Of a DNA stretch of 64,000 bases, positions 1 to 64,000 are shown piece after piece. The translations under genes were made by a program, and so were the position numbers. Below the pieces are notes generated by a model. It was not told the origin of the DNA and searched no databases. It saw only the letters and a list, made by a program, of their open reading frames with translations. The number at the start of each line of letters is the position of its first letter. Position 1 is the stretch's first letter. Source of the stretch: a virus; the IMG/VR virus record IMGVR_UViG_3300045988_154892; one strand, 5' to 3'.

Positions 1-67
1 TTTATTTAGCCATAAGAAACGATGATTTCAGAAACGAAAACGGAAAGAGAAAAGAGAGGAAACAATT

Positions 68-292
68 ATGGAAGATAATGTTGTCTGCGTGATTGCAACA
101 GAAAAGCATACTGGATTTATAAAAACATGTACAAGCTGTGATAGAGAGAATGCAAATCATTATACCAAATATTATAGAAGTATAGGTTATAATTCTCGAA
201 CTGTAACTTATGAAGAGCTTGAACAGATCCACGAAAAAGAGAAACAAGAAATTGATGATCGGAGGATACAAGAATGGTTGTTGGCGATTTAG
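68..292 (+). CDS. hypothetical small protein
   Basis: ORF with GAGAGG SD-like box ~8 nt before ATG; first member of co-directional array. Confidence 0.5.
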   Translation: MEDNVVCVIATEKHTGFIKTCTSCDRENANHYTKYYRSIGYNSRTVTYEELEQIHEKEKQEIDDRRIQEWLLAI

Positions 293-492
293 TTTATAAT
301 GATGATTTTGATTGTAATTGTAATTATGATATTTATGATTGCTCAGACGGAAAGCAATATGGTGATGGAGCAGAATTGATTTTTTGCACAAAAAGAGACG
401 GTTTTAATAAACCATTGGATCGTATTCTTGATATGAAAATAAAGTCTATCACAACACAAGATTCTACCATTGTAATAGAAGCAGCTAAATGA
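274..492 (+). CDS. hypothetical small protein
   Basis: ATG preceded by GGAGG; overlaps upstream ORF by 19 nt. Confidence 0.5.
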   Translation: MVVGDLVYNDDFDCNCNYDIYDCSDGKQYGDGAELIFCTKRDGFNKPLDRILDMKIKSITTQDSTIVIEAAK

Positions 493-547
493 AATGATTG
501 CAGAGATTTTTAATAAGGAGTAAATGGATATTCCTTCGGAAAGGTAA

Positions 548-745
548 ATGGTGAATAATATGAGAGCTTTTGGAACAGAAGAATATGGAAATAGTGATGG
601 ATTTAAAATTATTTGTAATAAATGTGGGAGAGAAGCACGAATTATTCCAACACATCATTATAAGGAGGTTGGAAAGCTTGAAAAGATAACCCTTGAATTT
701 AGATGTATTTGTGGAAACAAATACGGTGCAACTATTCATGATTAA
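548..745 (+). CDS. small zinc-ribbon-like protein
   Basis: Two Cys pairs (CNKC ... CICG); weak SD GAAAGG. Confidence 0.45.
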   Translation: MVNNMRAFGTEEYGNSDGFKIICNKCGREARIIPTHHYKEVGKLEKITLEFRCICGNKYGATIHD

Positions 746-777
746 AATCGCATTTCAAATATAGAAAGGAAACAAAT

Positions 778-1005
778 ATGACAGAAAAGATATATTATGT
801 GATTCAAGATAAAAAAGGAGAATTCTTTACACCAGATAATTTATCTGGTGGATATCCGTATTTTACTGATGATTTTGAATTTTGTGAGAGATATAATTCT
901 GAAGACTCTGCCAATAACTTTTTAAATAGTAAATACGTGACAGAACAATTTACAAAAGAATTTATTGGAGCTCGAGTAAGAAAAGTAGAAATAAGATTAG
1001 TATGA
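778..1005 (+). CDS. hypothetical protein
   Basis: ORF behind AAAGGA SD-like box. Confidence 0.5.
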   Translation: MTEKIYYVIQDKKGEFFTPDNLSGGYPYFTDDFEFCERYNSEDSANNFLNSKYVTEQFTKEFIGARVRKVEIRLV

Positions 1006-1025
1006 AACGTAGAGAGGAAATAATT

Positions 1026-1298
1026 ATGGGTAGATATAAGAACTGGAAATGTTATTCATACAGATTTACCAATAAGAAAAGAGATTATAGCTATGAAGAA
1101 TTAAAACCATATTTCTATATTGATGGTAGCGAAGTTATTTATTGTAAAAAAGATTTTGGAGAATGTAAAGCTGGGAATTATTATTTAGTTTTCGATGGAA
1201 AGTGGTATGGTGGATGGAAAGAAAAAGAAAGCGGATTTATCGTTAATGATTGGACACCATTCAAGGATTGGTTAGATAAAGAATATATGAAGGAGTAA
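1026..1298 (+). CDS. hypothetical protein
   Basis: Start moved from 1002, whose ATG lies inside an ATGAAACG junction motif, to ATG 1026 behind GAGAGGA. Confidence 0.5.
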   Translation: MGRYKNWKCYSYRFTNKKRDYSYEELKPYFYIDGSEVIYCKKDFGECKAGNYYLVFDGKWYGGWKEKESGFIVNDWTPFKDWLDKEYMKE

Positions 1299-1303
1299 AA
1301 ACA

Positions 1304-1447
1304 ATGTCTAAAGGCAAACCGAGATGGAAAGATCTTCCTTTTTATGAAAGATTTGCAAAACAGTTAAAGCAGCATGGAGTATCAGAAGAAATGTGTGAAC
1401 ACATTAGGGAAAGAGGAAGAGAAAAGGAAAACAAAGACAACAAATGA
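1304..1447 (+). CDS. hypothetical basic 47-aa protein
   Basis: ATG 8 nt after AAGGAG; its TGA stop is the first half of the junction motif. Confidence 0.45.
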   Translation: MSKGKPRWKDLPFYERFAKQLKQHGVSEEMCEHIRERGREKENKDNK

Positions 1448-1460
1448 AACGTAGATTTCA
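1445..1460 (+). repeat. junction motif TGAAA-N6-TTTCA
   Basis: TGAAACGTAGATTTCA; AGGAG 6 nt downstream. Confidence 0.7.
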
Positions 1461-1478
1461 AAATTAGGAGTGATAGAA

Positions 1479-1817
1479 ATGAAATATATAGAAACCGAAA
1501 ATCTCCTTTATGAAATAGATTGGGGAAATGGAAGAAAATTCAAATGCAATTCATATTGGAATGATGATACTTCTTTTGCATTGGACATTGGTGATGGAGA
1601 GTTGATTGATAAAGATGGAAATTCATATTTTATCCACTGTGAATACAATTGTGATAATGGAATATGGTATTATATTTTTGAAATATGGTTTGAAAATGAT
1701 AGTTGTAATATTTATGACATTCCGGAGACTAACAGAAGCGAATATCTTTCGGAAACAGAAATTGAAGATCTACGAGGAATTATTTATAACTTATGCAAGG
1801 ATAAAATAAATCTATGA
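1479..1817 (+). CDS. hypothetical protein
   Basis: ATG 8 nt after AGGAG; leader nearly identical to that of 2076. Confidence 0.55.
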   Translation: MKYIETENLLYEIDWGNGRKFKCNSYWNDDTSFALDIGDGELIDKDGNSYFIHCEYNCDNGIWYYIFEIWFENDSCNIYDIPETNRSEYLSETEIEDLRGIIYNLCKDKINL

Positions 1818-1844
1818 AAACAAATTTATGTGGAGGAAAGCAAT

Positions 1845-2039
1845 ATGAAAGTATTTTATTTAGCACAAGAGAATTTCGGATGTGTTGTCTATGCAGATAA
1901 TGAAAACGATGCATTTGAAAAAATGAAATGTCAAAGAAAAGAATTATTAGAAACTTTAGGATTGCCATTAGATATTACACGATGGGGAATTGAGGAATTT
2001 GCACCGGACTTATATGATGGTGTCTTATGTTTTTATTAG
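1845..2039 (+). CDS. hypothetical protein
   Basis: ATG behind GTGGAGG. Confidence 0.5.
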   Translation: MKVFYLAQENFGCVVYADNENDAFEKMKCQRKELLETLGLPLDITRWGIEEFAPDLYDGVLCFY

Positions 2040-2075
2040 AATGAAATAGAAAATTCAAAATTAGGAGTGATGATA

Positions 2076-2381
2076 ATGAAAAGAGAAACGGCAGAAAAAA
2101 TTGTAAAAAATTTTTTTAATCAGATGAACCCTGAAATGTGGAGCGGAAATGGAAATAGACCAATATCATTTGATGACAGAGCTTGGCAATATCCATTAAC
2201 AAACGAAGTGAATCTTGAGATTACATTTGTTAATAACGAAGAAGATGGATGGTGTCATTATTGTGATTTAGTATACGCATCTGACAATGTTTCGTTCGAT
2301 ATGTTAAGCGGGTATGGAATTGATTCCGTACAGAATATTATTGATACAGTGTTGGATTTATGCAGAGATTATGAGTTGTAA
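2076..2381 (+). CDS. hypothetical protein
   Basis: ATG 8 nt after AGGAG; degenerate junction motif at 2042-2057. Confidence 0.55.
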   Translation: MKRETAEKIVKNFFNQMNPEMWSGNGNRPISFDDRAWQYPLTNEVNLEITFVNNEEDGWCHYCDLVYASDNVSFDMLSGYGIDSVQNIIDTVLDLCRDYEL

Positions 2382-2410
2382 TGAAACGGAAAGTATCAGG
2401 AGGAAAACAT

Positions 2411-2563
2411 TTGAATAAGGAAGAAAGTTTGGCTTTTTTACAAAATTGTATAGAGAAAGCAAAAAGAGCAACAGCACAGGATATTCAATTCTATAAAGAA
2501 GTTTATGACAGAGAATATGCTTATAAAGAGAAAGGTTTTGAGAACAAAGGAGATAAAAAATGA
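2411..2563 (+). CDS. hypothetical protein (start uncertain, 2381 or 2411)
   Basis: TTG 8 nt after CAGGAGG; the ATG at 2381 lies in an ATGAAACG motif upstream of the SD. Confidence 0.4.
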   Translation: MNKEESLAFLQNCIEKAKRATAQDIQFYKEVYDREYAYKEKGFENKGDKK

Positions 2564-2712
2564 GAGGAATTACATGTGCATTAATTAGTTTGACATGTTG
2601 GTATATGGGAAGTCATATGTCAAGAGTTAACTTGACAATTAAAGGAGCTTTAGCGATTACAGCATTTGGTATGTTGCTGTGTGCGATTGTATTTATGGCG
2701 TTTGGAATATAA
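2560..2712 (+). CDS. small hydrophobic (membrane) protein, 50 aa
   Basis: ATGA overlap with upstream stop; AAAGGAGA SD; two hydrophobic stretches. Confidence 0.4.
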   Translation: MRGITCALISLTCWYMGSHMSRVNLTIKGALAITAFGMLLCAIVFMAFGI

Positions 2713-2713
2713 T

Positions 2714-2729
2714 TGAAACGGAAATTTCA
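2714..2729 (+). repeat. junction motif TGAAA-N6-TTTCA (orphan copy)
   Basis: TGAAACGGAAATTTCA followed by AGAGAGAATAAATATT but no start at SD distance. Confidence 0.6.
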
Positions 2730-2806
2730 TTAAAAAAAGAGAGAATAAATATTTAACGGAACGATTTTCTTTATTGATTGTTGACATGAATTGGAGGTTG
2801 ACTACT

Positions 2807-3013
2807 ATGAATGAACTTGATAAATTATTAGTAGAAGTCGATAAAATTGAAGACGATGATAAGTGGTTAGAAGCAGAGCATGATACAGTCCAACAATATT
2901 GTGAAGATAAAAATTATGAAATGACAGAAGACGAAATGGAAACCATTCGATCGAGAGGATTGGAAGAGTCTTTTGAAAGTTGGATAGAATTTAAAGAAAT
3001 GATGGAGGAATGA
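2807..3013 (+). CDS. hypothetical acidic protein
   Basis: ATG behind TTGGAGG. Confidence 0.5.
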   Translation: MNELDKLLVEVDKIEDDDKWLEAEHDTVQQYCEDKNYEMTEDEMETIRSRGLEESFESWIEFKEMMEE

Positions 3014-3015
3014 TT

Positions 3016-3183
3016 ATGAAGAAGTATAGTGTGACATTTACAACATATGAAGAATATGAAGTAGAGGCAGAAAATGAAACTGAAGCACTTAGAATAGCGG
3101 AAGAAAAATTGGAATCTGATAGATGTATTCCAATAGCAGATACTCATTATGATGAAAGTGATGTTGAAGAAATTGAGGAGTAA
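3016..3183 (+). CDS. hypothetical acidic 55-aa protein
   Basis: ATG behind GGAGGAATGATT; below the ORF-track size cutoff. Confidence 0.4.
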   Translation: MKKYSVTFTTYEEYEVEAENETEALRIAEEKLESDRCIPIADTHYDESDVEEIEE

Positions 3184-3186
3184 AAT

Positions 3187-3348
3187 ATGGAAGGATATAT
3201 CTTAGATGAATGCAGAAAACATATTCTAAAATTTCATAATATGTCTGATACAGAGATTTATAATTGGATGTGTGATAATTATAAAGGATGTAGAGATTAT
3301 GAAATGATACGGAGATGCAGTTTCGTAATATTTAAGGAAAGCAGGTGA
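3187..3348 (+). CDS. hypothetical 53-aa protein
   Basis: ORF directly after the upstream stop; followed by a terminator. Confidence 0.4.
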   Translation: MEGYILDECRKHILKFHNMSDTEIYNWMCDNYKGCRDYEMIRRCSFVIFKESR

Positions 3349-3370
3349 CGAAAAAGTTATCTGCTTTTTT
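3339..3370 (+). terminator. rho-independent terminator candidate
   Basis: AAGCAG / CTGCTT stem, 16-nt loop, T6 tail. Confidence 0.5.
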
Positions 3371-3441
3371 AGTACAACAAGACAGAGAATAATAAGATAG
3401 GGTTTGATAAACTAATCAATTAAAAGATTGGAGGAATTGAA

Positions 3442-3645
3442 ATGTTTACAGAAGAATATTTTTCAAAATGGTTTGATATTATTTCAGAACATGATGCAAG
3501 AACATTATGGAATGATAGAGATAGAAGTTTTCTCGTATTGAACATAGAAGATGGCACAGATAGATATGCAGATTGCTTTGAAAATTTTGAAGAAATAAAG
3601 AGAAGTTTTCCTGATGCTTTATTTGGATTGGACAAAGCAAAATAG
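3442..3645 (+). CDS. hypothetical protein
   Basis: ATG behind TTGGAGG. Confidence 0.5.
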   Translation: MFTEEYFSKWFDIISEHDARTLWNDRDRSFLVLNIEDGTDRYADCFENFEEIKRSFPDALFGLDKAK

Positions 3646-3683
3646 CAATGGAAATTTCATATTTAGAATTGGAGGATGATTTT

Positions 3684-4151
3684 ATGATTAAATTTATAGA
3701 AAAAGAAAGATATTATGATGATAGTCCATATACAGGAAGTTGCTATTATTACCCTACATATATGGTAAAAGATGGAGAAGAATTCTTTGTATTCAATCGA
3801 AGAGAGCCTGACGATGAATGGAAGATAAAAGAGGACAAAATAAGAAAGAATCAGTTGATAGAAAACGAAGGGAAATATTTTAAGTTTAACGGATTTTATA
3901 ATAATCCACTAGAAATGTTGAAGGAGATTATTGAAAGAAAACATCATTTTACAACACCAAAGGACATGTACTATGGTAATTTAGATATACATAGATATAT
4001 AGATTTCCATGGTAATAGAAATGAAGTTAGTGCAGCTTTCCATTATAGAATTTATGATATAGAGTTAGCATGTATAATTCAAAAAGTTGTCAAGCTAATC
4101 AATAGTGAAGATTGGAACATGGCAAAAGCAATATTGAATAAAAAACAATGA
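3684..4151 (+). CDS. hypothetical protein
   Basis: ATG behind TTGGAGG; start moved from 3648. Confidence 0.55.
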   Translation: MIKFIEKERYYDDSPYTGSCYYYPTYMVKDGEEFFVFNRREPDDEWKIKEDKIRKNQLIENEGKYFKFNGFYNNPLEMLKEIIERKHHFTTPKDMYYGNLDIHRYIDFHGNRNEVSAAFHYRIYDIELACIIQKVVKLINSEDWNMAKAILNKKQ

Positions 4152-4164
4152 AAAGCACATTTCA
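4149..4164 (+). repeat. junction motif TGAAA-N6-TTTCA (orphan copy)
   Basis: TGAAAAGCACATTTCA plus AAGGAGG 4164-4170; nearest ATG is 14 nt further on. Confidence 0.6.
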
Positions 4165-4185
4165 AGGAGGTTCTATTTTATCCAA

Positions 4186-4227
4186 TGCGTCGTAAAACCC
4201 CTTGCTTCAGCTATGGGGAGTGTCAAC
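4186..4227 (+). repeat. IS200/IS605-end-like hairpin remnant
   Basis: Inverted repeat around GCTTCAG followed by AGTG; aligns with 40611-40650, just upstream of tnpB at 40706. Confidence 0.45.
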
Positions 4228-4289
4228 CGATTGAGTATGATGAGAATGATGAACCTACTAATTTATAAAATATTGCAAGAATAAAATCA

Positions 4290-4318
4290 TTGACAAATGG
4301 ATATACTTTGTATATACT
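4290..4318 (+). promoter_or_regulatory. sigma-70-type promoter of mazEF with GTATATAC operators
   Basis: TTGACA, 17 nt, TATACT; palindrome GTATATAC at 4310-4317 and 4339-4346. Confidence 0.6.
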
Positions 4319-4366
4319 ATTATTAAGGTATATCCGTTGTATATACTTGACAAGGAGGTTGAGGGA

Positions 4367-4666
4367 ATGGCAATCGCAAACAGAAAGGAAAGCATATTCA
4401 TTTCACAAACAGCCATAAAAAAATGGGGGAATAGCCAAGGTATTCGCTTATCAAAAGAAATTATTAGTAGTGCGGGATTAAAAGAAAACGATAGTGTAGA
4501 AATTAGCGTAAACAATGGCGTTATTACCATCAAAAAGGTAAAACCCAAATATTTAACTTTGAAAGAAAGGCTTGAAGCATTTTACAACAAACCGATTGAT
4601 GATATTTATGTAGAAAGCAGTCAAGAGGTTGATGTAGGTACTCATGTAGGGGACGAGGTTTGGTAA
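4367..4666 (+). CDS. mazE: MazE-type antitoxin (AbrB/SpoVT fold)
   Basis: KKWGNSQGIRLSKEI motif; C-terminus ends EVW as in E. coli MazE (from memory); overlaps the toxin gene. Confidence 0.85.
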   Translation: MAIANRKESIFISQTAIKKWGNSQGIRLSKEIISSAGLKENDSVEISVNNGVITIKKVKPKYLTLKERLEAFYNKPIDDIYVESSQEVDVGTHVGDEVW

Positions 4667-4986
4667 ATTATACTCAAGGTGATATTATTACAATGGATTT
4701 CAATCCGCAGCAAGGACATGAACAGTCAGGAAGAAGACCAGCGCTTGTAATAAGCAATGATATTTTAAATTATCATAGTTCCATGGCAATGGTGTGTCCA
4801 ATCACAAATACAAATAAACATCATCCGTTTCATATCGAGCTGGACGACAGAACGCAGACAACGGGCGTGATATTATGCGACCAGGCAAAAATGCTTGATA
4901 TTGGAGCACGTAATGGAAAATTCAAAGAAAAATGCCCAGAAGACATATGGAAAGAAGCCAGAGATTTAGTAACAAGCTTTATGTAA
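4660..4986 (+). CDS. mazF: MazF/PemK-family endoribonuclease toxin
   Basis: GDIITMDFNPQQGHEQSGRRPALVIS matches the MazF N-terminal signature; TTG start overlaps the mazE stop. Confidence 0.85.
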   Translation: MVNYTQGDIITMDFNPQQGHEQSGRRPALVISNDILNYHSSMAMVCPITNTNKHHPFHIELDDRTQTTGVILCDQAKMLDIGARNGKFKEKCPEDIWKEARDLVTSFM

Positions 4987-5010
4987 AAATGTAAATGAAT
5001 ATGCGAAACG

Positions 5011-5046
5011 AAGGAATCATACAGAATAGTGTATGGTTCCTTTTTT
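5011..5046 (+). terminator. rho-independent terminator
   Basis: 12-bp stem AAGGAATCATAC / GTATGGTTCCTT (one G-U pair), 8-nt loop, T6. Confidence 0.8.
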
Positions 5047-5065
5047 GTTGGATAATAATAAAAAA

Positions 5066-5081
5066 TGAAACAGAGATTTCA
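5066..5081 (+). repeat. junction motif TGAAA-N6-TTTCA
   Basis: TGAAACAGAGATTTCA; GGGAG 4 nt downstream. Confidence 0.7.
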
Positions 5082-5098
5082 GAAGGGAGAATCAAAAT

Positions 5099-5386
5099 AT
5101 GAAAACAAATGAAAGAAAATATCTGGAGATCAGCACAGCACATTTAAAACAGAAAACACTTGAAGGACTCAATGCCATGGAACCACCATATACTTATGAA
5201 TATGAAGAAGGTATTTTTATGAGTGTACCAGCTCAAAAAGAAACTAATATCAGTGATATGCCAAAAGATTTACGGATCTTACTTCAGTATGCATGGATAA
5301 ATGGAATTGACTTGATCCGAATGGATAGAGACGCAGATGTTATTGATGACATTCCGGTGTATGACTGGGAAAAAAGAAGCGAATGA
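5099..5386 (+). CDS. hypothetical protein (coding signal may continue in +1 frame to about 5670)
   Basis: ATG behind GGGAGA; see frame-break finding. Confidence 0.5.
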   Translation: MKTNERKYLEISTAHLKQKTLEGLNAMEPPYTYEYEEGIFMSVPAQKETNISDMPKDLRILLQYAWINGIDLIRMDRDADVIDDIPVYDWEKRSE

Positions 5387-5647
5387 CGAAAAATTAGCAG
5401 GGAGAATTTATTCATGTTTATCAAATGAATATGATGATGAAGAATATAAAGATAAAACACTTCAAGGTCTTATATGTGCGTTTGAATATAATGATATGAA
5501 AAATTGAAATTGATATTGAACTTACTATGTGGACGGATCGAAGATATGGAGAACGTATATATAAAACAAAGACAATACATAAAAACGGAGATTTAAATAG
5601 TATTATAACACAGATAAAACCAAATATGAAAAAGTGGAGGTTATTAT

Positions 5648-6043
5648 ATGCTATATACAAAAAGCGAAATTAAAGAGCAAGTATACGAGGATTATATACA
5701 AGGAACATTAGAACTAGATGCATATTATTTTGATTTTGATGTTTGTGGTAAGAAAGGCATGTTACTTAAAGCATATGCCGATATTCAAAATACAATTAAC
5801 AGTGATGAAGTTGTATTGTTACATAATGTGTCTTACAAAGAGAAAGGCGGTTATGTTGAGGTAACTGGAGATGTGGATAATCATGATTTTGATGAAATTT
5901 ATAATGAGATGTATGAAGGTAATTATAAAGATTTTCTAGAAAGCTACAATGGAAAAGAAAAAGAAACAGGATTATATAGATTACTTGATTCATCATATAA
6001 AAATGGAAAAATTACTGGAACAAAATTGCACTTTATATTATAG
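5648..6043 (+). CDS. hypothetical protein
   Basis: ATG behind GTGGAGG. Confidence 0.55.
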   Translation: MLYTKSEIKEQVYEDYIQGTLELDAYYFDFDVCGKKGMLLKAYADIQNTINSDEVVLLHNVSYKEKGGYVEVTGDVDNHDFDEIYNEMYEGNYKDFLESYNGKEKETGLYRLLDSSYKNGKITGTKLHFIL

Positions 6044-6072
6044 AATTATTTTTATAACGGAGGACTAAATGT

Positions 6073-6306
6073 ATGTATACATATCAATTTTGTTATGATG
6101 AAAATGTAGATGGCTATGGGTCGATTCAGTTTTGTGCAACAAGTGAAAATGAAGCACGAAAACTATTCACAGAATGGAAACATGATAATAAATATAACAT
6201 TCCAAAATGTGATGTAAGCATTATCTACAATAAAGAAGATCAAGAAGAATATGGCGATGATTATATTGACCCAAGAAACGGAGATAAAAAATTATGGCAA
6301 ATTTAA
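6073..6306 (+). CDS. hypothetical protein
   Basis: ATG behind ACGGAGG. Confidence 0.5.
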   Translation: MYTYQFCYDENVDGYGSIQFCATSENEARKLFTEWKHDNKYNIPKCDVSIIYNKEDQEEYGDDYIDPRNGDKKLWQI

Positions 6307-6506
6307 CACATTTATTCAAGGTAAAACAAAAAGTTAAGTATCATGATCCAGACACAGGTAAATGGCATAATGGAGAAATAAAAGAAACACACTCAGATCA
6401 TGTAATTGTAGATATTCCGGATATTTCAGATCATTGCTGGTTCGAGGAAGATTTGAATTTGAATATCTTTATCCAGAATATAATTTTGATGTGTAGAAAC
6501 AGATAA
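6294..6506 (+). CDS. hypothetical protein
   Basis: ATG behind CGGAGA; overlaps the upstream gene; followed by a terminator. Confidence 0.45.
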   Translation: MANLTHLFKVKQKVKYHDPDTGKWHNGEIKETHSDHVIVDIPDISDHCWFEEDLNLNIFIQNIILMCRNR

Positions 6507-6526
6507 CTATATGTTGTCTGTTTTTT
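6498..6526 (+). terminator. rho-independent terminator candidate
   Basis: AACAGA / TCTGTT stem, T6 tail. Confidence 0.5.
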
Positions 6527-6550
6527 AATTGCAGAAAAGGAGAATAGATT

Positions 6551-6769
6551 ATGAGACAGTCAGATTATACAAAACATAGAGCGTTATCACGACATGAAAG
6601 TTATGTAAAACAAAAAGTAAAGTGGAGAGATAAAGCAATTGAATGGCAAGCAGATATGTACAATCAGAATTATTCGCTCGAAGAATTATCTAATTGGAAC
6701 GATTTCTTTGAAAAGAAAGGACGGATGTATGGGTTACTTGTAGAATTTAGAGAAAACGGAATTTGTTAA
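6551..6769 (+). CDS. hypothetical protein
   Basis: ATG behind AAAGGAGAATA. Confidence 0.5.
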   Translation: MRQSDYTKHRALSRHESYVKQKVKWRDKAIEWQADMYNQNYSLEELSNWNDFFEKKGRMYGLLVEFRENGIC

Positions 6770-6815
6770 ACATAAATTATATTCTTATCAAAGAACGTGA
6801 AAGGATGAAGATAAA

Positions 6816-7244
6816 ATGACATTTGAAGAAGCAAAACAGAGAAATGATTACAAATACATATTGAACGGAATTGAAAATTGTATTGAAAAGATAAGAAATA
6901 ATTGGATGGATAATATGTATGAAAATGGAGATCCACAGAGAGGTATTGCCGTACTGATAATTGGATATGTTGATGTTGAAGTGAATTTATTCACAGAGGA
7001 ACAGATTTCCCGTTACGATGATCAAATAGGAAATAAGACACCAGTTATTGATTATTTCGTTTGTATAAAATACGGAGAGAACGATGATGAATGGGAATCG
7101 GATAATTACTTAGACTATCAATTACAAGTAAACTGGAATGCAGATAATTGGACAGAACAACTTGAAAAAGATATGTTTACTGCGCTTGATGAGTATGTAA
7201 ACAAAAAGGGATATAGTTATGATCGCGTAAATGTGATCAAATAA
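6816..7244 (+). CDS. hypothetical protein
   Basis: ATG behind GAAAGGA. Confidence 0.55.
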   Translation: MTFEEAKQRNDYKYILNGIENCIEKIRNNWMDNMYENGDPQRGIAVLIIGYVDVEVNLFTEEQISRYDDQIGNKTPVIDYFVCIKYGENDDEWESDNYLDYQLQVNWNADNWTEQLEKDMFTALDEYVNKKGYSYDRVNVIK

Positions 7245-7270
7245 AAGTCGAATTTGATTGGAGGTGTCAA

Positions 7271-7840
7271 ATGTCATACATATTATGTAACGGAAATAAT
7301 TATTTTGCACAAACGCATGAAAAGGGAATGTATATTGCACATTCGGTTGATGAAGCATTAAAATGGAGAGATATAGGCAAAGCAAATAATACTCTTAAAA
7401 CTTTGCCGAAACAGTTTCATAAGTATCATTTGGAAGCGAAATTTGTCTACAAGAATGATAATGTATTAGAAAAGATGAACGATAATACGAATTATGATTT
7501 CTACGAGAATCTGACAAATATATTAGATTTTATTAAAAGACTTGAAGAACGGAAACAGTATCTTATCGAAGAAATTAAAAAAGTCGAATTAGAAATCGTT
7601 GATATTGAACATGCAGCGGAATTTTATAACTTAAATGCTTCACAGGGATATAAAATTTATAAGATGCTTCATGAAACCAGAAATAAACGGCGGATATTAA
7701 AAGATGAAGAAATGAGAATTAATATGACCCTTGGAACGAAATTAAGAAAAGACAGTCTTGATGATTTACTGAGTCGTATCAACGGAATGGATAACAGAAA
7801 ATATTCGCCTAGAGTAAATGCAGAACTATTTAATGTATAA
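7271..7840 (+). CDS. hypothetical protein, apparent paralog of 20828-21511
   Basis: ATG behind TTGGAGG; both proteins share an N-terminal x-I-x-NG segment and a C-terminal D-I-x-H-A ... basic helix region. Confidence 0.55.
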   Translation: MSYILCNGNNYFAQTHEKGMYIAHSVDEALKWRDIGKANNTLKTLPKQFHKYHLEAKFVYKNDNVLEKMNDNTNYDFYENLTNILDFIKRLEERKQYLIEEIKKVELEIVDIEHAAEFYNLNASQGYKIYKMLHETRNKRRILKDEEMRINMTLGTKLRKDSLDDLLSRINGMDNRKYSPRVNAELFNV

Positions 7841-7856
7841 AATGGAGGAACTATAA

Positions 7857-8159
7857 ATGGATGAAAAACAAAAGATATTAAAATACATTTTAACGCATTT
7901 AGGTGATAATTTTTGCGGATCTGGTATTGATTCTTATGGACGAGCATATGCATTCACAGATAGTGAAATTGCAGCCAATAGTTTAGAAGAAACTTTATAT
8001 AATATGGGGTATGAAACCAGCAAATCATCAAAAGAAAATTTAGAATCTGATTATGTAATCCAAGAAGGCATTCAAAATGGAGGATGGTGTAAAAGGTTTG
8101 TCCAACGATGTGCCGAAAAATATTCATCAAATGGAGGTAAAAAATATGAGAACAGATAA
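7857..8159 (+). CDS. hypothetical protein
   Basis: ATG behind ATGGAGG. Confidence 0.5.
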   Translation: MDEKQKILKYILTHLGDNFCGSGIDSYGRAYAFTDSEIAANSLEETLYNMGYETSKSSKENLESDYVIQEGIQNGGWCKRFVQRCAEKYSSNGGKKYENR

Positions 8160-8625
8160 AAAGTACATGATGATTGTAACAGAAGAAGATGATAGATACG
8201 ATGCAGAAGATGGTTATGATTGTGATTTTTATGCAGATCATCCATGGGAAGGGAATTTAATTGATATTGTATATGGCAACAACATTGATGAGTTGCGGGG
8301 CAATGGCGAAAATGAAGGAATGTTTTATATGTTATATTTAGCTGAAAACGGAGAGAGAATTGGTTATGGATGTGTTGATTTTGACACTATTGAAGAAACG
8401 ATTTCGAGATATGAACTAGAAAAATGTAAAGATATGAACACTACATGGACAAAAGATGATATTATAAATGCATTGGTCGAAGATGGTATAGAACCAACCA
8501 ATGCAAATATTGTAAAAGTTATTACAGCGGAGTTTGTTCAAAATTTCAAGGATAGAATTATTGAGCTTGGAAATGAGATGATTTCGTGGCAGGTCAGTGA
8601 TGTTTTTAAAAAGAAGGGAGAATAA
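8146..8625 (+). CDS. hypothetical acidic protein
   Basis: ATG behind ATGGAGG; start moved from 8077. Confidence 0.55.
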   Translation: MRTDKKYMMIVTEEDDRYDAEDGYDCDFYADHPWEGNLIDIVYGNNIDELRGNGENEGMFYMLYLAENGERIGYGCVDFDTIEETISRYELEKCKDMNTTWTKDDIINALVEDGIEPTNANIVKVITAEFVQNFKDRIIELGNEMISWQVSDVFKKKGE

Positions 8626-8627
8626 TT

Positions 8628-8891
8628 ATGGTAAACAAATATGATAACATACAGGACACAACAGATAAAATCTATGAATTTTGCAAAGACTACATTTTTG
8701 AGCATGGTTATGCTCCGTCTTATGACGAGATTGGAAAAGGTGTTGGAATTAAAAGCAAAGGCACTATCCATTGTAATATGCATAAATTATTGAAAGAAGG
8801 TAGAATTGCAACAGATTTAAAAGAACTTGCGTCCAGAGGGTTCCGTATTTCTGGTTATATTATCATGCCGATAGGTGTAGATAAAAGATGA
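8628..8891 (+). CDS. LexA N-terminal DNA-binding-domain-like protein without a peptidase domain
   Basis: HGYAPSYDEIGKGVGIKSKGTIHCNMHKLLKEGRI parallels the B. subtilis LexA wHTH GYPPSVREIGEAVGL..STVHGHLARLETKGLI (from memory); only 87 aa. Confidence 0.65.
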   Translation: MVNKYDNIQDTTDKIYEFCKDYIFEHGYAPSYDEIGKGVGIKSKGTIHCNMHKLLKEGRIATDLKELASRGFRISGYIIMPIGVDKR

Positions 8892-9073
8892 GTAAGACAA
8901 GAGAAACACCATGCTTATATTATATTTGTGCAGGACAATGTAGTAAAGGGAGAGAAGCAGATCACAATCATTATTGTCAACATTGTGATAAATATAGGCC
9001 ACGAGCAAAAGTACGACACATCAATCAAAAGAAAGAAAAATTGAATAAAATCAGAAAGGAGGAACGTTATTAA
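8888..9073 (+). CDS. small Cys/His-rich basic protein
   Basis: ATGA overlap with upstream gene; several Cys/His, Lys/Arg-rich tail; followed by a terminator. Confidence 0.45.
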   Translation: MSKTRETPCLYYICAGQCSKGREADHNHYCQHCDKYRPRAKVRHINQKKEKLNKIRKEERY

Positions 9074-9099
9074 CCGGTACAGAAATGTGCCGGTTTTTT
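9072..9099 (+). terminator. rho-independent terminator
   Basis: 9-bp stem AACCGGTAC / GTGCCGGTT, 6-nt loop, T6. Confidence 0.8.
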
Positions 9100-9120
9100 G
9101 TTGCAAAGAAAGGAGAATAT

Positions 9121-9423
9121 ATGAAAAGAAAAACGTTCAAAGAATATTGTCAAACAGATGTGCGTAAGTTCGAGAATTTAGAAAAGAAATGGAACCTAAC
9201 ACAAACAAGTATAAGAAAAAAGTTGATTAGGTATGTAGAACTATATGGATATGATTTGTCGGAATCAGATATGGAGTTCACCAGGGAGTGGGTGATTGAA
9301 AGTGCTTATAATGTTTTGAAATTAAATCATCAGTTCGATGAAGAATTTAAAAGCCAAAACAAAAATATGGAAATTTCAGAAGAGGAGTTAGAGCTGATGC
9401 TTCCGTCATACATTTTTGAATAG
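9121..9423 (+). CDS. hypothetical protein
   Basis: ATG behind AAAGGAGAATA; start moved from 9085, which lies inside the terminator. Confidence 0.5.
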   Translation: MKRKTFKEYCQTDVRKFENLEKKWNLTQTSIRKKLIRYVELYGYDLSESDMEFTREWVIESAYNVLKLNHQFDEEFKSQNKNMEISEEELELMLPSYIFE

Positions 9424-9446
9424 TTTAATTTTAGGAGGAAGATATT

Positions 9447-9539
9447 ATGTCACTTGAATATGCCGTTGGATACTATGGAACCTTTGTCGCAATTGGGGTC
9501 ATTATTATTATAATTATTGCTGCGATTGCCGATTTATGA
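9447..9539 (+). CDS. 30-aa hydrophobic peptide
   Basis: ATG behind TAGGAGG; Ile/Val/Ala-rich core. Confidence 0.35.
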   Translation: MSLEYAVGYYGTFVAIGVIIIIIIAAIADL

Positions 9540-9552
9540 TTGGAGGAATAAA

Positions 9553-10557
9553 ATGAATGAAAGAGTACAGACAGGCTTAGAGGAAGAAAAACTTAAATAT
9601 AAACGAAAAATCGAAAACATTATGAAAGGGAAGTCTAAGAATCTACAAGACTTCCTTTTATATATGCATGATTTATCAGAAAAGACAAAATATGTTTACA
9701 TGTGTGATGTATTAAAATTTCTAAAGTTCACAGGAAAAGAAAAAGAAGAAGATCTTGAACTGAGAGATTTTGTATCCTATATGGCAAAAATACAAGATAA
9801 AGACAATGGATTAGAAACAGTTTCTTCTTATCAAATTGCAGTTTATTCTGCACTAAAACTTTTTTCAAAATGTATGTTTGCATATAAAATTTTTTCGAAA
9901 AATTATATGGAAGAAATTGCGAAGCCAAAAAAGAGAGAGCAACAGAGAACAATAGAAAGAAGAGAAAAGAGTTATTTGACTCCAGAAGAAACACAAACGT
10001 ATCTTTATAATGTAGACCATAAGCTAACAGGGAAAACAAGGAAACCATCAGCTATTTGGTCACAAAGAGATATTGCAGTTATAAAACTTTTTCTTTCTAC
10101 AGGCGTGCGTTGTGCAGCGTTATCTAATATGGATATAGAAAACTTAAATATGGATAAAGGAACTTTGATTGTAACAGACAAGGGGAAAAAAGTTCATACA
10201 TTCATTTTAATTCCGAAAGTTTTAGATGAATTGCAGAAATGGTTAGCATACAGAGATCAACTTGTAACAGTACGCGATACACCAGCTCTATTTCTTGGGA
10301 AAACCGGAAAGAGATTGTCAACAAGTGCAATTTCGGATATTACAAAAAAATATGCTTGTAATATAAAAGGAAAAACAATTAGTCCACATAAACTAAGGGC
10401 AACATATGGTACTACATTGTACAACGCAACGGGTGATATTGTGCTTGTACAGAAAAATTTACATCATGCATCAATTAATACAACGCTGTTATATGTAAGA
10501 GGAATGGAAGAAAAAGCACAAAAAGAATCTGTAGAAATCATGAAAAATATTATCTAA
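9553..10557 (+). CDS. tyrosine recombinase / phage integrase family
   Basis: C-terminal catalytic region HKLRATYGTTLY ... LHHASINTTLLYV (R..H-x-x-R..H..Y pattern); ATG behind TTGGAGG. Confidence 0.85.
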   Translation: MNERVQTGLEEEKLKYKRKIENIMKGKSKNLQDFLLYMHDLSEKTKYVYMCDVLKFLKFTGKEKEEDLELRDFVSYMAKIQDKDNGLETVSSYQIAVYSALKLFSKCMFAYKIFSKNYMEEIAKPKKREQQRTIERREKSYLTPEETQTYLYNVDHKLTGKTRKPSAIWSQRDIAVIKLFLSTGVRCAALSNMDIENLNMDKGTLIVTDKGKKVHTFILIPKVLDELQKWLAYRDQLVTVRDTPALFLGKTGKRLSTSAISDITKKYACNIKGKTISPHKLRATYGTTLYNATGDIVLVQKNLHHASINTTLLYVRGMEEKAQKESVEIMKNII

Positions 10558-10566
10558 ACATCAACG

Positions 10567-10596
10567 AGGCGGTAGACTTTCTGTTTACCGCCTTAT
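10567..10596 (+). terminator. terminator candidate
   Basis: 8-bp stem AGGCGGTA / TACCGCCT, weak T tail. Confidence 0.5.
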
Positions 10597-10613
10597 CAAG
10601 AAAGGAAATTATT

Positions 10614-11579
10614 ATGGTACAAATTTTAGAATTATTCGGTGGAATTGGAAGTCCACGGTGCGCATTACGGAATATCGGTATTCCTGTTAAATCAATTGAT
10701 TATGTTGAAATTGACGAAGCAGCAGTTAGATCATATAATGCAATGTTCAAAAGTGAACTGCCGTATAAAACGCAAACAGTGGTCGGATATAACCTACGCC
10801 CAGATATTCTAATACATGGTTCTCCCTGCCAGGACATGTCTGTTGCTGGACATCAAGGAACAGCCACCGGAAATGGAAGGACAAATCATGGAGCTGGCGC
10901 AGAAGAAGGGTCTGGAACAAGATCGAGTCTTATGTGGGAAACAATTAATATTATTAAACAGATGGGAGAATGGAAACCAAAATATGTGATTTGGGAAAAT
11001 GTTAAAAATGTCAGAAGTAAATATATGGTACATAATCACGACAGATATATGGAAGAATTAAGTAAACTTGGATATACAAGTACATATGAACTATTAGACG
11101 CAAGAGAGTTTGGTATTCCACAAGCAAGAGAACGTTATTTCACTGTAAGCTGTTTAAAAGGAAAGGAATTTGATTTTTCTGATTTGATTAGAACGCCAAT
11201 GAAAAACATTCATGAATTTTTGGAACAGAAAGTTGATCCAGTATATGAGGTAACACAACCGAGCATTCTGGAATGTATTGGCGCATCCGGAATCAGAAGA
11301 GCAACCGTAATTGACCAATATGCTTATACAATCACGACGCGACAGGATCGGACACCTGCACAGGTAATTGACTTACATAATGGAAAATACAGATATCTTA
11401 CAGAAAGAGAATGCTGGCGACTTATGGGATATACGGATCAGGATTATGAAGCAGCTGCATCTGTCCAACAGAAACGAGGAAGATATAAAATGGCATTATA
11501 TAAACAAGCTGGCAATAGTATTTGTGTTCCAATTTTTGAAAGCCTGTTTAGAAAAATTTTGTTGGGTGAAACCGCATAG
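10614..11579 (+). CDS. dcm: DNA (cytosine-5)-methyltransferase
   Basis: Motif I ELFGGIGS, motif IV GSPCQDMS, ENVKNV, QAGNSICVP. Confidence 0.9.
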   Translation: MVQILELFGGIGSPRCALRNIGIPVKSIDYVEIDEAAVRSYNAMFKSELPYKTQTVVGYNLRPDILIHGSPCQDMSVAGHQGTATGNGRTNHGAGAEEGSGTRSSLMWETINIIKQMGEWKPKYVIWENVKNVRSKYMVHNHDRYMEELSKLGYTSTYELLDAREFGIPQARERYFTVSCLKGKEFDFSDLIRTPMKNIHEFLEQKVDPVYEVTQPSILECIGASGIRRATVIDQYAYTITTRQDRTPAQVIDLHNGKYRYLTERECWRLMGYTDQDYEAAASVQQKRGRYKMALYKQAGNSICVPIFESLFRKILLGETA

Positions 11580-11648
11580 AAAAACTATGTTATTGCTAAG
11601 GAATATGATATAATATAAATAATTATATAAAAATTGGAGGAAAATAGA

Positions 11649-11957
11649 ATGGGAGAATATTATAATACAATTATTTTACGACATGCTGAAGGATCTTATA
11701 CGAAAAAACAGTTCAAAAATTACTCTGAAGGAGATTGTATTTATGGACCAAATACTGATCCAGAAGAATTAAAACGATGGACATACGATCAGCTCAATGA
11801 AGCAAAAGCAGAATTGGCAAAATATAAATGTACATATGACGAGCATTCTGATTGCGTTGATGTAGAAGAATATGCACTTGAATATTGTGACACAAATACA
11901 GATGGAGAATTTGTGAATGGTTCAGATTACGATTTAGCGGAAAGAGAGGAAGTGTAA
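11649..11957 (+). CDS. hypothetical protein
   Basis: ATG behind TTGGAGG. Confidence 0.5.
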   Translation: MGEYYNTIILRHAEGSYTKKQFKNYSEGDCIYGPNTDPEELKRWTYDQLNEAKAELAKYKCTYDEHSDCVDVEEYALEYCDTNTDGEFVNGSDYDLAEREEV

Positions 11958-12005
11958 TATGTCAAAACCTATGAGTTATTGTTCTGAATTGTGGAGGTGA
12001 TTAAA

Positions 12006-12596
12006 ATGGACATAAAAGAAATAGTAGAGTTCATAAAACTGATTCCATCAGTCGTAAAAATGATTAAAAAGGGTAGAGAATATAATTACAACATGTATAT
12101 ACAAAAAGTATATAACGAGACAAGAGATATCGTAAATAATTATTTTAAAATATTAAATGATACAAAACATTTCTTGGAAGATCGTCAGAAAACTTTAGAC
12201 GAAATAATAATATTCTTAGAAAACAAAAGAGTTGATTTTCGGACAATTAGATGCGAAGTTAGAACAATTGTTAGTATGGATAATTTTTATTTAAAGAATG
12301 AAGATTATTCTAATTTTATGAGAGGAGTATTAGGAGTACTACAGGGTGGTTTAGAAAGTAATATATTAACAGATAGAGGAGTTGAGAATGTATACCATAA
12401 TCATACTATAAATGATATTATTGAAGAATGTAAAAGAAAAAAAGAATACGAAAATGATTCAAATTTGATTAAATTAAATTTGGAATTAAATGATGCCATA
12501 GAGGAACAAGAAATAGAACTTCAAAAATCTTGGAATTTGGTATGCGAAAGTTATATCAAAATTAGTCGAAAATTACCAAATAGATTAAATAATTAA
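12006..12596 (+). CDS. hypothetical protein
   Basis: ATG behind GTGGAGGTG. Confidence 0.5.
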   Translation: MDIKEIVEFIKLIPSVVKMIKKGREYNYNMYIQKVYNETRDIVNNYFKILNDTKHFLEDRQKTLDEIIIFLENKRVDFRTIRCEVRTIVSMDNFYLKNEDYSNFMRGVLGVLQGGLESNILTDRGVENVYHNHTINDIIEECKRKKEYENDSNLIKLNLELNDAIEEQEIELQKSWNLVCESYIKISRKLPNRLNN

Positions 12597-12612
12597 AAGT
12601 TAAGAGAATTTA

Positions 12613-12659
12613 ATATGTAGAAACTAATACAATAATGTGTACAGTTTCTACATATTTTT
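12613..12659 (+). terminator. rho-independent terminator
   Basis: 13-bp perfect stem ATATGTAGAAACT / AGTTTCTACATAT, T5 tail. Confidence 0.8.
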
Positions 12660-12675
12660 GATTAGAGGTGATACA

Positions 12676-13281
12676 ATGTTAGATGCAATAGAGTTTAAAG
12701 CCGATAGGTTTAAAAAAAGAAGATAATTATAATCTGATTGAATTTACCGAAAACACAGTTATTTTGTGTAGTGATTACAAACTTATGGATACACTAACGA
12801 AAGAAATAATCAATACAGTGAATGGTAAAGCAGAATATAACGATTATTACTGTGATGATGAAGACGAGGAGGAAAGCAAAATTAGATTTATGTTTTGGTT
12901 TACAGCGAATAATTGATATAAATGGACAGAAGATTACAATTGGTCTGGAGCCAGCAATCATTTACAAAGCAAATAAACCAGAAGACATATGGCTTTTTTA
13001 CTTAGCAAGGATGTGATGAGATTGAATCATTTCCTAAATATGAAGAATATATTTACCCTATGTTGATATTTAAAGGTAGTAAAAGTACATGGAACGATGG
13101 CAAGGATGCTGTGTACCAAACTATATGTAATGGAAGATATGGTTGTTATAATGGAAAATGGATTGATTTTGCCGAAAAATTATTTTACGAAGAAACAGCG
13201 AAAAGATTTTTCGATCAGATGAATATAAATTCTAATGAAACCAAGTTTTCATGTGGAGTGGAAAGGAGAATATATAAATGA
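12676..13281 (+). pseudogene. frame-interrupted ORF chain (up to three +1 breaks) or several start-less short ORFs
   Basis: ATG 12676 behind AGAGGTG stops at 12724; protein-like coding continues in +1 frame to 12914, again +1 to 13014, again +1 to 13281. Confidence 0.4.
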
Positions 13282-13484
13282 GAATTATTAATGCATATGG
13301 ATATGATGTGACAGGCTCAGAAGATATTTTAAATGAAATAGAGACTGATTTAAAAAATAAACAAGTGACGATTAATTGGAGCAATTTTAAGAATGGAGAT
13401 GTTCTTTGGAATCATAATGGAAATACAAAATTCTTTGTTGCAATAGATCATGAAAATAAAATGGTTGTATTGGATGAGAAGTAG
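13278..13484 (+). CDS. hypothetical protein
   Basis: ATG behind AAAGGAGAATA; ATGA overlap. Confidence 0.5.
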   Translation: MRIINAYGYDVTGSEDILNEIETDLKNKQVTINWSNFKNGDVLWNHNGNTKFFVAIDHENKMVVLDEK

Positions 13485-13523
13485 CATAAGAAATCTAAGT
13501 TTCATGAAGATGGAGAATATTAT

Positions 13524-13715
13524 ATGGAGAAAAGAGTATATATTCCATTATGGTTAGCCTTAAAACAGGCGCGTGAAGCCTATGGCTATCCGAAAGACTA
13601 CGGCATCTGTGCTTGCTATGATGTAGAAAACATGGGTTGGTGCAAAGACGAAGTAACACGTTGGTATCACTTTACTGCTGTAGACGGTACGCCAGCCTAC
13701 ACATTAAAACGATGA
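13524..13715 (+). CDS. hypothetical protein
   Basis: ATG behind ATGGAGAATA. Confidence 0.5.
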   Translation: MEKRVYIPLWLALKQAREAYGYPKDYGICACYDVENMGWCKDEVTRWYHFTAVDGTPAYTLKR

Positions 13716-13752
13716 ATTAAGAACTTCAATAATAAAAAGAAAGGAAAACAAT

Positions 13753-13932
13753 ATGAATGTGATTTGGTGTGGAAGATGTGGGGCAGCAATTGGAGATTAC
13801 TATTCGCCAGATTGGATTAAAAAACTGAAAGCGATGTCAAAAGATTGGACGCATGATGATAATTATAGAGTATTATATCCGCAATGCAGAAAAGAATTAA
13901 AAAAAGAAATCAAGTTTTCAGGATGTATTTAA
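13753..13932 (+). CDS. small zinc-ribbon-like protein, 59 aa
   Basis: CGRCG near the N-terminus and a late Cys; AAAGGA SD. Confidence 0.4.
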   Translation: MNVIWCGRCGAAIGDYYSPDWIKKLKAMSKDWTHDDNYRVLYPQCRKELKKEIKFSGCI

Positions 13933-14147
13933 TGGATAAATGTAAATGGTGCAATACAGAACTATACAAAGAAGAATATTATGGAGACGCCGCCTTTGAT
14001 ATGGAACAACAAATAGAAGAAGATGATTATACACGTTTGTCCATGTTGTGGAATTCTAAAACAAATAAATTTGGGTTATACGCAGGTGGAGAAAGTGAAG
14101 CAGTTGCAAATATTAAATACTGCCCTAAGTGCGGAAGAAAGTTATGA
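13932..14147 (+). CDS. small zinc-ribbon protein
   Basis: CKWC ... CPKCG; TAATG overlap with upstream gene; start moved from 13884. Confidence 0.5.
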   Translation: MDKCKWCNTELYKEEYYGDAAFDMEQQIEEDDYTRLSMLWNSKTNKFGLYAGGESEAVANIKYCPKCGRKL

Positions 14148-14164
14148 AAGATCGAGGTGATGTT

Positions 14165-14377
14165 ATGGAATATGCAATCGCATATAATGATAAATCTGGA
14201 AATGGGTTCACCAAAACAGAGCCATGGGTTTTAGATGATTTTGATAACCGAAAGGAATGTATAAAGAAAGCGAATGAGTTGATCAGATCTGGTTATAAGA
14301 ATGTAACTGTTTTTGGCTATGATGAATCGGTTCCAGAGTGTATTGATTGGGATTATGTAAAACAGCATCAAATTTAA
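14165..14377 (+). CDS. hypothetical protein
   Basis: ATG behind CGAGGTG. Confidence 0.5.
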   Translation: MEYAIAYNDKSGNGFTKTEPWVLDDFDNRKECIKKANELIRSGYKNVTVFGYDESVPECIDWDYVKQHQI

Positions 14378-14462
14378 GAGTTATCTGCTTTATGAAAAAA
14401 TAATAAATCAAATGGAGAATATAACAATGTAATAATTGTTATATTTGAAAGGAGATTTTTAT

Positions 14463-15236
14463 TTGATTAATAAAGAATGTTATGTCGGAGAAGTAAAGTA
14501 TAATAACAATGGAACACAAATGGTAATTATTAGTGTGAAAAGTAAAAGCGATATAAATGTGCAATTTCTTGATTACCATAAATACATAAAAAGACACGTT
14601 TTGTATCGAAATTTTATATTAGGACAAGTAAAAAATCCATATGACATAACGGTATATACTGCTGGTTATTTAGGAGTTGGAGAGCACAAAGTATCTATTC
14701 ATCAGGTAATTACAGATGTATATAAATCGTGGTCTTCAATGTTGAGGCGATGTTATTCAGAAAATAGTGCTCATATGAATCGAACATATTTTAACAAAGT
14801 AAAAGTATGTGACGAATGGCATAATTTTCAAAATTTTGGCGATTGGTATGAAGAAAATAAATATGAGTGTAAAGGTAGATTACATGTAGATAAGGATATT
14901 CTTTTCCCAGGCAATAAAATTTACAGCCCAAATACTTGTATCTTGGTGCCTCAAAATATCAACGCGTTATTTATTAACAGCCCTAATAAAAATGGTTTAC
15001 CAAATGGAGTAAGAAAGATAGCAAAAGGTAAATATGAAGCAATTTTTAATTCTAATGTTTATGGTAAATATGATACAGTAGAAGAAGCTTATAAAATACA
15101 TGCAAAAGAAAAGAAAAAATACATATTAAATATTGTGTACAATTCAAAAGAAAAATTGCCGGAAAAATTAATCACGGCAATAGAAAAATTTGAATTTAAA
15201 ATAGAAAATGATGTTAATTATAGGGAGGTGACATAA
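14463..15236 (+). CDS. homing-endonuclease-like protein with AP2-type DNA-binding segment
   Basis: VDKDILFPGNKIYSPNTCILVPQNIN resembles phage HNH_3-type endonucleases; GVRKIAKGKYEAIF..YGKYDTVEEAYKIH resembles an AP2 domain; TTG behind AAAGGAG. Confidence 0.5.
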   Translation: MINKECYVGEVKYNNNGTQMVIISVKSKSDINVQFLDYHKYIKRHVLYRNFILGQVKNPYDITVYTAGYLGVGEHKVSIHQVITDVYKSWSSMLRRCYSENSAHMNRTYFNKVKVCDEWHNFQNFGDWYEENKYECKGRLHVDKDILFPGNKIYSPNTCILVPQNINALFINSPNKNGLPNGVRKIAKGKYEAIFNSNVYGKYDTVEEAYKIHAKEKKKYILNIVYNSKEKLPEKLITAIEKFEFKIENDVNYREVT

Positions 15237-15434
15237 ATGCATACATTTGGAGGAAAAGCAGTAAGAATACACCATAATGGAGATTACAGTGGTAATTGCT
15301 TCATTTATGATAAAGAAAAAGATATAGAAATAGAAATTCCATGTGATGATCTGCTGAATTTTGCTGCAGAATATGTCAGAAAAAAGAGACTTTGTGAAAT
15401 AGAAAACATGGATTTAGAAGATCTGCTAAAATGA
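15237..15434 (+). CDS. hypothetical protein
   Basis: ATG behind AGGGAGGTG. Confidence 0.45.
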   Translation: MHTFGGKAVRIHHNGDYSGNCFIYDKEKDIEIEIPCDDLLNFAAEYVRKKRLCEIENMDLEDLLK

Positions 15435-15467
15435 CGATTTCTTGGTAAATAGAATGGAGATGATTAA

Positions 15468-16268
15468 ATGGCGAGAAAGAAAGTAAATAAAGAATTAACC
15501 ATAGAAGAACAGTTACAGAAAGAAAGAGAAAATGGATTAAGCTTTATTAAAGATGAAGTACCACATTTGAATGAGCCAACTTATAGATTTGAAGTTGGAG
15601 ATAAGGTAAAATATGGTGCATTAAAGGATTGTACAGTAAAAGAAGTGTTATATGATGGAAGGGTGTATGGTTTACATTGTATTGCTACTGAAGAAAATTA
15701 TGGAAATCCTTATGATAGAGAAGTATATAGAGTTGCTGGATGGACTAGCGTTAGACCGTTTACTAATGGGGATTCAAAATTTAGCAAGAATCAGGATGTA
15801 AAAATTAATTTTAATAATTCAATGATCGAATCTCTTATTCACAAGTATTATGCTTTTGGCGTAGATATGAATCCTGAATATCAGAGAGGGTATGTTTGGG
15901 AATTAGAAGATAAACAGTTACTTATAGATAGTATTTTTAATAATATTGATATAGGTAAATTTGCTTTTATTCATTTGGATGATAAGAAATGGGCTGAGAC
16001 AGGTAATGGATATGAAATACTTGATGGTAAGCAGAGATTAAGCACAATTATTGATTTTTATGAGAATAGATTTCCATATAACGGAGTTTATTACAATGAC
16101 TTATCGGCTAAAGATAAAAATGTTTTCTTAAACCATCATATTGTGCAAGGAGAAGTAAGAGAAGCAGATAGAAAGGTAGTATTAAAATATTTCCTAATGC
16201 TTAATAAAACTGGAAAGTCAATGGATCAGTCGCAGCTTGATAAAGTTGAGAAAATGTTAGAAGAATAA
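15468..16268 (+). CDS. DUF262 (ParB/GmrSD N-terminal-like) domain protein
   Basis: PEYQRGYVW ... ILDGKQRLSTI (DGQQR-type motif). Confidence 0.75.
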   Translation: MARKKVNKELTIEEQLQKERENGLSFIKDEVPHLNEPTYRFEVGDKVKYGALKDCTVKEVLYDGRVYGLHCIATEENYGNPYDREVYRVAGWTSVRPFTNGDSKFSKNQDVKINFNNSMIESLIHKYYAFGVDMNPEYQRGYVWELEDKQLLIDSIFNNIDIGKFAFIHLDDKKWAETGNGYEILDGKQRLSTIIDFYENRFPYNGVYYNDLSAKDKNVFLNHHIVQGEVREADRKVVLKYFLMLNKTGKSMDQSQLDKVEKMLEE

Positions 16269-16273
16269 CCCAA

Positions 16274-16289
16274 TGAAAAATTGCTTTCA
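16274..16289 (+). repeat. junction motif TGAAA-N6-TTTCA
   Basis: TGAAAAATTGCTTTCA; AAAGGA SD downstream. Confidence 0.65.
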
Positions 16290-16309
16290 ATGTAAAGGAT
16301 GCGAATAAT

Positions 16310-16537
16310 ATGACATATGAAGAAACACAAAAAATCAAACATTTACGAGAAGTGACTTCTGTTATGGTTGAGGAATCATCAAATGGAATTGAATGTACTA
16401 AAAATAGATTTGGAAACAGAACTATGGATGGCTGTAAAAATGTAACTTTTGAAAAGATTGAGTTATCAAAAATTGACAATGATATTCCTCAGATAAGAAG
16501 AGAATATTATGGGAAAAATCTATGGGTAATGTTATGA
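16310..16537 (+). CDS. hypothetical protein
   Basis: ATG behind AAAGGATG. Confidence 0.45.
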   Translation: MTYEETQKIKHLREVTSVMVEESSNGIECTKNRFGNRTMDGCKNVTFEKIELSKIDNDIPQIRREYYGKNLWVML

Positions 16538-16574
16538 GATTAAGTTGTTTTTAATATAGAATGGAGATGATTAT

Positions 16575-16838
16575 ATGAAAAGAATTAAAATGAAAAATAA
16601 TACAACAAAATTTGTGTGGGATGGAGATAACTGCGTAGATAAGTACACAGAGCTTATAGAACAGTATTATTACGACTCAAAAGAAGAAAGAATGGAGCAT
16701 AAAAAAGAAATGGAATCAAATGGATGGAATGATTCTGGTCAGGTTATGGAAATGGTAAGTGGTTCTTTAATGCCAGGGGCGAAAAATCCTCCTGTACATG
16801 TCTGGTTTGGAAGTTATTATAAAACAATTAGAGAGTAG
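16575..16838 (+). CDS. hypothetical protein
   Basis: ATG behind ATGGAGATGATTA, the same leader as 15468. Confidence 0.5.
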   Translation: MKRIKMKNNTTKFVWDGDNCVDKYTELIEQYYYDSKEERMEHKKEMESNGWNDSGQVMEMVSGSLMPGAKNPPVHVWFGSYYKTIRE

Positions 16839-16868
16839 ATGAAAGATTTCACTAAGGAGGTGTAGATT

Positions 16869-17045
16869 ATGAGAGAATCAGAAGTGAAAAATATTATAGC
16901 TGTTGAGATTTTAGATAGAATGAATGACCAAGGAGGAGCTTCTGTATTAAGAGAAATTTTATTTAATCCAGAAAATAAAATTGATTGGGAAAATATTGGA
17001 AGTAACGCTATTCAAAAGCATATGCCAGAATTAAAAATGTTTTAG
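16869..17045 (+). CDS. hypothetical 58-aa protein
   Basis: ATG behind TAAGGAGGTG; short-spacer motif TGAAAGATTTCA at 16840-16851. Confidence 0.4.
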   Translation: MRESEVKNIIAVEILDRMNDQGGASVLREILFNPENKIDWENIGSNAIQKHMPELKMF

Positions 17046-17078
17046 TATGAGAAATTGCTTTTATTAAGAGGTAATATA

Positions 17079-17354
17079 ATGTGGAAAAGGAATTTAGATA
17101 TATTTCCTGGTGAATGGTTTGGAACAGAACACGAGGAAGAATTAAAAAAAGAATTGGAAATTGGAGATTATGCAAAAGTAATTGTTGATTCACAATTCTA
17201 CGATAAATGTTTAGATGGCAATAAATGCCAAAGACTTTTTGGCATGGTTGGAAAAGTAATTGAAATTGACACATCAGATGAATGGTCATATCAATTATGT
17301 TTTGAAAATGGAATGACTAACTGGTTTAAACGATATATTTTAGAAAAACGATGA
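17079..17354 (+). CDS. hypothetical protein
   Basis: ATG behind AAGAGGT; start moved from 17055. Confidence 0.5.
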   Translation: MWKRNLDIFPGEWFGTEHEEELKKELEIGDYAKVIVDSQFYDKCLDGNKCQRLFGMVGKVIEIDTSDEWSYQLCFENGMTNWFKRYILEKR

Positions 17355-17367
17355 AAGATTGTTTTCA
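17352..17367 (+). repeat. junction motif TGAAA-N6-TTTCA
   Basis: TGAAAGATTGTTTTCA; its TGA is the upstream stop codon. Confidence 0.7.
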
Positions 17368-17385
17368 AAAGGCAGGTGAAATGTT

Positions 17386-17637
17386 GTGACTGAAGCAGAT
17401 ATTAACAAATATGTTGTCGAAGAAATGGGATATGCAGAAGAGCAAGAAGATAAAATTTCCATTAGGCTTGATTTATCAAATGGAGAATCTGTAGAAATCT
17501 GGTTTGACGAATATAATGATTGTTATACCTGGAGCAATGCCTCCTATGGATACGAAGATACTTATGCAGTAGTACAAGATATTTGCGAATGGATGGAAGA
17601 TAATTTATTAGAAGTAATAAATATAGAAACCGTATAA
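17386..17637 (+). CDS. hypothetical acidic protein
   Basis: GTG behind GGCAGGTG. Confidence 0.5.
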   Translation: MTEADINKYVVEEMGYAEEQEDKISIRLDLSNGESVEIWFDEYNDCYTWSNASYGYEDTYAVVQDICEWMEDNLLEVINIETV

Positions 17638-17672
17638 TAATTAATATAGACAACAAAAGGAAGAAACAAAAT

Positions 17673-17927
17673 ATGGATAATATAATTTATATGTTTGACA
17701 TTCCGTTATTTACATATGATGGATATGCAGATGTGATGGAAGATGGAACTCAGTATCAAGCACTTGAATGGAAACTGATTGACATGGAAAAATATAACGG
17801 AAAATATGTTGTGGTTGGTTTTGATGGATCGTTGAGAATTTATGAAGCTGAAGGCGAAAAATTGTTTGAAGGTTCATTACTTGATTCAAAAGATTTTGTT
17901 TGGCATCTGAAAAATAAAATTAAATAA
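17673..17927 (+). CDS. hypothetical protein
   Basis: ATG behind AAAGGAAG. Confidence 0.5.
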
Positions 17928-17941
17928 AAGGAAGTAAAAGC

Positions 17942-18475
17942 ATGAAATTAGAAAATATTAGTAAATACATGTGTTTAATTCTCAGACATAAACCAGAAGC
18001 AATTGGCATTACTTTGGATGAACATGGGTGGGCTAATGTCGTCGAACTGATTGACGGGATTAGGAAAGACAATCCTGGATTCGATCTGGATCATCTGTAC
18101 GAGATAGTAAAAACAGATTCGAAGGGAAGATACTCTTTTAATGAAGATAAAACACTGATCAGATGCAACCAGGGACATTCGATTCCTGTAGATGTAGAGT
18201 TGGAAGAGAAACAGCCACCAGAATTTTTATATCATGGGACTGGCGAAAAATACGTAGTGTCAATCGATCAGATTGGGTTAATTCCAAAAAGCCGGTTATA
18301 TGTTCATCTTTCGAATGACGTTGATACTGCAGAAAAAGTCGGATAAAGACACGGAAAAGAAGTTGTATATCAGGTGGCATCTGGCCAGATGCATAGAGAT
18401 GGATATAAATTTTATTTGTCTGTGAATAATGTTTGGTTAACCAAAGAAGTGCCAATAAAATATTTAGAAAGGTAA
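17942..18475 (+). pseudogene. kptA: RNA 2'-phosphotransferase Tpt1/KptA interrupted by an in-frame TAA at 18344-18346
   Basis: [35 protein letters not shown]-stop-RHGKEVV...NNVWLTKEVP; the stop replaces the residue between VG and RHG; same frame reopens and runs to 18475. Confidence 0.8.
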
Positions 18476-18565
18476 AGTGATCGATATGAAAAATGTAAAA
18501 GTAATTACAATGAGCTTTGGAGAATTTAAAGACTATGTTGGAATGGTTGCAAACGGAGGGATAAG

Positions 18566-18742
18566 ATGAACAATAAGGCTATTTGTAGAAAAACCGATGA
18601 ACATTTTACAGAAGGTAAAGAATATGAATGTACAGCAGCTTATTCAAGATATGAAAGTGCTGCTGTAGATATTCTTGACAACAACAAAGAACTCATTACA
18701 TGTGAAATAAACGATAAAGATTTTCAATTTGTTTTCAATTAA
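18566..18742 (+). CDS. hypothetical 58-aa protein
   Basis: ATG behind ACGGAGGG; ATGA overlap with a 27-codon ORF at 18486. Confidence 0.4.
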   Translation: MNNKAICRKTDEHFTEGKEYECTAAYSRYESAAVDILDNNKELITCEINDKDFQFVFN

Positions 18743-18758
18743 TGAAACAGACATTTCA
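18743..18758 (+). repeat. junction motif TGAAA-N6-TTTCA
   Basis: TGAAACAGACATTTCA; AAGGAGAG 3 nt downstream. Confidence 0.7.
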
Positions 18759-18771
18759 AAAGGAGAGAACA

Positions 18772-18936
18772 ATGGAAAACTATATGAATGCTCCTATTCA
18801 GTTAGAGTGGACAGATAAAGATGTATTAGAAGATTTCGAGAAATATCATGATAAGAAAGCAGTTTCTAGAAGATTTTGCATTCCCGTATCTCAAGTAACA
18901 GAAATATTAAAACGAAACGGTGTTAAAGAAAAATGA
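18772..18936 (+). CDS. small protein with possible HTH
   Basis: ATG behind AAGGAGAG; start moved from 18742 (motif ATG); RRFCIPVSQVTEILKRNG looks HTH-like. Confidence 0.5.
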   Translation: MENYMNAPIQLEWTDKDVLEDFEKYHDKKAVSRRFCIPVSQVTEILKRNGVKEK

Positions 18937-19127
18937 TTCCAAAATATTTGGACTATACAGTAACACCTGCAGATTTGAGAAATATGTCAGAAGAGAATGT
19001 CATAGAATTAATGATTTTCACGGATCGAGATCGAAAAGATAATGAGGATGCAGAAAGACTGTATTGGTGGTGTATACAAGAAATCAATTTTCGAATGGAT
19101 TTGAGCGGATCTGAATATGAGCAGTAA
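18933..19127 (+). CDS. hypothetical protein
   Basis: ATGA overlap with the upstream gene. Confidence 0.45.
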   Translation: MIPKYLDYTVTPADLRNMSEENVIELMIFTDRDRKDNEDAERLYWWCIQEINFRMDLSGSEYEQ

Positions 19128-19163
19128 GAAAGCGATGGCTGGTTTAGTCATCGCTTTCTTTAT
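19128..19163. terminator. bidirectional terminator between convergent genes
   Basis: 10-bp stem GAAAGCGATG / CATCGCTTTC; overlaps the stop of the minus-strand gene. Confidence 0.7.
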
Positions 19164-19473
19164 GATATGCTGCAGCTCTATAACGGAAATTCGCATCCTG
19201 GATTTCTTGTGAGATATGTTCCATTCGATCGATATATTCTGTAACATGTGATGGAATTTTTGTATCCCATTCGTTTTTATCGGAAGTAAGTAGATCGTTC
19301 GGGGTGCATTCTAATGCTTCACAAATTTTTTCAAGAGTTTCAAAGCGAATGCTTGCCATATTACCAGAACAAATTTTTGACACTGATGGTAAAGAGAGAT
19401 CAGTAGCTTCTGCAAATGCAGCTTGACTTTTATATTTAGTCAATATTAAATGTTGAATATCTAATTTAATCAT
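19144..19473 (-). CDS. XRE-family helix-turn-helix regulator (only minus-strand gene)
   Basis: SQAAFAEATDLSLPSVSKICSGN...FETLEKICEALECTPNDLL; ATG behind CGGAGGTG; start trimmed from 19491. Confidence 0.8.
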   Translation of the reverse strand: MIKLDIQHLILTKYKSQAAFAEATDLSLPSVSKICSGNMASIRFETLEKICEALECTPNDLLTSDKNEWDTKIPSHVTEYIDRMEHISQEIQDANFRYRAAAYHKESDD

Positions 19474-19522
19474 ATTGCACCTCCGTGTCAATGATTATAA
19501 CATAATTAAATAAGAAAATCTA

Positions 19523-19624
19523 TAAAGACATATTTATATAAATAAAGATAAATTGTGATATAATAGCAAAAATAATAAAGATATATTTATATTAAGCATT
19601 GACATATTAAAGATATGTTGATAT
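19523..19624. repeat. four TAAAGA-type direct repeats (operator candidates)
   Basis: TAAAGACATATTTATAT 19523, TAAAGATAAATTGTGATAT 19543, TAAAGATATATTTATAT 19576, TAAAGATATGTTGATAT 19608. Confidence 0.6.
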
Positions 19625-19627
19625 AAT
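19599..19627 (+). promoter_or_regulatory. consensus sigma-70 promoter facing the mazF-like gene
   Basis: TTGACA, 17 nt, TATAAT with TG extension; a second TGaTATAAT at 19556-19564. Confidence 0.7.
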
Positions 19628-19670
19628 GAGTTCAACGTAAGAAAAACAAGAGAGAAAGGAGGAACCGGGT

Positions 19671-20042
19671 ATGGATGTACATTGTGGCGAAATTAAACGT
19701 GGTGAAATCTATTGGGTAGATTTCGGGAAAACGAAAGGATCTGAACAGGGCGGAAAACGCCCAGCACTTGTTGTTCAAAATAACATTGGGAATAAACATT
19801 CTTCAACAACCATAGTCGTGACAATCACATCAAAAAGGAAGCCCAATCTTCCTACTCATGTCATTTTGGAAAAAGATGCGTTGAATGGATTAAGTTCCGA
19901 TTCGTTAGTAACATGTGAACAAATTAAAACAATAGATAAAGCTAGATTGTTGGATAAAATCGGAGAGATTAGTCCCAAAAAGCAAAAAGAAGTGAACAGA
20001 GCAATGCAGATTAGTTTGCAGACATTATTAATGGAGGGATGA
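19671..20042 (+). CDS. mazF: MazF/EndoA (PemK) family toxin without an upstream MazE
   Basis: GEIYWVDFGKTKGSEQGGKRPALVVQNNIGNKHSSTTIVVTITS...LPTHV and C-terminal AMQISL closely parallel B. subtilis EndoA (from memory). Confidence 0.85.
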   Translation: MDVHCGEIKRGEIYWVDFGKTKGSEQGGKRPALVVQNNIGNKHSSTTIVVTITSKRKPNLPTHVILEKDALNGLSSDSLVTCEQIKTIDKARLLDKIGEISPKKQKEVNRAMQISLQTLLMEG

Positions 20043-20046
20043 CAAG

Positions 20047-20349
20047 ATGATAGAAGCATATGAATACTCTGATTACAACCAAGCGATGCAGAAAATGAAA
20101 GAACTTGAAAAAAAGAACAAGAAGTACAAAATTCTTATTTATACAATTGATTATGATCAAAATGAAGAAAGTAAAAAAATAACTACACCTGCAGAAGGGT
20201 GTAAATTAATTAAAAAAGCAAAAACTATTTTCCTTAACAGAGATGAAATAATCGAACATATGCAATTATATTCTACGATACAAGATATCGAACACATCAA
20301 TCGAGAAGGTATTATGCATGACATTATTCTACCACATCTAAGAGAATGA
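20047..20349 (+). CDS. hypothetical protein 4 nt downstream of the toxin (antitoxin candidate)
   Basis: ATG behind GGAGGG; no recognisable domain. Confidence 0.5.
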   Translation: MIEAYEYSDYNQAMQKMKELEKKNKKYKILIYTIDYDQNEESKKITTPAEGCKLIKKAKTIFLNRDEIIEHMQLYSTIQDIEHINREGIMHDIILPHLRE

Positions 20350-20436
20350 AATGGAAATATTTACCTCTGTAATATACATGTCAAGAGGTATAAAATGGAA
20401 ATATAAGGAAAAACAAAATTATAGTAGCGCAAACAA

Positions 20437-20497
20437 ATGTTCGAAAACATATTGACAAGAACATTAGTTCGATGTATTATAATTTTGTCGAACAAAA
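20437..20497 (+). promoter_or_regulatory. consensus promoter embedded in three palindromic operators, the middle one a Gram-positive SOS (Cheo) box
   Basis: TTGACA 20452-20457, 17 nt, TATTAT 20475-20480. Palindromes: ATGTTCGAAAACAT 20437-20450; AGAACATTAGTTCG 20458-20471 (GAAC-N4-GTTC); TTTTGTCGAACAAAA 20483-20497. Confidence 0.6.
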
Positions 20498-20503
20498 TAA
20501 AAG

Positions 20504-20610
20504 AAGGGAATCATACCTGCGTTGGAGCGCATACGGTATGAATCCCTTCCTATACATAACAAGCAAAACAAGCAATATTCATATGTTTAAGGTGTTGGAG
20601 CAGCTTAAAC
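20504..20610 (+). ncRNA. structured leader or sRNA candidate with two UUGGAG-loop hairpins
   Basis: Hairpin 20504-20548 (13 of 14 outer bp plus 4 inner bp) and hairpin 20585-20610 (7 plus 2 bp), both capped by G-UUGGAG-C. Confidence 0.35.
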
Positions 20611-20827
20611 GAATAATGGCAATGTCCTGCTTAAGTATCATTATACATATTAATTTGCAATTCTGCAAGTCTATCTTGAGTAGTTCGCTATTATTTCACA
20701 ATTTCATTAAAAGAGAATAGGAGAATAACAAATACGAAAAGGTACTTATTATTTCAAATGAAAATAAGAACCTGTATTAAAGTTACCTATTTTTAAAAAA
20801 CTAAATAAAAAAAGGAGTGATTAGAAA

Positions 20828-21511
20828 ATGCAGTACACTATCACAAATGGAAAATGTTGGGTAATTGAAAATCCAATGCGTCCAGGCGAGTATATGGCAT
20901 CAACTATGTCGTCTAGAGCAAAATACTTCACGTTCAAACAGGCAAAGAATCTGTTAAACTCACGGAACAAAAAGATGAGTTGGATTCGTCATGGATACTC
21001 AATGGTTGGAGACGATGGTAAAGCACCATCTGTTTCTCCGAAAGCAAAAGGTAACGGTGGTACTTTTTTAGCAGAGAATGATATCTTCGTTGATCTTACA
21101 TTGCTTGATCGGATTGAGGATGAAACAGAAAAATATTTAAGTCTAGCTGGTTGGAATGAATCCGAACTGAGTAATATATCAGAATCGCTTAATACATATT
21201 TGTCAAAACTTGACTCTGAAGAGAGTGATATTAAACATGCTTTGGTTATTTACGCACATAATCACAATGGAAAAATGCCACAGGCTCACAAAATTGCAAA
21301 AGTTGGTTATATGTTTTTACATATTTTAATTGATCGAGCGCACGTCAAGGCATGTATGAGAAAAGTAACTACTATGAAGAATGCTCTTACATGCTCATAC
21401 TCCATTGGAAAATTACAGCATGAATTAAGCAAAAGTGAGAATGGAGAATATAGCGAATATAAACCAAGAACTGCAAAGTTTGAAGAAACTATGAAAATAT
21501 TAGAAGGGTAG
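20828..21511 (+). CDS. hypothetical protein, apparent paralog of 7271-7840
   Basis: ATG behind AAAGGAGTG. Confidence 0.55.
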   Translation: MQYTITNGKCWVIENPMRPGEYMASTMSSRAKYFTFKQAKNLLNSRNKKMSWIRHGYSMVGDDGKAPSVSPKAKGNGGTFLAENDIFVDLTLLDRIEDETEKYLSLAGWNESELSNISESLNTYLSKLDSEESDIKHALVIYAHNHNGKMPQAHKIAKVGYMFLHILIDRAHVKACMRKVTTMKNALTCSYSIGKLQHELSKSENGEYSEYKPRTAKFEETMKILEG

Positions 21512-21521
21512 GGTGGAAATT

Positions 21522-22232
21522 ATGAGATACAAGTATTTAACAGAGACTCAAATAGAGAAATTAGAATCTCTTACGCCAGAAGAAGCAGAAAAAATTCAGC
21601 AAACGTATTTAGATGATGATATGCGTGAGCTTAAAAAAATCTGCAAAACTTTGATTTACAAAAAGAAAAAATCATCGCAGGATTTACCGACACTTCATGA
21701 TGCAGAACTTGAAAGCCTAGCAGTAGAAGTTTTTCTGTCAAGTTTACTCAAATATAATTCGGATGTCAAATGCACTTTTAAAACGTATTTATATGGAAAT
21801 ATTTGGAGAAAATATTGGACATATACAAGAGATATCGAACGTAAAAAACGCTGTGTTTTTGTTCCAGATATTGATGAAGAAACTGGCAAGCAAAAAGTTG
21901 ACAAAGAAGGAAATCCTAAAGAGAAGCCTGTATTTGATATCTCCATATATTCTCAAATCGATGAAAATGGAATGCAACTCTGGGAAACATTTGTATCTGG
22001 AAAAACCGTGGAAGATGTCGTCTTTCAAAATGATCAAGAAATGTCATCTGCGATGAGAGAATATACTAATAAGTTATCAAGAGTACAGAGTGTAATTTTA
22101 CATATGCTTGCAGATGGATTTAATGAAGAAGAAATTCTTCAGAATTTACATATTTCTAAGTCACTCTATAACGATAGCTTAAAAGCTATCCGGAACAACT
22201 CAAATACAAGAATACTTAGGAGGGATTATTAA
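21522..22232 (+). CDS. sigma-70-family (ECF-like) sigma factor candidate
   Basis: Region-2-like FKTYLYGNIWRKYWTYTRD and region-4 HTH LSRVQSVILHMLADGFNEEEILQNLHISKSLYNDSLKAIRN. Confidence 0.6.
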   Translation: MRYKYLTETQIEKLESLTPEEAEKIQQTYLDDDMRELKKICKTLIYKKKKSSQDLPTLHDAELESLAVEVFLSSLLKYNSDVKCTFKTYLYGNIWRKYWTYTRDIERKKRCVFVPDIDEETGKQKVDKEGNPKEKPVFDISIYSQIDENGMQLWETFVSGKTVEDVVFQNDQEMSSAMREYTNKLSRVQSVILHMLADGFNEEEILQNLHISKSLYNDSLKAIRNNSNTRILRRDY

Positions 22233-23734
22233 TGTTAGATGAATACAGAATCGAACAGATGGGCGTAGGAGCTTATGTTGATAGTATTGATGAGGAAGTT
22301 ATTACTGTTGATCAGGCAGTCCAGAGAGCGTTTTGTTGGTCAAATGAAATGATCAATAATTTGATTTATAGTACTGTATCTCCAAAACGGATTTACATTC
22401 CAAACATTATTCTTGCAGAAGAAAAAAGAGAAGATGGGCTTACTACTACATACGTAGTGGACGGTGGTCAGAGAACCGAAGCGCTCAGACGTTTTGTATT
22501 TGATGGGCATAAGATCTCTAAATCAATCCGGAATAGATATGTGACTTATCAAGGAAACAAACTGGATAAAAATGGAAAACCTATGAGAGATGAAAATGGA
22601 AAACTGATCAAAGAAATCAAAACATTTGATCTGGTTAATAAAACTTATAATGATTTTCCACCAGAACTGAAAAAGAGAATGAGATCATGTCAGTTGTCTG
22701 CTGCAATTTATCAGGAATGTACTCCAGAAGATACCTGCGATCTTGTCATGTTATATAACTCTACTATTCCAATGAATGTAAGCCAGAAGGCGTTTACTTA
22801 CATTGGTACATTTGCGGATAAAATTAAACGGATTAAAGATAATAATCGTTTTCTTAAAGATTGTACGATGCTGAATGAGTTAGACAAGAAAAAAGGCATC
22901 TGGGAAAGAGTGATCATCGAATGCGTTATGGCGATGTTTCATTTAGAAGAATGGAAAAAGGCGCCAAGGGATATCTGCAAGTATCTTAATGAGAACGGAA
23001 CAGAAGAAGAATTTGATACACTGAACAAATACTTTAATATGTTAATTCCTTACGCAGATAAACTCGATCATACAGAAGTAGCTGAATTATTTGTGTCAAA
23101 AGATTTTATGGCATGGATGACTCTTATGAAAAGAGTCTTAGATGAAGGAGTTTCACCAGAAAATTTTGGAAAATTCCTGATTGCATTTAATGACATGAAA
23201 GAAATCAAAGTCAATGATACTGATTGGATTGAAATAGAACAGGATAAACACACAAAGGACAAGAAAGTAATTCAGCAGAAAATTGATTATTTACATACTT
23301 TATTAGTGGATTTTTTACATATTAAAGAGAATAAACATAATGAAGATGCAGAGAGCGAAAGTATCAAAGACTCATCAAAAAATTCAGAGGGTGAAGAATC
23401 TGCAATCATTGGTGTTGATGATCGTATTGATCAGAATGATATTGATTTTGTACATACTCATGTAAATGAGAAAGTAGATCCAGACGACATCGAATTTTAC
23501 AACGAGTGTCTGCAGGATACAAAAGTGTCTGCAAATGTTTATCAGCAGTGTAAAACAGCGTTAATTGCATTGATGGTTTATGCAGCGCAGAATAATCAGG
23601 ATCAGGAATTTGAACAGTGGATTGGAGAATATCAGAATGCAGATGATGAATATAGTTCCAATCAGGGTATTAATTTCAGATTCATGAAACGAGATTTCGA
23701 AAATTTTCTTATTAGAAAAGGAAACGCAGCGTAA
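22232..23734 (+). CDS. DUF262 domain protein with long C-terminal extension
   Basis: AVQRAFCWS ... VVDGGQRTEALRRF; no His-Me/DUF1524 nuclease motif seen. Confidence 0.75.
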   Translation: MLDEYRIEQMGVGAYVDSIDEEVITVDQAVQRAFCWSNEMINNLIYSTVSPKRIYIPNIILAEEKREDGLTTTYVVDGGQRTEALRRFVFDGHKISKSIRNRYVTYQGNKLDKNGKPMRDENGKLIKEIKTFDLVNKTYNDFPPELKKRMRSCQLSAAIYQECTPEDTCDLVMLYNSTIPMNVSQKAFTYIGTFADKIKRIKDNNRFLKDCTMLNELDKKKGIWERVIIECVMAMFHLEEWKKAPRDICKYLNENGTEEEFDTLNKYFNMLIPYADKLDHTEVAELFVSKDFMAWMTLMKRVLDEGVSPENFGKFLIAFNDMKEIKVNDTDWIEIEQDKHTKDKKVIQQKIDYLHTLLVDFLHIKENKHNEDAESESIKDSSKNSEGEESAIIGVDDRIDQNDIDFVHTHVNEKVDPDDIEFYNECLQDTKVSANVYQQCKTALIALMVYAAQNNQDQEFEQWIGEYQNADDEYSSNQGINFRFMKRDFENFLIRKGNAA

Positions 23735-23752
23735 AGAAAGGAGAATAAAATA

Positions 23753-24229
23753 ATGCAGATGAATATTGATGACATCAAAATTTCAGATCAGTTTCTTAAA
23801 TCACATCCATCAACAGAAAAAATGGAGAGATTCGAAAAGTATTGGCTTTTGACCAATCATCAGGATAAACCAATCGTTGTAGATAAATGTGGTTATCTCG
23901 TAGATGGATATATCCGATATCTTATTATGAAAAGAAATGGTGCAAAAACAATTCGGACAGTATATAAAGGTCAGCCAGGTGCGCTGATCAAAGGTGTTCA
24001 TATCAATTACAATGGTATTGGTATGAAAGAATACATTTGGCGAGTGCCAAGAGTTAAAGGATGGAGAAAATTCATCAATAATCTGCAGATTGGTGACGCA
24101 GTATTATGTGTTACGAAAAAAGGTGTAAAACCAGTCAAAGTTACAGAAATTCAAACAGAGAATATTATTGACGGGAGAGAATACAGTAAGGTGCTGATTA
24201 ACAAAAAGATCGAAGTCAAAACAAAATAA
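23753..24229 (+). CDS. ParB N-terminal (Srx)-like domain protein
   Basis: KPIVVDKCGYLVDGYIRYLIMKRNG resembles the ParB-N core with the GxxR box altered. Confidence 0.55.
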   Translation: MQMNIDDIKISDQFLKSHPSTEKMERFEKYWLLTNHQDKPIVVDKCGYLVDGYIRYLIMKRNGAKTIRTVYKGQPGALIKGVHINYNGIGMKEYIWRVPRVKGWRKFINNLQIGDAVLCVTKKGVKPVKVTEIQTENIIDGREYSKVLINKKIEVKTK

Positions 24230-24249
24230 GAAAGAGGTGAAACAAAAAT

Positions 24250-24405
24250 ATGCTACTTACAATTTTAAGAATCATTCTAATTATCTTCGCCTGGTTAAAT
24301 CTAATTGAAGAGAAGCAAGAACGAAAAAGTGAAAAAGTTTTATGGATCACTATTATTGTAACTACTGTAGTTGAGCTAGTATATAGCTTTTTCGGAATAT
24401 ACTAA
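24250..24405 (+). CDS. 51-aa membrane protein
   Basis: ATG behind AGAGGTG; two hydrophobic segments. Confidence 0.4.
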   Translation: MLLTILRIILIIFAWLNLIEEKQERKSEKVLWITIIVTTVVELVYSFFGIY

Positions 24406-24417
24406 CGGAGAATAGTA

Positions 24418-24539
24418 GGTCATGCGATTTAACATGCCTAAAAATGAGGTCGGAAATGGTTCCCGACGCACTCTGTAAAGAGTACCTGAGATGATGGTTA
24501 CGCCGCCCATCCATTTTTGGCATTTCAAATCGCATGACT
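24418..24539 (+). ncRNA. tRNA-like cloverleaf RNA closed by a long helix (Y-RNA-like?)
   Basis: P1 24419-24430/24527-24538; P2 24434-24446/24512-24523; three 5-bp hairpins 24449-24467, 24470-24483 (GUAA loop), 24493-24511; locally GC-richer, no plausible ORF. Confidence 0.55.
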
Positions 24540-24555
24540 GAAATATAAAATGCGA

Positions 24556-24571
24556 TGAAAGGCACATTTCA
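24556..24571 (+). repeat. junction motif TGAAA-N6-TTTCA
   Basis: TGAAAGGCACATTTCA upstream of the clpP SD. Confidence 0.65.
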
Positions 24572-24595
24572 GAAAAATAACAAAGAGGAGTAGTT

Positions 24596-25150
24596 ATGAG
24601 TTCAAGAGACAATACATACACAAACACAAGAACATTTTTTCTGTCAGATGATGTTGACAATGAATCGGTTGGGAAACTGATTTGGGGGATGCTTTATCAG
24701 ATCAATGAAGACAATGAAAAAGATGAAAAAGAAAAGGATTACAAGCGCGATCCAATTAAACTGTACATTAATTCCTGCGGTGGAACTATTTATGATATGT
24801 GGGCGCTGATTGATGTTATTCAGAATAGCAAAACGCCGATTCACACATATTGTATGGGATATGCCATGAGTGCAGCATTTGATATCTTCTTAGCAGGTCA
24901 TAAAAGGTATTGTTACAAGCATTCTACTTTCATGTATCATCAGATACATTGTAAGAGAAGTGGAAAGTATCAAGATCTGGTTGAAGATAGAATTGAAATG
25001 GACAATCTCAATAAGCAGATTGAGGAATATGTTTTGGAAAGAACAAAGCTGACGAAAGAAGATATTACTGACATTCGTGAAAAGAAGAAGGACTTCTATA
25101 TTCATTCGGATAAGGCGATTGAGTACGGTATCGTGGATGAAGTACTGTAA
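24596..25150 (+). CDS. clpP: ClpP-family (S14) serine protease
   Basis: INSCGGTIYDMWALIDVI, GYAMSAAF (Ser), FMYHQIH (His). Confidence 0.8.
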   Translation: MSSRDNTYTNTRTFFLSDDVDNESVGKLIWGMLYQINEDNEKDEKEKDYKRDPIKLYINSCGGTIYDMWALIDVIQNSKTPIHTYCMGYAMSAAFDIFLAGHKRYCYKHSTFMYHQIHCKRSGKYQDLVEDRIEMDNLNKQIEEYVLERTKLTKEDITDIREKKKDFYIHSDKAIEYGIVDEVL

Positions 25151-25197
25151 AGAACTTATACTGCGGAGAATATACCAATAGAAAAGGAGCTTCTTAT

Positions 25198-25377
25198 ATG
25201 AATAAATGTAATTTTTGTGCATATTCAATACCTACTGATCAGATGGGTGTATGGATATGTGAATATAAAGAATTTGACAAAAGAGAATTGTTTTGCGAAC
25301 AAGCAATAGAAACAATGATGAAATACAACGAAATAAGAGCTAATAACAATATAAACAAAATGAAAATGGAGGAGTGA
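25198..25377 (+). CDS. hypothetical Cys-containing 59-aa protein
   Basis: ATG behind AAAGGAG. Confidence 0.45.
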   Translation: MNKCNFCAYSIPTDQMGVWICEYKEFDKRELFCEQAIETMMKYNEIRANNNINKMKMEE

Positions 25378-25381
25378 ATAT

Positions 25382-26584
25382 ATTAAAATACAAAGATGTG
25401 AACAAATAATAATAAGAAAAACTCATCCTAAATTTAAAGTGATTGACCAGCAATGTTTTCATTCAAAGAATCTATACAATGAAGCTAATTATACAATTCG
25501 ACAAGAGTTTATAAAAAATAAAAGTTATATTAGTTATTATGATATGAATCGAGATTTTAAAACTCATGAAAATTATAAACTTACATTTAGCCAACCAGCG
25601 AATTGTATTTTGAGGTTGCTTGATAAGAATTGGAAATCTTATTTTAATGCAATAAAAGATTGGAAGCAGCATCCTGAGAAATATTTTGGGATGCCAAAAC
25701 TTCCAAAATATCTTAAAAAGGATGGAAGATACTTATGGATAATCCCTAACAATCAATGCCATTATGACTATGAAAAAAGTGCTGTGCATTTAAGCAATAG
25801 ACTGGTAAATGATTATGAATGGAAATGTAGATGTTTGGGGCGATTAATTCAAGTCAGATTTATTCCAAGAGGATCGTGTTATGTGATGGAAATTGTATAT
25901 GAAATAGAAGTTCCTAATACGAACAGAAAATCAAAGAATATAGTAGCTATTGATTTAGGTGTAGCTAATCTTGTAACTATGACAAATAATATCGGATTAA
26001 ATCCAATTATTATTAACGGCAAGGGACTCAAAAGTATAAATCAATATTATAATAAAAGACTTGCAAAAGAAAAATCGTCACTAAAGATCAGAAATGGTAA
26101 AGATTGGTCAAGGAAACTTAATATTATAACTTTTAAAAGATTTCAGAGAATAAAGAATTATATGCATAATACGAGTCGTTATATTGTCAATTGGTGTATC
26201 AAAAATAACATTGACACATTGGTTGTTGGTAAGAACGATGAGTGGAAACAAGGAAAGAAACGTATGCAGAATTTTACATTTATTCCATACGAAATATTAT
26301 TACAACAACTTAAATACAAATGTGAAAACGCTGGGATTAATTACATTGAGACTAATGAAAGTTATACATCTGGAACAAGTTTTTTAGATGAAGAAGAACC
26401 GACTAAACAAAACTATAATAAAGACAGACGAATTCAAAGAGGATTATTTAGAAGTAATTCTGGATTGCTTATTAATAGTGATGTAAATGGTTCGTTACAG
26501 ATTATGAAAAAAGTATTCCCAAAGGCGATTAGTCGATATGGGATAGAGGCTGTTCTAACGCCTATAGTTATAAATGCAGTGTAA
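25382..26584 (+). CDS. tnpB: TnpB (IS200/IS605 OrfB) RNA-guided nuclease family; non-canonical start
   Basis: IDLGVANLVT (RuvC-I), ETNESYTS, NGSLQI. Frame is open from 25364. First canonical start (GTG 25439) would cut off the N-terminal IKIQRCEQIIIRK. ATT 25382 lies 9 nt after GGAGG. Confidence 0.75.
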   Translation: MKIQRCEQIIIRKTHPKFKVIDQQCFHSKNLYNEANYTIRQEFIKNKSYISYYDMNRDFKTHENYKLTFSQPANCILRLLDKNWKSYFNAIKDWKQHPEKYFGMPKLPKYLKKDGRYLWIIPNNQCHYDYEKSAVHLSNRLVNDYEWKCRCLGRLIQVRFIPRGSCYVMEIVYEIEVPNTNRKSKNIVAIDLGVANLVTMTNNIGLNPIIINGKGLKSINQYYNKRLAKEKSSLKIRNGKDWSRKLNIITFKRFQRIKNYMHNTSRYIVNWCIKNNIDTLVVGKNDEWKQGKKRMQNFTFIPYEILLQQLKYKCENAGINYIETNESYTSGTSFLDEEEPTKQNYNKDRRIQRGLFRSNSGLLINSDVNGSLQIMKKVFPKAISRYGIEAVLTPIVINAV

Positions 26585-26639
26585 ATTGCATGATTTACTA
26601 TAAACGGATTTTATAATCCGATAGAGCATGGGTTTCAAC
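26540..26639 (+). ncRNA. omega/reRNA scaffold 3' part of tnpB element 1 (approximate)
   Basis: GGGATAG box 26540, as in element 2 at 41839; hairpin CGGATT/AATCCG 26605-26620; terminal GGGTTTCAAC 26630-26639. Confidence 0.35.
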
Positions 26640-26681
26640 GTAAAAATAATAGAAGAAAAACGTAAAGAAGGAGAAAAAATC

Positions 26682-28745
26682 ATGTTAGATCAGTTCGTAA
26701 TTTTCAAAGAAAAACTTCAGAAACATTTTGTGGAGATGACCAAGGACGCAGATAAGTTATTCGAAGTGGACGTAGACAAGGAGCTGCTGTGGGATACATA
26801 TCTCGATAGCTTTGCGCCAGGAACGAACAATATTTTTAGAGAGAGAAGAGAACATGACTGTACCTGCTGCCGCCAGTTCATTCGTACAATCGGCGCTGTG
26901 GTTGTAATCAAGGATAATAAAATGGAAAGTATTTGGGATGTAGATATGTCTGGAACTATTTATGAGCCGGTAGTCAAGGCACTTTCAAAACTTATCCATA
27001 ACGAAGAGGTAGTCGATGTTTTTGTAAGTCAGCTTAAAAATATTGGCACAGATAAGAACTTTGAAATGATCAACGGAAAATCGCATCAGTGGGATCATTT
27101 CTATATGGAACTTCCTACGAAATTTGTTTTTGATTCTTATAGATCTGTTGGAGAGATTCAAGGTGAATATAGGGATATCCGGAATGTGTTCAAACGTTCT
27201 CTTGACGAGATTACTATTGACTCTGTAGAGACAGTTTTAGAGTTGATCAATTCTAATACCCTGTATCGTGGAACAGAATGGAAAGTTCCACTTGTAGAAT
27301 TCAAGAAGTATAAAACAGAATATGATAAACTTCCAGAAGAAGAAAAAGATTTGTATGTTTGGGAGAAATCTCTGAAAGCAGGAGCTGTTATTGGCAAAAT
27401 CAGAAACCATTCTATTGGAACACTACTTGTAAATGTAAGTGAAGGAATGGATCTTGATACTGCAGTTAAAAAATATGAGCAGATCGTAGCACCCAGCAAC
27501 TATAAAAGAAGTAAACCAATTTATACTCAGAGAATGCTGGACGATGCAAAGAAAACTCTGACAGAACTTGGGTATATGGATTCTCTGAAGCGTCGCTTTG
27601 CAAATCTGGATGATATCACAGTAAATAATATTCTATTTTCTAATAAAGATGCAGCGAAGAGAATTTCTGGTAGAGGAGACATTTTTACAGAGATGTCAAA
27701 ATCTGTAGCAGTTAATCCAAAGAAATTTTCTAGAGTAGAAGAAGTGACAGCACAGGATTTCGTAGAAAAGGTTCTTCCGACCGCGAAAGAGGTTGAAGTA
27801 TTTGTAGAGAATAAACATGAGAAAAACTTTGTTTCTTTAATTGCCCCAGAAAATTCGAATGCCAACACAATGTTCAAATGGAACAATGGTCTGAGCTGGG
27901 CATATACAGGAAACATTACCGATTCTGATATCAAACAGAATGTAAAGAATGCTGGTGGAAATGTAGATGGAGTGCTTAGATTCTCTATTATGTGGAACGA
28001 GGATCAGAATGACAACAGTGATCTTGATGCTCACTGTATTGAACCAAATGGTCATGAAATCTATTTTGGTAGTGATAGAAAACCATCTATGTCGAAACTT
28101 GGTGGTCAGCTTGATATTGATGTGATTGAGCCATATAGCAGTATGCCAGGGAAGCCAGCAGTGGAAAATATTACATGGCAGGACAAATCGAGAATGATTC
28201 CTGGCGCATACAGATTCTTTGTAAATCAGTATACCAACCGAGGAAGTAAAGGATTTAAAGCAGAAATTGAATTCGATGGCGAGATCTATTCGTTTGAATA
28301 CAATAACCCAGTGCGTGGAGACGTAGACGTCGCAGAAGTAATTATGGATAAGAACGGAAACTTTACCATCAAAGAAAAACTTTTTGGTCACTCGGTTACT
28401 TCTAGTAGAGAAGTATGGGGAGTAAAGACAAATCAGTTTACACCTGTATCTGTAATCAGTTACAGCCCGAACTATTTTGATGAGCAGAATGGGATCGGGA
28501 ATAAACATCTTTTCTTCTTCCTGAATGGATGCGTAAATCCAGAACAGCCGAATGGTTTCTTTGTGGAATATCTTAAGAATGAATTAGTTCCACATCGTAA
28601 AGTATTTGAAGCACTTGGCGCAAAGTGTAGTGTAACAGACGTCGATGATCAGCTCTCTGGTGTTGGTTTTAGTCTGACGCAGCGCAATGAGCTTATCGTT
28701 AAAGTAAAAGGTGCAACAGAAAGAATCATTAAAATTAAATTTTAA
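26682..28745 (+). CDS. large conserved hypothetical protein (687 aa), C-terminal DUF2135-like segment
   Basis: ATG behind AAGGAGAAAA; HDCTCCRQF near the N-terminus; LRFSIMWNEDQNDNSDLDAHCIEPNGHEIYF...GGQLDIDV...VENITW resembles DUF2135 as I recall it. Confidence 0.6.
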   Translation: MLDQFVIFKEKLQKHFVEMTKDADKLFEVDVDKELLWDTYLDSFAPGTNNIFRERREHDCTCCRQFIRTIGAVVVIKDNKMESIWDVDMSGTIYEPVVKALSKLIHNEEVVDVFVSQLKNIGTDKNFEMINGKSHQWDHFYMELPTKFVFDSYRSVGEIQGEYRDIRNVFKRSLDEITIDSVETVLELINSNTLYRGTEWKVPLVEFKKYKTEYDKLPEEEKDLYVWEKSLKAGAVIGKIRNHSIGTLLVNVSEGMDLDTAVKKYEQIVAPSNYKRSKPIYTQRMLDDAKKTLTELGYMDSLKRRFANLDDITVNNILFSNKDAAKRISGRGDIFTEMSKSVAVNPKKFSRVEEVTAQDFVEKVLPTAKEVEVFVENKHEKNFVSLIAPENSNANTMFKWNNGLSWAYTGNITDSDIKQNVKNAGGNVDGVLRFSIMWNEDQNDNSDLDAHCIEPNGHEIYFGSDRKPSMSKLGGQLDIDVIEPYSSMPGKPAVENITWQDKSRMIPGAYRFFVNQYTNRGSKGFKAEIEFDGEIYSFEYNNPVRGDVDVAEVIMDKNGNFTIKEKLFGHSVTSSREVWGVKTNQFTPVSVISYSPNYFDEQNGIGNKHLFFFLNGCVNPEQPNGFFVEYLKNELVPHRKVFEALGAKCSVTDVDDQLSGVGFSLTQRNELIVKVKGATERIIKIKF

Positions 28746-28763
28746 TAAAGGAGAATATGAATT

Positions 28764-29144
28764 ATGAGTAATATGTTTGAAAAAGCAGTAAAAGGTAAAT
28801 ATCGGTTCCCGTATAAGGGACAGATTGCAGTAGAAGATTTATATGATCTTCCGCTTGGATCGCTGGATACAGTGTTTAAGACGCTGAATGCAGAAGTAAA
28901 GAAGACGGATGAAGAAAGTCTGCTTCAGACTAAATCCGAGGAAGATGATATTCTTGCGACTAAGATTGAGATTGTAAAATATATCTTTAATGAGAAACTG
29001 GAAGAGAAAAAGAATCGGCAGGAAGCTGCAGAACGTAAAGAGAAGAAACAGAAGATTATGCAGATTATTGCTACAAAACAGGATGAAGCACTTCGAAATG
29101 CGTCCGTTGAAGATCTGCAGAAAATGCTTGATGAATTAGACTAA
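28764..29144 (+). CDS. hypothetical coiled-coil protein
   Basis: ATG behind AAAGGAGAATA; Glu/Lys-rich helix. Confidence 0.55.
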   Translation: MSNMFEKAVKGKYRFPYKGQIAVEDLYDLPLGSLDTVFKTLNAEVKKTDEESLLQTKSEEDDILATKIEIVKYIFNEKLEEKKNRQEAAERKEKKQKIMQIIATKQDEALRNASVEDLQKMLDELD

Positions 29145-29197
29145 AAAAATGGCTGGCTGGTATAAAACTGGTCAGCCAAACTTATAAGGTGATTATT

Positions 29198-29362
29198 ATG
29201 ACGCAAGAAGAACACGATCGAAAAATTCTTATTGAACGAGCAGCTGTAGAAGAACTTTTACTGAAAGAACATATTAGTGTTCCTGCAGCATACGAACGTG
29301 TCAGAGAATATGTAGACAGATTCGAAAAAGAATCGAAATTAGAAATTAGTAACGATTACTAA
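29198..29362 (+). CDS. hypothetical 54-aa protein
   Basis: ATG behind AAGGTGA. Confidence 0.4.
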   Translation: MTQEEHDRKILIERAAVEELLLKEHISVPAAYERVREYVDRFEKESKLEISNDY

Positions 29363-29387
29363 AATTTTGGAAAGTGAGGAAAAAATA

Positions 29388-29525
29388 ATGGAAAACACGA
29401 TGTCTGAATTAAAGGAATATCTTGATAGATTAGGAATTTCAACGGATGGCAAAACCGTAGAAGAAGTGATGTCAGAAATTGCAAGTGTCTGGAATAAACT
29501 TGCAGAAGATAAAGAGGAAATTTAA
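29388..29525 (+). CDS. hypothetical 45-aa protein
   Basis: ATG behind GTGAGGA. Confidence 0.4.
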   Translation: MENTMSELKEYLDRLGISTDGKTVEEVMSEIASVWNKLAEDKEEI

Positions 29526-29731
29526 TGTTTGGATTAGTCTTAAAAAGCGAATACAATCACATGAAAGATTTTGCTCAGTCAATTATTCATAATTTAAGAG
29601 ATGACTTGGAATACGAGAGAAAGGAAACTCTATATTGGATGTGTAAATACGATGGCACAGTGGGAGACGATGTGTCATTTGAGGACTGGGTAAAGAGATT
29701 TGACGAAGTAAGAGAGGAGAATAAACAATGA
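29525..29731 (+). CDS. hypothetical protein
   Basis: TAATG overlap; AAGAGGA SD. Confidence 0.45.
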   Translation: MFGLVLKSEYNHMKDFAQSIIHNLRDDLEYERKETLYWMCKYDGTVGDDVSFEDWVKRFDEVREENKQ

Positions 29732-30240
29732 GAACTTTAATTGTAGTAGATGTGCAGAATGATTTCGTAAATGGTAGCCTTGGATCGGAAGAAGCACAGG
29801 CGATTATTCCGAATGTGAAAAAGAAAATTGAAGAGTATTATAATCGTGGAGATCAAATTATCTTTACAAGAGATACGCATTATGACGATTACTTAAATAC
29901 TCCGGAGGGAAGAAAACTTCCAGTAAAACATTGTATTTTTGGAACAAATGGATGGAAGGTTGTGAGCGACCTTGAGGTTCCTAACTGCAGATATGTAAAC
30001 AAAAGTACTTTTGGAATTTTGCAGTGGAGAAATATGACATGGATTGGAGATGGTGATATCGATCTGGTCGGTTTGTGTACGGATATATGTGTAATTTCAA
30101 ATGCATTAGTCCTTAAAGCTATGTTTCCAAATACGGAAATTACAGTAGACGCAGGCTGTTGCGCGGGATCTACACCAGAGAGACATAAGGCAGCACTCGA
30201 AGTTATGAAAAGTTGCCAGATTAATGTGATTGGAGAATAG
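29728..30240 (+). CDS. pncA: nicotinamidase / isochorismatase-family hydrolase
   Basis: LIVVDVQNDF ... FTRDTH ... LVGLCTDICV (catalytic Cys). Confidence 0.8.
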   Translation: MRTLIVVDVQNDFVNGSLGSEEAQAIIPNVKKKIEEYYNRGDQIIFTRDTHYDDYLNTPEGRKLPVKHCIFGTNGWKVVSDLEVPNCRYVNKSTFGILQWRNMTWIGDGDIDLVGLCTDICVISNALVLKAMFPNTEITVDAGCCAGSTPERHKAALEVMKSCQINVIGE

Positions 30241-30244
30241 AGAT

Positions 30245-31060
30245 ATGATTACTTTAAATAGTAAAGAAGTAAAAGTAGAACACTTTCCAGATGGAACACA
30301 GAGAATCGTACTAGATGATTGTTTTTATCAGAAATATAACAACATTACATGGAAGTATGAAAAAGAAGAAGAACTTTCAACGCTGATTTATATTACAAAA
30401 CATTTAAAAAATTTTCCATATATTAAATCAATTGATCTTACAATGTTTTATCTTCCGAATGCCAGAATGGACAGAATCCATGATCAGGGCGAGGTTTTTA
30501 CATTAAAATGGTTCGCTGATGTTATTAATTGGCTCGAATTTGATAGAGTAGAGGTACTTGATGTTCATAGTAATGTTGGAGCAGCGCTTTTGAATAGAGT
30601 ATATGTCTTTAATCCAAGAGAATATATTGATGAAGTAATTGAGCAGATTAGTAAAGAAAATCTTATTCTTTATTTTCCGGATGCCGGTAGTTCGAAAAGA
30701 TATTCTGGATTGTTTTCTGACATTCCGTATTGCTATGGTGAGAAAAATCGAGATTGGAATACAGGAAAAATTCTTGGACTCAAAATCAGAGATAACGGTA
30801 TTGATCTTAAAGGTAAAAAAGTTTTGATGATTGATGACATCATTTCATATGGCGGTTCTTTATATTATAGTGCAAAAGCGTTGAAAGAACGTTGTGTAGA
30901 TAGAATTTATGCTTATGCATCACATACCGAAAATTCAGTTCTTGATAGAGAAAAAGGAACATTAATCAAATCACTTGAAGATGGAACAGTTGAAAGATTA
31001 TTTACAACAGACAGTCTTTTCACAGGAAAACACGATAAAATCACAGTTATGGAGGTCTAA
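30245..31060 (+). CDS. prs: ribose-phosphate pyrophosphokinase-like enzyme (Prs family; Adps candidate)
   Basis: FPDGTQRI, LDVHSN, KKVLMIDDIISYGGSL PRPP-type loop; shorter than a housekeeping Prs. Confidence 0.75.
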   Translation: MITLNSKEVKVEHFPDGTQRIVLDDCFYQKYNNITWKYEKEEELSTLIYITKHLKNFPYIKSIDLTMFYLPNARMDRIHDQGEVFTLKWFADVINWLEFDRVEVLDVHSNVGAALLNRVYVFNPREYIDEVIEQISKENLILYFPDAGSSKRYSGLFSDIPYCYGEKNRDWNTGKILGLKIRDNGIDLKGKKVLMIDDIISYGGSLYYSAKALKERCVDRIYAYASHTENSVLDREKGTLIKSLEDGTVERLFTTDSLFTGKHDKITVMEV

Positions 31061-31061
31061 T

Positions 31062-32534
31062 ATGAGAAACATTTCTTTTATGCTGATGGCAGACACATAT
31101 AAAAATACAAATCCAGATGCTCTTCCGGCAGGTCTTACAAAATTAACTTCCTATATTACTCCAAGAAAGTCAATGTTTAAAAATCTGAATGAAGTAGTGT
31201 TCTTTGGATTACAGTGCTTTATTAAGGAATATATGATTGAATTAGCAAACGAAACGTTCTTCAAAAGACCAAAAGAAGAGGTTGTTGCAGAATATAAAGA
31301 ATATCTGGATAATCAGATCGGTTCTCAGAGTTATGATCTTGGACGTATCGAAAAATTATGGGATCTGCAGTATTTACCTGTAGAGATCAAAGCTCTTCCA
31401 GAAGGATCTGTTGTAACAATGGGAGTCCCGTGTATCGAGATGAGTAACGCACATCCGGATTTCGCATGGACGGTACAATGGCTGGAATGCATTATGCAGT
31501 CTTTTATTTTTGGGACATGCAACTGGGCAACTGTAGGTCATAAATATAGAACACTCGCAAACGAGTTTTATGAAAAAACAACCGATAATAAAAATCCAGC
31601 AATGGCAATGGCAGATTTTGGATTCAGAGGGCTTGGCATCGAGAACGGTATCCACGCCAGCTCTTCATGGCTTCTGTCATTTGACAAAACCTCTACAATT
31701 CCAGCAACCCAGTATATTGATAAGATGTACAATGCAGATTGCGTCAAAAATCATATTGGAATCGGAGCAGTTAGCCTGGAACATGCAACAGTATGCAGTA
31801 ATTTGGCAGTATGTGAAACCGAGGAGAATTTATTAAAAAGACTGTTGACAGATACGTACAAGAATACTTCTTTCAGCTATGTCTCTGACACTTTCGATTA
31901 TTGGAAACTTATTGAAGAAGCGCTTCCAAAACTCAAGAAAGAAATTGAGGAGCATAATGGTAAATTCCTTGTACGCCCTGATAGTGGAGATATTGTTGAA
32001 ATTTCAGTAAAAACAGTTCAGAAACTGTACGAGATTTTTGGCGGAAGTGTAAATTCCAAAGGGTATAAAGAGCTGAATCCAAAGATTGGTATTATTTATG
32101 GAGATGGCTGTCAGTACAGTAAAATCAAAGAAATTTGGACACAGCTTGAAAAACTTGGATTTGCTGCAGATACGATCCTTTTTGGAGTAGGTGCATTCTC
32201 ATTTTCAGCAATGTGTACTCCGGAAGATGGAATGGTTTGCCTAACTAGAGACACATTTGGATTTGCTATGAAAAGTACCTATTGTGTAATTGATGGAAAA
32301 GAATATACCATTCAGAAAAATCCAAAAACGGATAGAAATAATTTAAAGAAATCACATAAAGGTCTTTGCCGTGTTGTGAAAGAAGGTAATAATTTTGTAT
32401 GCCATGATGGATATACAGAAGATACGATTCCAGAAGAAAATGAATTAAAACTTATCTTTAAAAATGGAGAATTAGTAAAAGAGCAGACCTTTGGAGAAAT
32501 CAGAGAAAGACTGAATGGAGAAAATCATGATTGA
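31062..32534 (+). CDS. nadV: nicotinamide phosphoribosyltransferase-like enzyme (NadV/Nampt family; Namat candidate)
   Basis: ADTYK, DFGFRGLG, LVRPDSGD, IIYGDG. Confidence 0.8.
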   Translation: MRNISFMLMADTYKNTNPDALPAGLTKLTSYITPRKSMFKNLNEVVFFGLQCFIKEYMIELANETFFKRPKEEVVAEYKEYLDNQIGSQSYDLGRIEKLWDLQYLPVEIKALPEGSVVTMGVPCIEMSNAHPDFAWTVQWLECIMQSFIFGTCNWATVGHKYRTLANEFYEKTTDNKNPAMAMADFGFRGLGIENGIHASSSWLLSFDKTSTIPATQYIDKMYNADCVKNHIGIGAVSLEHATVCSNLAVCETEENLLKRLLTDTYKNTSFSYVSDTFDYWKLIEEALPKLKKEIEEHNGKFLVRPDSGDIVEISVKTVQKLYEIFGGSVNSKGYKELNPKIGIIYGDGCQYSKIKEIWTQLEKLGFAADTILFGVGAFSFSAMCTPEDGMVCLTRDTFGFAMKSTYCVIDGKEYTIQKNPKTDRNNLKKSHKGLCRVVKEGNNFVCHDGYTEDTIPEENELKLIFKNGELVKEQTFGEIRERLNGENHD

Positions 32535-33033
32535 AATTATCGAAGGAAATTTATTTGATACGGATGCAAAATTTATTTGTCATCAGGTAAATTGTATGGG
32601 AAAGATGGGATCTGGCGTGGCTTTGCAGGTCAGACAGCGATTTCCACATGTATACGAAGAATATAAAAAGGTAGCATCATCGGATATGCTGGGGAAAGTA
32701 CAAATTGTACCAGTCAAGCCAAAATATATTGGATACGACTGTGGATCGATTGCGATTCCAAGTAATGAACAGTGGATTTGTAATTTCTTTGCACAAGATA
32801 ACTATGGATATGACGGAAAACAATATACTTCTCTGGAAGCATTAGAAAAGTGTTTTAGAACTATGTGTCGGAAAGCACATGAAAGGAACAATAATTTTAG
32901 TGCAACAATTGCTATGCCATATAAGATCGGCTGTGATCGTGGTGGAGCAGATTGGGACGAAGTATATTCAATGATGCAGAAGATTTTTAATGAACTTGAT
33001 ACTCATGTTGAACTGTGGAAATTAAATCAGTAA
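32527..33033 (+). CDS. macro domain protein (ADP-ribose binding/hydrolase)
   Basis: IIEGNLFDTDAKFICHQVNCMGKMGSGVALQV. Confidence 0.75.
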   Translation: MIEIIEGNLFDTDAKFICHQVNCMGKMGSGVALQVRQRFPHVYEEYKKVASSDMLGKVQIVPVKPKYIGYDCGSIAIPSNEQWICNFFAQDNYGYDGKQYTSLEALEKCFRTMCRKAHERNNNFSATIAMPYKIGCDRGGADWDEVYSMMQKIFNELDTHVELWKLNQ

Positions 33034-33050
33034 AGGAGAGGAGAATAGAT

Positions 33051-33809
33051 ATGTATACTTTTGATGCAAAAGAAACAAAAAATAAGATTGTCGAGTGGAT
33101 TAAAATGTTCTTTGAGCAGAATGGGAAAGATTGTATTGCCACAGTAGGTCTTTCAGGGGGTAAAGATTCAAGCATTGTTGCGGCTCTCTGTGTGGAAGCT
33201 CTTGGAAAGAATAGAGTTTTAGGTGTGCTCATGCCAGACGGAGAACAGGCAGATATTGAAGATGCCTATGAAGTTGCTAAACATTTAGGTATTGAATACT
33301 GTACTGTAAATATTCATCCAGCAATTCTTGCGCTAAAGCACGAAATCAGACCACAAATTGGTGATCATTGGTCAAAACAGACATCAATTAATCTGCCTCC
33401 TCGAATCAGAATGACAACACTTTATGCAATTTCACAGAGTATGAATGGACGAGTTGCTAATACATGCAATCTTTCGGAAACACTCTTATCTTGGGAAACT
33501 CGCTGGGGCGATGCAGTAGGAGACTTTGCACCATTAAAGGATTTCACAGTACAGGAAGTAAAAGCTATTGGATATGAGACGATTCTACTGAAAAAGATGG
33601 TTGACAAAACGCCGTCAGACGGATTATGTGGATCTTCTGATGAAAGCGCTCTTGGATTTAAATATTCTGTATTCGATCGGTATGCAAGAACAGGTGAAAT
33701 TGATGATGCTGCAGTAAAAGCTATTATCGATGCAAGGGTTGAAAAATACAGATTCAAGAGAAGACCAATTCCATATTTTGAAAGTGGTCTGAAATCATAT
33801 TTAGACTGA
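33051..33809 (+). CDS. nadE: NH3-dependent NAD+ synthetase
   Basis: PP-loop GLSGGKDSS; TPSDGL. Confidence 0.85.
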   Translation: MYTFDAKETKNKIVEWIKMFFEQNGKDCIATVGLSGGKDSSIVAALCVEALGKNRVLGVLMPDGEQADIEDAYEVAKHLGIEYCTVNIHPAILALKHEIRPQIGDHWSKQTSINLPPRIRMTTLYAISQSMNGRVANTCNLSETLLSWETRWGDAVGDFAPLKDFTVQEVKAIGYETILLKKMVDKTPSDGLCGSSDESALGFKYSVFDRYARTGEIDDAAVKAIIDARVEKYRFKRRPIPYFESGLKSYLD

Positions 33810-33847
33810 TTTGCATTCTAAAATAACCTTAATAATTTGATATCATG

Positions 33848-33902
33848 AGCGTTCTACAATCAATTCTAATTCACTAGGTATATAAATTGTAGAACGCTTT
33901 TT
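33848..33902 (+). terminator. rho-independent terminator closing the NAD cluster
   Basis: 13-bp perfect stem AGCGTTCTACAAT / ATTGTAGAACGCT, T5 tail. Confidence 0.75.
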
Positions 33903-33974
33903 GAAAATGGATTCTAAGAGAATAATCTTACATAGAATGATATAACTATTTACATAAAGAGAGGACAAAAATCA

Positions 33975-34253
33975 GTGACTATTAAAGATGTATTAGATGA
34001 TATTGACTGCATGATCAACACACTTTGCCTTGCAAAACGGGAACTAGGCTATGCAGTAGTATATGAAAGTGAAAGAAACATTCTAAACGAAGATCAGTGG
34101 ATCGGATTTATCAAAGATCATCAGCAGCCAAGCGGAACAATTATCAGAGAGGGATTAAAACAGGTTAGCCGTGTTTCTCGCAAACTGGCTGATGAAGTTG
34201 TGTACGGCAAAGAAGATTCTAATAAAATTTGTAGAGGAGATATGGATGAATAA
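33975..34253 (+). CDS. hypothetical protein
   Basis: GTG behind AGAGAGG. Confidence 0.45.
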   Translation: MTIKDVLDDIDCMINTLCLAKRELGYAVVYESERNILNEDQWIGFIKDHQQPSGTIIREGLKQVSRVSRKLADEVVYGKEDSNKICRGDMDE

Positions 34254-34503
34254 GATCATCGAGGAAGATTTCGAATGTCTTGATAAGCATATAACAAAAG
34301 CATTGACATTCGATAAAGACAATTTATATAAAATTTCGGACTTTATCGAACTACTACAGAAAGCGATGGAGAAATATGGTGATAAAGAAATTGCTACACA
34401 TGATATGAATTTTGACGTTATTTCAGGGATTACATGGCCCTATATTTATTTTGATGAGACTGCAGGTGTCGATAATAATGGTATGATTTGTATTTTTGAA
34501 TAG
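34246..34503 (+). CDS. hypothetical protein
   Basis: ATG behind AGAGGAG; start moved from 34171. Confidence 0.45.
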   Translation: MNKIIEEDFECLDKHITKALTFDKDNLYKISDFIELLQKAMEKYGDKEIATHDMNFDVISGITWPYIYFDETAGVDNNGMICIFE

Positions 34504-34516
34504 GAGAAAAGGAAAT

Positions 34517-35242
34517 ATGAAAACTCAAATTAGAATGGGTGTGTTTGAGACAAATTCATCAAGTATGCATTCGCTTTGCGTGATGAAAAATGAAGGTAAA
34601 TATACTCCACAAGAAATTACTCATGATATGTGGTTATGGGATGATTCAAAAACAGGAGAGAAAAATTGTATTTGGAGACCATATGAGGAAGATTTATATT
34701 TTGGAAGATCTCCATTTAGGGCATTAGCAAGTTTTTCTGATAAATGGCTATATGCTTGTGCTTCGTTGGTTGAAGAATATAATGATGATACATATAAAGA
34801 ATTATTACGAATTGTTAAGAAATATGTGCCGACATTAAAGAAAATTGAACTTCCAGAAAAATGTAAATATATTCCGAATAAAGATAACGAAGAATATAAT
34901 GCAGACAATTATTACCAGGAAGGAATGACGGAAGAAGAGTTAAACAAGTTTCTTTCTGACAAAGAAGAACAATATGGAATTGAAATTAATTATTGGACTG
35001 ATTCAGAAAATGAATCCTGGAGATTCAATATTCCAGATACTGGTTCTGTGGATGAAGATATCCTTAGTGGATTTTTAAAAAAAGAGAATATCACATTAGA
35101 AGAGTTTATTTCTAACAAAAAATATGTAGTAATTCAGGATGGAGATGAAACATGCTATTTTTCTGGAATGAAAGAAGTAGGTTTAATCAATATGGATGCA
35201 ATTGATCATGAATATCCAGAAGGGGAATGGTGGGAAAGATGA
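34517..35242 (+). CDS. FETNSSS-motif protein, paralog A
   Basis: N-terminus MKTQIRMGVFETNSSSMHSL shared with the next gene. Confidence 0.55.
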   Translation: MKTQIRMGVFETNSSSMHSLCVMKNEGKYTPQEITHDMWLWDDSKTGEKNCIWRPYEEDLYFGRSPFRALASFSDKWLYACASLVEEYNDDTYKELLRIVKKYVPTLKKIELPEKCKYIPNKDNEEYNADNYYQEGMTEEELNKFLSDKEEQYGIEINYWTDSENESWRFNIPDTGSVDEDILSGFLKKENITLEEFISNKKYVVIQDGDETCYFSGMKEVGLINMDAIDHEYPEGEWWER

Positions 35243-35640
35243 AAACACAAATTAGAAAAGGAACATTTGAAACAAATAGTAGCTCAGTTCACTCGCTCGT
35301 AATGTGTAATAAAAGCGATTATGATAAATGGGAGCAAGGAAAAGTATTTCTATTTAGAGGAAGTGGCTATGCCTATCCAGATGGCAACAAACCTCAAGTA
35401 AATCATTTTTATACAAAAGAAGAAGCAATCACCTTTGAAAAATCTAGCAAGTATCATCCAAATTTTACATACGACACAGAAGGAGATCTTTTGGATTTTC
35501 TTCATGAAAATGAATGGTATGATTATGACTATTTTTGGAATGAATGGTGCGATAATTATTGGGAAACTTTTGAAGAATTATTCACAACAGAGAATGGGGA
35601 CACTGTTATTGCGTTCGGCTATGATGGATATGACGGCTGA
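35239..35640 (+). CDS. FETNSSS-motif protein, paralog B
   Basis: N-terminus MKTQIRKGTFETNSSSVHSL; ATGA overlap. Confidence 0.55.
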   Translation: MKTQIRKGTFETNSSSVHSLVMCNKSDYDKWEQGKVFLFRGSGYAYPDGNKPQVNHFYTKEEAITFEKSSKYHPNFTYDTEGDLLDFLHENEWYDYDYFWNEWCDNYWETFEELFTTENGDTVIAFGYDGYDG

Positions 35641-35663
35641 TAAAATTTAGGAGGATTATAGGA

Positions 35664-36560
35664 ATGGAATTATTAGGAGCTTATAAAAATGGCAATTATC
35701 GTACTCTTATATTGAGTGATGGGACAAAGATCAGAAAAACAAATGATGATGAGTTTATTCCGGATTTTGCAGAAAATATGGATATCAAAATAACAAATTG
35801 TTGCGATCGAAATTGTCTTATGTGTCATGAAGATAGTATTCCTGATGGGAAACATGGAGATATTATGAACGAAAAGTTTATTGATACTTTACATCCATAT
35901 CAGGAGGTAGCAATCGGTGGCGGTGATATCACTACACATCCTGATTTAATTCCATTCCTACAAAAACTTAAAGAACGAAAAGTAATTGCGAATATTACTG
36001 TAAATCAGATTCATTTTGAACAAAAACAGGATCTGATAAAAAGATTAGTTAATGAAAAACTGATCTACGGTCTTGGTGTATCACTTGTCAATCCAACGGA
36101 AAAATTTATTTCTCTAATTAAGCAATATCCAAATGCAGTAATTCATGTCATTAATGGTATCTTAAAACCATCTGATATCGAAGCATTAGGGAATAATAAT
36201 CTGAAGATGCTGATCCTTGGCTATAAGCAGCTTCGTAGAGGGACTGATTGGTATACAGAAGATCATGAAAATATTGTAGTAAGACAGATGTGGTTGAAAG
36301 AGAACATCTGTAACATTTACGACAAATTCAAAGTTGTGTCATTTGACAATCTAGCCATCGAACAGCTTAATATGCGACGTTTCTTTACGGACAAAGAATG
36401 GGAAGAATTTTACATGGGCGATGACGGAAAATTTACTTATTATATTGACATGGTAGAAAGAAAATTTGCAAAAAGTTCAACAGCGCCAATGGATAAAAGA
36501 TATGATCTGATAGATTCTACAGATGAGATGTTTAGGCGAATTGTGACAGAGAATAAATAA
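35664..36560 (+). CDS. radical SAM enzyme
   Basis: CDRNCLMC (CxxxCxxC) and GGGD motif. Confidence 0.7.
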   Translation: MELLGAYKNGNYRTLILSDGTKIRKTNDDEFIPDFAENMDIKITNCCDRNCLMCHEDSIPDGKHGDIMNEKFIDTLHPYQEVAIGGGDITTHPDLIPFLQKLKERKVIANITVNQIHFEQKQDLIKRLVNEKLIYGLGVSLVNPTEKFISLIKQYPNAVIHVINGILKPSDIEALGNNNLKMLILGYKQLRRGTDWYTEDHENIVVRQMWLKENICNIYDKFKVVSFDNLAIEQLNMRRFFTDKEWEEFYMGDDGKFTYYIDMVERKFAKSSTAPMDKRYDLIDSTDEMFRRIVTENK

Positions 36561-36561
36561 A

Positions 36562-36577
36562 TGAAATCGAAATTTCA
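36562..36577 (+). repeat. junction motif TGAAA-N6-TTTCA
   Basis: TGAAATCGAAATTTCA; GAGGAG downstream. Confidence 0.7.
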
Positions 36578-36591
36578 GAGGAGTGAGGAAT

Positions 36592-36873
36592 ATGCAAAAA
36601 GAATTTAAAAACTTATTTTGCGATTTTACAGATAGCGAATTAGAGAAATGTTATTGGAGTCGAATTAGAATTTTAAATAAAACCAATGAGGATTATGAGC
36701 CTTATAAAGATATGGTAAAAAAATGTCAAAAACTTATTGGATATGAATATAATCCCAAAATGGCAGATGCAATTTGCGAGGGACATATGTTTAACGAAAT
36801 TGCTAAACGATTTTTTAAAATTGTAAACATGAGTGATGATTTATGTGAAGTGTACGGGATTAAAAAGAGATAG
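36592..36873 (+). CDS. hypothetical protein
   Basis: ATG behind GTGAGGA. Confidence 0.5.
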   Translation: MQKEFKNLFCDFTDSELEKCYWSRIRILNKTNEDYEPYKDMVKKCQKLIGYEYNPKMADAICEGHMFNEIAKRFFKIVNMSDDLCEVYGIKKR

Positions 36874-36900
36874 GATCGTTCTTGCAAAGGAGTAATTTTT

Positions 36901-37248
36901 ATGGGTAAATTAAAAGATGAATGTTTAAGATCATATTTAGCAGAAAAGAAGATTAATATAGATTACTTCATGAAAATGGCTGGTGTTATTGAATATAAAA
37001 AAGCAATTGATAAATTTATGGAAAAATTTGATAGCTTATATTCTGAAGAATTGTGTTTGCATTTAACTGAAAGAGAGAATAATTGGGGCAATAACTATTA
37101 CAAAAAACATAAGTTCGATAAAAATTGCGAATGTAATAAATGTAAATACTTTTGCAGATGTATGAAAACGGTAGAAAATCCTGTAAGATCTTCAGACGGC
37201 AGATGCAAACAAAAGTACATCTTTGATAGTAAGGAAAAGGGAAAATAA
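36901..37248 (+). CDS. hypothetical Cys-rich protein
   Basis: ATG behind AAAGGAG; CECNKCKYFCRC. Confidence 0.5.
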   Translation: MGKLKDECLRSYLAEKKINIDYFMKMAGVIEYKKAIDKFMEKFDSLYSEELCLHLTERENNWGNNYYKKHKFDKNCECNKCKYFCRCMKTVENPVRSSDGRCKQKYIFDSKEKGK

Positions 37249-37333
37249 ACTTTGAATGTATATTTAGTAAGTATTAAGCGAAAAAGTTGGTGTCAGGATT
37301 ACGCTATGGTTGTTATAGCAGAAGATAAAATTC

Positions 37334-37591
37334 TTGAAAAATATGGCATTTTCCCGTTTTTGTGGAGAAAAAGAAAGGTTTGGTTGTGATAATAGCCATA
37401 GTTCTAAAGGTGTCTGGGATTGGGAGACTACTTGGTATGGAAAACATGATAAAAATAACAATAAATTTTCGTGGTTGAGATTTTGGGAGAAAAATACAAT
37501 TTGGAAGTATAAAAAATTTGAATGTCATACATGCGGTGCTAAATGGGAATCTCCACCATATCCTAAAAATATTGGTGGATATGAGTCATGA
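37334..37591 (+). CDS. Trp-rich zinc-ribbon-like protein (N-terminus uncertain)
   Basis: No SD at ATG 37334. Frame is +1 relative to a 45-codon ORF (TTG 37252 to TGA 37387) that is paralogous to 38906. Confidence 0.4.
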   Translation: MKNMAFSRFCGEKERFGCDNSHSSKGVWDWETTWYGKHDKNNNKFSWLRFWEKNTIWKYKKFECHTCGAKWESPPYPKNIGGYES

Positions 37592-37803
37592 ATTTCACAA
37601 AAGATGATATTACAGAAGAATTCGAAAATAATTTGCTTGAATTATTTTTAGATAAATTATCTGAGACACCTTCAAAGATTTTAAATGATGAAGGAGACTT
37701 AATGTATACGAATTATGAAGCTTTAGAAGTTCTACAGAAAGTTTTTGAAATCATTATGCAAGAGGACGATTTTAAAATTATATCGAAAACATTAGGAGAA
37801 TAA
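37588..37803 (+). CDS. hypothetical acidic protein
   Basis: ATGA overlap. Confidence 0.5.
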   Translation: MNFTKDDITEEFENNLLELFLDKLSETPSKILNDEGDLMYTNYEALEVLQKVFEIIMQEDDFKIISKTLGE

Positions 37804-37807
37804 TAAA

Positions 37808-37987
37808 ATGCGACGGTTAATCAATTATATTCGATCCTGTTTTTGTAAGCATGAATGGGAATTAATATTCGATACCAATATTTATGGTTATGATTTTTGG
37901 GGAAGGCTAGAATCAATGCCAAGATATCATGAAAAAACATACCGTTGTAAGAAATGTGGTATGGAGAAAAAATATCAATCAAATTAA
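37808..37987 (+). CDS. small zinc-ribbon-like protein, 59 aa
   Basis: CFC ... CKKCG. Confidence 0.4.
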   Translation: MRRLINYIRSCFCKHEWELIFDTNIYGYDFWGRLESMPRYHEKTYRCKKCGMEKKYQSN

Positions 37988-38001
37988 AGGAGAACAAGAT
38001 T

Positions 38002-38286
38002 ATGGCAGTATTAACAAATTTTGAAGAAGATGAACTGGTTGTAAATTGCAGTTGTGGTTGTGATGAAGGAGTTCATATTAAATTAGATCATGATACTGAA
38101 ACTGATGACTATGCTTTTATGGTATTTACCAATGGTAATTTTTACAAAGAACAAGGTCATACCTTTTCGACAAAGCTGAGAAAAATTTGGGCTGTTATCC
38201 GTAATAAAGATTTTTATTATGCAGATATCTGTATGAGTAAAGAGGATTTCCGAAGATTCAAAGAATGGGTCAACAAAGTAGCATAA
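38002..38286 (+). CDS. hypothetical protein
   Basis: ATG behind AAAGGAGAA. Confidence 0.5.
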   Translation: MAVLTNFEEDELVVNCSCGCDEGVHIKLDHDTETDDYAFMVFTNGNFYKEQGHTFSTKLRKIWAVIRNKDFYYADICMSKEDFRRFKEWVNKVA

Positions 38287-38301
38287 AAAAGGAGAGCAGT
38301 C

Positions 38302-38694
38302 GTGCGTATGGTAAATAATAGTTTTGAAATTGGAGAAAAATGCTGGACAGTGTGTAAAAAGAGAATACAGCACAAGTGTCCTGTATGTGATGGCAATGGG
38401 TATTTTACTTACAATGGGTATGAAATTCAGTGCAGAAATTGCGGTTCAACTGGTAAAGTAACTGATGCGGCACAATCGGTACTGAGTTCATGTAAAGTTG
38501 TTATTGATAGAATTGATGTAACCTTTTATAGCGATGGATCGGATAAGATTAAGTATAGAGTACATGCTTTAGAAGAAAACAGATATAAAATTCCAGTTCG
38601 AAACCGTTCAGAAAAGAATCTCTTCAAAACACGAGAAGAAGCCGAAGCATATTGTTTTAAAGAAAATACAAAAGAAATAAATATGCCAACTTAA
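38302..38694 (+). CDS. protein with DnaJ-type zinc finger
   Basis: CPVCDGNG ... CRNCGSTG (CxxCxGxG twice). Confidence 0.5.
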   Translation: MRMVNNSFEIGEKCWTVCKKRIQHKCPVCDGNGYFTYNGYEIQCRNCGSTGKVTDAAQSVLSSCKVVIDRIDVTFYSDGSDKIKYRVHALEENRYKIPVRNRSEKNLFKTREEAEAYCFKENTKEINMPT

Positions 38695-38695
38695 T

Positions 38696-38905
38696 ATGAA
38701 AGAAGGGCTAATGTATATGACAGTAGAAGAATTACAGCTGGAAGCATTTCGACAGATCAGGAGAAAAGTATCTGATATTACGGATGAATCATCAAATGAT
38801 GAGATTGCTGGTTATGTCAAAGGTATTGTAAATCTGGAAAGAGAACTGTATAAAAGGATTGAAGAAGACAATAAACCAATGAATAGTGAGGACATAGTAA
38901 GATAA
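38696..38905 (+). CDS. hypothetical protein (start uncertain)
   Basis: ORF in array; alternative ATGs at 38711 and 38717. Confidence 0.4.
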   Translation: MKEGLMYMTVEELQLEAFRQIRRKVSDITDESSNDEIAGYVKGIVNLERELYKRIEEDNKPMNSEDIVR

Positions 38906-39109
38906 ATGATGAATGTGTATTTGGTGAAAATTAAACCAACTGAATGGTGTCAAGATTATGCCATGGTAGTTATAGCAGAAGACGAAAAACATGCAGAAAG
39001 AAAAGCAAGGTGGAGTTCTGATGATTTTCGAAAAGCTACGGACGTTGTGGTGCAGAAAATAAATTTAGATCAAGAACAGGTCGTATTGATTGCAAATACA
39101 GGAGCATAA
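38906..39109 (+). CDS. hypothetical protein, paralog of the ORF at 37252
   Basis: NVYLVKIKPTEWCQDYAMVVIAED versus NVYLVSIKRKSWCQDYAMVVIAED. Confidence 0.5.
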   Translation: MMNVYLVKIKPTEWCQDYAMVVIAEDEKHAERKARWSSDDFRKATDVVVQKINLDQEQVVLIANTGA

Positions 39110-39123
39110 GGAAGAGGTAAGGT

Positions 39124-39372
39124 ATGAGAAATTTAGATGAAAATGATTTAAAGGTATTATTTGAATCGCTTGGACAAATCTTACATAATCAGGATAAAAT
39201 TAATAAACATTTTGGTATTAACAAACATGATTGTGATTGGGGATATGAAGATACAAAAACAGAAGATTTGAGTCAAGAATGTTTTGTTATTACTCAGGAT
39301 TATAAGGATTATATTGATGAGCAGGAAGAAGAGCAAAAGAAAATCCCGATAGATCCAATGGCAATATTTTAA
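39124..39372 (+). CDS. hypothetical acidic protein
   Basis: ATG behind AGAGGTAAGG. Confidence 0.5.
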   Translation: MRNLDENDLKVLFESLGQILHNQDKINKHFGINKHDCDWGYEDTKTEDLSQECFVITQDYKDYIDEQEEEQKKIPIDPMAIF

Positions 39373-39384
39373 TGAGTAACTCGA

Positions 39385-39400
39385 TGAAATGTTGTTTTCA
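39385..39400 (+). repeat. junction motif TGAAA-N6-TTTCA
   Basis: TGAAATGTTGTTTTCA; CAGGAGG 3 nt downstream. Confidence 0.7.
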
Positions 39401-39413
39401 ACAGGAGGAAGAG

Positions 39414-40055
39414 ATGGATAAATATTTGAGTGTGATTACAAACTTTGGCTGCCACTATGCGTGTCCATATTGTATTGTCAAGAATAATAATATGCAGATT
39501 CCTAAAAGTACATTGGAAGGGATTGATTCCTTAGCAGATGAGATTAAGAGGAATAATTGCAATTGGGTTTCTTTGTCGGGTGGCGGAGATCCAATTTGGG
39601 ATTATGAAAATCATAAAGATTGGTATAACAAATTTTTTGATATTGTTAACGCACTAAGGGTAAAAATCGAATTACATACAAGTATTCCTAATCTAAGTAA
39701 TGTTCCATATAACCGCTTCAACAGAGTAGTGTATCATCTGCATAGTCTTAAACAGCTCCGTTCCATCAAAAGAATTGGCAATGAAATTATTAGAGTTGTC
39801 TTTGTGGTAACAAAAGATTTTACGGAAGATCTAATCAATAAAATTGCTGTTTACTGTTATAATTCAGATAATATTGACGAGTTAAGTTTTCGCCAGATGG
39901 TAGATAATCATTATCAGGAGACAGATTACTGCAGAGATTATCTAAGGTCGGGACATCAGAAATTATGGTGGTATATTGAGCAGAGCGACTACAATCTTTA
40001 TTATTGTGAAAATAAAGTATATACGGAATATAGAAAAATTGGAGAAAATATATGA
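39414..40055 (+). CDS. radical SAM enzyme (small)
   Basis: CHYACPYC (CxxxCxxC) and SLSGGGDP; start moved from 39372 to the ATG behind the SD. Confidence 0.65.
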   Translation: MDKYLSVITNFGCHYACPYCIVKNNNMQIPKSTLEGIDSLADEIKRNNCNWVSLSGGGDPIWDYENHKDWYNKFFDIVNALRVKIELHTSIPNLSNVPYNRFNRVVYHLHSLKQLRSIKRIGNEIIRVVFVVTKDFTEDLINKIAVYCYNSDNIDELSFRQMVDNHYQETDYCRDYLRSGHQKLWWYIEQSDYNLYYCENKVYTEYRKIGENI

Positions 40056-40558
40056 GAGTAGCATTAACAGGACATAGAGCTGAAAGACTTGGACTCCCAG
40101 AAAACGAAGCGGATGATGCTTGGAAAAAGATTGAAGAATGGATTGTAAAACAGCTCTTTCAAATGATTGAAGTTTGTTATTTGGAGAGAGAGAATTTAGA
40201 TATCTATTGTGGTATGGCTTCAGGAAGCGATTTTGCATTTGGAACAGTAGCTATGTTAGTGAAGGTGTACGAAATCATTCCGTTGCGATTGCATTGTGTT
40301 CTACCATGTAAAGATTATAATTCGTCACATGCATTATATGATTACATGAAAAAATATGCAGACGAATGGATTGAATTATCTGATGAATTTTACAAAGGTT
40401 GCGACAATGCAAGAGATCAATATATGGTTGACCACTGTGATGTATTGTTGGCAATTTGGGATGGTAAAAAATCTGGTGGTGTATGGTCTACGATTCGCAA
40501 AGCGCAAAAGGCGGGTAAACAGATTGTGTATTGTCCTAAAGAAGTATTAGAGGGTTAA
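40052..40558 (+). CDS. YpsA-like SLOG-superfamily (DUF1273) protein
   Basis: VALTGHRAERLG ... CGMASGSDFAFG ... LLAIWDGKKSGGVW, Rossmann-like LOG/DprA pattern. Confidence 0.6.
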   Translation: MRVALTGHRAERLGLPENEADDAWKKIEEWIVKQLFQMIEVCYLERENLDIYCGMASGSDFAFGTVAMLVKVYEIIPLRLHCVLPCKDYNSSHALYDYMKKYADEWIELSDEFYKGCDNARDQYMVDHCDVLLAIWDGKKSGGVWSTIRKAQKAGKQIVYCPKEVLEG

Positions 40559-40705
40559 TTATATGTTAAAAACGGTCGAAAACAAAGAAGAATTAGAAAA
40601 TTTGATGAGACTGCGAACGCACACTCGTGGCTTCAGTCATGAGTAAGTGAGCGCAAAACAACAAAAATCAAACAGAGGATCTTATATCAGAAAGATGGTG
40701 ATATT

Positions 40706-41812
40706 GTGTCAGAAAAAGCTTATAAGTATAGAATCTATCCAAATAAAAAACAGCAAGAATTAATCCAGAAAACATTCGGATGCTGCAGATTTGTATATAA
40801 CTATTTCTTAGATAAAAGAAAATCAGAATATGAGAAAGATAAAACATCTTTATCTTACAACGATACAAGTAAACTGCTTACGAAATTAAAGCAAGAATTA
40901 AGCTGGTTAAAAGAGCCAGACAAAGATTCTCTACAGAAAACGCTAAAAGATTTAGATATGGCTTACCAAAAGTTTTTCAAAGAGTATGCTGGTTATCCAA
41001 AGTTCAAGAGTAAAAAGAACAGATACAAGTCATATAGAACCAGTTGTACAAACAACAACATTTCTTTTCAGAACAAACATATTAAGTTGCCAAAGCTTGG
41101 TTTGATTAAAATCCGAGATAGACAAATTACGCAAGGAAGAATCTTAAACGCCACTATCTCACAGGAACCAAATGGACACTACTATTGTTCTTTATGTTGT
41201 ACTGATGTAGATTTTCCACAATATCAGAAAACCAATCAGAATATTGGGATTGACTTAGGTTTAGTAGATTTTGCAATTACGTCTGATGGAATAAAAATTG
41301 AAAATCCTCAGTTTTATGAAAAATCAGAACAGAAACTTGCTAGATTACAGAGAGAACTTTCGAGAAAAACAATCGGTGGTTCCAACTGGAATAAAGTACG
41401 AATCAAAGTTGCGAATCTACAGAAACACGTAGCTAATCAACGCAAGGATTTCTTACAAAAGCTTACTACTCGGATTATAAAACAGAATGACATTATTTGT
41501 ATTGAGGATTTAGATGTGAAATCTATGAAAGAAACAGATACTTCCATTCGTAATAAACGGGTAGGAGATGTATCTTGGTCAGAATTTCGTAGAATGCTTA
41601 CATATAAATCTCAGTGGTATGGAAAAACATTATCTGTTGTAGACAGATATTTCTCATCATCTCAGATTTGTCATTGTTGCGGTTATAGAGACGGTAAGAA
41701 AACAGAAGATATTCGTGAGTGGACATGTTCTGAATGTGGAACTATTCATGACAGAGATATAAACGCTGCGATTAATATTCTTAATGAAGGATTAAGGCTT
41801 TTAAATGTCTAA
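40706..41812 (+). CDS. tnpB: TnpB (IS605 OrfB) RNA-guided nuclease
   Basis: KAYKYRIYPNKKQ, IGIDLGL, CIEDL, zinc finger CHCCG...CSECG, DRDINAAINI. Confidence 0.9.
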   Translation: MSEKAYKYRIYPNKKQQELIQKTFGCCRFVYNYFLDKRKSEYEKDKTSLSYNDTSKLLTKLKQELSWLKEPDKDSLQKTLKDLDMAYQKFFKEYAGYPKFKSKKNRYKSYRTSCTNNNISFQNKHIKLPKLGLIKIRDRQITQGRILNATISQEPNGHYYCSLCCTDVDFPQYQKTNQNIGIDLGLVDFAITSDGIKIENPQFYEKSEQKLARLQRELSRKTIGGSNWNKVRIKVANLQKHVANQRKDFLQKLTTRIIKQNDIICIEDLDVKSMKETDTSIRNKRVGDVSWSEFRRMLTYKSQWYGKTLSVVDRYFSSSQICHCCGYRDGKKTEDIREWTCSECGTIHDRDINAAINILNEGLRLLNV

Positions 41813-41910
41813 ATAATATAAGAACCGTAGGAACTACGGGGATAGCTCGGTGATACTTAACTCAATGGAGTTATTGACCGAGAACCCTGCGACTTTAGTC
41901 GTGGGAGGTT
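41760..41910 (+). ncRNA. omega/reRNA scaffold of tnpB element 2 (approximate)
   Basis: Hairpins CCGTAG/CTACGG 41825-41839, CTCGGT/ACCGAG 41846-41882, CCCTGCGAC/GTCGTGGG 41885-41905. Confidence 0.5.
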
Positions 41911-42172
41911 CAGAATTAAAGATATAGATAAAATTGTATTATACACAACTACAAAAGACGTTAAAACAGGTGAAGAAAGTGAAATACAAATTGATATTAC
42001 AAATTGTCATGATGCAGCAATTACTATAGATAAATGGGAAGAATTGAATATCAAAAAAATGAGGAATGAAATGAAAAAGAAAATATCTATTGAATGTTTA
42101 AATTATAATATGGAATTTAAAAAAGATGATAATAAGAATAATTTTCTTACATATATGTGGGAAAATAAGTAA

Positions 42173-42502
42173 ATGGGTATAAAGATGTCAGTAGGATTTA
42201 ATTGGTTCAAATCGTACAAAATACATATCCATAAAGGAACCACGATGTTTGACTATGATGATTCAGACATCGAATATATTGGCGGAGGCAGCACATCACA
42301 TTCTGGATATAATATTGGCTTGGTACAAGATTTGATCGAAAAATATAGTGGAAAGAGAATGCCTATTATACAAGGAGAATGGTTTGATTCAGAAGATCAA
42401 GATTTACATCTGATTGATCCAGCAGAGATGACTGAGATTTGCCAGAGAATTTTAGACGGAAGCGAGGTAGATAAGGTTAATATGAGATCTCGCATTGAAT
42501 GA
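42173..42502 (+). CDS. hypothetical protein
   Basis: ORF in array; weak SD. Confidence 0.5.
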   Translation: MGIKMSVGFNWFKSYKIHIHKGTTMFDYDDSDIEYIGGGSTSHSGYNIGLVQDLIEKYSGKRMPIIQGEWFDSEDQDLHLIDPAEMTEICQRILDGSEVDKVNMRSRIE

Positions 42503-42570
42503 TTTAAAAAATTGTCTGATCAAGGATACTATTTATCTTATGACTATGCGTAATTGAGGAAGGATGCAGC

Positions 42571-42846
42571 GTGGAAATTAAAGAAGAAAAAGTTACTCAA
42601 ACAGTCAAGACTTATACTTTTACAGAAGACGAATATCACGAACTAATTTATAACCAGAGAAAATATGGGTACAACAAAGCATTAGAATATATTGGATTCT
42701 GTGTAGGAAACTATAAATACAAGGTTAGTACTCTTGGAGGAATAGCACAATTCATTGAAGATTTATTGGATTATCTCAAGAATGGATACAGGATGAATAA
42801 TATGTATGATTTAAGTTTTAACGAATGGATTAAAAAGAATAGATAA
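42571..42846 (+). CDS. hypothetical protein
   Basis: GTG behind GAGGAAGGA. Confidence 0.5.
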   Translation: MEIKEEKVTQTVKTYTFTEDEYHELIYNQRKYGYNKALEYIGFCVGNYKYKVSTLGGIAQFIEDLLDYLKNGYRMNNMYDLSFNEWIKKNR

Positions 42847-42864
42847 TATTTCAGGAGAGAATAT

Positions 42865-42905
42865 ATTTTTAGAACGAAAGAGAGACTGGAGAGACGAAAC
42901 AAATG
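42865..42905 (+). repeat. repeated leader GAGAGACTGGAGAGAC, copy 1
   Basis: 16-mer at 42880-42895, 7 nt before ATG 42903. Confidence 0.6.
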
Positions 42906-43109
42906 TATATATGTAGAAAAATGAGACTTTGCACATTTTTGTTGGAAAAAGGATTTAAATATAAAAAAGAAGTTCCAGATAGATATAACCCAAATTATAA
43001 ATGTTGGCTGTTTGATAACACACCAGAATTAAGAAACGAAATAGAAAATTATTATTCTCAAATTAAAAAGAAAAATACATATTTGAACAGACGCTCTAAC
43101 TTTAGTTAG
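42903..43109 (+). CDS. DUF5659-like small protein
   Basis: MRLCTFLLEKGFKY...CWLFDNTPELRNEIENYY resembles the family as I recall it. Confidence 0.45.
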   Translation: MYICRKMRLCTFLLEKGFKYKKEVPDRYNPNYKCWLFDNTPELRNEIENYYSQIKKKNTYLNRRSNFS

Positions 43110-43250
43110 AGTGATATATATTATCTTTACTTATATTATTATCTATAATTATTCTCTCGGCGCAACCACAGAAATGTGTGGTACTTTTCGAGAGAGACTC
43201 GATACAACAACATCAAAATGTGTTGCTATCAACTATGGAAAATAAGAAAG

Positions 43251-43290
43251 AAATTTTTAGGAGAGACTGGAGAGACAGAGAGACGGAGTG
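43251..43290 (+). repeat. repeated leader GAGAGACTGGAGAGAC, copy 2
   Basis: 16-mer at 43262-43277, 10 nt before GTG 43288. Confidence 0.6.
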
Positions 43291-44214
43291 AAAAATTTAT
43301 TCATTATCAAAAGGATTTTAGAAGATATGAATTTATCAGACGAAGCGTTTACCGTATGGTGTGGATTACGAAATATTTTACAAAAAGATAGAGAAAAATA
43401 TTTTGTATCTTACAGTTCTATTGGCTTTGAAATATTTGACCGTCAAGTTAATAGATACGAGACAAATGCAATTAAAAAAGGATTTAATGAACTTACAAAA
43501 AGAGAATATATCAATGTAATTACATCGTGCAATACAACAGATTTTATAATTGACTTATCTGCATTGTTTTATAATGGGAACGAATTTTTCTCGGATATTA
43601 CAAGAGAAGAAATGCATAAGATTATGAATATTGATAGCAAATGCGATAAATATAAATTATTAAGGTATTTTGCATGTCAAGTAGGGACATTTAACCGTAG
43701 TGATGATATGAGAAGATATAAAGGAAAAATTGGAGGAATAAGTATAGATTATTTCGAAAAATTAATTCCGATTAATAAATCTACGGTCATTTCTTTCAAT
43801 CGCATCTTAGAGCAAAATGAATTGCTTTTCGTAATTAGGCATAAAGACTTTTATCAAAGTAAATTTCAAAATGGTTCCAGTGAGATCAGGGAAATCCCAA
43901 ATACATATAGTCGTTGGAAAGATAGAAAACTCGCCCAGGAATTTGCAGAAGAGCAACATGGATATAAATATGAAGTAACAGAAAAAGGTTTACGCACTGA
44001 CGCAGCGAATAAAAATCGTTCACTAGGTCAGAAGCTTAACAACTACATTTGCAATCATATTGAATATGATGATGCTACAGTCGAAGAAATGCGAGAATAT
44101 GCAGAAAAGAAAAACACAAGACTGAAGAATAAATATGAAGACGAGATATCTAAAGGTTATCATCCTGAAGAGCCGGTGTATATTGACATGACTGTGTTTA
44201 GAGCAGTCGGATGA
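43288..44214 (+). CDS. hypothetical protein (replication-organiser-like? unproven)
   Basis: 308-aa ORF after an AT-rich repeat/hairpin region; no motif recognised. Confidence 0.45.
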   Translation: MKNLFIIKRILEDMNLSDEAFTVWCGLRNILQKDREKYFVSYSSIGFEIFDRQVNRYETNAIKKGFNELTKREYINVITSCNTTDFIIDLSALFYNGNEFFSDITREEMHKIMNIDSKCDKYKLLRYFACQVGTFNRSDDMRRYKGKIGGISIDYFEKLIPINKSTVISFNRILEQNELLFVIRHKDFYQSKFQNGSSEIREIPNTYSRWKDRKLAQEFAEEQHGYKYEVTEKGLRTDAANKNRSLGQKLNNYICNHIEYDDATVEEMREYAEKKNTRLKNKYEDEISKGYHPEEPVYIDMTVFRAVG

Positions 44215-44227
44215 AATATGTCTTTCA
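44212..44227 (+). repeat. junction motif TGAAA-N6-TTTCA
   Basis: TGAAATATGTCTTTCA; its TGA is the upstream stop codon. Confidence 0.7.
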
Positions 44228-44260
44228 GAGGAGAGAATAAATATTCGAGGAGGTGATAAT

Positions 44261-44431
44261 GTGAATCCAATTTTGATCTTTGGAGCAGTATTAGTTACAG
44301 TAATTTTATGGTTTCTGTTGACTTTTCTGTTCCAGCCATTAGGAAAATTCCTACTTCGTATCATAGACGATACGATAGAAACAATGGAAGACGATGAAAA
44401 ACATAAAGAAAAGGAGAAGAAAGAAAAATGA
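44261..44431 (+). CDS. 56-aa membrane protein
   Basis: GTG behind CGAGGAGGTG; one TM segment then an acidic/basic tail; ATGA overlap with the SPFH gene. Confidence 0.4.
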   Translation: MNPILIFGAVLVTVILWFLLTFLFQPLGKFLLRIIDDTIETMEDDEKHKEKEKKEK

Positions 44432-45354
44432 AAAATGGTAAATTAGGTGGAATTGTTTTAGGAGTAGTTCTTGCAGCAGGTTTGATCGTTGGTATCAAAT
44501 GTATGGAAAGAGTTCCAGCAGGATATGTAGGAGTTGTGTATAACTTCTCAAGCGGAATTTCCGATCAGGTGCTAACACAGGGATGGCATTTTGTATCTCC
44601 TACGAAAAAAGTAACTACATATTCGGTTGGTATTGAGCAGTCATACCTTACATCCGAAGATAAGGGTGATTCTCCAAAAGATGAGAGTTTTTCTACACCA
44701 ACATCTGACGGAAAATCTCTTACTGTAGATCTGGAGTTTTCATACAAATTTGATCCAGATAGAATCACAAAGACATTTACGATGTTTAAAGGTCAGTCTG
44801 GAGAGACTGTAAAAAATACGTTTATCAAGCCAAAGATGAGAGCTTGGACACAGGAAGTTACAGCAAAATTCCCTGTTACTGATGTATTTGGGGACAAACG
44901 TCAGGAATTAAATGAAGCTCTTGATGTATATCTGAAACAAAAATTTGAGCCATATGGTATTGTTATTGACACTGTTAATTTTACCAATATTGTAACGGAT
45001 TCGGAGACGTCTGCAGCGATCCAGAGAAAAGTAACTGCACAGCAGGAACTTGAGCTGGCAAATATCGAAGCAAAGACAGCTAAGGTACAGGCCGATAAAG
45101 ATAAAGAAGTGGCTCTTATTGCTGCAGAACAGGAAAAAGAAAAGGCTACAATCGAAGCAGAGCAGAAGAAGATCCAGGCTGAAGGTGAAGCGGAAGCTAC
45201 AAGAATCAAAGCAGAGGCGGAAGCTGAAGCGAATAAAAAGATTGCAGAATCTCTTACTCCAGAGCTGATTGAAAAGCAGAAGATTGAAAAGTGGAGCGGC
45301 GAGGTTCCGCAGGTACAGGGAAGTAATACTCCTATCGTAAGTATTGGAGAATAA
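44428..45354 (+). CDS. SPFH/band-7 (prohibitin/HflC-like) membrane protein
   Basis: N-terminal TM, RVPAGYVGVVYNF...QGWHFVSP core, Ala/Glu/Lys coiled-coil tail. Confidence 0.85.
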   Translation: MKNGKLGGIVLGVVLAAGLIVGIKCMERVPAGYVGVVYNFSSGISDQVLTQGWHFVSPTKKVTTYSVGIEQSYLTSEDKGDSPKDESFSTPTSDGKSLTVDLEFSYKFDPDRITKTFTMFKGQSGETVKNTFIKPKMRAWTQEVTAKFPVTDVFGDKRQELNEALDVYLKQKFEPYGIVIDTVNFTNIVTDSETSAAIQRKVTAQQELELANIEAKTAKVQADKDKEVALIAAEQEKEKATIEAEQKKIQAEGEAEATRIKAEAEAEANKKIAESLTPELIEKQKIEKWSGEVPQVQGSNTPIVSIGE

Positions 45355-45359
45355 TATTT

Positions 45360-45396
45360 TGTCATCCGTGGTGTCATAGCTACGGATGACATTTAT
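45360..45396 (+). terminator. rho-independent terminator
   Basis: 10-bp stem TGTCATCCGT / ACGGATGACA, then TTTAT. Confidence 0.7.
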
Positions 45397-45420
45397 AAAA
45401 ATATAAAGGAGAAAATACAT

Positions 45421-46050
45421 ATGAAGAAAAAATTAGTGGCAGGAATTCTAATGGCAGCACTTGCGGTATCATGTCTTACTGGATGTGAAGGGTTGAATAG
45501 CGAAGTAAACGATCTAAATGGGTCTATTACGGGTAATACATATAATGCTTCATTTTATACGAATGAAGGTGAAAAGTTCATGGATATGAGCGGACAGAAA
45601 ATTGACCTGGATTCCAATATTGTAGAAGAAGAAACGTATTCAGATGGCAGTTGGGGTTATACGAAAAAATTGTCCAGCGTAGTTACAGTCACAATTGATG
45701 GTAAAGAAGTGGAGAACTGCGGTACTACAATGATCTTTGCGGAAAAAGGACTAAATCCTGATGTGGATTTTCAAAGTCCAGAAGTAATTAATAGTAAAAC
45801 TGATGGCAGTCTTGGAGAGAATGTTATCATTGCAAGCGTTGTCAATAGATTTAAGAATTATTTTGGAAAGGCTCGTGTAGTAGTTATCCAGTCTCAGCTT
45901 GGTGATCCGATTTATGCTTATTCTGGCGATAGTGTGTATTATGAGGTATGCGAAGATTTACCGAAAACGACAAAATTAATGATTGATGGAAAGGCGCTGT
46001 ATATTCACAGAGCTAATTTCCAGATTATCGACAAAGAACTATTGAATTGA
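45421..46050 (+). CDS. lipoprotein
   Basis: Signal peptide with lipobox LTGC (MKKKLVAGILMAALAVSCLTGC). Confidence 0.75.
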   Translation: MKKKLVAGILMAALAVSCLTGCEGLNSEVNDLNGSITGNTYNASFYTNEGEKFMDMSGQKIDLDSNIVEEETYSDGSWGYTKKLSSVVTVTIDGKEVENCGTTMIFAEKGLNPDVDFQSPEVINSKTDGSLGENVIIASVVNRFKNYFGKARVVVIQSQLGDPIYAYSGDSVYYEVCEDLPKTTKLMIDGKALYIHRANFQIIDKELLN

Positions 46051-46063
46051 GGGAGAACATAAT

Positions 46064-46357
46064 ATGGATAAATCAGTATTAGTCATGGATACGCCTAAAA
46101 CATGTTTAGACTGTATGTTTTGTTTCGAATTAGATGAAGGAATTGAAGCTTGCTGTTCTGTGGCAGCAGACGAGGAAGATAAAAGTTTATGCAAAGAAAT
46201 TATCTGTGAAAATGGTTATTGTAACAATAAACCAGATTGGTGTCCGTTAAAGGAACTACCAAAAGAAGAAAACGGATATGCAGATCTATGTAGTTTCGAT
46301 CGTGGTTGGACAGCAGGTTTTAATACATGTCTGCAAAGAATTAATGGAGAAAAGTAA
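46064..46357 (+). CDS. Cys-rich hypothetical protein
   Basis: ATG behind GAGGGAG; 11 Cys in 97 aa. Confidence 0.5.
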   Translation: MDKSVLVMDTPKTCLDCMFCFELDEGIEACCSVAADEEDKSLCKEIICENGYCNNKPDWCPLKELPKEENGYADLCSFDRGWTAGFNTCLQRINGEK

Positions 46358-46983
46358 TGTATAGATATATTGCAGATTTACATATAGGATGTACGAATTC
46401 TTTTGAACATCGTACATTGGAGCATGATGAAATTCTTGTGAAGAATTGGAATTCTGTTGTCAATAATAATGACGTGACGTTCATTCTAGGCGATATTGGA
46501 AGATGTGGAACTAACAAAGACAATGAATATTTGTGTTCTGTTATATCAAGACTTAAATCTAAAAAAATTTTAGTGGTCGGAAATCATGACGAGTCAGGAT
46601 TGAAAGATTATAGGGTAAAACAGTTATTTGAAACTGTGGTTGATTATTTTGAACTTACTGATAATTACAATGATATCAATCAAAAACTTGTGCTTTCTCA
46701 TTATCCTATCTTCTCGTGGAATGGTTGTTATAAAGATACAGTTCTTCTTTATGGTCATACACATGGTAATTTCGATGACACTATCTATCAGGATTCTCTG
46801 GAAAAACTCAGATATAAAGTAAGACAATTAAATATAGAGAATAAAGAAGTGAAGAAATTCAAAAACCTTCCTTATGCTTATAACGTTGGTGCAATGATGG
46901 GTTGGATCAATTATTGCCCTAGAACATGGGAAGAAATTAAGGATCAAATATTTATAAGAAAGGTTGAAGGGCGAAATGAATAA
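46357..46983 (+). CDS. calcineurin-like metallophosphoesterase
   Basis: IADLHIG, ILGDIG, VVGNHD, GHTHG. Confidence 0.8.
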   Translation: MYRYIADLHIGCTNSFEHRTLEHDEILVKNWNSVVNNNDVTFILGDIGRCGTNKDNEYLCSVISRLKSKKILVVGNHDESGLKDYRVKQLFETVVDYFELTDNYNDINQKLVLSHYPIFSWNGCYKDTVLLYGHTHGNFDDTIYQDSLEKLRYKVRQLNIENKEVKKFKNLPYAYNVGAMMGWINYCPRTWEEIKDQIFIRKVEGRNE

Positions 46984-47389
46984 AGTATATATTGTTACAT
47001 CTGGAACGTATTCAGATTACGCAATTGAAGAAGTGTTTGACAATCGTGAAGATGCAGAAAAATATATTTGTTTACACGACAATGACAGTTATTTGGATAT
47101 GCGTGTAGAAGAATATGATATTTACAAAAATGCAGAATTAAAAAATGTAAAAGTTCATTACGGTATTTATTTTATTATGCGTGAAAATGGAATCAACTTT
47201 TTTGATATTGTATACGACAACAAACCTATTGAAACAAATATTAATAGATCTAAACATAACTATTCAAAAAGTTACGATGGTACATTGCCGTTATCCAATA
47301 GAAATATTTTTAAAGATAAAGATGTTGTAAAGAAAATCGTATATGATGCGGTCGCAAAATTTAAAGCTGAAGAAGCTGGAATCTGTTAG
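46976..47389 (+). CDS. hypothetical protein
   Basis: ORF in array; start moved to the ATG after GAAGGG. Confidence 0.45.
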   Translation: MNKVYIVTSGTYSDYAIEEVFDNREDAEKYICLHDNDSYLDMRVEEYDIYKNAELKNVKVHYGIYFIMRENGINFFDIVYDNKPIETNINRSKHNYSKSYDGTLPLSNRNIFKDKDVVKKIVYDAVAKFKAEEAGIC

Positions 47390-47396
47390 GAGAATT

Positions 47397-47630
47397 ATGC
47401 TTGAGAGATTAAATAAGATTATAGAATCAAAACCATTTAAGAATGCAGCTAGAAAAACGGGCAATGTGGTCAAAGTAACATTATCAGTATATTTTATTCC
47501 TATTATTATATCTGTTGCGCTGATTCCAGTGATACATGAATGGTTCTTTATCTTAGCAATTGTTATGTTGTTTTCAACGTATCCATTTTCTAAATGGTTA
47601 ATTAAGTTACTAGAAGAGGGGAGATTGTAA
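47397..47630 (+). CDS. small membrane protein
   Basis: ATG behind TAGGAGAA; two hydrophobic helices. Confidence 0.5.
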   Translation: MLERLNKIIESKPFKNAARKTGNVVKVTLSVYFIPIIISVALIPVIHEWFFILAIVMLFSTYPFSKWLIKLLEEGRL

Positions 47631-47671
47631 TGTTCTATTCAGTTAATGTTTATTTTGATGGAGAATAAAAT

Positions 47672-48064
47672 ATGGTAGTTAGTTTTAGCAGAAACATCTT
47701 TTTGAAGTTGTATTGCAGAATTGAAAATAAAATCATAAACATAGACGGTAAAAGATGAAGAAATGGCAGACATAAATGTAGATGTCATGTATGTGGCAAG
47801 GTTTTGTATTCTAAGAAAGATAAGTATAGTCCAAAAGAATGCGGTTGGATGAGATTAAAAGACAAGAAAATTTACGATCCATGGATTTGTCATTCATGTT
47901 TGGAACATTATAAACATGGTAAATGGAATGTTTTAGATAATTGTAGTAATACAGGTGTGTGTTGTTCTGAATGCGGAAAGAAGGTGTACAGGTCTGGTTA
48001 TGCGAATCAGAAAGTAAAATCAAACTTCTGTCCGAACTGTGGAGCGAAAATGGATGTGAATTGA
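47672..48064 (+). pseudogene. four-CxxC zinc-ribbon protein interrupted by an in-frame TGA (47756-47758); alternatively TTG start at 47804
   Basis: Strong SD (ATGGAGAATA) serves only ATG 47672. After the TGA the same frame continues KCRCHVCGK with no canonical start before TTG 47804, which would drop the first CxxC. Confidence 0.4.
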
Positions 48065-48078
48065 TTGGAGGAATAACG

Positions 48079-48471
48079 ATGGAGAACAAGACATTGACGG
48101 ATATCTATCTGATTTGTAAGGGTTGGTATAACAAGAGTCTACATAAAAACGAACTAGAAGCAATGAATTCATATTATCATAAACACTATGGATGCGATGA
48201 TATTACAGTTGACGTACCGTTTGTACTTCATTTGTTTCTTTATCCTTTAACATTGGAAATTATAAAAAGAGATCCTGATAAAGCAAAATTTCTTTTTATG
48301 GACGTGCAATTCGGAGAAAATAATCAATTATTTGTTAATGTCATGTATAGGCGAATTATACATATGATTATTCAATGTACCATTGGAACATTCAATCTGT
48401 CAGAATACGAAGAAATGTTTGACGCAGCAAAAGAGTGTAATTATGAAGATGAAACACTTGGGATTATATAA
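48079..48471 (+). CDS. hypothetical protein
   Basis: ATG behind TTGGAGG. Confidence 0.5.
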   Translation: MENKTLTDIYLICKGWYNKSLHKNELEAMNSYYHKHYGCDDITVDVPFVLHLFLYPLTLEIIKRDPDKAKFLFMDVQFGENNQLFVNVMYRRIIHMIIQCTIGTFNLSEYEEMFDAAKECNYEDETLGII

Positions 48472-48487
48472 TGAAAGCGATATTTCG
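48472..48487 (+). repeat. junction motif TGAAA-N6-TTTCG (one mismatch)
   Basis: TGAAAGCGATATTTCG; TAGGAGAATA downstream. Confidence 0.55.
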
Positions 48488-48597
48488 TTAGGAGAATAAA
48501 TATTGTGTATGGTCAGGGAAATCGTATGAAAGAATATTATAAAAATATACCAAAAGCAAAATTGATGAGAAAATTATGGATGGAAGTGTGAAAGAAT

Positions 48598-48903
48598 ATG
48601 AAGGAATCTAATTATATCAAATACAGTAAGCCATATCCTACCATTGGAGAATTAATCAAGGACAATGATTATGATTATGTGTCTTATAGAATCGATTATC
48701 CAGGCTGTGATGAAGAACATGGGACGTTTGCAGGTTGTTTCGCTGCTGTAGATGGAAGAATTGTTCCGCTGGATGGAGATAGCTATAGTCTCGAAGAAGA
48801 GGTTATAGAATCTTATGAGTGGAATGATCCAGACGAAGGAATTGAGAATGGATTTCTGGTAGTGGTTATTGGAGATGTAATGAGGATGAATTATAAGAGG
48901 TAG
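48598..48903 (+). CDS. hypothetical protein
   Basis: ORF in array, weak SD. Confidence 0.45.
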   Translation: MKESNYIKYSKPYPTIGELIKDNDYDYVSYRIDYPGCDEEHGTFAGCFAAVDGRIVPLDGDSYSLEEEVIESYEWNDPDEGIENGFLVVVIGDVMRMNYKR

Positions 48904-48909
48904 AAAAAG

Positions 48910-49326
48910 ATGTTAAATAAAGAAAAATATAGAGAAAAAATTTTTGAGATTGCTGTTAATCATGATACATGTGGAGTCAAAAATGGAGAAGTGCGTTCAT
49001 GTGGAGAATTAAGTTGTTATGATTGTGATTTTTATAGTTCAGATCATTGCGATATGGATTTTCAAAAATGGGCAAATTCTGGATATAAGGAACCAGAAAT
49101 TGACTGGTCAAAAGTTCCAGTGGATACGCCCGTGTTGGTAGGAAATGACAAAAATGATCTATGGATGCGAAGATACTTTTGTAAATATTGTAATTTAGCT
49201 AATGATTATAAATTCGAAGTTTTTTCTGAAGGTAGAACATCTTGGTCTTCTAAAGGAGACAGTTATTGTTATCCATATTGTAAATTTGCGAGAGAAGAAG
49301 ACATTGAAAAATACAGAAAGGTATAA
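48910..49326 (+). CDS. hypothetical Cys-rich protein
   Basis: ATG behind AAGAGGT. Confidence 0.5.
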   Translation: MLNKEKYREKIFEIAVNHDTCGVKNGEVRSCGELSCYDCDFYSSDHCDMDFQKWANSGYKEPEIDWSKVPVDTPVLVGNDKNDLWMRRYFCKYCNLANDYKFEVFSEGRTSWSSKGDSYCYPYCKFAREEDIEKYRKV

Positions 49327-49386
49327 ATATGAATCAAAAAAATATGAATACGTTATAGTGTTTAATAATTGATAGGAGTGATAAAC

Positions 49387-49608
49387 ATGATTAATATCAA
49401 AGAAAAAGAATTAAAACCATGCCCGTTCTGCGGGTGGACTAAATTAAGAATTGGTCAAAAGACAAGATATTCGAAAGTTGCATATTTTGTGATTTGCAAT
49501 AAGTGTCATGCTAGAGGCGGAACGTGTAGTGTAGATACTTATAGAAAAGAAGAGGAACACGATAAAACAAAATGCGAAGCAATTCGAAAATGGAATGAGA
49601 GAATATAA
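49387..49608 (+). CDS. lar: Lar-family restriction-alleviation-like protein
   Basis: LKPCPFCG ... VICNKCHARG ... AIRKWNER matches the Lar pattern as I recall it. Confidence 0.6.
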   Translation: MINIKEKELKPCPFCGWTKLRIGQKTRYSKVAYFVICNKCHARGGTCSVDTYRKEEEHDKTKCEAIRKWNERI

Positions 49609-49610
49609 TT

Positions 49611-50054
49611 ATGAATCAATTGGAAGAGGCATTGAGAGAGCAAATTGATTATTGTGTAAAGATGGAACATTTCCATAGTGCAGTTTTCTGTTCTACACAG
49701 GAGAAAAAAATAATTGTAGAAAAATCATTAGATAAGATTTTAGAAAACATTCCAAAAGAATCACATTTATTTCTTTCTCGGCGTGATAACACATCTGTTT
49801 TATTCTTTTCAAATTCAAGTGTCTTGAGAGTTTTCAATTTGTCGGATTTAAAAACTAATCGAGGTTATAAGTGCAATGGATGCATCATCGACAAAGAAAT
49901 GCCACAGGAATTAAAAGAAATTTTGGTGTATGCTCGAATAATTCCTAGGACATTTACTATGAACGGAGAATATGACTACGAAACATGGGACGCTGTTAAA
50001 GAGAGGGTTAAAGAAGTATGGTGGCCAGATACGATAGATGAATTAAGTTGTTAG
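49611..50054 (+). CDS. hypothetical protein
   Basis: ORF in array. Confidence 0.5.
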   Translation: MNQLEEALREQIDYCVKMEHFHSAVFCSTQEKKIIVEKSLDKILENIPKESHLFLSRRDNTSVLFFSNSSVLRVFNLSDLKTNRGYKCNGCIIDKEMPQELKEILVYARIIPRTFTMNGEYDYETWDAVKERVKEVWWPDTIDELSC

Positions 50055-50104
50055 AAGAAAACGGATATGTTATTTTGTCGTATATCCAAATAAATGGGGT
50101 AGAT

Positions 50105-50404
50105 ATGGAATTTGAAAGACATTATCATAAGAGTGAGAAACTTTATATTGAATATTTAAATGTATATGGAACCGTGCATTTTGATTGTAATGAGTGTTTC
50201 TGTGGTAGATCATGGGTTCTTCTGACGGCAAGTAAAGGCGATGATTGGCATAAGCCATATACCATTACTGTGACTATTTGTGATCAGGATGACTATGATA
50301 TTGGACAAATTTATTATTGTAGTGAAGAAAATTTTATACAGGTTCTAAGGAAATTGATCAACTGGATGAATGATTTGGAACACGGAATGTGTTTTTTACG
50401 ATGA
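50105..50404 (+). CDS. hypothetical protein (start uncertain)
   Basis: ATG behind ATGGGGT; ORF is open from 50048. Confidence 0.4.
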   Translation: MEFERHYHKSEKLYIEYLNVYGTVHFDCNECFCGRSWVLLTASKGDDWHKPYTITVTICDQDDYDIGQIYYCSEENFIQVLRKLINWMNDLEHGMCFLR

Positions 50405-50467
50405 ATTAATTGTAGATGTAGAAAACTTCTTTCCAGATTGTGGTTGTAGAAAAGAGTGGAGGTAATT

Positions 50468-50782
50468 ATGGAACATATAGTTCAGTTTGGGATCAGTATT
50501 GATGATGATCAAATTAAGAAAACGATAGAGAACAATGTTAGATCTCAAGTTGTAGCGGAAATTAAAAAAGATTGTATGAAACAATTAATTGGAAATGACA
50601 ATGCAAGTGCTTATCAATATTCTCAGAAAATTAAAGACATGGTAAATGATAACATCAAGTCATTTTTAGAAGAAAATAAGGAAACTATTATTAAAGAAGC
50701 AGTGAATCAGTTAGCAGAAAAATTATCAAGAACGAAAGCTGCGAAGGAAGCTTTAAGTAAGACGATTGGAGACATGTTTTAA
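50468..50782 (+). CDS. hypothetical protein
   Basis: ATG behind GTGGAGG. Confidence 0.5.
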   Translation: MEHIVQFGISIDDDQIKKTIENNVRSQVVAEIKKDCMKQLIGNDNASAYQYSQKIKDMVNDNIKSFLEENKETIIKEAVNQLAEKLSRTKAAKEALSKTIGDMF

Positions 50783-50784
50783 CA

Positions 50785-51045
50785 ATGAAAACCAATATAC
50801 ATAAAGTAAATTACGATGGAACTCCAAACACGAATGGGAATTGGTGGGTATGGAGAGAAACATGTGATAGGTGTCAAAAATTGATATATGATGAGACAAC
50901 GCAGCATTCGGATTTTGAGGAAGCAGATGTGGATTTTTGTGCTGAATGTATCAGATATTTTATGAAAAAACATATTTCTTATAAAGAAGCTGAAATGAAA
51001 TACACAAAGAAGAATTTGAATTTCAATTCAGATGAAAAATTTTAA
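50785..51045 (+). CDS. hypothetical zinc-ribbon-like protein
   Basis: CDRC ... CAEC. Confidence 0.45.
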   Translation: MKTNIHKVNYDGTPNTNGNWWVWRETCDRCQKLIYDETTQHSDFEEADVDFCAECIRYFMKKHISYKEAEMKYTKKNLNFNSDEKF

Positions 51046-51075
51046 CTAAGAAATTGCACTTTCATAGGAGAAAAT

Positions 51076-51297
51076 ATGGTCAAAGAATATTGTGATATTT
51101 GTGGTAAAAAAGCGAAAACCACGAAGTACGTACTACCTTTTCGGTACAAAGAAAAAGCGAATGATAAATTTAACAATACAATCTTGTGTTTTGATGTGGT
51201 AAAACCAACGGAAGTAGATTTATGTACAAATTGTGCTTGGGATATAAATTCGTTAATATGTTATGATATTAAACAGGTCTTAGATAGAAATAAATAA
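51076..51297 (+). CDS. hypothetical zinc-ribbon-like protein
   Basis: ATG behind TAGGAGAA; CDIC ... CTNC. Confidence 0.5.
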   Translation: MVKEYCDICGKKAKTTKYVLPFRYKEKANDKFNNTILCFDVVKPTEVDLCTNCAWDINSLICYDIKQVLDRNK

Positions 51298-51344
51298 TTT
51301 ATGAGTGTTCGCTCAAATAATTTCACAGAATAGGAAAATTAAAT

Positions 51345-52211
51345 ATGGGAATTACAGCAAAGAGTTATTTTAGTGGAGCTGGTGGCATGGATCTTGGGAT
51401 TAAAGAAGCCGGTATCAACATTTTAGAGTCATTTGAAATTGACAAGAAATGTTGTGATACTTTGCGAAAAAATTTTAATCATAAGGTTAACGAATGTGAT
51501 ATTGCCAAAATAACAGTATTAGATCAGCAGGATGCGGACGTTTACATTGGGACATTTCCGTGTACTAAATATTCAACTGCTGCAGACATTAATGGAACAC
51601 GAACAGGCGATGATTTGTTTTTACATTTCTTTCGACATATTGTATTAGCAAAACCAGAAATGTATGTTGTTGAGAATGTGCCTGGAATGCTTAAGTTTAG
51701 AGTTGTTATGGAAGCACTGACAAAACTTCCGGATTATTACGTTCGAATTGAATGTCCAGTTAATGCGAATATGTGGTCGCCACAGGAAAGAAAGCGACTG
51801 ATTCTAATTGGCAGTAAAAAGCCTTTTAGTCGTTTTGAATATCCAGAAAGAAAACCATTGAGATTGAAAGATATTCTGGAAAAAGATAGTGAAGTAGATA
51901 TTCCGCAATATGTTTTGAATCGTATTAATGGAAAATACAGGGACAACCCAATTGTATCTGATCCAGAAAATGATGATCTTGCACCAACATGTGTTGCTCA
52001 CTATGCAAAGGATAAAGGGACAAGATTAATTAAGGATGGAAAGAGAATAAGACCATATACGGTTAGAGAATATGCGAGACTACAAGGATTTCCTGATTGG
52101 TTTCAGTTTTGCGGAACTGATAATGATGCTTATCGTCAAATTGGTAATGCAGTGGCGGTACCTATGGGTAGATGGATTGGAGAACAGATTGTAAGATATT
52201 TCGAACAATAG
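51345..52211 (+). CDS. dcm: DNA (cytosine-5)-methyltransferase, second copy
   Basis: YFSGAGGMDLG, TFPCTKYS, VVENVPGM, QIGNAVAVP. Confidence 0.9.
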   Translation: MGITAKSYFSGAGGMDLGIKEAGINILESFEIDKKCCDTLRKNFNHKVNECDIAKITVLDQQDADVYIGTFPCTKYSTAADINGTRTGDDLFLHFFRHIVLAKPEMYVVENVPGMLKFRVVMEALTKLPDYYVRIECPVNANMWSPQERKRLILIGSKKPFSRFEYPERKPLRLKDILEKDSEVDIPQYVLNRINGKYRDNPIVSDPENDDLAPTCVAHYAKDKGTRLIKDGKRIRPYTVREYARLQGFPDWFQFCGTDNDAYRQIGNAVAVPMGRWIGEQIVRYFEQ

Positions 52212-52262
52212 GAGATAGGTATGGAAGAAGTTTTGTTTCATTTGGAGGGTAAAAAATAAATA

Positions 52263-52424
52263 ATGACTACAAAAGAAAAAGAACTTAAAGAGGAATACGA
52301 AAAATTCATACTAACAAAAGAAGGTAAGGAATGGATAAATCATTGGCAGAAGATAATTGGTTCTGATACTGGCGGAGACTTTGGAGATTATTTATATGAT
52401 TTCTATCCTGAAATGATTTCTTAG
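52263..52424 (+). CDS. hypothetical 53-aa protein
   Basis: ATG behind TTGGAGGG. Confidence 0.4.
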   Translation: MTTKEKELKEEYEKFILTKEGKEWINHWQKIIGSDTGGDFGDYLYDFYPEMIS

Positions 52425-52437
52425 GAAGGAGAATATT

Positions 52438-52945
52438 ATGAAGAAAACGAAAATTATTAGTGCATTTCCTGCTTGTGGCAAGACATATGCTTTTAAAAAA
52501 ATTAAATGAAAAAGGTTATAAGATTCTCGATAGCGATAGCAGTCGGTTCAGTTGGTGTTATGATTATGATCCAACCATTTCAGATCAAATTGAAGAGTAT
52601 CGTAATCCAGAATTTCCAAGTAATTATATTCAGCACATTAAAGAGAATATTGAGAAAGCTGATTATATTTTCGTAAGCAGCCACAAAGAAGTAAGAGATG
52701 CTTTAATTGAAAATGGAATCTATTTTACATTGGTTTATCCAGATAGAAGCATGAAAGCTGAATGGGTTGGCAGATGTTTCTTGCGTGGAAGTGGCGAAAA
52801 GTTCTGTCAGCTCATTGCAGACAATTGGGATAAATGGATTAATGAAATGGAAGAAGTTGAGTGCGACAAATGGATTCTTGGAGATAAGGAATCAATTGAC
52901 AGATATTATTATCTTGATGAATTAGTAGAGAACAAATTGATTTAA
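52438..52945 (+). pseudogene. P-loop NTPase/kinase-like gene broken by a +1 frame change at T4A7 (52491-52501)
   Basis: ATG behind AAGGAGAATA gives MKKTKIISAFPACGKTYAFKKIK-stop (Walker A). The body LNEKGYKILDSDSS... continues in the +1 frame with no start of its own. Confidence 0.7.
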
Positions 52946-52960
52946 CATGAGGTGAAAATT

Positions 52961-53308
52961 ATGTATCAAAATTGCTGTAGAAAGTGTGGAAGTACATCTT
53001 TGCATACGAAAGAAAAGGGTAACAACACAGGGTTATATTGTGATGATTGCGGTGCTTGGATAAAATGGCTTGGAAAAGATGAATTGAGAGCATTTGAGCA
53101 TTCACAGAAATCGCAATTACCAAAAACAAGTTGCGACATTCCGATGTCTGAAGTTGTAACAGCTTGCTCACCAAAAACAATTGCAAGAATCAAACTGTGT
53201 GGAGTGATGGTTTTTTATGTTACAGATATGATGCCATGGAAGAAACCGACAGAAGAACAGATTAAGAACCTTCATGATATGTTATGTATCGATGTTGAAA
53301 TTTTTTGA
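52961..53308 (+). CDS. zinc-ribbon protein
   Basis: ATG behind GAGGTGA; CRKCG ... CDDCG. Confidence 0.5.
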   Translation: MYQNCCRKCGSTSLHTKEKGNNTGLYCDDCGAWIKWLGKDELRAFEHSQKSQLPKTSCDIPMSEVVTACSPKTIARIKLCGVMVFYVTDMMPWKKPTEEQIKNLHDMLCIDVEIF

Positions 53309-53352
53309 AGATGGAGAATAAGTATTATGCATGGAAAGATGGTGAAGAATAA

Positions 53353-53775
53353 ATGGAAGTATTAGTAAATACGGAGTATCAAGATGTTTATAGAATTGTA
53401 GATGGTGTGCTGCTTATTGTAAATAAATTCTTATACAAAGATTATTCTAAGAAAACAAATCGTATTGTGGAAGTCAATAATACAGGAAGAGACAATTGTA
53501 AAACATACAATAAAGGATGTCAGTCTTGTCTGAAAGAGTTAAAAAGAGATTATCTTAACACATATGCAACAGTAACAATTCCTAAAGGTACAGTTCTGTA
53601 TCATGGCTATCCAGTAGAATATACAATTAAACCAGAGAATTATATTTACGAGATCAAAACCACAGGTAATGCCTTTGGTGGTGATTATGGTGAAGTGATG
53701 GATATGATTAAGAATATCCGTGAAGTCATGGATGGTAATAATTTTGCTAACGATTCATGTTTAAAAGGAGAATAA
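53353..53775 (+). CDS. hypothetical protein
   Basis: ORF in array; preceded by a 12-codon mini-ORF that owns the strong SD. Confidence 0.45.
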   Translation: MEVLVNTEYQDVYRIVDGVLLIVNKFLYKDYSKKTNRIVEVNNTGRDNCKTYNKGCQSCLKELKRDYLNTYATVTIPKGTVLYHGYPVEYTIKPENYIYEIKTTGNAFGGDYGEVMDMIKNIREVMDGNNFANDSCLKGE

Positions 53776-53779
53776 TATA

Positions 53780-54328
53780 ATGTCTGATTTATATGTATAT
53801 CTAATTCGTTCAAGAAATAAAGACAACAAAGATGTTCCTAATTTCAAGGAACGTGCAAAGACTATCTTGGAATACAAAGAAAATGAAGATAGAGTAATCA
53901 AAGAATTTCATAGATTTGCAGCAGATGGAGTTCCTGGCGAACAGACAAGATTGTATCGGTCTGTAAATTCAAGAAATGAAGAAAAGATAATGAAAGAACT
54001 TATTATTAGATTGCTTAGAGATAAACCAAGTGTGACAAAGCTGAATCGTACATTAGCTTCTGTTGCGCAGCAAGTAGAGAATCGGGATGAGAGTAAATGG
54101 TTGTTTGATTTCGATGTGGACGATGAAGAAAAAGTAAATGATTTTATCGATGATATTTACTTTTATTCTGAACTAGAAAATCATGAATTATATAAAACTC
54201 CACATGGTTATGCGATTGTGGTTCCTCATAAATTTGATATAAGAGAATTAATGGAGAAGTGGAAAGATTATGATATCACATTAAAAAAAGATAGATTGTT
54301 GTTCTTGGATATGATTACAAAGGAGTGA
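53780..54328 (+). CDS. hypothetical protein
   Basis: ATG behind AAAGGAGAATA. Confidence 0.5.
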   Translation: MSDLYVYLIRSRNKDNKDVPNFKERAKTILEYKENEDRVIKEFHRFAADGVPGEQTRLYRSVNSRNEEKIMKELIIRLLRDKPSVTKLNRTLASVAQQVENRDESKWLFDFDVDDEEKVNDFIDDIYFYSELENHELYKTPHGYAIVVPHKFDIRELMEKWKDYDITLKKDRLLFLDMITKE

Positions 54329-54334
54329 AGCGAA

Positions 54335-54718
54335 TTGACGTTTGAAGAAAGAATACGTGAATATTGTCTACGATCAGACATAGTGTATGAAAGAATCCTT
54401 TCATCTCCATGTGAAAAAGACTTGTATGTTTTGTATCCATCAGAATTAGCAAATGAACAGATCCTCCAAGACAATATTCCAAAGATGTTAAAGGTTATAA
54501 AGGAATATATCAGTGAGTTGGAATTATGTGCATATTGTATGCGTAAAGTTGATAATCTTTATTTTGATTCTCAAAAAACAGTTATAATAAATGAAGCACA
54601 TAACCGTCAAGAAAAAGCAGATGAGCTGGCAGAAATTATGAATGAAGGAATTAGTCCTTATGCTTGGTATTATTATGATACTGCGGAAGGATATGTTGTG
54701 TATTTAGACAATATTTAA
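54335..54718 (+). CDS. hypothetical protein
   Basis: TTG behind AAGGAGTG. Confidence 0.5.
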   Translation: MTFEERIREYCLRSDIVYERILSSPCEKDLYVLYPSELANEQILQDNIPKMLKVIKEYISELELCAYCMRKVDNLYFDSQKTVIINEAHNRQEKADELAEIMNEGISPYAWYYYDTAEGYVVYLDNI

Positions 54719-54732
54719 GGAGGGAACTAACA

Positions 54733-54889
54733 ATGGCAGAAGCAACAAGATTATGTCCTGTTTGTAGGACAATCATGAAATCAGCAGCTTACAAAGTTGG
54801 AAAATAATATTTTTACACCTGATGGTGTTGGTATTATTGGAAAACTTTTAGTATGTCCGAAATGTGGGAATTTAGCAGTGGTGAAATAA
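54733..54889 (+). pseudogene. small zinc-ribbon gene whose two CxxC halves lie in different frames (+1 break near 54802-54807)
   Basis: ATG behind AAGGAGGG gives MAEATRLCPVCRT...KVGK-TAA. The +1 frame continues NIFTPDGVGIIGKLLVCPKCGNLAVVK. Confidence 0.45.
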
Positions 54890-54892
54890 ATT

Positions 54893-55309
54893 ATGGAGAA
54901 AGTAATTAGATATATATGCGATTACTGCGGTGAATTGTTTAGTTTAGAAGAATGGTGTTTGGAACATGAAGAGTCGCACAGAAAATCAGAAAAAGCTAAT
55001 GAGATGCTTAGTGGCGGTAAAACATTAAAAGAGATTAATAACGAATGTCATCTTTGGTCTGAAGTTCCAGATTATTTAAAGAATGTGACAAAAGATAATT
55101 GCTTTGTCGTTAGTTACTGGCAATGTTGTGACAAGCCAGCTTATAGAATTGTTTCTATTACTCATAAAGGACGATTAGAACTTTGGGGTTGTGGTTCTTG
55201 GAATGGTTATTACGGTGGTGAGTTTAAGATTGGCAATGATAATCTTAAAGATCCAAGACCTAAAGAAGAATTGTTTATTGATCCGAGATATGAAGAATTA
55301 TATTGGTAG
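54893..55309 (+). CDS. hypothetical protein with C2H2-like N-terminus
   Basis: CDYCG...LEHEESH. Confidence 0.5.
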   Translation: MEKVIRYICDYCGELFSLEEWCLEHEESHRKSEKANEMLSGGKTLKEINNECHLWSEVPDYLKNVTKDNCFVVSYWQCCDKPAYRIVSITHKGRLELWGCGSWNGYYGGEFKIGNDNLKDPRPKEELFIDPRYEELYW

Positions 55310-55349
55310 GGTAACTTTGTAATAGAGAATAATTAAAGGAGGAAAACGA

Positions 55350-56474
55350 TTGAGAAGTAGTATTTTTATTCCTAAAACAATTAATGTTGGTTATCAGAAT
55401 CGTTCAGGAACATATACAGGAAAGCTTGCTTATGTAATTTACTATGACGAAAAGGGTAAGTTGCGAAAAGAGACTTCATGGAATGGTTGGCGAGATAAGG
55501 ATATTCCAAATAACGAATATGATAATATTCCAACCGAAGGATTTGTGCTTAATAAAAAAGCAGGTGATTATTCTACGGATTGGGATCATAGACATGCATA
55601 TTGTAGAGTATACGATCCACGAGGATTTGAATTTGAGATTACCATTGAGAATTTATTATACATTCTTGAAAATGCAAATTGCATCAGAGGTAAAGGACTT
55701 GAAGGAGAATTTGTATATGGATGGGATGGAAAAGATTTAGTTCTTATGCCAGTAGAATCACCTGATTATAAAGAGATTGGTGAGTTTAATAAGATTATCC
55801 ATAATAATGAATGTGTTAAGGCAAAAGACCTTATTATAGGTGCTACATATTTAACTAAAGATAATGAAAATTGGATTTATATGGGTAAATTTGATGTCTA
55901 TGATAGATATAAAAATTGGAAAAATAAAGGTAAACATTTTTGGTTTTGGAAAGATAGTTATTTTGAGCATTATAGGTCGATGCCAAAGAATAAATTTATC
56001 AAATGTATTGATGATAAGTGCAATGAAAAGTATGCAGACATTTTTGATAAATTGGAAGGAGAATCTGAGTATTCTCCATATGATAGTAGCAAAGACGAAT
56101 ATAAATACTTTACACTTGATGAATTTAAAAAAGACGCTTACTGGGAAAGAATTCGTTTTATAAGCGAATATTATAGTGGGAATAAATATGTATTTGAGAC
56201 TTATAAACGGGATGATAATTTATATATTATCTATAAAATACAAATGGAATATATGCATTACGGTCCATATGAAGAACGTGTTAAAGTAACTGACATATTT
56301 CCTACCACATCTAAAATGGTTAAGTCAAACCGATATCCATATAATGATAAAGAAGAAAAACATATGAATCCTGTTACTATTGAACAGATTTTTGAAACAA
56401 TGAAGCCAATGTATATTCAGAAACATTTAGCAAACGGCAGAGAATATGAAAGGAGTACGAAATCAAATGAGTAA
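55350..56474 (+). CDS. conserved hypothetical protein
   Basis: TTG behind AAAGGAGGAAAA; 374 aa. Confidence 0.55.
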   Translation: MRSSIFIPKTINVGYQNRSGTYTGKLAYVIYYDEKGKLRKETSWNGWRDKDIPNNEYDNIPTEGFVLNKKAGDYSTDWDHRHAYCRVYDPRGFEFEITIENLLYILENANCIRGKGLEGEFVYGWDGKDLVLMPVESPDYKEIGEFNKIIHNNECVKAKDLIIGATYLTKDNENWIYMGKFDVYDRYKNWKNKGKHFWFWKDSYFEHYRSMPKNKFIKCIDDKCNEKYADIFDKLEGESEYSPYDSSKDEYKYFTLDEFKKDAYWERIRFISEYYSGNKYVFETYKRDDNLYIIYKIQMEYMHYGPYEERVKVTDIFPTTSKMVKSNRYPYNDKEEKHMNPVTIEQIFETMKPMYIQKHLANGREYERSTKSNE

Positions 56475-56874
56475 GAATGATGATAGAATTTTAGAATTAA
56501 AGAAACAGATTGAGGATAAGAGAAAAGCTATCTCTGAGAAGAAGATTAGATTTGTTCCTGAGACAAATTGTGTTCTCAATATGGATGGAATAACTATCAA
56601 CCTTAATGTATGTTCAGATGATGCATTAGTGTTGTTACTTATTAGACTTAATTCATATCTTATGTCAGCAGTTGACCTTGGAATGCCTGATTTTGAGATT
56701 TCGGGCTACAGTGTAACGGATTGGATTAAGGACATTAAGAGTAAATTAGAAGTGTCTAGTCTAAAGAAAGAGGAAACAGATTTGAAGAAGATGGAGAGTA
56801 AACTGGACAAACTGCTATCTAATGACAAGAAAACTGAGATTGAAATTGATGAGATTGCAAGTCTATTGAGGTAG
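56467..56874 (+). CDS. hypothetical protein
   Basis: ATG behind AAAGGAGTA. Confidence 0.5.
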   Translation: MSKNDDRILELKKQIEDKRKAISEKKIRFVPETNCVLNMDGITINLNVCSDDALVLLLIRLNSYLMSAVDLGMPDFEISGYSVTDWIKDIKSKLEVSSLKKEETDLKKMESKLDKLLSNDKKTEIEIDEIASLLR

Positions 56875-56891
56875 TATTGGAGAATAAATCA

Positions 56892-57056
56892 ATGGAAGAA
56901 TATATTAAGAGAATTGAACAAATTGCAGCAAGATGCACAGAAAGTCAGTCAGATGGATATTCACAGATTATGAGAATCTGTGATGCCATGAGAGAAGAAC
57001 AGAGATATTGCTTAGGATATGTTTCTGAAAAATGGGATCAAATCCCCACAATTTGA
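56892..57056 (+). CDS. hypothetical 54-aa protein
   Basis: ATG behind TTGGAGAATA. Confidence 0.4.
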   Translation: MEEYIKRIEQIAARCTESQSDGYSQIMRICDAMREEQRYCLGYVSEKWDQIPTI

Positions 57057-57063
57057 TTAGTAA

Positions 57064-57079
57064 TGAAATTTTTCTTTCA
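57064..57079 (+). repeat. junction motif TGAAA-N6-TTTCA
   Basis: TGAAATTTTTCTTTCA; AAGGAGAG downstream. Confidence 0.65.
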
Positions 57080-57101
57080 ATAGAAGGAGAGAATAAACAT
57101 T

Positions 57102-57296
57102 ATGACAATTAAATTTATTAAAGATGTTGTCTTCAAAGATCAAAAAGAAGACAGTGTAAAGATTAAAAAAGGGAAGATTCTTACAGCAAGAATTGTAACA
57201 AATGAAGATGGGAAAGAAGAATACGAAATAAAACAGAAGAAGAATGTATTTACAATCCCATCAACAATGAAAGATGTAGTGTTTGTAGTTCTGTAG
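57102..57296 (+). CDS. hypothetical protein
   Basis: ATG behind AAGGAGAGAATA. Confidence 0.45.
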   Translation: MTIKFIKDVVFKDQKEDSVKIKKGKILTARIVTNEDGKEEYEIKQKKNVFTIPSTMKDVVFVVL

Positions 57297-57356
57297 TTTG
57301 GTTGAAAGAAGAAGAGAATATATAGGTGATAATAAAAATTTGAAGGAGATGTTGCT

Positions 57357-58043
57357 ATGTTTAAAGCACAACGAGGATTAAAAATTTGTTACAAAGTAGA
57401 AGATAAAATATTATCTCAACACTTTAAAACAATTGAAGATTTTTTACAAACAGAATTTCCAAAGAGTAATAATCCATTGTCACCTACTCTTGATACAGAG
57501 ATTACAGGAATTAAATGGAACGGCAGTACTATTTCTATTCCCAATAAAATTCACACAGTAAGAGATTTGTCTGACTTATTAAGCAAAGAAAATGTAGAAA
57601 ATATTTTTATTTCAAATAGAGATGTTAGGCTGCATAAGATTAAACCAAAATATGATGATCTTATCAGAAAGTCCACATATTCCATAGAATATGTGGACAG
57701 TAAGGTTAAAGATGTTTTGTTTGAAAAAGACAAGCGAAATGCAAAAGTTGATTTTGATGGAGATTTGATTAAAGGCAATAGTCAACGATATCAGACATTT
57801 TTTACAAAAGGCTGTAAATGCTCAGTTTGTGGAATTGAAGGACAATATTTTGCGAAAGAAAGACATTTGCAGGATAAAAGTTATCATCTGAATTTGTATG
57901 CAGTTGATGATAATGGTGATGAAATATTAATGACAAAAGATCATATTTTACCACGTTCAAAAGGTGGGATTGATGATATTAGTAACTATCAAACAATGTG
58001 TAAGCCTTGTAATGAAGCAAAAGGTAACAAATTAGAAGATTAA
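57357..58043 (+). CDS. HNH endonuclease
   Basis: C-terminal TKDHILPRSKGGIDDISNYQTMCKPCNEAKGN. Confidence 0.8.
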   Translation: MFKAQRGLKICYKVEDKILSQHFKTIEDFLQTEFPKSNNPLSPTLDTEITGIKWNGSTISIPNKIHTVRDLSDLLSKENVENIFISNRDVRLHKIKPKYDDLIRKSTYSIEYVDSKVKDVLFEKDKRNAKVDFDGDLIKGNSQRYQTFFTKGCKCSVCGIEGQYFAKERHLQDKSYHLNLYAVDDNGDEILMTKDHILPRSKGGIDDISNYQTMCKPCNEAKGNKLED

Positions 58044-58113
58044 ATAAGAAAGGACAAAATAGAAAAGTTCCTATAGGATAAAGTGCGCACTACTTACTAA
58101 TGGTAAGAGGGAC

Positions 58114-59283
58114 TTGGAGAATAAGGAAAGAGCATTAGCCCATATTGAAAAAATTGAATGGGTAAAACCAATTGAAGGAGCAAATAATATTGAACTCATT
58201 GGAGTGTTAGGATGGGTTTGTGTAGCAAAGAAAGGTGAGTTTCAGACTGGTGATTTAGCAGTTTATATTGAAATTGATAGCAAGTGTCCTGAAAATGATG
58301 AACGTTTCGAGTTTCTGGCAAACAAGAAATACAAAGTCAAGACGATGAAACTTGGAAAGTTTAAAGTAATTAGTCAAGGATTAGCACTTCCATTATCTCT
58401 ATTTCCAGAACTAGATGGAAAAAATATTGGTGATGATGTCAGCAAAGATCTCAAAATTACATATTCTTCTGAAGAAGATGTCAAACGAAAAAGCAATTCT
58501 ATTGATCCCAATGCAAAATTCAAATCTATGGCAGCTCGCCATAAAAATCTCGCAAAGAAAAAATGGTTCAGATGGTTAATGAAACGTGAGTGGGGGAAGA
58601 AATTATTATTCTTCTTTCTTGGAAAGAAACGTGATAATCCAAAGGAGTTTCCAAAATGGATTGTTAAAACCGACGAAACGAGAATTGAAAATGCTCCTTT
58701 TTACTTGCAGAATAAAAACCCATGGATTAAGACAGAAAAATTAGATGGTACTTCCTGTACATTCGCTATAGACCGGCAGAAGAAAGGTAAGGATAAATTC
58801 GAATTTATTGTTTGTAGCAGAAATGTCAGACAAGCAGATAAAAATCAGGAATGCTATCATGACTCTAATATTTATTGGGAACTTGCTGATAAATACGGTA
58901 TTGAAAGCGTATTAACAAAATTGGCAATTGAGAATAATTATGATCGAGTTGTGCTACAGGGTGAAGGAGTTGGATACGTACAGGGTAATCCATATAAATT
59001 TAAAGAGAATAGATTGTATGTATTTAATCTTATTATTGAAGGTAATCGTGTAGGGACGAAAGAGATGGCAGATTTTTGTGATGGTAATAATCTGTTACAT
59101 GTGCCGATTATTTCTACAGAATATTATTTACCTAAAACAATGGAAGAAATGAAACTCGAAGCTGATGGATATAGTGAGATTAATCCAAAAGTTCGAAGAG
59201 AAGGATACGTCTATAGATCTCAGGATGGACAGCAGAGTTTTAAAAATGTCAGTCGAGAATATTTATTAAAACATAATGGATAG
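58114..59283 (+). CDS. ATP-dependent RNA ligase (DRB0094-like family)
   Basis: Nucleotidyltransferase motif I EKLDGTS; N-terminal IEKIEWVKPIEGANNIE OB-like module typical of this ligase family. Confidence 0.7.
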   Translation: MENKERALAHIEKIEWVKPIEGANNIELIGVLGWVCVAKKGEFQTGDLAVYIEIDSKCPENDERFEFLANKKYKVKTMKLGKFKVISQGLALPLSLFPELDGKNIGDDVSKDLKITYSSEEDVKRKSNSIDPNAKFKSMAARHKNLAKKKWFRWLMKREWGKKLLFFFLGKKRDNPKEFPKWIVKTDETRIENAPFYLQNKNPWIKTEKLDGTSCTFAIDRQKKGKDKFEFIVCSRNVRQADKNQECYHDSNIYWELADKYGIESVLTKLAIENNYDRVVLQGEGVGYVQGNPYKFKENRLYVFNLIIEGNRVGTKEMADFCDGNNLLHVPIISTEYYLPKTMEEMKLEADGYSEINPKVRREGYVYRSQDGQQSFKNVSREYLLKHNG

Positions 59284-59292
59284 GAGAATTGG

Positions 59293-60183
59293 ATGAATAG
59301 ACCTACGCTTTGGGTTATGTGCGGGCTGAGTGGAAGCGGAAAATCTACCATTGCCAAGCAATTAGCACAGGAACATGAAAATACAGTTATCGTATCGTCA
59401 GATTCGGTCAGAGAAGAATTAACTGGCGATTATGAAAATCAGGATCATAATGAAGAAGTATTTAAAATATTTCATAAAAAAATTCGTGAGAACTTAGAGA
59501 ATAATAAAAATGTGATTGCTGATGCAACCAATATTACTATGAAATCAAGACGTGCAATTCTTGAGAATGTAAAAGGAATTGATTGCCATAAGGTTGCTTA
59601 TTTGATTCCAAAACCATTTAGGCAATGTAAGATTGATAACCTAGACAGACAACATCCTGTGCCTGAAGAAGTGTTGGATAAGCAGATTAGAAAATTCCAG
59701 ATTCCGTTCATAAAAGAGGGGTTTGACGAGGGGATTATTCATTACATACATAATAAAAATAGATTAGATTCGTTAAAAATGTTTGATAATATGGAAGGCT
59801 TCAATCAGCAAAATCCACATCATACTTCGACACTTGCAGACCATTGTAAGAATACACATGAATTATTCTCAAGATATGGTTATCCGTCAAAATATAATCT
59901 GGCAGCGTTATTGCATGATTATGGGAAATTGTACTGTAAAGAATTAGATAATGATGGAGTTGCGCATTATTACGGGCATGATTCAATTGGTTCATATATG
60001 ATTTTAGAAAATTTTGCAGAAATATTTTATAAAGACGTTGCAGATATGTGTTTTCTAATTAATTATCATATGATGCCATTTGCCTGGAATACAGAAAAAA
60101 TTAAACGACGATGGAAAGAACGTTTTGGAGAATATAAATATCAGATGTTATTAGACTTCCATGAATGTGACATTGCTCGATAG
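59293..60183 (+). CDS. polynucleotide kinase (P-loop) fused to HD phosphohydrolase
   Basis: GLSGSGKST Walker A; C-terminal H...LHDYGK HD motif. Confidence 0.75.
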   Translation: MNRPTLWVMCGLSGSGKSTIAKQLAQEHENTVIVSSDSVREELTGDYENQDHNEEVFKIFHKKIRENLENNKNVIADATNITMKSRRAILENVKGIDCHKVAYLIPKPFRQCKIDNLDRQHPVPEEVLDKQIRKFQIPFIKEGFDEGIIHYIHNKNRLDSLKMFDNMEGFNQQNPHHTSTLADHCKNTHELFSRYGYPSKYNLAALLHDYGKLYCKELDNDGVAHYYGHDSIGSYMILENFAEIFYKDVADMCFLINYHMMPFAWNTEKIKRRWKERFGEYKYQMLLDFHECDIAR

Positions 60184-60276
60184 AGAATAAAAATTAAGAT
60201 GACTGAGATGGTCATTATTATTTTTGGACTATCTTTGTTATAGATATTCTAAAACAAATAGAAAAGGAGTGTAAAA

Positions 60277-62904
60277 TTGAAAGGACTAACAAACGAACAA
60301 GTAAAAATGAGTCGGGAAAAATATGGCTCAAACAAACTACCAGAACCAAAGCTTAAGAAATGGTATGAATTTGCGATTGAAAATATCTTTGGTGATAAAA
60401 CGCTGATGCTGTTATTAGCATTATCTGCATATGAGATTTTCGCTGCAGTATTTGGATTGGCATCATTTTCAGAACCAATCATGGTGATTTTAGTTATTTC
60501 ATTATGTACATATATTGGTGTAAAAATGGCGCTTGGTATTCAAAAATCAACACAAGAACTAAGAGCAAAGACATCAACTAGGTATTGTGATGTTATCAGA
60601 GATGGGCAAGTTCAGACAATCAACAAAGATAATTTAGTTGTTGGTGATGTGGTTTGTATTGGAACTGGACAGGAAATTTACGCGGATGGATATATTATTG
60701 AGGGTAAAATTTCTGTAAGCAATGCTGCTATCAACGGAGAAAGTAAAGAATGTCAGAAAATTCCAATTAATGGTTATGTATACAAAAAATCAACATCCAC
60801 CGATGATTTTACGAATCAAAATAGCTTATTTGCTGGAACAACGATTCTGTCTGGCGAAGGAAAGATGATCGTAGGCGAAGTTGGCGTAAACACCATAAAT
60901 GGTGACACACTTGTAAAAATGCAGACACTTGAGCCACCTAAAACAGCACTTCAGATTGCGATCGATAAACTTTGTGATACAATTTCGAGATATGGAACTA
61001 TTGCTGCAGTCGTCACGTTTATTGCACTTATGGTAACGGATATTGCGTATATTGGATTCAGAGAATATATCAATGGTGGTGTGCTAGAAGTTATCCAAAA
61101 GATTGCACAGAACATTTCGGTTGCTCTAACAATCATTGTAGCTGCTGTTCCAGAAGGACTTCCATTAATTATCAAGCTTGTTACAAAACAGAATGTTAAG
61201 ACAATGGAACAGTTCAACATTCTTGCTAAAAATCCTAATAAGATTCCTGAGTTAGCATACGTTGATCTTATTTGTACTGATAAAACAGGGACTCTTACGA
61301 CTGGTGTTATGACGCCTGTAACTATTATTGATGGACAAGGTAATGAAGTAGATCATGGTTCTGATCTTTGGAAAAATATTGTAAATAATATTTGCTTAAA
61401 CAACAGTGCTACATATGATTCAGAGAATAATATCACAGGTGGAAATTCCATTGACAGAGCGGTTTTAAGTCTTGTTAATCCAAAAGAATGTGAAGATATT
61501 TTTGGAAAGTATCCATTAGTTCAGAAGCAAACTTTTAGTAGTGAAAATAAGTATTCTGCTTTTGAGAGCAAATATAACTGGGGCGAATCGTTTACATATT
61601 ATAAAGGAGCACCTGAAAAACTGATCGAGCATTGTACGCATTGGCTAGATTTAGAAGCCATTCCATTTGGTGGGGATGACAAGAAAAAGCTGTATGACAA
61701 AATTAAGGCTTTAACTGAAAAGTCTATGCGTTGTATCGCTCTTACATTTTCTAATTCACCGCTGGTGGAGAATACATTACCAGACAACATGGTACTTCTC
61801 GGAATCATCGGTGTCATTGACCCAGTAAGAAAAGAGGTTCCAAAGGCTGTGCAGGTCGCTCATGAAGCTGGCATTCAGGTTATCGAGATTACCGGTGATT
61901 GTCATGAAACTGCAGTAGCCGTTGCTACGGAAGCTGGCATTTATAAAGAAGGTGATCTTGCCCTTACAAATGCACAGTTTGAAGCGATGTCTGACGATGA
62001 AGTCAAGAAAATTATTCCTGTACTTCGAGTAATTTCCAGATGCTCACCTAATACAAAACTGAGACTTGTAACATTAGCACAGGAGCTTGGTAGATCAGTA
62101 GCTATGACAGGTGACGGGGTTAATGATAGTCCAGCATTAAAACGAGCTGATGTAGGTTTCGGTATGAATGCTGGATCTGATGTAGCAAAAGAAGCATCCG
62201 ATATTATTCTAACAGACAATAACTTCGCAAGTATTATTAGAGGTGTGGAACTTGGCAGAACATTTATGCACGATATCATGATGTTTTTGGAGTTTCAGTT
62301 GCCAATTAACTTTTCACTTCTTATTTTAAGTATTCTATTTCCTATTTTATCTGGCGGAGTATTACTAGCTTCCGTTCAAATTCTGATTATCAATATTATC
62401 ATGGACTCACTTAATTCCTTATCATTTGGCGGTGAACCTCCGAAAGCTGAATATATGACAGAGAATCCAATTAAGAAGGGTTCTGGATTGTTTATTCGAG
62501 GTGCAAAGAAACGAATTGCTATTAGCACAGTAACATTTATTGTACTATATGGAATTCTTATGTTTTCACCAGTATCAAAATTATTTACAACAGATGTCGA
62601 AGCTATGACTGCAAGATTTGCAATGCTTTGCATCATGTCTGTATGCAATGGATTTGGTATTCGTACAGAACATATTAATTTGCTCAATGGACTGAAAAAC
62701 AATAAAACATTTGTATATATTGCAGCAGGTATTGTACTTGGAACTATTGCCTTATGTAATGTACTCGGTGGACTTATCCAGGTAACAGCAATGAATATGA
62801 GTCAGTGGATCGCAATCATTGGACTATCACTCACGGTAATCGTGGTTGATGTTATTCGAAAATTATTTATCAAAGGAGAGAATAAAAATCATGGGACTAT
62901 TTGA
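60277..62904 (+). CDS. P-type cation-transporting ATPase (Ca2+/Mg2+-type)
   Basis: DKTGTLT phosphorylation site, TGDGVNDSPALKRADVG hinge, about 10 TM segments; TTG behind AAAGGAGTG. Confidence 0.9.
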   Translation: MKGLTNEQVKMSREKYGSNKLPEPKLKKWYEFAIENIFGDKTLMLLLALSAYEIFAAVFGLASFSEPIMVILVISLCTYIGVKMALGIQKSTQELRAKTSTRYCDVIRDGQVQTINKDNLVVGDVVCIGTGQEIYADGYIIEGKISVSNAAINGESKECQKIPINGYVYKKSTSTDDFTNQNSLFAGTTILSGEGKMIVGEVGVNTINGDTLVKMQTLEPPKTALQIAIDKLCDTISRYGTIAAVVTFIALMVTDIAYIGFREYINGGVLEVIQKIAQNISVALTIIVAAVPEGLPLIIKLVTKQNVKTMEQFNILAKNPNKIPELAYVDLICTDKTGTLTTGVMTPVTIIDGQGNEVDHGSDLWKNIVNNICLNNSATYDSENNITGGNSIDRAVLSLVNPKECEDIFGKYPLVQKQTFSSENKYSAFESKYNWGESFTYYKGAPEKLIEHCTHWLDLEAIPFGGDDKKKLYDKIKALTEKSMRCIALTFSNSPLVENTLPDNMVLLGIIGVIDPVRKEVPKAVQVAHEAGIQVIEITGDCHETAVAVATEAGIYKEGDLALTNAQFEAMSDDEVKKIIPVLRVISRCSPNTKLRLVTLAQELGRSVAMTGDGVNDSPALKRADVGFGMNAGSDVAKEASDIILTDNNFASIIRGVELGRTFMHDIMMFLEFQLPINFSLLILSILFPILSGGVLLASVQILIINIIMDSLNSLSFGGEPPKAEYMTENPIKKGSGLFIRGAKKRIAISTVTFIVLYGILMFSPVSKLFTTDVEAMTARFAMLCIMSVCNGFGIRTEHINLLNGLKNNKTFVYIAAGIVLGTIALCNVLGGLIQVTAMNMSQWIAIIGLSLTVIVVDVIRKLFIKGENKNHGTI

Positions 62905-63664
62905 CAAACTTTTTGGAAAAAAGACTTCAACAACAAATACTATGGCGGATAATACATCCGCTGTGGTACATGAAGAAAATGCAGCGCAGCCAGTTGTAAT
63001 TGACATGTCTAAGTCAGCAGAAAATCTAAATAATGTGCTAATTAATATGTCGAAATCAAGCAAGATTGATATGACCAAGCATCAAGCAAGGGTTGCGCTC
63101 GCTATGGACTATTCTGGAAGTATGGGTAATCTTTTTGGAAACGGATCTGTACAAGATGTAATTACAAGACTTTTGCCAATCGCTCTTAAATTTGATGATG
63201 ATGGTAAGTTAGAATCTTGGCTATTTTCAAATGATTTTGATTTTCTGAAACCAGTGACAATTGATAATTATAAGAACTATGTTCGAAAAATTATGATGAA
63301 TTCTCGTATGAGCATGGGTGGAACTAATTACGCTCCAGTCTTGAAAGATATTGTTTCCTATTATAAGGACATTGAGCCAAGTACAATTCCAGCATTTATC
63401 ATTTTTATTACAGATGGTGAAAATTGGGATACAGACGAAACAAATAAAATTGTGAGAGAGCTTTCTAATTACAATATGTTTGTACAGTTTGTTGGCATTG
63501 GAAATGAGAATTTTAGTTATCTGAGATCTCTGGATGATATGAAGGGTAGAAAATGTGACAACACTGGATTTATCGCAGTCAAAAACATGAATAGAATGAT
63601 TGACGAAGAACTATATACAGAGCTTTTGAGACCATACAAAGATTGGCTAAATAACAAACAGTAA
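62891..63664 (+). CDS. vWA domain protein of the TerF-C/TerY type
   Basis: MIDAS-like DYSGSM, ITDGE; overlaps the ATPase gene by 14 nt. Confidence 0.7.
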   Translation: MGLFDKLFGKKTSTTNTMADNTSAVVHEENAAQPVVIDMSKSAENLNNVLINMSKSSKIDMTKHQARVALAMDYSGSMGNLFGNGSVQDVITRLLPIALKFDDDGKLESWLFSNDFDFLKPVTIDNYKNYVRKIMMNSRMSMGGTNYAPVLKDIVSYYKDIEPSTIPAFIIFITDGENWDTDETNKIVRELSNYNMFVQFVGIGNENFSYLRSLDDMKGRKCDNTGFIAVKNMNRMIDEELYTELLRPYKDWLNNKQ

Positions 63665-63683
63665 AAAAGGAGAATATAAAACT

Positions 63684-64000
63684 ATGGCAAACGTAATTAA
63701 TATGAGTAAAAACCAGAAAATCAGCATGACAAAAGAAGATGGAACTGCAATTAAAAACTTTTTCATCGGTGTAAATTGGGATCAGAACCGTTATGCTGGC
63801 GAAGCAGATATTGATTTTGATATTAACGGATTTCTTACAAACGCTGACCGAAAGGTAACTTATCCAAAAGATATCGTAAACTATAATACATATGGTGATG
63901 GTAGCGGATATCCGTGGGTAGAATATTCTGGAGACAATCTTACGGGCGATGATTCTCAAGGGATTACTTTTGACGGACATCATTATGATGAATATTTTAT
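63684..64000 (+). CDS. terD: TerD-family stress protein (3' end outside the window)
   Basis: MSKNQKISMTK...GVNWD...DIDFDINGFL typical TerD N-terminus. Confidence 0.8.
   Translation, partial: MANVINMSKNQKISMTKEDGTAIKNFFIGVNWDQNRYAGEADIDFDINGFLTNADRKVTYPKDIVNYNTYGDGSGYPWVEYSGDNLTGDDSQGITFDGHHYDEYF

Follow-up and report, generated by a model that had tools for sequence, protein, structure and literature searches.

A candidate nicotinate-routed, NARP1-type gene cluster for NAD+ rebuilding in gut phages

Known restoration routes and layout of the cluster

Several routes by which phages restore NAD+ have been described. NARP1 consists of Adps and Namat (Osterman et al., bioRxiv 10.1101/2024.02.11.579819; structures in PMC12774641 and PMC13586617), which convert ADP-ribose (ADPR) and ATP to ADPR-PP and join ADPR-PP to nicotinamide to give NAD+, respectively. 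In NARP1-AP, Adpp acts as an ADPR-1''-phosphate phosphatase (bioRxiv 10.64898/2026.01.28.702374). NARP2 comprises the Nampt NadV and the NMNAT/Nudix protein NatV of KVP40, and NARP3 comprises PnuC and NadR (PMC13464706). The classical route is encoded in phage G, where a PncB-type enzyme and NadD are found beside PncA and NadE.

The window analysed here is a 64,000-nt stretch of viral DNA (IMG/VR record IMGVR_UViG_3300045988_154892). It contains five tightly packed, co-directional ORFs on the + strand, in the order PncA-like, Prs-like, Nampt-like, macro and NadE. The features discussed below are as follows.

29728..30240, +, pncA-like nicotinamidase (170 aa; Pfam Isochorismatase)
30245..31060, +, Adps-clade Prs-like enzyme, predicted ADP-ribose pyrophosphokinase (271 aa; alternative TTG start at 30230)
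31062..32534, +, Namat-clade Nampt-like enzyme (Namat*) with the amide-binding Asp missing, predicted nicotinate:ADPR-PP transferase (490 aa)
31686..31694, +, K209-T210-S211 codons, G-T-D in canonical Namat/Nampt (alignments)
31773..31775, +, S238 codon, A242 in the canonical Namat nicotinamide pocket (alignment)
32527..33033, +, macro domain protein, Poa1p/Adpp-like, predicted ADPR-1''-phosphate phosphatase (168 aa; alternative ATG at 32515)
33051..33809, +, single-domain NH3-dependent NAD+ synthetase NadE (252 aa; alternative GTG start at 33015)
33848..33903, +, intrinsic terminator at the cluster end: stem, loop and T5 run (folding)
17942..18346, +, Tpt1/KptA RNA 2'-phosphotransferase (PF01885, E 1.2e-30)

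The first three ORFs lie 4 nt and 1 nt apart, the third and fourth overlap by 8 nt, and 17 nt separate the last two; a GGAG-type Shine-Dalgarno site lies upstream of each of the five ATG starts (agagaggag in the case of the PncA-like gene). These junctions agree with the tight coupling (overlaps or gaps of 1–17 nt) reported in a preliminary description of this DNA, and the gene identities proposed there were borne out for all five ORFs by Pfam, TIGR and NF profiles and by structural relatives. Folding also confirmed the proposed closing terminator with a 13-bp stem: a perfect stem (33848-33860 / 33886-33898), a 25-nt loop and a T5 run gave a dG of -21 kcal/mol (z -5.8), and none of 200 shuffles was as stable. 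The pattern scanner had overlooked this terminator because its loop is long.

Enzymes of the cluster

The Prs-like protein aligned with the validated Adps of SPbetaL1 at 37.5% identity (tblastn, E 7e-38, 146 bits), whereas the best score against cellular Prs structures was 58 bits. It matched phrog_619 with 208 bits and TIGR01251 with 87.7 bits, the latter under the curated cutoff of 113. The PP loop of PRPS reads DDxxDT(G/A)GT; the loop of the present protein is DDIISYGGS, as in other Adps. The segments GEKNRD, IDDIISYGGS, DVHS, FPDAGS and ARMDR line up with those of SPbetaL1 and other Adps, and the alignment shows equivalents of Lys185, His121 and Asp161 together with the Arg of the RMDR motif (residue roles according to PMC13586617). 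The catalytic and donor-site features of Adps found here include the Lys185 hairpin, Asp212/213 and the remodelled PP loop without the DT(G/A)GT of PRPS. On these comparisons, the enzyme is assigned to the Adps clade and not to the cellular Prs.

The Nampt-like protein contains NAPRTase and NAMPT_N domains (NF006629, 405 bits). It scored 337 bits against SPbetaL1 Namat (PDB 9w5x) and 267 against 9ke8, compared with approximately 144 against human NAMPT and 120 against 7yqo. Both 9w5x and 9ke8 carry the Namat SCH motif, and all of these entries were deposited as 'nicotinamide phosphoribosyltransferase'. The scores put the protein in the Namat and not the Nampt clade, and it is called Namat* hereafter. 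Placement of the two central enzymes, which had been put forward as a check, thus fell on the Adps side and the Namat side by bit scores and PP loop, consistent with the earlier recognition of a pair as in NARP1.

The amide pocket of Namat* deviates from this family pattern. K209, S211 and S238 occupy the positions of G213, D215 and A242 of SPbetaL1 Namat, so that, of the seven residues published for the nicotinamide pocket, two are changed (Asp215 to Ser and Ala242 to Ser), and the change of Gly213 to Lys lies nearby but outside those seven (PMC12774641). All ring-stacking and phosphoribosyl residues are retained, and the remaining catalytic residues are conserved. In SPbetaL1 Namat, Asp215 hydrogen-bonds the nicotinamide amide and its D215A variant has 8-fold less activity, and Ala242 is among the listed pocket residues (PMC12774641). 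The equivalent residue in human NAMPT is Asp219; according to a review table, D219S switches substrate affinity and D219A loses activity (PMC4919578), and a second review describes Asp219 as fundamental to specificity (PMC7096376).

The adenine side of Namat* is partly altered as well. The SCH selectivity clamp of Namat has the form GSXΦXΦXΦTRD, where X is aromatic. Namat* has GAFSFSAM, a 10-aa insert and TRD, keeping the first two aromatics and carrying Ala at the third (Tyr396), and Met takes the place of Arg40, with Phe after it. The relative Phass-1 has a fully canonical SCH (GAYTYQYVTRD). As the clamp of Namat* departs in part from the canonical form, use of ADPR-PP over PRPP by this enzyme is not certain; canonical Namat itself keeps PRPP activity in vitro (PMC12774641).

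The PncA-like protein matched Pfam Isochorismatase (E 1.8e-27), and its closest solved relative is the pyrazinamidase/nicotinamidase of P. horikoshii (1im5). Alignment with 1im5 recovered an Asp (VDVQNDF), a Lys (NKSTF) and a Cys (TDICV), which we take to be the catalytic residues, and a D-x-H...H arrangement (RDTH...KHC) that is presumably the metal site. NadE matched PF02540 (E 1.4e-45) and scored 150 bits against TIGR00552 (cutoff 64), with P. horikoshii NadE (2e18) and a 249-aa NadE (3fiu) as its top structures; no glutaminase domain was found in its 252 aa. The entry and exit of a Preiss-Handler route are both represented, namely by the nicotinamidase, which has the Asp/Lys/Cys triad and the metal site, and by an NH3-dependent NadE.

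The macro protein matched PF01661 and phrog_335 'phosphatase' (151 bits), and its PDB relatives are the macro domains of DarG, TARG1 and Poa1p. Its ORF shares 8 nt with the end of Namat*, so that a Poa1p-like macro gene lies no more than two genes from the NARP1 pair. The segment NFFAQDNYG has Gln where DarG has the Lys of FPTKKHW, which we take to be the catalytic-Lys segment of DarG, and the same Gln-for-Lys change was found in macro genes of the same family embedded in Asp-type NARP1 operons. A DarG-type DNA ADP-ribosyl glycohydrolase was rejected on the basis of this Gln and of the score against the DarG-like profile NF048014 (76 bits, under the cutoff of 250). Erasure of DarT-type DNA ADP-ribosylation, which had been suggested as one possible role, is unlikely because the macro protein does not carry the DarG catalytic Lys. 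An ADPR-1''-phosphate phosphatase is the predicted function.

The NAD-consuming Tpt1 encoded upstream in the window is possibly linked to the cluster. In related phages, its homolog is part of the cluster itself, flanked by Namat* and the macro gene (L075 and L088; 15 Asp-less loci), and in phage G a Tpt1/KptA gene lies between PncB and NadD.

Survey of Namat-family loci

The survey covered 290 Namat-family loci, comprising 180 without Asp215 (Asp-less) and 110 Asp-type loci. PncA and/or NadE was present nearby in 178 of the 180 Asp-less loci versus none of the 110 Asp-type loci. Among the Asp-less loci whose flanks reach 3 kb or more on each side (n = 148), PncA was present in 145 and PncA together with NadE in 134; some Clostridium loci had no NadE within 7 kb. 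The association held after clustering at 70% identity (21 Asp-less vs 60 Asp-type clusters, Fisher p = 7e-20). Position 215 was Asp in all 101 Asp-type representatives versus Ala or Ser in all 51 of the clade of the window; at position 242, 100 of 101 Asp-type representatives had Ala, and 49 of 51 Asp-less ones had Ser. This near-invariance in the Asp-type enzymes indicates that the two positions are not neutral. The macro gene was linked in 116 of the 180 Asp-less loci, and this share of about two thirds suggests that it is accessory rather than core.

In a tree built with the three signature columns masked, a single split parted the 51/51 Asp-less from the 102/102 Asp-type representatives. 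The Asp-less enzymes thus form one clade, and the co-occurrence reflects a linkage kept over a long time and not repeated independent origin. The linkage survives inserts of up to 5 kb within some Asp-less clusters, and three gene order variants were found: PncA-Adps-Namat*-(macro)-NadE, Adps-Namat*-macro-NadE-PncA (MT835544) and Adps-PncA-Namat*-NadE (Clostridium). Members of this deep clade come from both gut phages and genomes of Bacillota. The same cluster was found on at least 20 public human gut metagenome contigs of up to 212 kb and on IMG/VR viral contigs of 100–216 kb, and it is therefore not an assembly artefact. Rather than a one-off, the cluster is a large and old family shared by gut phages and genomes of Bacillota. 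Cultured Bacillota carrying it include Thomasclavelia cocleata DSM 1551, Lachnospiraceae bacterium A4 and Clostridium intestinale DSM 6191.

Searches for the enzymes of the classical routes agreed with the earlier statement that the window contains no NMNAT. Pfam detected no NMNAT-type protein among the window ORFs of at least 120 aa, the (H/T)xGH nucleotidyltransferase motif was absent from every frame of the 64-kb window, and CTP_transf_like had no match in the window or in ORFs between cluster genes. The window represents about 64 kb of a genome of approximately 200–216 kb, so that an NMNAT or NadD gene could lie elsewhere in the phage. The NadD and PncB seeds from phage G gave no relevant match in the window or the 290 loci, and a classical Preiss-Handler set within the cluster was rejected accordingly. 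NadD, NMNAT and PncB were also absent from the precomputed Pfam calls of the looked-up loci, and the complete genome of Phass-1 had neither a HIGH motif nor a NadD-seed match.

Predicted pathway, alternatives and related systems

We consider it probable that the cluster encodes a nicotinate-routed (deamidated) form of NARP1-AP for rebuilding NAD+. The gene families, the residue changes and their co-occurrence are observed; the activities are predicted throughout. When a host NADase splits NAD+ into ADP-ribose and nicotinamide, PncA would convert nicotinamide to nicotinate, and the Adps homolog would form ADPR-PP from ADP-ribose and ATP. Namat* would then join nicotinate and ADPR-PP directly to nicotinic acid adenine dinucleotide (NaAD), which NadE would convert to NAD+ with NH3 and ATP. 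The Adpp-like macro protein could feed the second step by converting ADPR-1''-phosphate, derived from RES-type NADases or from the phage's own Tpt1, to ADPR. Adps and Namat* would thus stand in place of PncB and NadD of the Preiss-Handler route. We infer the nicotinate specificity of Namat* from a few residues and the gene neighbourhood. The deamidated route is longer and costs more ATP, a point against this reading.

The preliminary description had reasoned that PncA and NadE together imply a route from nicotinate via deamido-NAD to NAD, which is supported by the loss of Asp215 and the co-occurrence, and had placed this route beside a nicotinamide branch. In such a dual branch, Namat* would accept both nicotinamide (giving NAD+) and nicotinate (giving NaAD for NadE), with PncA diverting part of the nicotinamide. 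Namat* retains its other catalytic residues, the genomic evidence is the same for both readings, and human NAMPT D219S reportedly used both substrates in the original 2006 study. That substitution is listed as an affinity switch and not as an activity loss (PMC4919578), whereas D215A lowered the activity of SPbetaL1 Namat with nicotinamide 8-fold (PMC12774641). If nicotinamide still served well as a substrate, nothing would explain why PncA is retained in 145 of 148 complete Asp-less loci, or why Asp is never kept once PncA and NadE are present; moreover, the nicotinamidase and the transferase of the phage would compete for the same nicotinamide. We regard the dual branch as unlikely, and a single nicotinate line is favoured because Asp loss co-occurs with PncA/NadE across the 290 loci.

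It is similarly improbable that the cluster boosts an ordinary Preiss-Handler route, in which the Prs-like enzyme would make PRPP, Namat* would make NaMN, host NadD would form NaAD and phage NadE would act last, with ADP-ribose not being a substrate. To our knowledge, NadD is present in essentially all bacteria, hosts included, and could complete the classical route. The PRPP activity of canonical Namat in vitro (PMC12774641), the degenerate adenine clamp of Namat* (Met at Arg40, Ala at Tyr396 and the 10-aa insert) and the known jumbo phages with Preiss-Handler gene sets (PMC11662467; phage G) are compatible with this reading. However, the Prs-like enzyme resembles Adps and not cellular Prs in its bit scores, its TIGR01251 score and its PP loop. 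The clamp is also better preserved across the Asp-less representatives, with an aromatic residue at the Phe392 position in 48 of 51 and Arg or Lys at position 40 in 45 of 51, and it is canonical in Phass-1. Furthermore, phages with the classical route carry PncB and NadD, neither of whose seeds matched in the 180 Asp-less loci, and the ADPR-yielding macro/Adpp gene is linked in most of these loci. An ordinary NARP1-AP making NAD+ from nicotinamide and ADPR-PP, beside unrelated PncA/NadE genes boosting host salvage and with neutral pocket changes, is highly improbable: Tpt1, NADAR, SLOG, Nudix and similar NAD/ADPR genes do cluster in phage genome islands (PMC9503650), but the pocket change tracks PncA/NadE, Asp215 and Ala242 are (nearly) invariant in the Asp-type enzymes, and D215A is deleterious in SPbetaL1 Namat (PMC12774641).

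Returning to the nicotinate-routed reading, we lean towards regarding Namat* as a hitherto undescribed nicotinate:ADPR-PP transferase that would form NaAD in one step and, with PncA, Adps and NadE, constitute a fourth, deamidated route bypassing PncB/NadD. This route would be widespread in human-gut phages of Bacillota and taken into Clostridium chromosomes, and it may have been selected in hosts where nicotinamide is quickly lost to deamidation or is deliberately removed. The literature searched held no description of the PncA/Asp-less Namat/NadE combination, so the earlier claim of an undescribed extended pathway stands for this combination; its macro component has been published as NARP1-AP. 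If the prediction holds, direct formation of NaAD from ADPR-PP and nicotinate would be a new reaction of NAD metabolism and would add a further layer to the phage–bacteria NAD arms race, with NARP1 having diversified at the pyridine end too, beyond the ADP-ribose end (Adpp, RyDEP). It also suggests that nicotinamide versus nicotinate supply in gut anaerobes, or a nicotinamide-removing defence, shapes phage counter-defence. Positions 213, 215 and 242 (SPbetaL1 numbering) provide a simple criterion by which thousands of metagenomic genes labelled 'nicotinamide phosphoribosyltransferase' could be re-annotated, and the presence of the cluster in cultured Bacillota makes the hypothesis directly testable.

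Compared with known systems, the cluster shares phage-encoded NAD+ restoration with NARP2 and NARP3, and a Nampt-family enzyme with NARP2. It differs in having no NMNAT, NadR or PnuC and in having the Adps partner that NARP2 phages do not have; NARP2 (a Nampt-clade enzyme plus phage NMNAT, without Adps) was rejected on the presence of Adps and on the NMNAT searches in the window. With NARP1 it has in common a phage-borne, adjacent Adps/Namat pair (here 1 nt apart), the lack of an NMNAT in the window, conserved catalytic residues in both enzymes and, likely, the purpose of rebuilding NAD+ from ADP-ribose left by NADase defences. In contrast to NARP1, Asp215 is lost, Ser and Lys occupy the Ala242 and Gly213 positions, the predicted transferase product is NaAD and not NAD+, and a nicotinamidase and NAD synthetase flank the pair in nearly all sufficiently flanked loci, genes that none of the 110 canonical NARP1 loci surveyed has. 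As in NARP1-AP, a Poa1p-like macro gene (phrog_335, with Gln for the DarG/TARG1 Lys) lies beside Namat in the operon; whereas phage Gary has the order Adps-Adpp-Namat, the macro gene here follows Namat*, and PncA and NadE are added. The Preiss-Handler set (PncA-PncB-NadD-NadE; gp275-gp283 of Bacillus phage G) resembles the cluster in its nicotinamidase entry, its NH3-dependent NadE exit, its nicotinate and NaAD intermediates and its association with a Tpt1/KptA gene. In place of its PRPP-dependent PncB and ATP-dependent NadD, both absent here, Adps and Namat* appear to act as replacements that reuse the intact ADP-ribose skeleton.

Cluster layout and encoded proteins

The window has a GC content of 32%, and its coding sequences lie nearly all on the plus strand. 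Five ORFs run in one direction, with 4 nt and 1 nt between the first three, an overlap of 8 nt between the third and fourth and 17 nt before the fifth; a GGAG-type ribosome-binding site was located upstream of every ATG start.

Genes of the cluster and its terminator
29728–30240, +, pncA-like gene (Pfam Isochorismatase, E 1.8e-27)
30245–31060, +, Prs-like gene (TIGR01251, 87.7 bits, under the curated cutoff of 113)
31062–32534, +, Nampt-like gene (NAPRTase and NAMPT_N domains; NF006629, 405 bits)
32527–33033, +, macro domain gene (phrog_335 'phosphatase', 151 bits)
33051–33809, +, nadE (NAD_synthase, E 1.4e-45)
33848–33860 / 33886–33898, +, intrinsic terminator (perfect 13-bp stem, 25-nt loop, T5 run)

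The cluster and its tight packing, as claimed in the preliminary description, were confirmed by the ORFs, their junctions and the profile scores. The 13-bp-stem terminator was likewise present; it was established by direct reading and folding (dG −21 kcal/mol, z −5.8), as the pattern-based scan is blind to a 25-nt loop. An identical Nampt-like protein was found on at least 20 public human gut metagenome contigs of up to 212 kb, each time as one of the same five genes, and was also encoded by IMG/VR viral contigs of 100–216 kb. No near-identical DNA was detected in the deposited phage records searched. PHROG matches for all five proteins and for neighbouring genes (e.g., phrog_1735, 870 bits) indicate that the cluster comes from a phage.

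The best solved relative of the PncA-like protein was the Pyrococcus horikoshii nicotinamidase 1im5, and the aligned positions that we take to be the Asp/Lys/Cys triad and the D-x-H...H metal site were all retained. The nearest characterised relative of the Prs-like protein was the validated SPbetaL1 Adps, the ADPR-pyrophosphate (ADPR-PP) synthetase of NARP1 (37.5% identity, E 7e-38), and matches to cellular Prs structures reached 58 bits at most. Its PP loop (DDIISYGGS) was similar to that of other Adps and unlike the DDxxDT(G/A)GT loop of PRPS, and it kept the positions equivalent to Lys185, His121, Asp161 and Asp212/213 taken from Adps structures (PMC13586617). The Nampt-like protein scored highest against two structure entries with the Namat SCH motif (9w5x, 337 bits; 9ke8, 267 bits), compared with about 144 bits against human NAMPT. 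Thus, the NARP1-like Adps/Namat pairing proposed earlier held.

The solved relatives of the macro protein were DarG, TARG1 and Poa1p. It carries Gln at the position of the Lys in the DarG segment FPTKKHW, presumably the catalytic-Lys segment, a feature common to macro genes within canonical NARP1 operons. Owing to this replacement, a DarG-like anti-DarT role was rejected, and the earlier suggestion that the macro domain erases DarT-type ADP-ribosylation is unlikely to hold. NadE was a single-domain, NH3-type enzyme, whose second-best solved relative was the 249-aa NadE 3fiu, which we take to be the NaMN-preferring Francisella enzyme. A function as NMN synthetase (NaMN to NMN) was judged illogical because it would skirt the Nampt chemistry and yet need an NMNAT, of which none was found in the window.

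Other genes of the window were also noted. Two adjacent, overlapping genes just past the terminator (34496–35242 and 35227–35640) share the N-terminal motif MKTQIRxGxFETNSSSxHS and look like paralogs; neither had a Pfam match, and 34496–35242 had no PHROG match. Downstream of the cluster, at a distance of 6 kb, a small radical-SAM-like protein with CxxxCxxC near its N-terminus is encoded (39372–40055); in locus L055, its homolog (5524–6156) sits as an insertion between the PncA and Adps genes. Two TnpB/IS605 OrfB copies (25439–26584 and 40706–41812) were also present, and five further genes (9517–10557, 10614–11579, 19671–20042, 24596–25150 and 51345–52211) encode between them a tyrosine integrase, two C5 cytosine methyltransferases, a MazF/PemK toxin lacking an evident antitoxin and a ClpP-like protease. 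The segments 58114–60183 and 60277–63664 encode, in this order, an RNA ligase and a P-loop kinase/HD-domain protein, which form an RNA-repair-like pair, and then a P-type cation ATPase of 875 aa and a vWA-TerF-like protein, both uncommon as phage cargo.

A pocket signature in the Nampt-like protein

In the alignment, the segment F-x-G-T-D-T-I-P of SPbetaL1 Namat corresponded to F-D-K-T-S-T-I-P in the window protein. The lost residue, Asp215, hydrogen-bonds nicotinamide in Namat, and the D215A mutant shows an 8-fold drop in activity (PMC12774641). Its counterpart in human NAMPT, Asp219, was described in a review as fundamental for substrate specificity (PMC7096376), and a review table lists D219S as a substrate-affinity switch and D219A as an activity loss (PMC4919578). 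In a survey of the 150 nearest 50%-identity representatives from a library of 1.8 billion proteins, together with six locus-derived sequences, the sequences fell into two classes, Asp-type (n = 101) and Asp-less (n = 51; hereafter Namat*).

Residues at the signature positions (SPbetaL1 numbering)
Position 213: Asp-type, Gly 99/101; Asp-less, Lys, Asn, Pro, Ser or Ala, few Gly
Position 215: Asp-type, Asp 101/101; Asp-less, Ala 31/51, Ser 20/51
Position 242: Asp-type, Ala 100/101; Asp-less, Ser 49/51

Asp215 and Ala242 are among the seven named nicotinamide-pocket residues, and Gly213 lies outside these seven (PMC12774641). Both classes keep the ring-stacking and phosphoribosyl-binding residues Asp13, Tyr15, Phe189, Arg192, His245, Arg306, Asp308, Gly360, Asp361 and Thr398-Arg399-Asp400. 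A neighbour-joining tree with the three signature columns masked contained one split that separated all 51 Asp-less members from all 102 Asp-type members, and the Asp-less clade was approximately as divergent internally as the Asp-type group. As judged from these alignments, the putative module of PncA, Asp-less Namat and NadE is marked by a clear three-residue signature (213, 215 and 242).

Many Namat-family representatives (among P0121–P0270) were 550–1100 aa long and matched the 490-aa query in two to four separate stretches, which suggests inteins or large insertions. PHROG phrog_12872 (547 positions) matched both Adps and Namat proteins, suggesting an Adps-Namat fusion family.

Linkage of Asp loss with PncA and NadE

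Flanking genes were tallied by tblastn in 290 Namat-family loci, in whose selection PncA and NadE played no part. The loci came from IMG/VR (with the window clade and the Asp-type alignment as seeds), GTDB genomes and INPHARED records, and from the genomic context of divergent representatives picked by motif alone; one such context (P0132) was a 2.6-kb contig, too short to inform.

Genes found near Namat-family genes
Asp-less, 180 loci: PncA 172, NadE 153, either 178, Adps 173, macro 116
Asp-type, 110 loci: PncA 0, NadE 0, either 0, Adps 100, macro 14

When only the 148 Asp-less loci flanked by 3 kb or more on each side were counted, PncA was present in 145, NadE in 137 and both in 134. Neither gene was found in two Asp-less loci; this group includes truncated bacterial loci, for example L233 and L260. 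After clustering at 70% identity, 21/21 Asp-less clusters were positive and 60/60 Asp-type clusters negative (Fisher p = 7e-20). As a single clade holds all Asp-less enzymes, the counts indicate very long retention of the linkage, not repeated independent origin. The linkage survives rearrangement: the order was PncA-Adps-Namat*-(macro)-NadE in the window clade and phage Phass-1, Adps-x-Namat*-macro-NadE-PncA in MT835544 and Adps-PncA-Namat*-NadE in many cultured Clostridium species, and some phage lineages carry inserts of 0.4–5 kb within the cluster. In INPHARED, an Adps homolog occurred in 1451 records, compared with only 13 for PncA and 44 for NadE, and the records joining PncA or NadE with Adps were human-gut contigs and Phass-1.

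The module has a wide distribution among phages of the human gut and genomes of Bacillota. Cultured carriers include Thomasclavelia cocleata DSM 1551, Lachnospiraceae bacterium A4, Dysosmobacter segnis BX15, Clostridium intestinale DSM 6191 and C. manihotivorum CT4, and the module is therefore directly testable. The two Clostridium strains (CT4, NZ_CP025746.1) belong to a set of loci (L246–L264) with a 'G-A-S' class of Asp-less Namat, some of which lacked NadE within 7 kb; these may serve chromosomal housekeeping ADPR recycling rather than being prophage genes.

Individual loci varied in content. In Phass-1, a 139-aa protein (WIC39686.1; L008 7576–7995) fills the slot between Namat* and NadE; neither a Pfam domain, macro or otherwise, nor tblastn similarity to the macro protein of the window was detected in it. 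Expanded clusters (L088 11691–12119, L075 10400–10825, L119 9181–9948 and L075 4305–5411) carry between the core genes a NADAR domain, YAcAr/SLOG, an RlaP Pol-beta-type nucleotidyltransferase and a PurA-like adenylosuccinate synthetase. A 157-aa DVDG-motif protein, possibly HAD-like and with no Pfam match, directly follows Namat* in L062 and L075. Opposite-strand TnpB genes lie between Namat* and NadE in L207 (3184–4347 and 7624–8694), with neither gene removed. In L121, a Tad2-like (anti-Thoeris sponge) gene (10217–10510) lies 2 kb downstream of the PncA-Adps-Namat*-NadE cluster, consistent with an anti-defence island.

Proposed route and comparison with known systems

From homology and gene context, a five-step nicotinate-routed pathway is the account we favour, with moderate confidence. 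PncA would convert nicotinamide to nicotinate, Adps would form ADPR-PP from ADPR and ATP, Namat* would join ADPR-PP to nicotinate to give NaAD, and NadE would amidate NaAD with NH3 and ATP to NAD+, while the Adpp-like macro protein would feed the pathway by converting ADPR-1''-phosphate to ADPR. Should Namat* indeed have the predicted nicotinate:ADPR-PP transferase activity, the reaction would be new to enzymology. Speculatively, the deamidated route could be favoured because host PncA in gut Bacillota may deamidate nicotinamide fast, because a host countermeasure may remove nicotinamide, or because one more step driven by ATP may keep the pathway from running backwards.

The preliminary description's interpretation was thus partly supported and sharpened; its own version, a truly dual-specificity Namat* that serves both nicotinamide and nicotinate, seems unlikely. 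Both Namat classes share the ring-stacking residues, and it is the nicotinamide-bonding Asp that the PncA/NadE-linked class has lost. About equally doubtful is a PRPP-based Preiss–Handler booster that relies on host NadD. Regarding this alternative, the Namat-defining adenine clamp is kept in part: Asp-less representatives have an aromatic residue at 392 in 48/51 and Arg/Lys at 40 in 45/51, and Phass-1 Namat* has the canonical GAYTYQYVTRD. The window Namat* has Met-Phe at 40/41, Ala at 396 and a 10-residue insert, and this altered clamp is the weakest link of the ADPR-PP claim for this particular phage. On the other side stands the Adps-like character of the Prs-like protein. An ordinary NARP1-AP merely co-located with salvage genes is very improbable given a linkage present in nearly all Asp-less loci and no Asp-type locus.

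As the preliminary description stated, no NMNAT was found in the window, either by Pfam among ORFs of at least 120 aa or as an (H/T)xGH motif in any reading frame. Pfam searches of the window and the intervening ORFs of expanded clusters, and precomputed Pfam calls for the looked-up loci, revealed no cytidylyltransferase-like NMNAT, and phage G seeds retrieved no NadD or PncB-type homolog in the 290 loci. The complete 136-kb genome of Phass-1, which carries the same cluster, contained no HIGH-motif protein and no match to the NadD seed. NARP2 consists of Nampt and NMNAT, and NARP3 of PnuC and NadR (PMC13464706); these and the classical Preiss–Handler reading were rejected, since NMNAT, NadR, PnuC, PncB and NadD were not found in the window and loci searches.

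A Tpt1/KptA RNA 2'-phosphotransferase gene recurred near these clusters.

Tpt1/KptA genes
Window 17942–18346, 12 kb upstream of the cluster
Other loci: L075 8943–9482; L088; L214 7036–7596

In related phages, the Tpt1 gene lies within the cluster, between Namat* and the macro gene, where SLOG and NADAR genes are also inserted. KptA was found in 15 Asp-less loci and in the neighbourhood of Asp-type Adps/Namat at 14 loci, most of them in Bacteroidota genomes. In yeast tRNA splicing, Tpt1 uses up NAD+ and gives off ADPR-1'',2''-cyclic phosphate, from which the substrate of Poa1p is formed. A further role of the macro protein may therefore be to recycle a by-product of the phage's own RNA-repair chemistry, which would link RNA repair to ADPR recycling.

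NARP1 rebuilds NAD+ from ADPR and nicotinamide (10.1101/2024.02.11.579819). The Poa1p-like macro gene Adpp occurs in about 15% of NARP1 operons and converts ADPR-1''-phosphate from aRES defence to ADPR, the extended form being named NARP1-AP (10.64898/2026.01.28.702374). For the macro gene there is therefore a published precedent, and the earlier claim of an undescribed extended pathway stands only for the module of PncA, Asp-less Namat and NadE. This module appears undescribed in the searchable literature: searches on NARP1, Namat or ADPR-PP with nicotinamidase, NadE, NaAD or nicotinate yielded no PncA- or NadE-linked NARP1, and the cluster and the Asp-less clade are unmentioned in a viral NAD-ADPR survey (PMC9503650), a gut jumbo phage NAD-gene paper (PMC11662467) and the phAss-1 genome paper (PMC10607447). 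A point of comparison is Bacillus phage G, where the genes of the classical deamidated route lie together (PncA-like gp275, PncB-type gp277, NadD gp281 and NadE gp283), with Tpt1/KptA between PncB and NadD. PncA-like and NadE proteins are common to both, whereas the PncB-type protein and NadD were found in phage G only; the window cluster thus looks like the same frame in which PncB and NadD have been swapped for Adps and Namat*.
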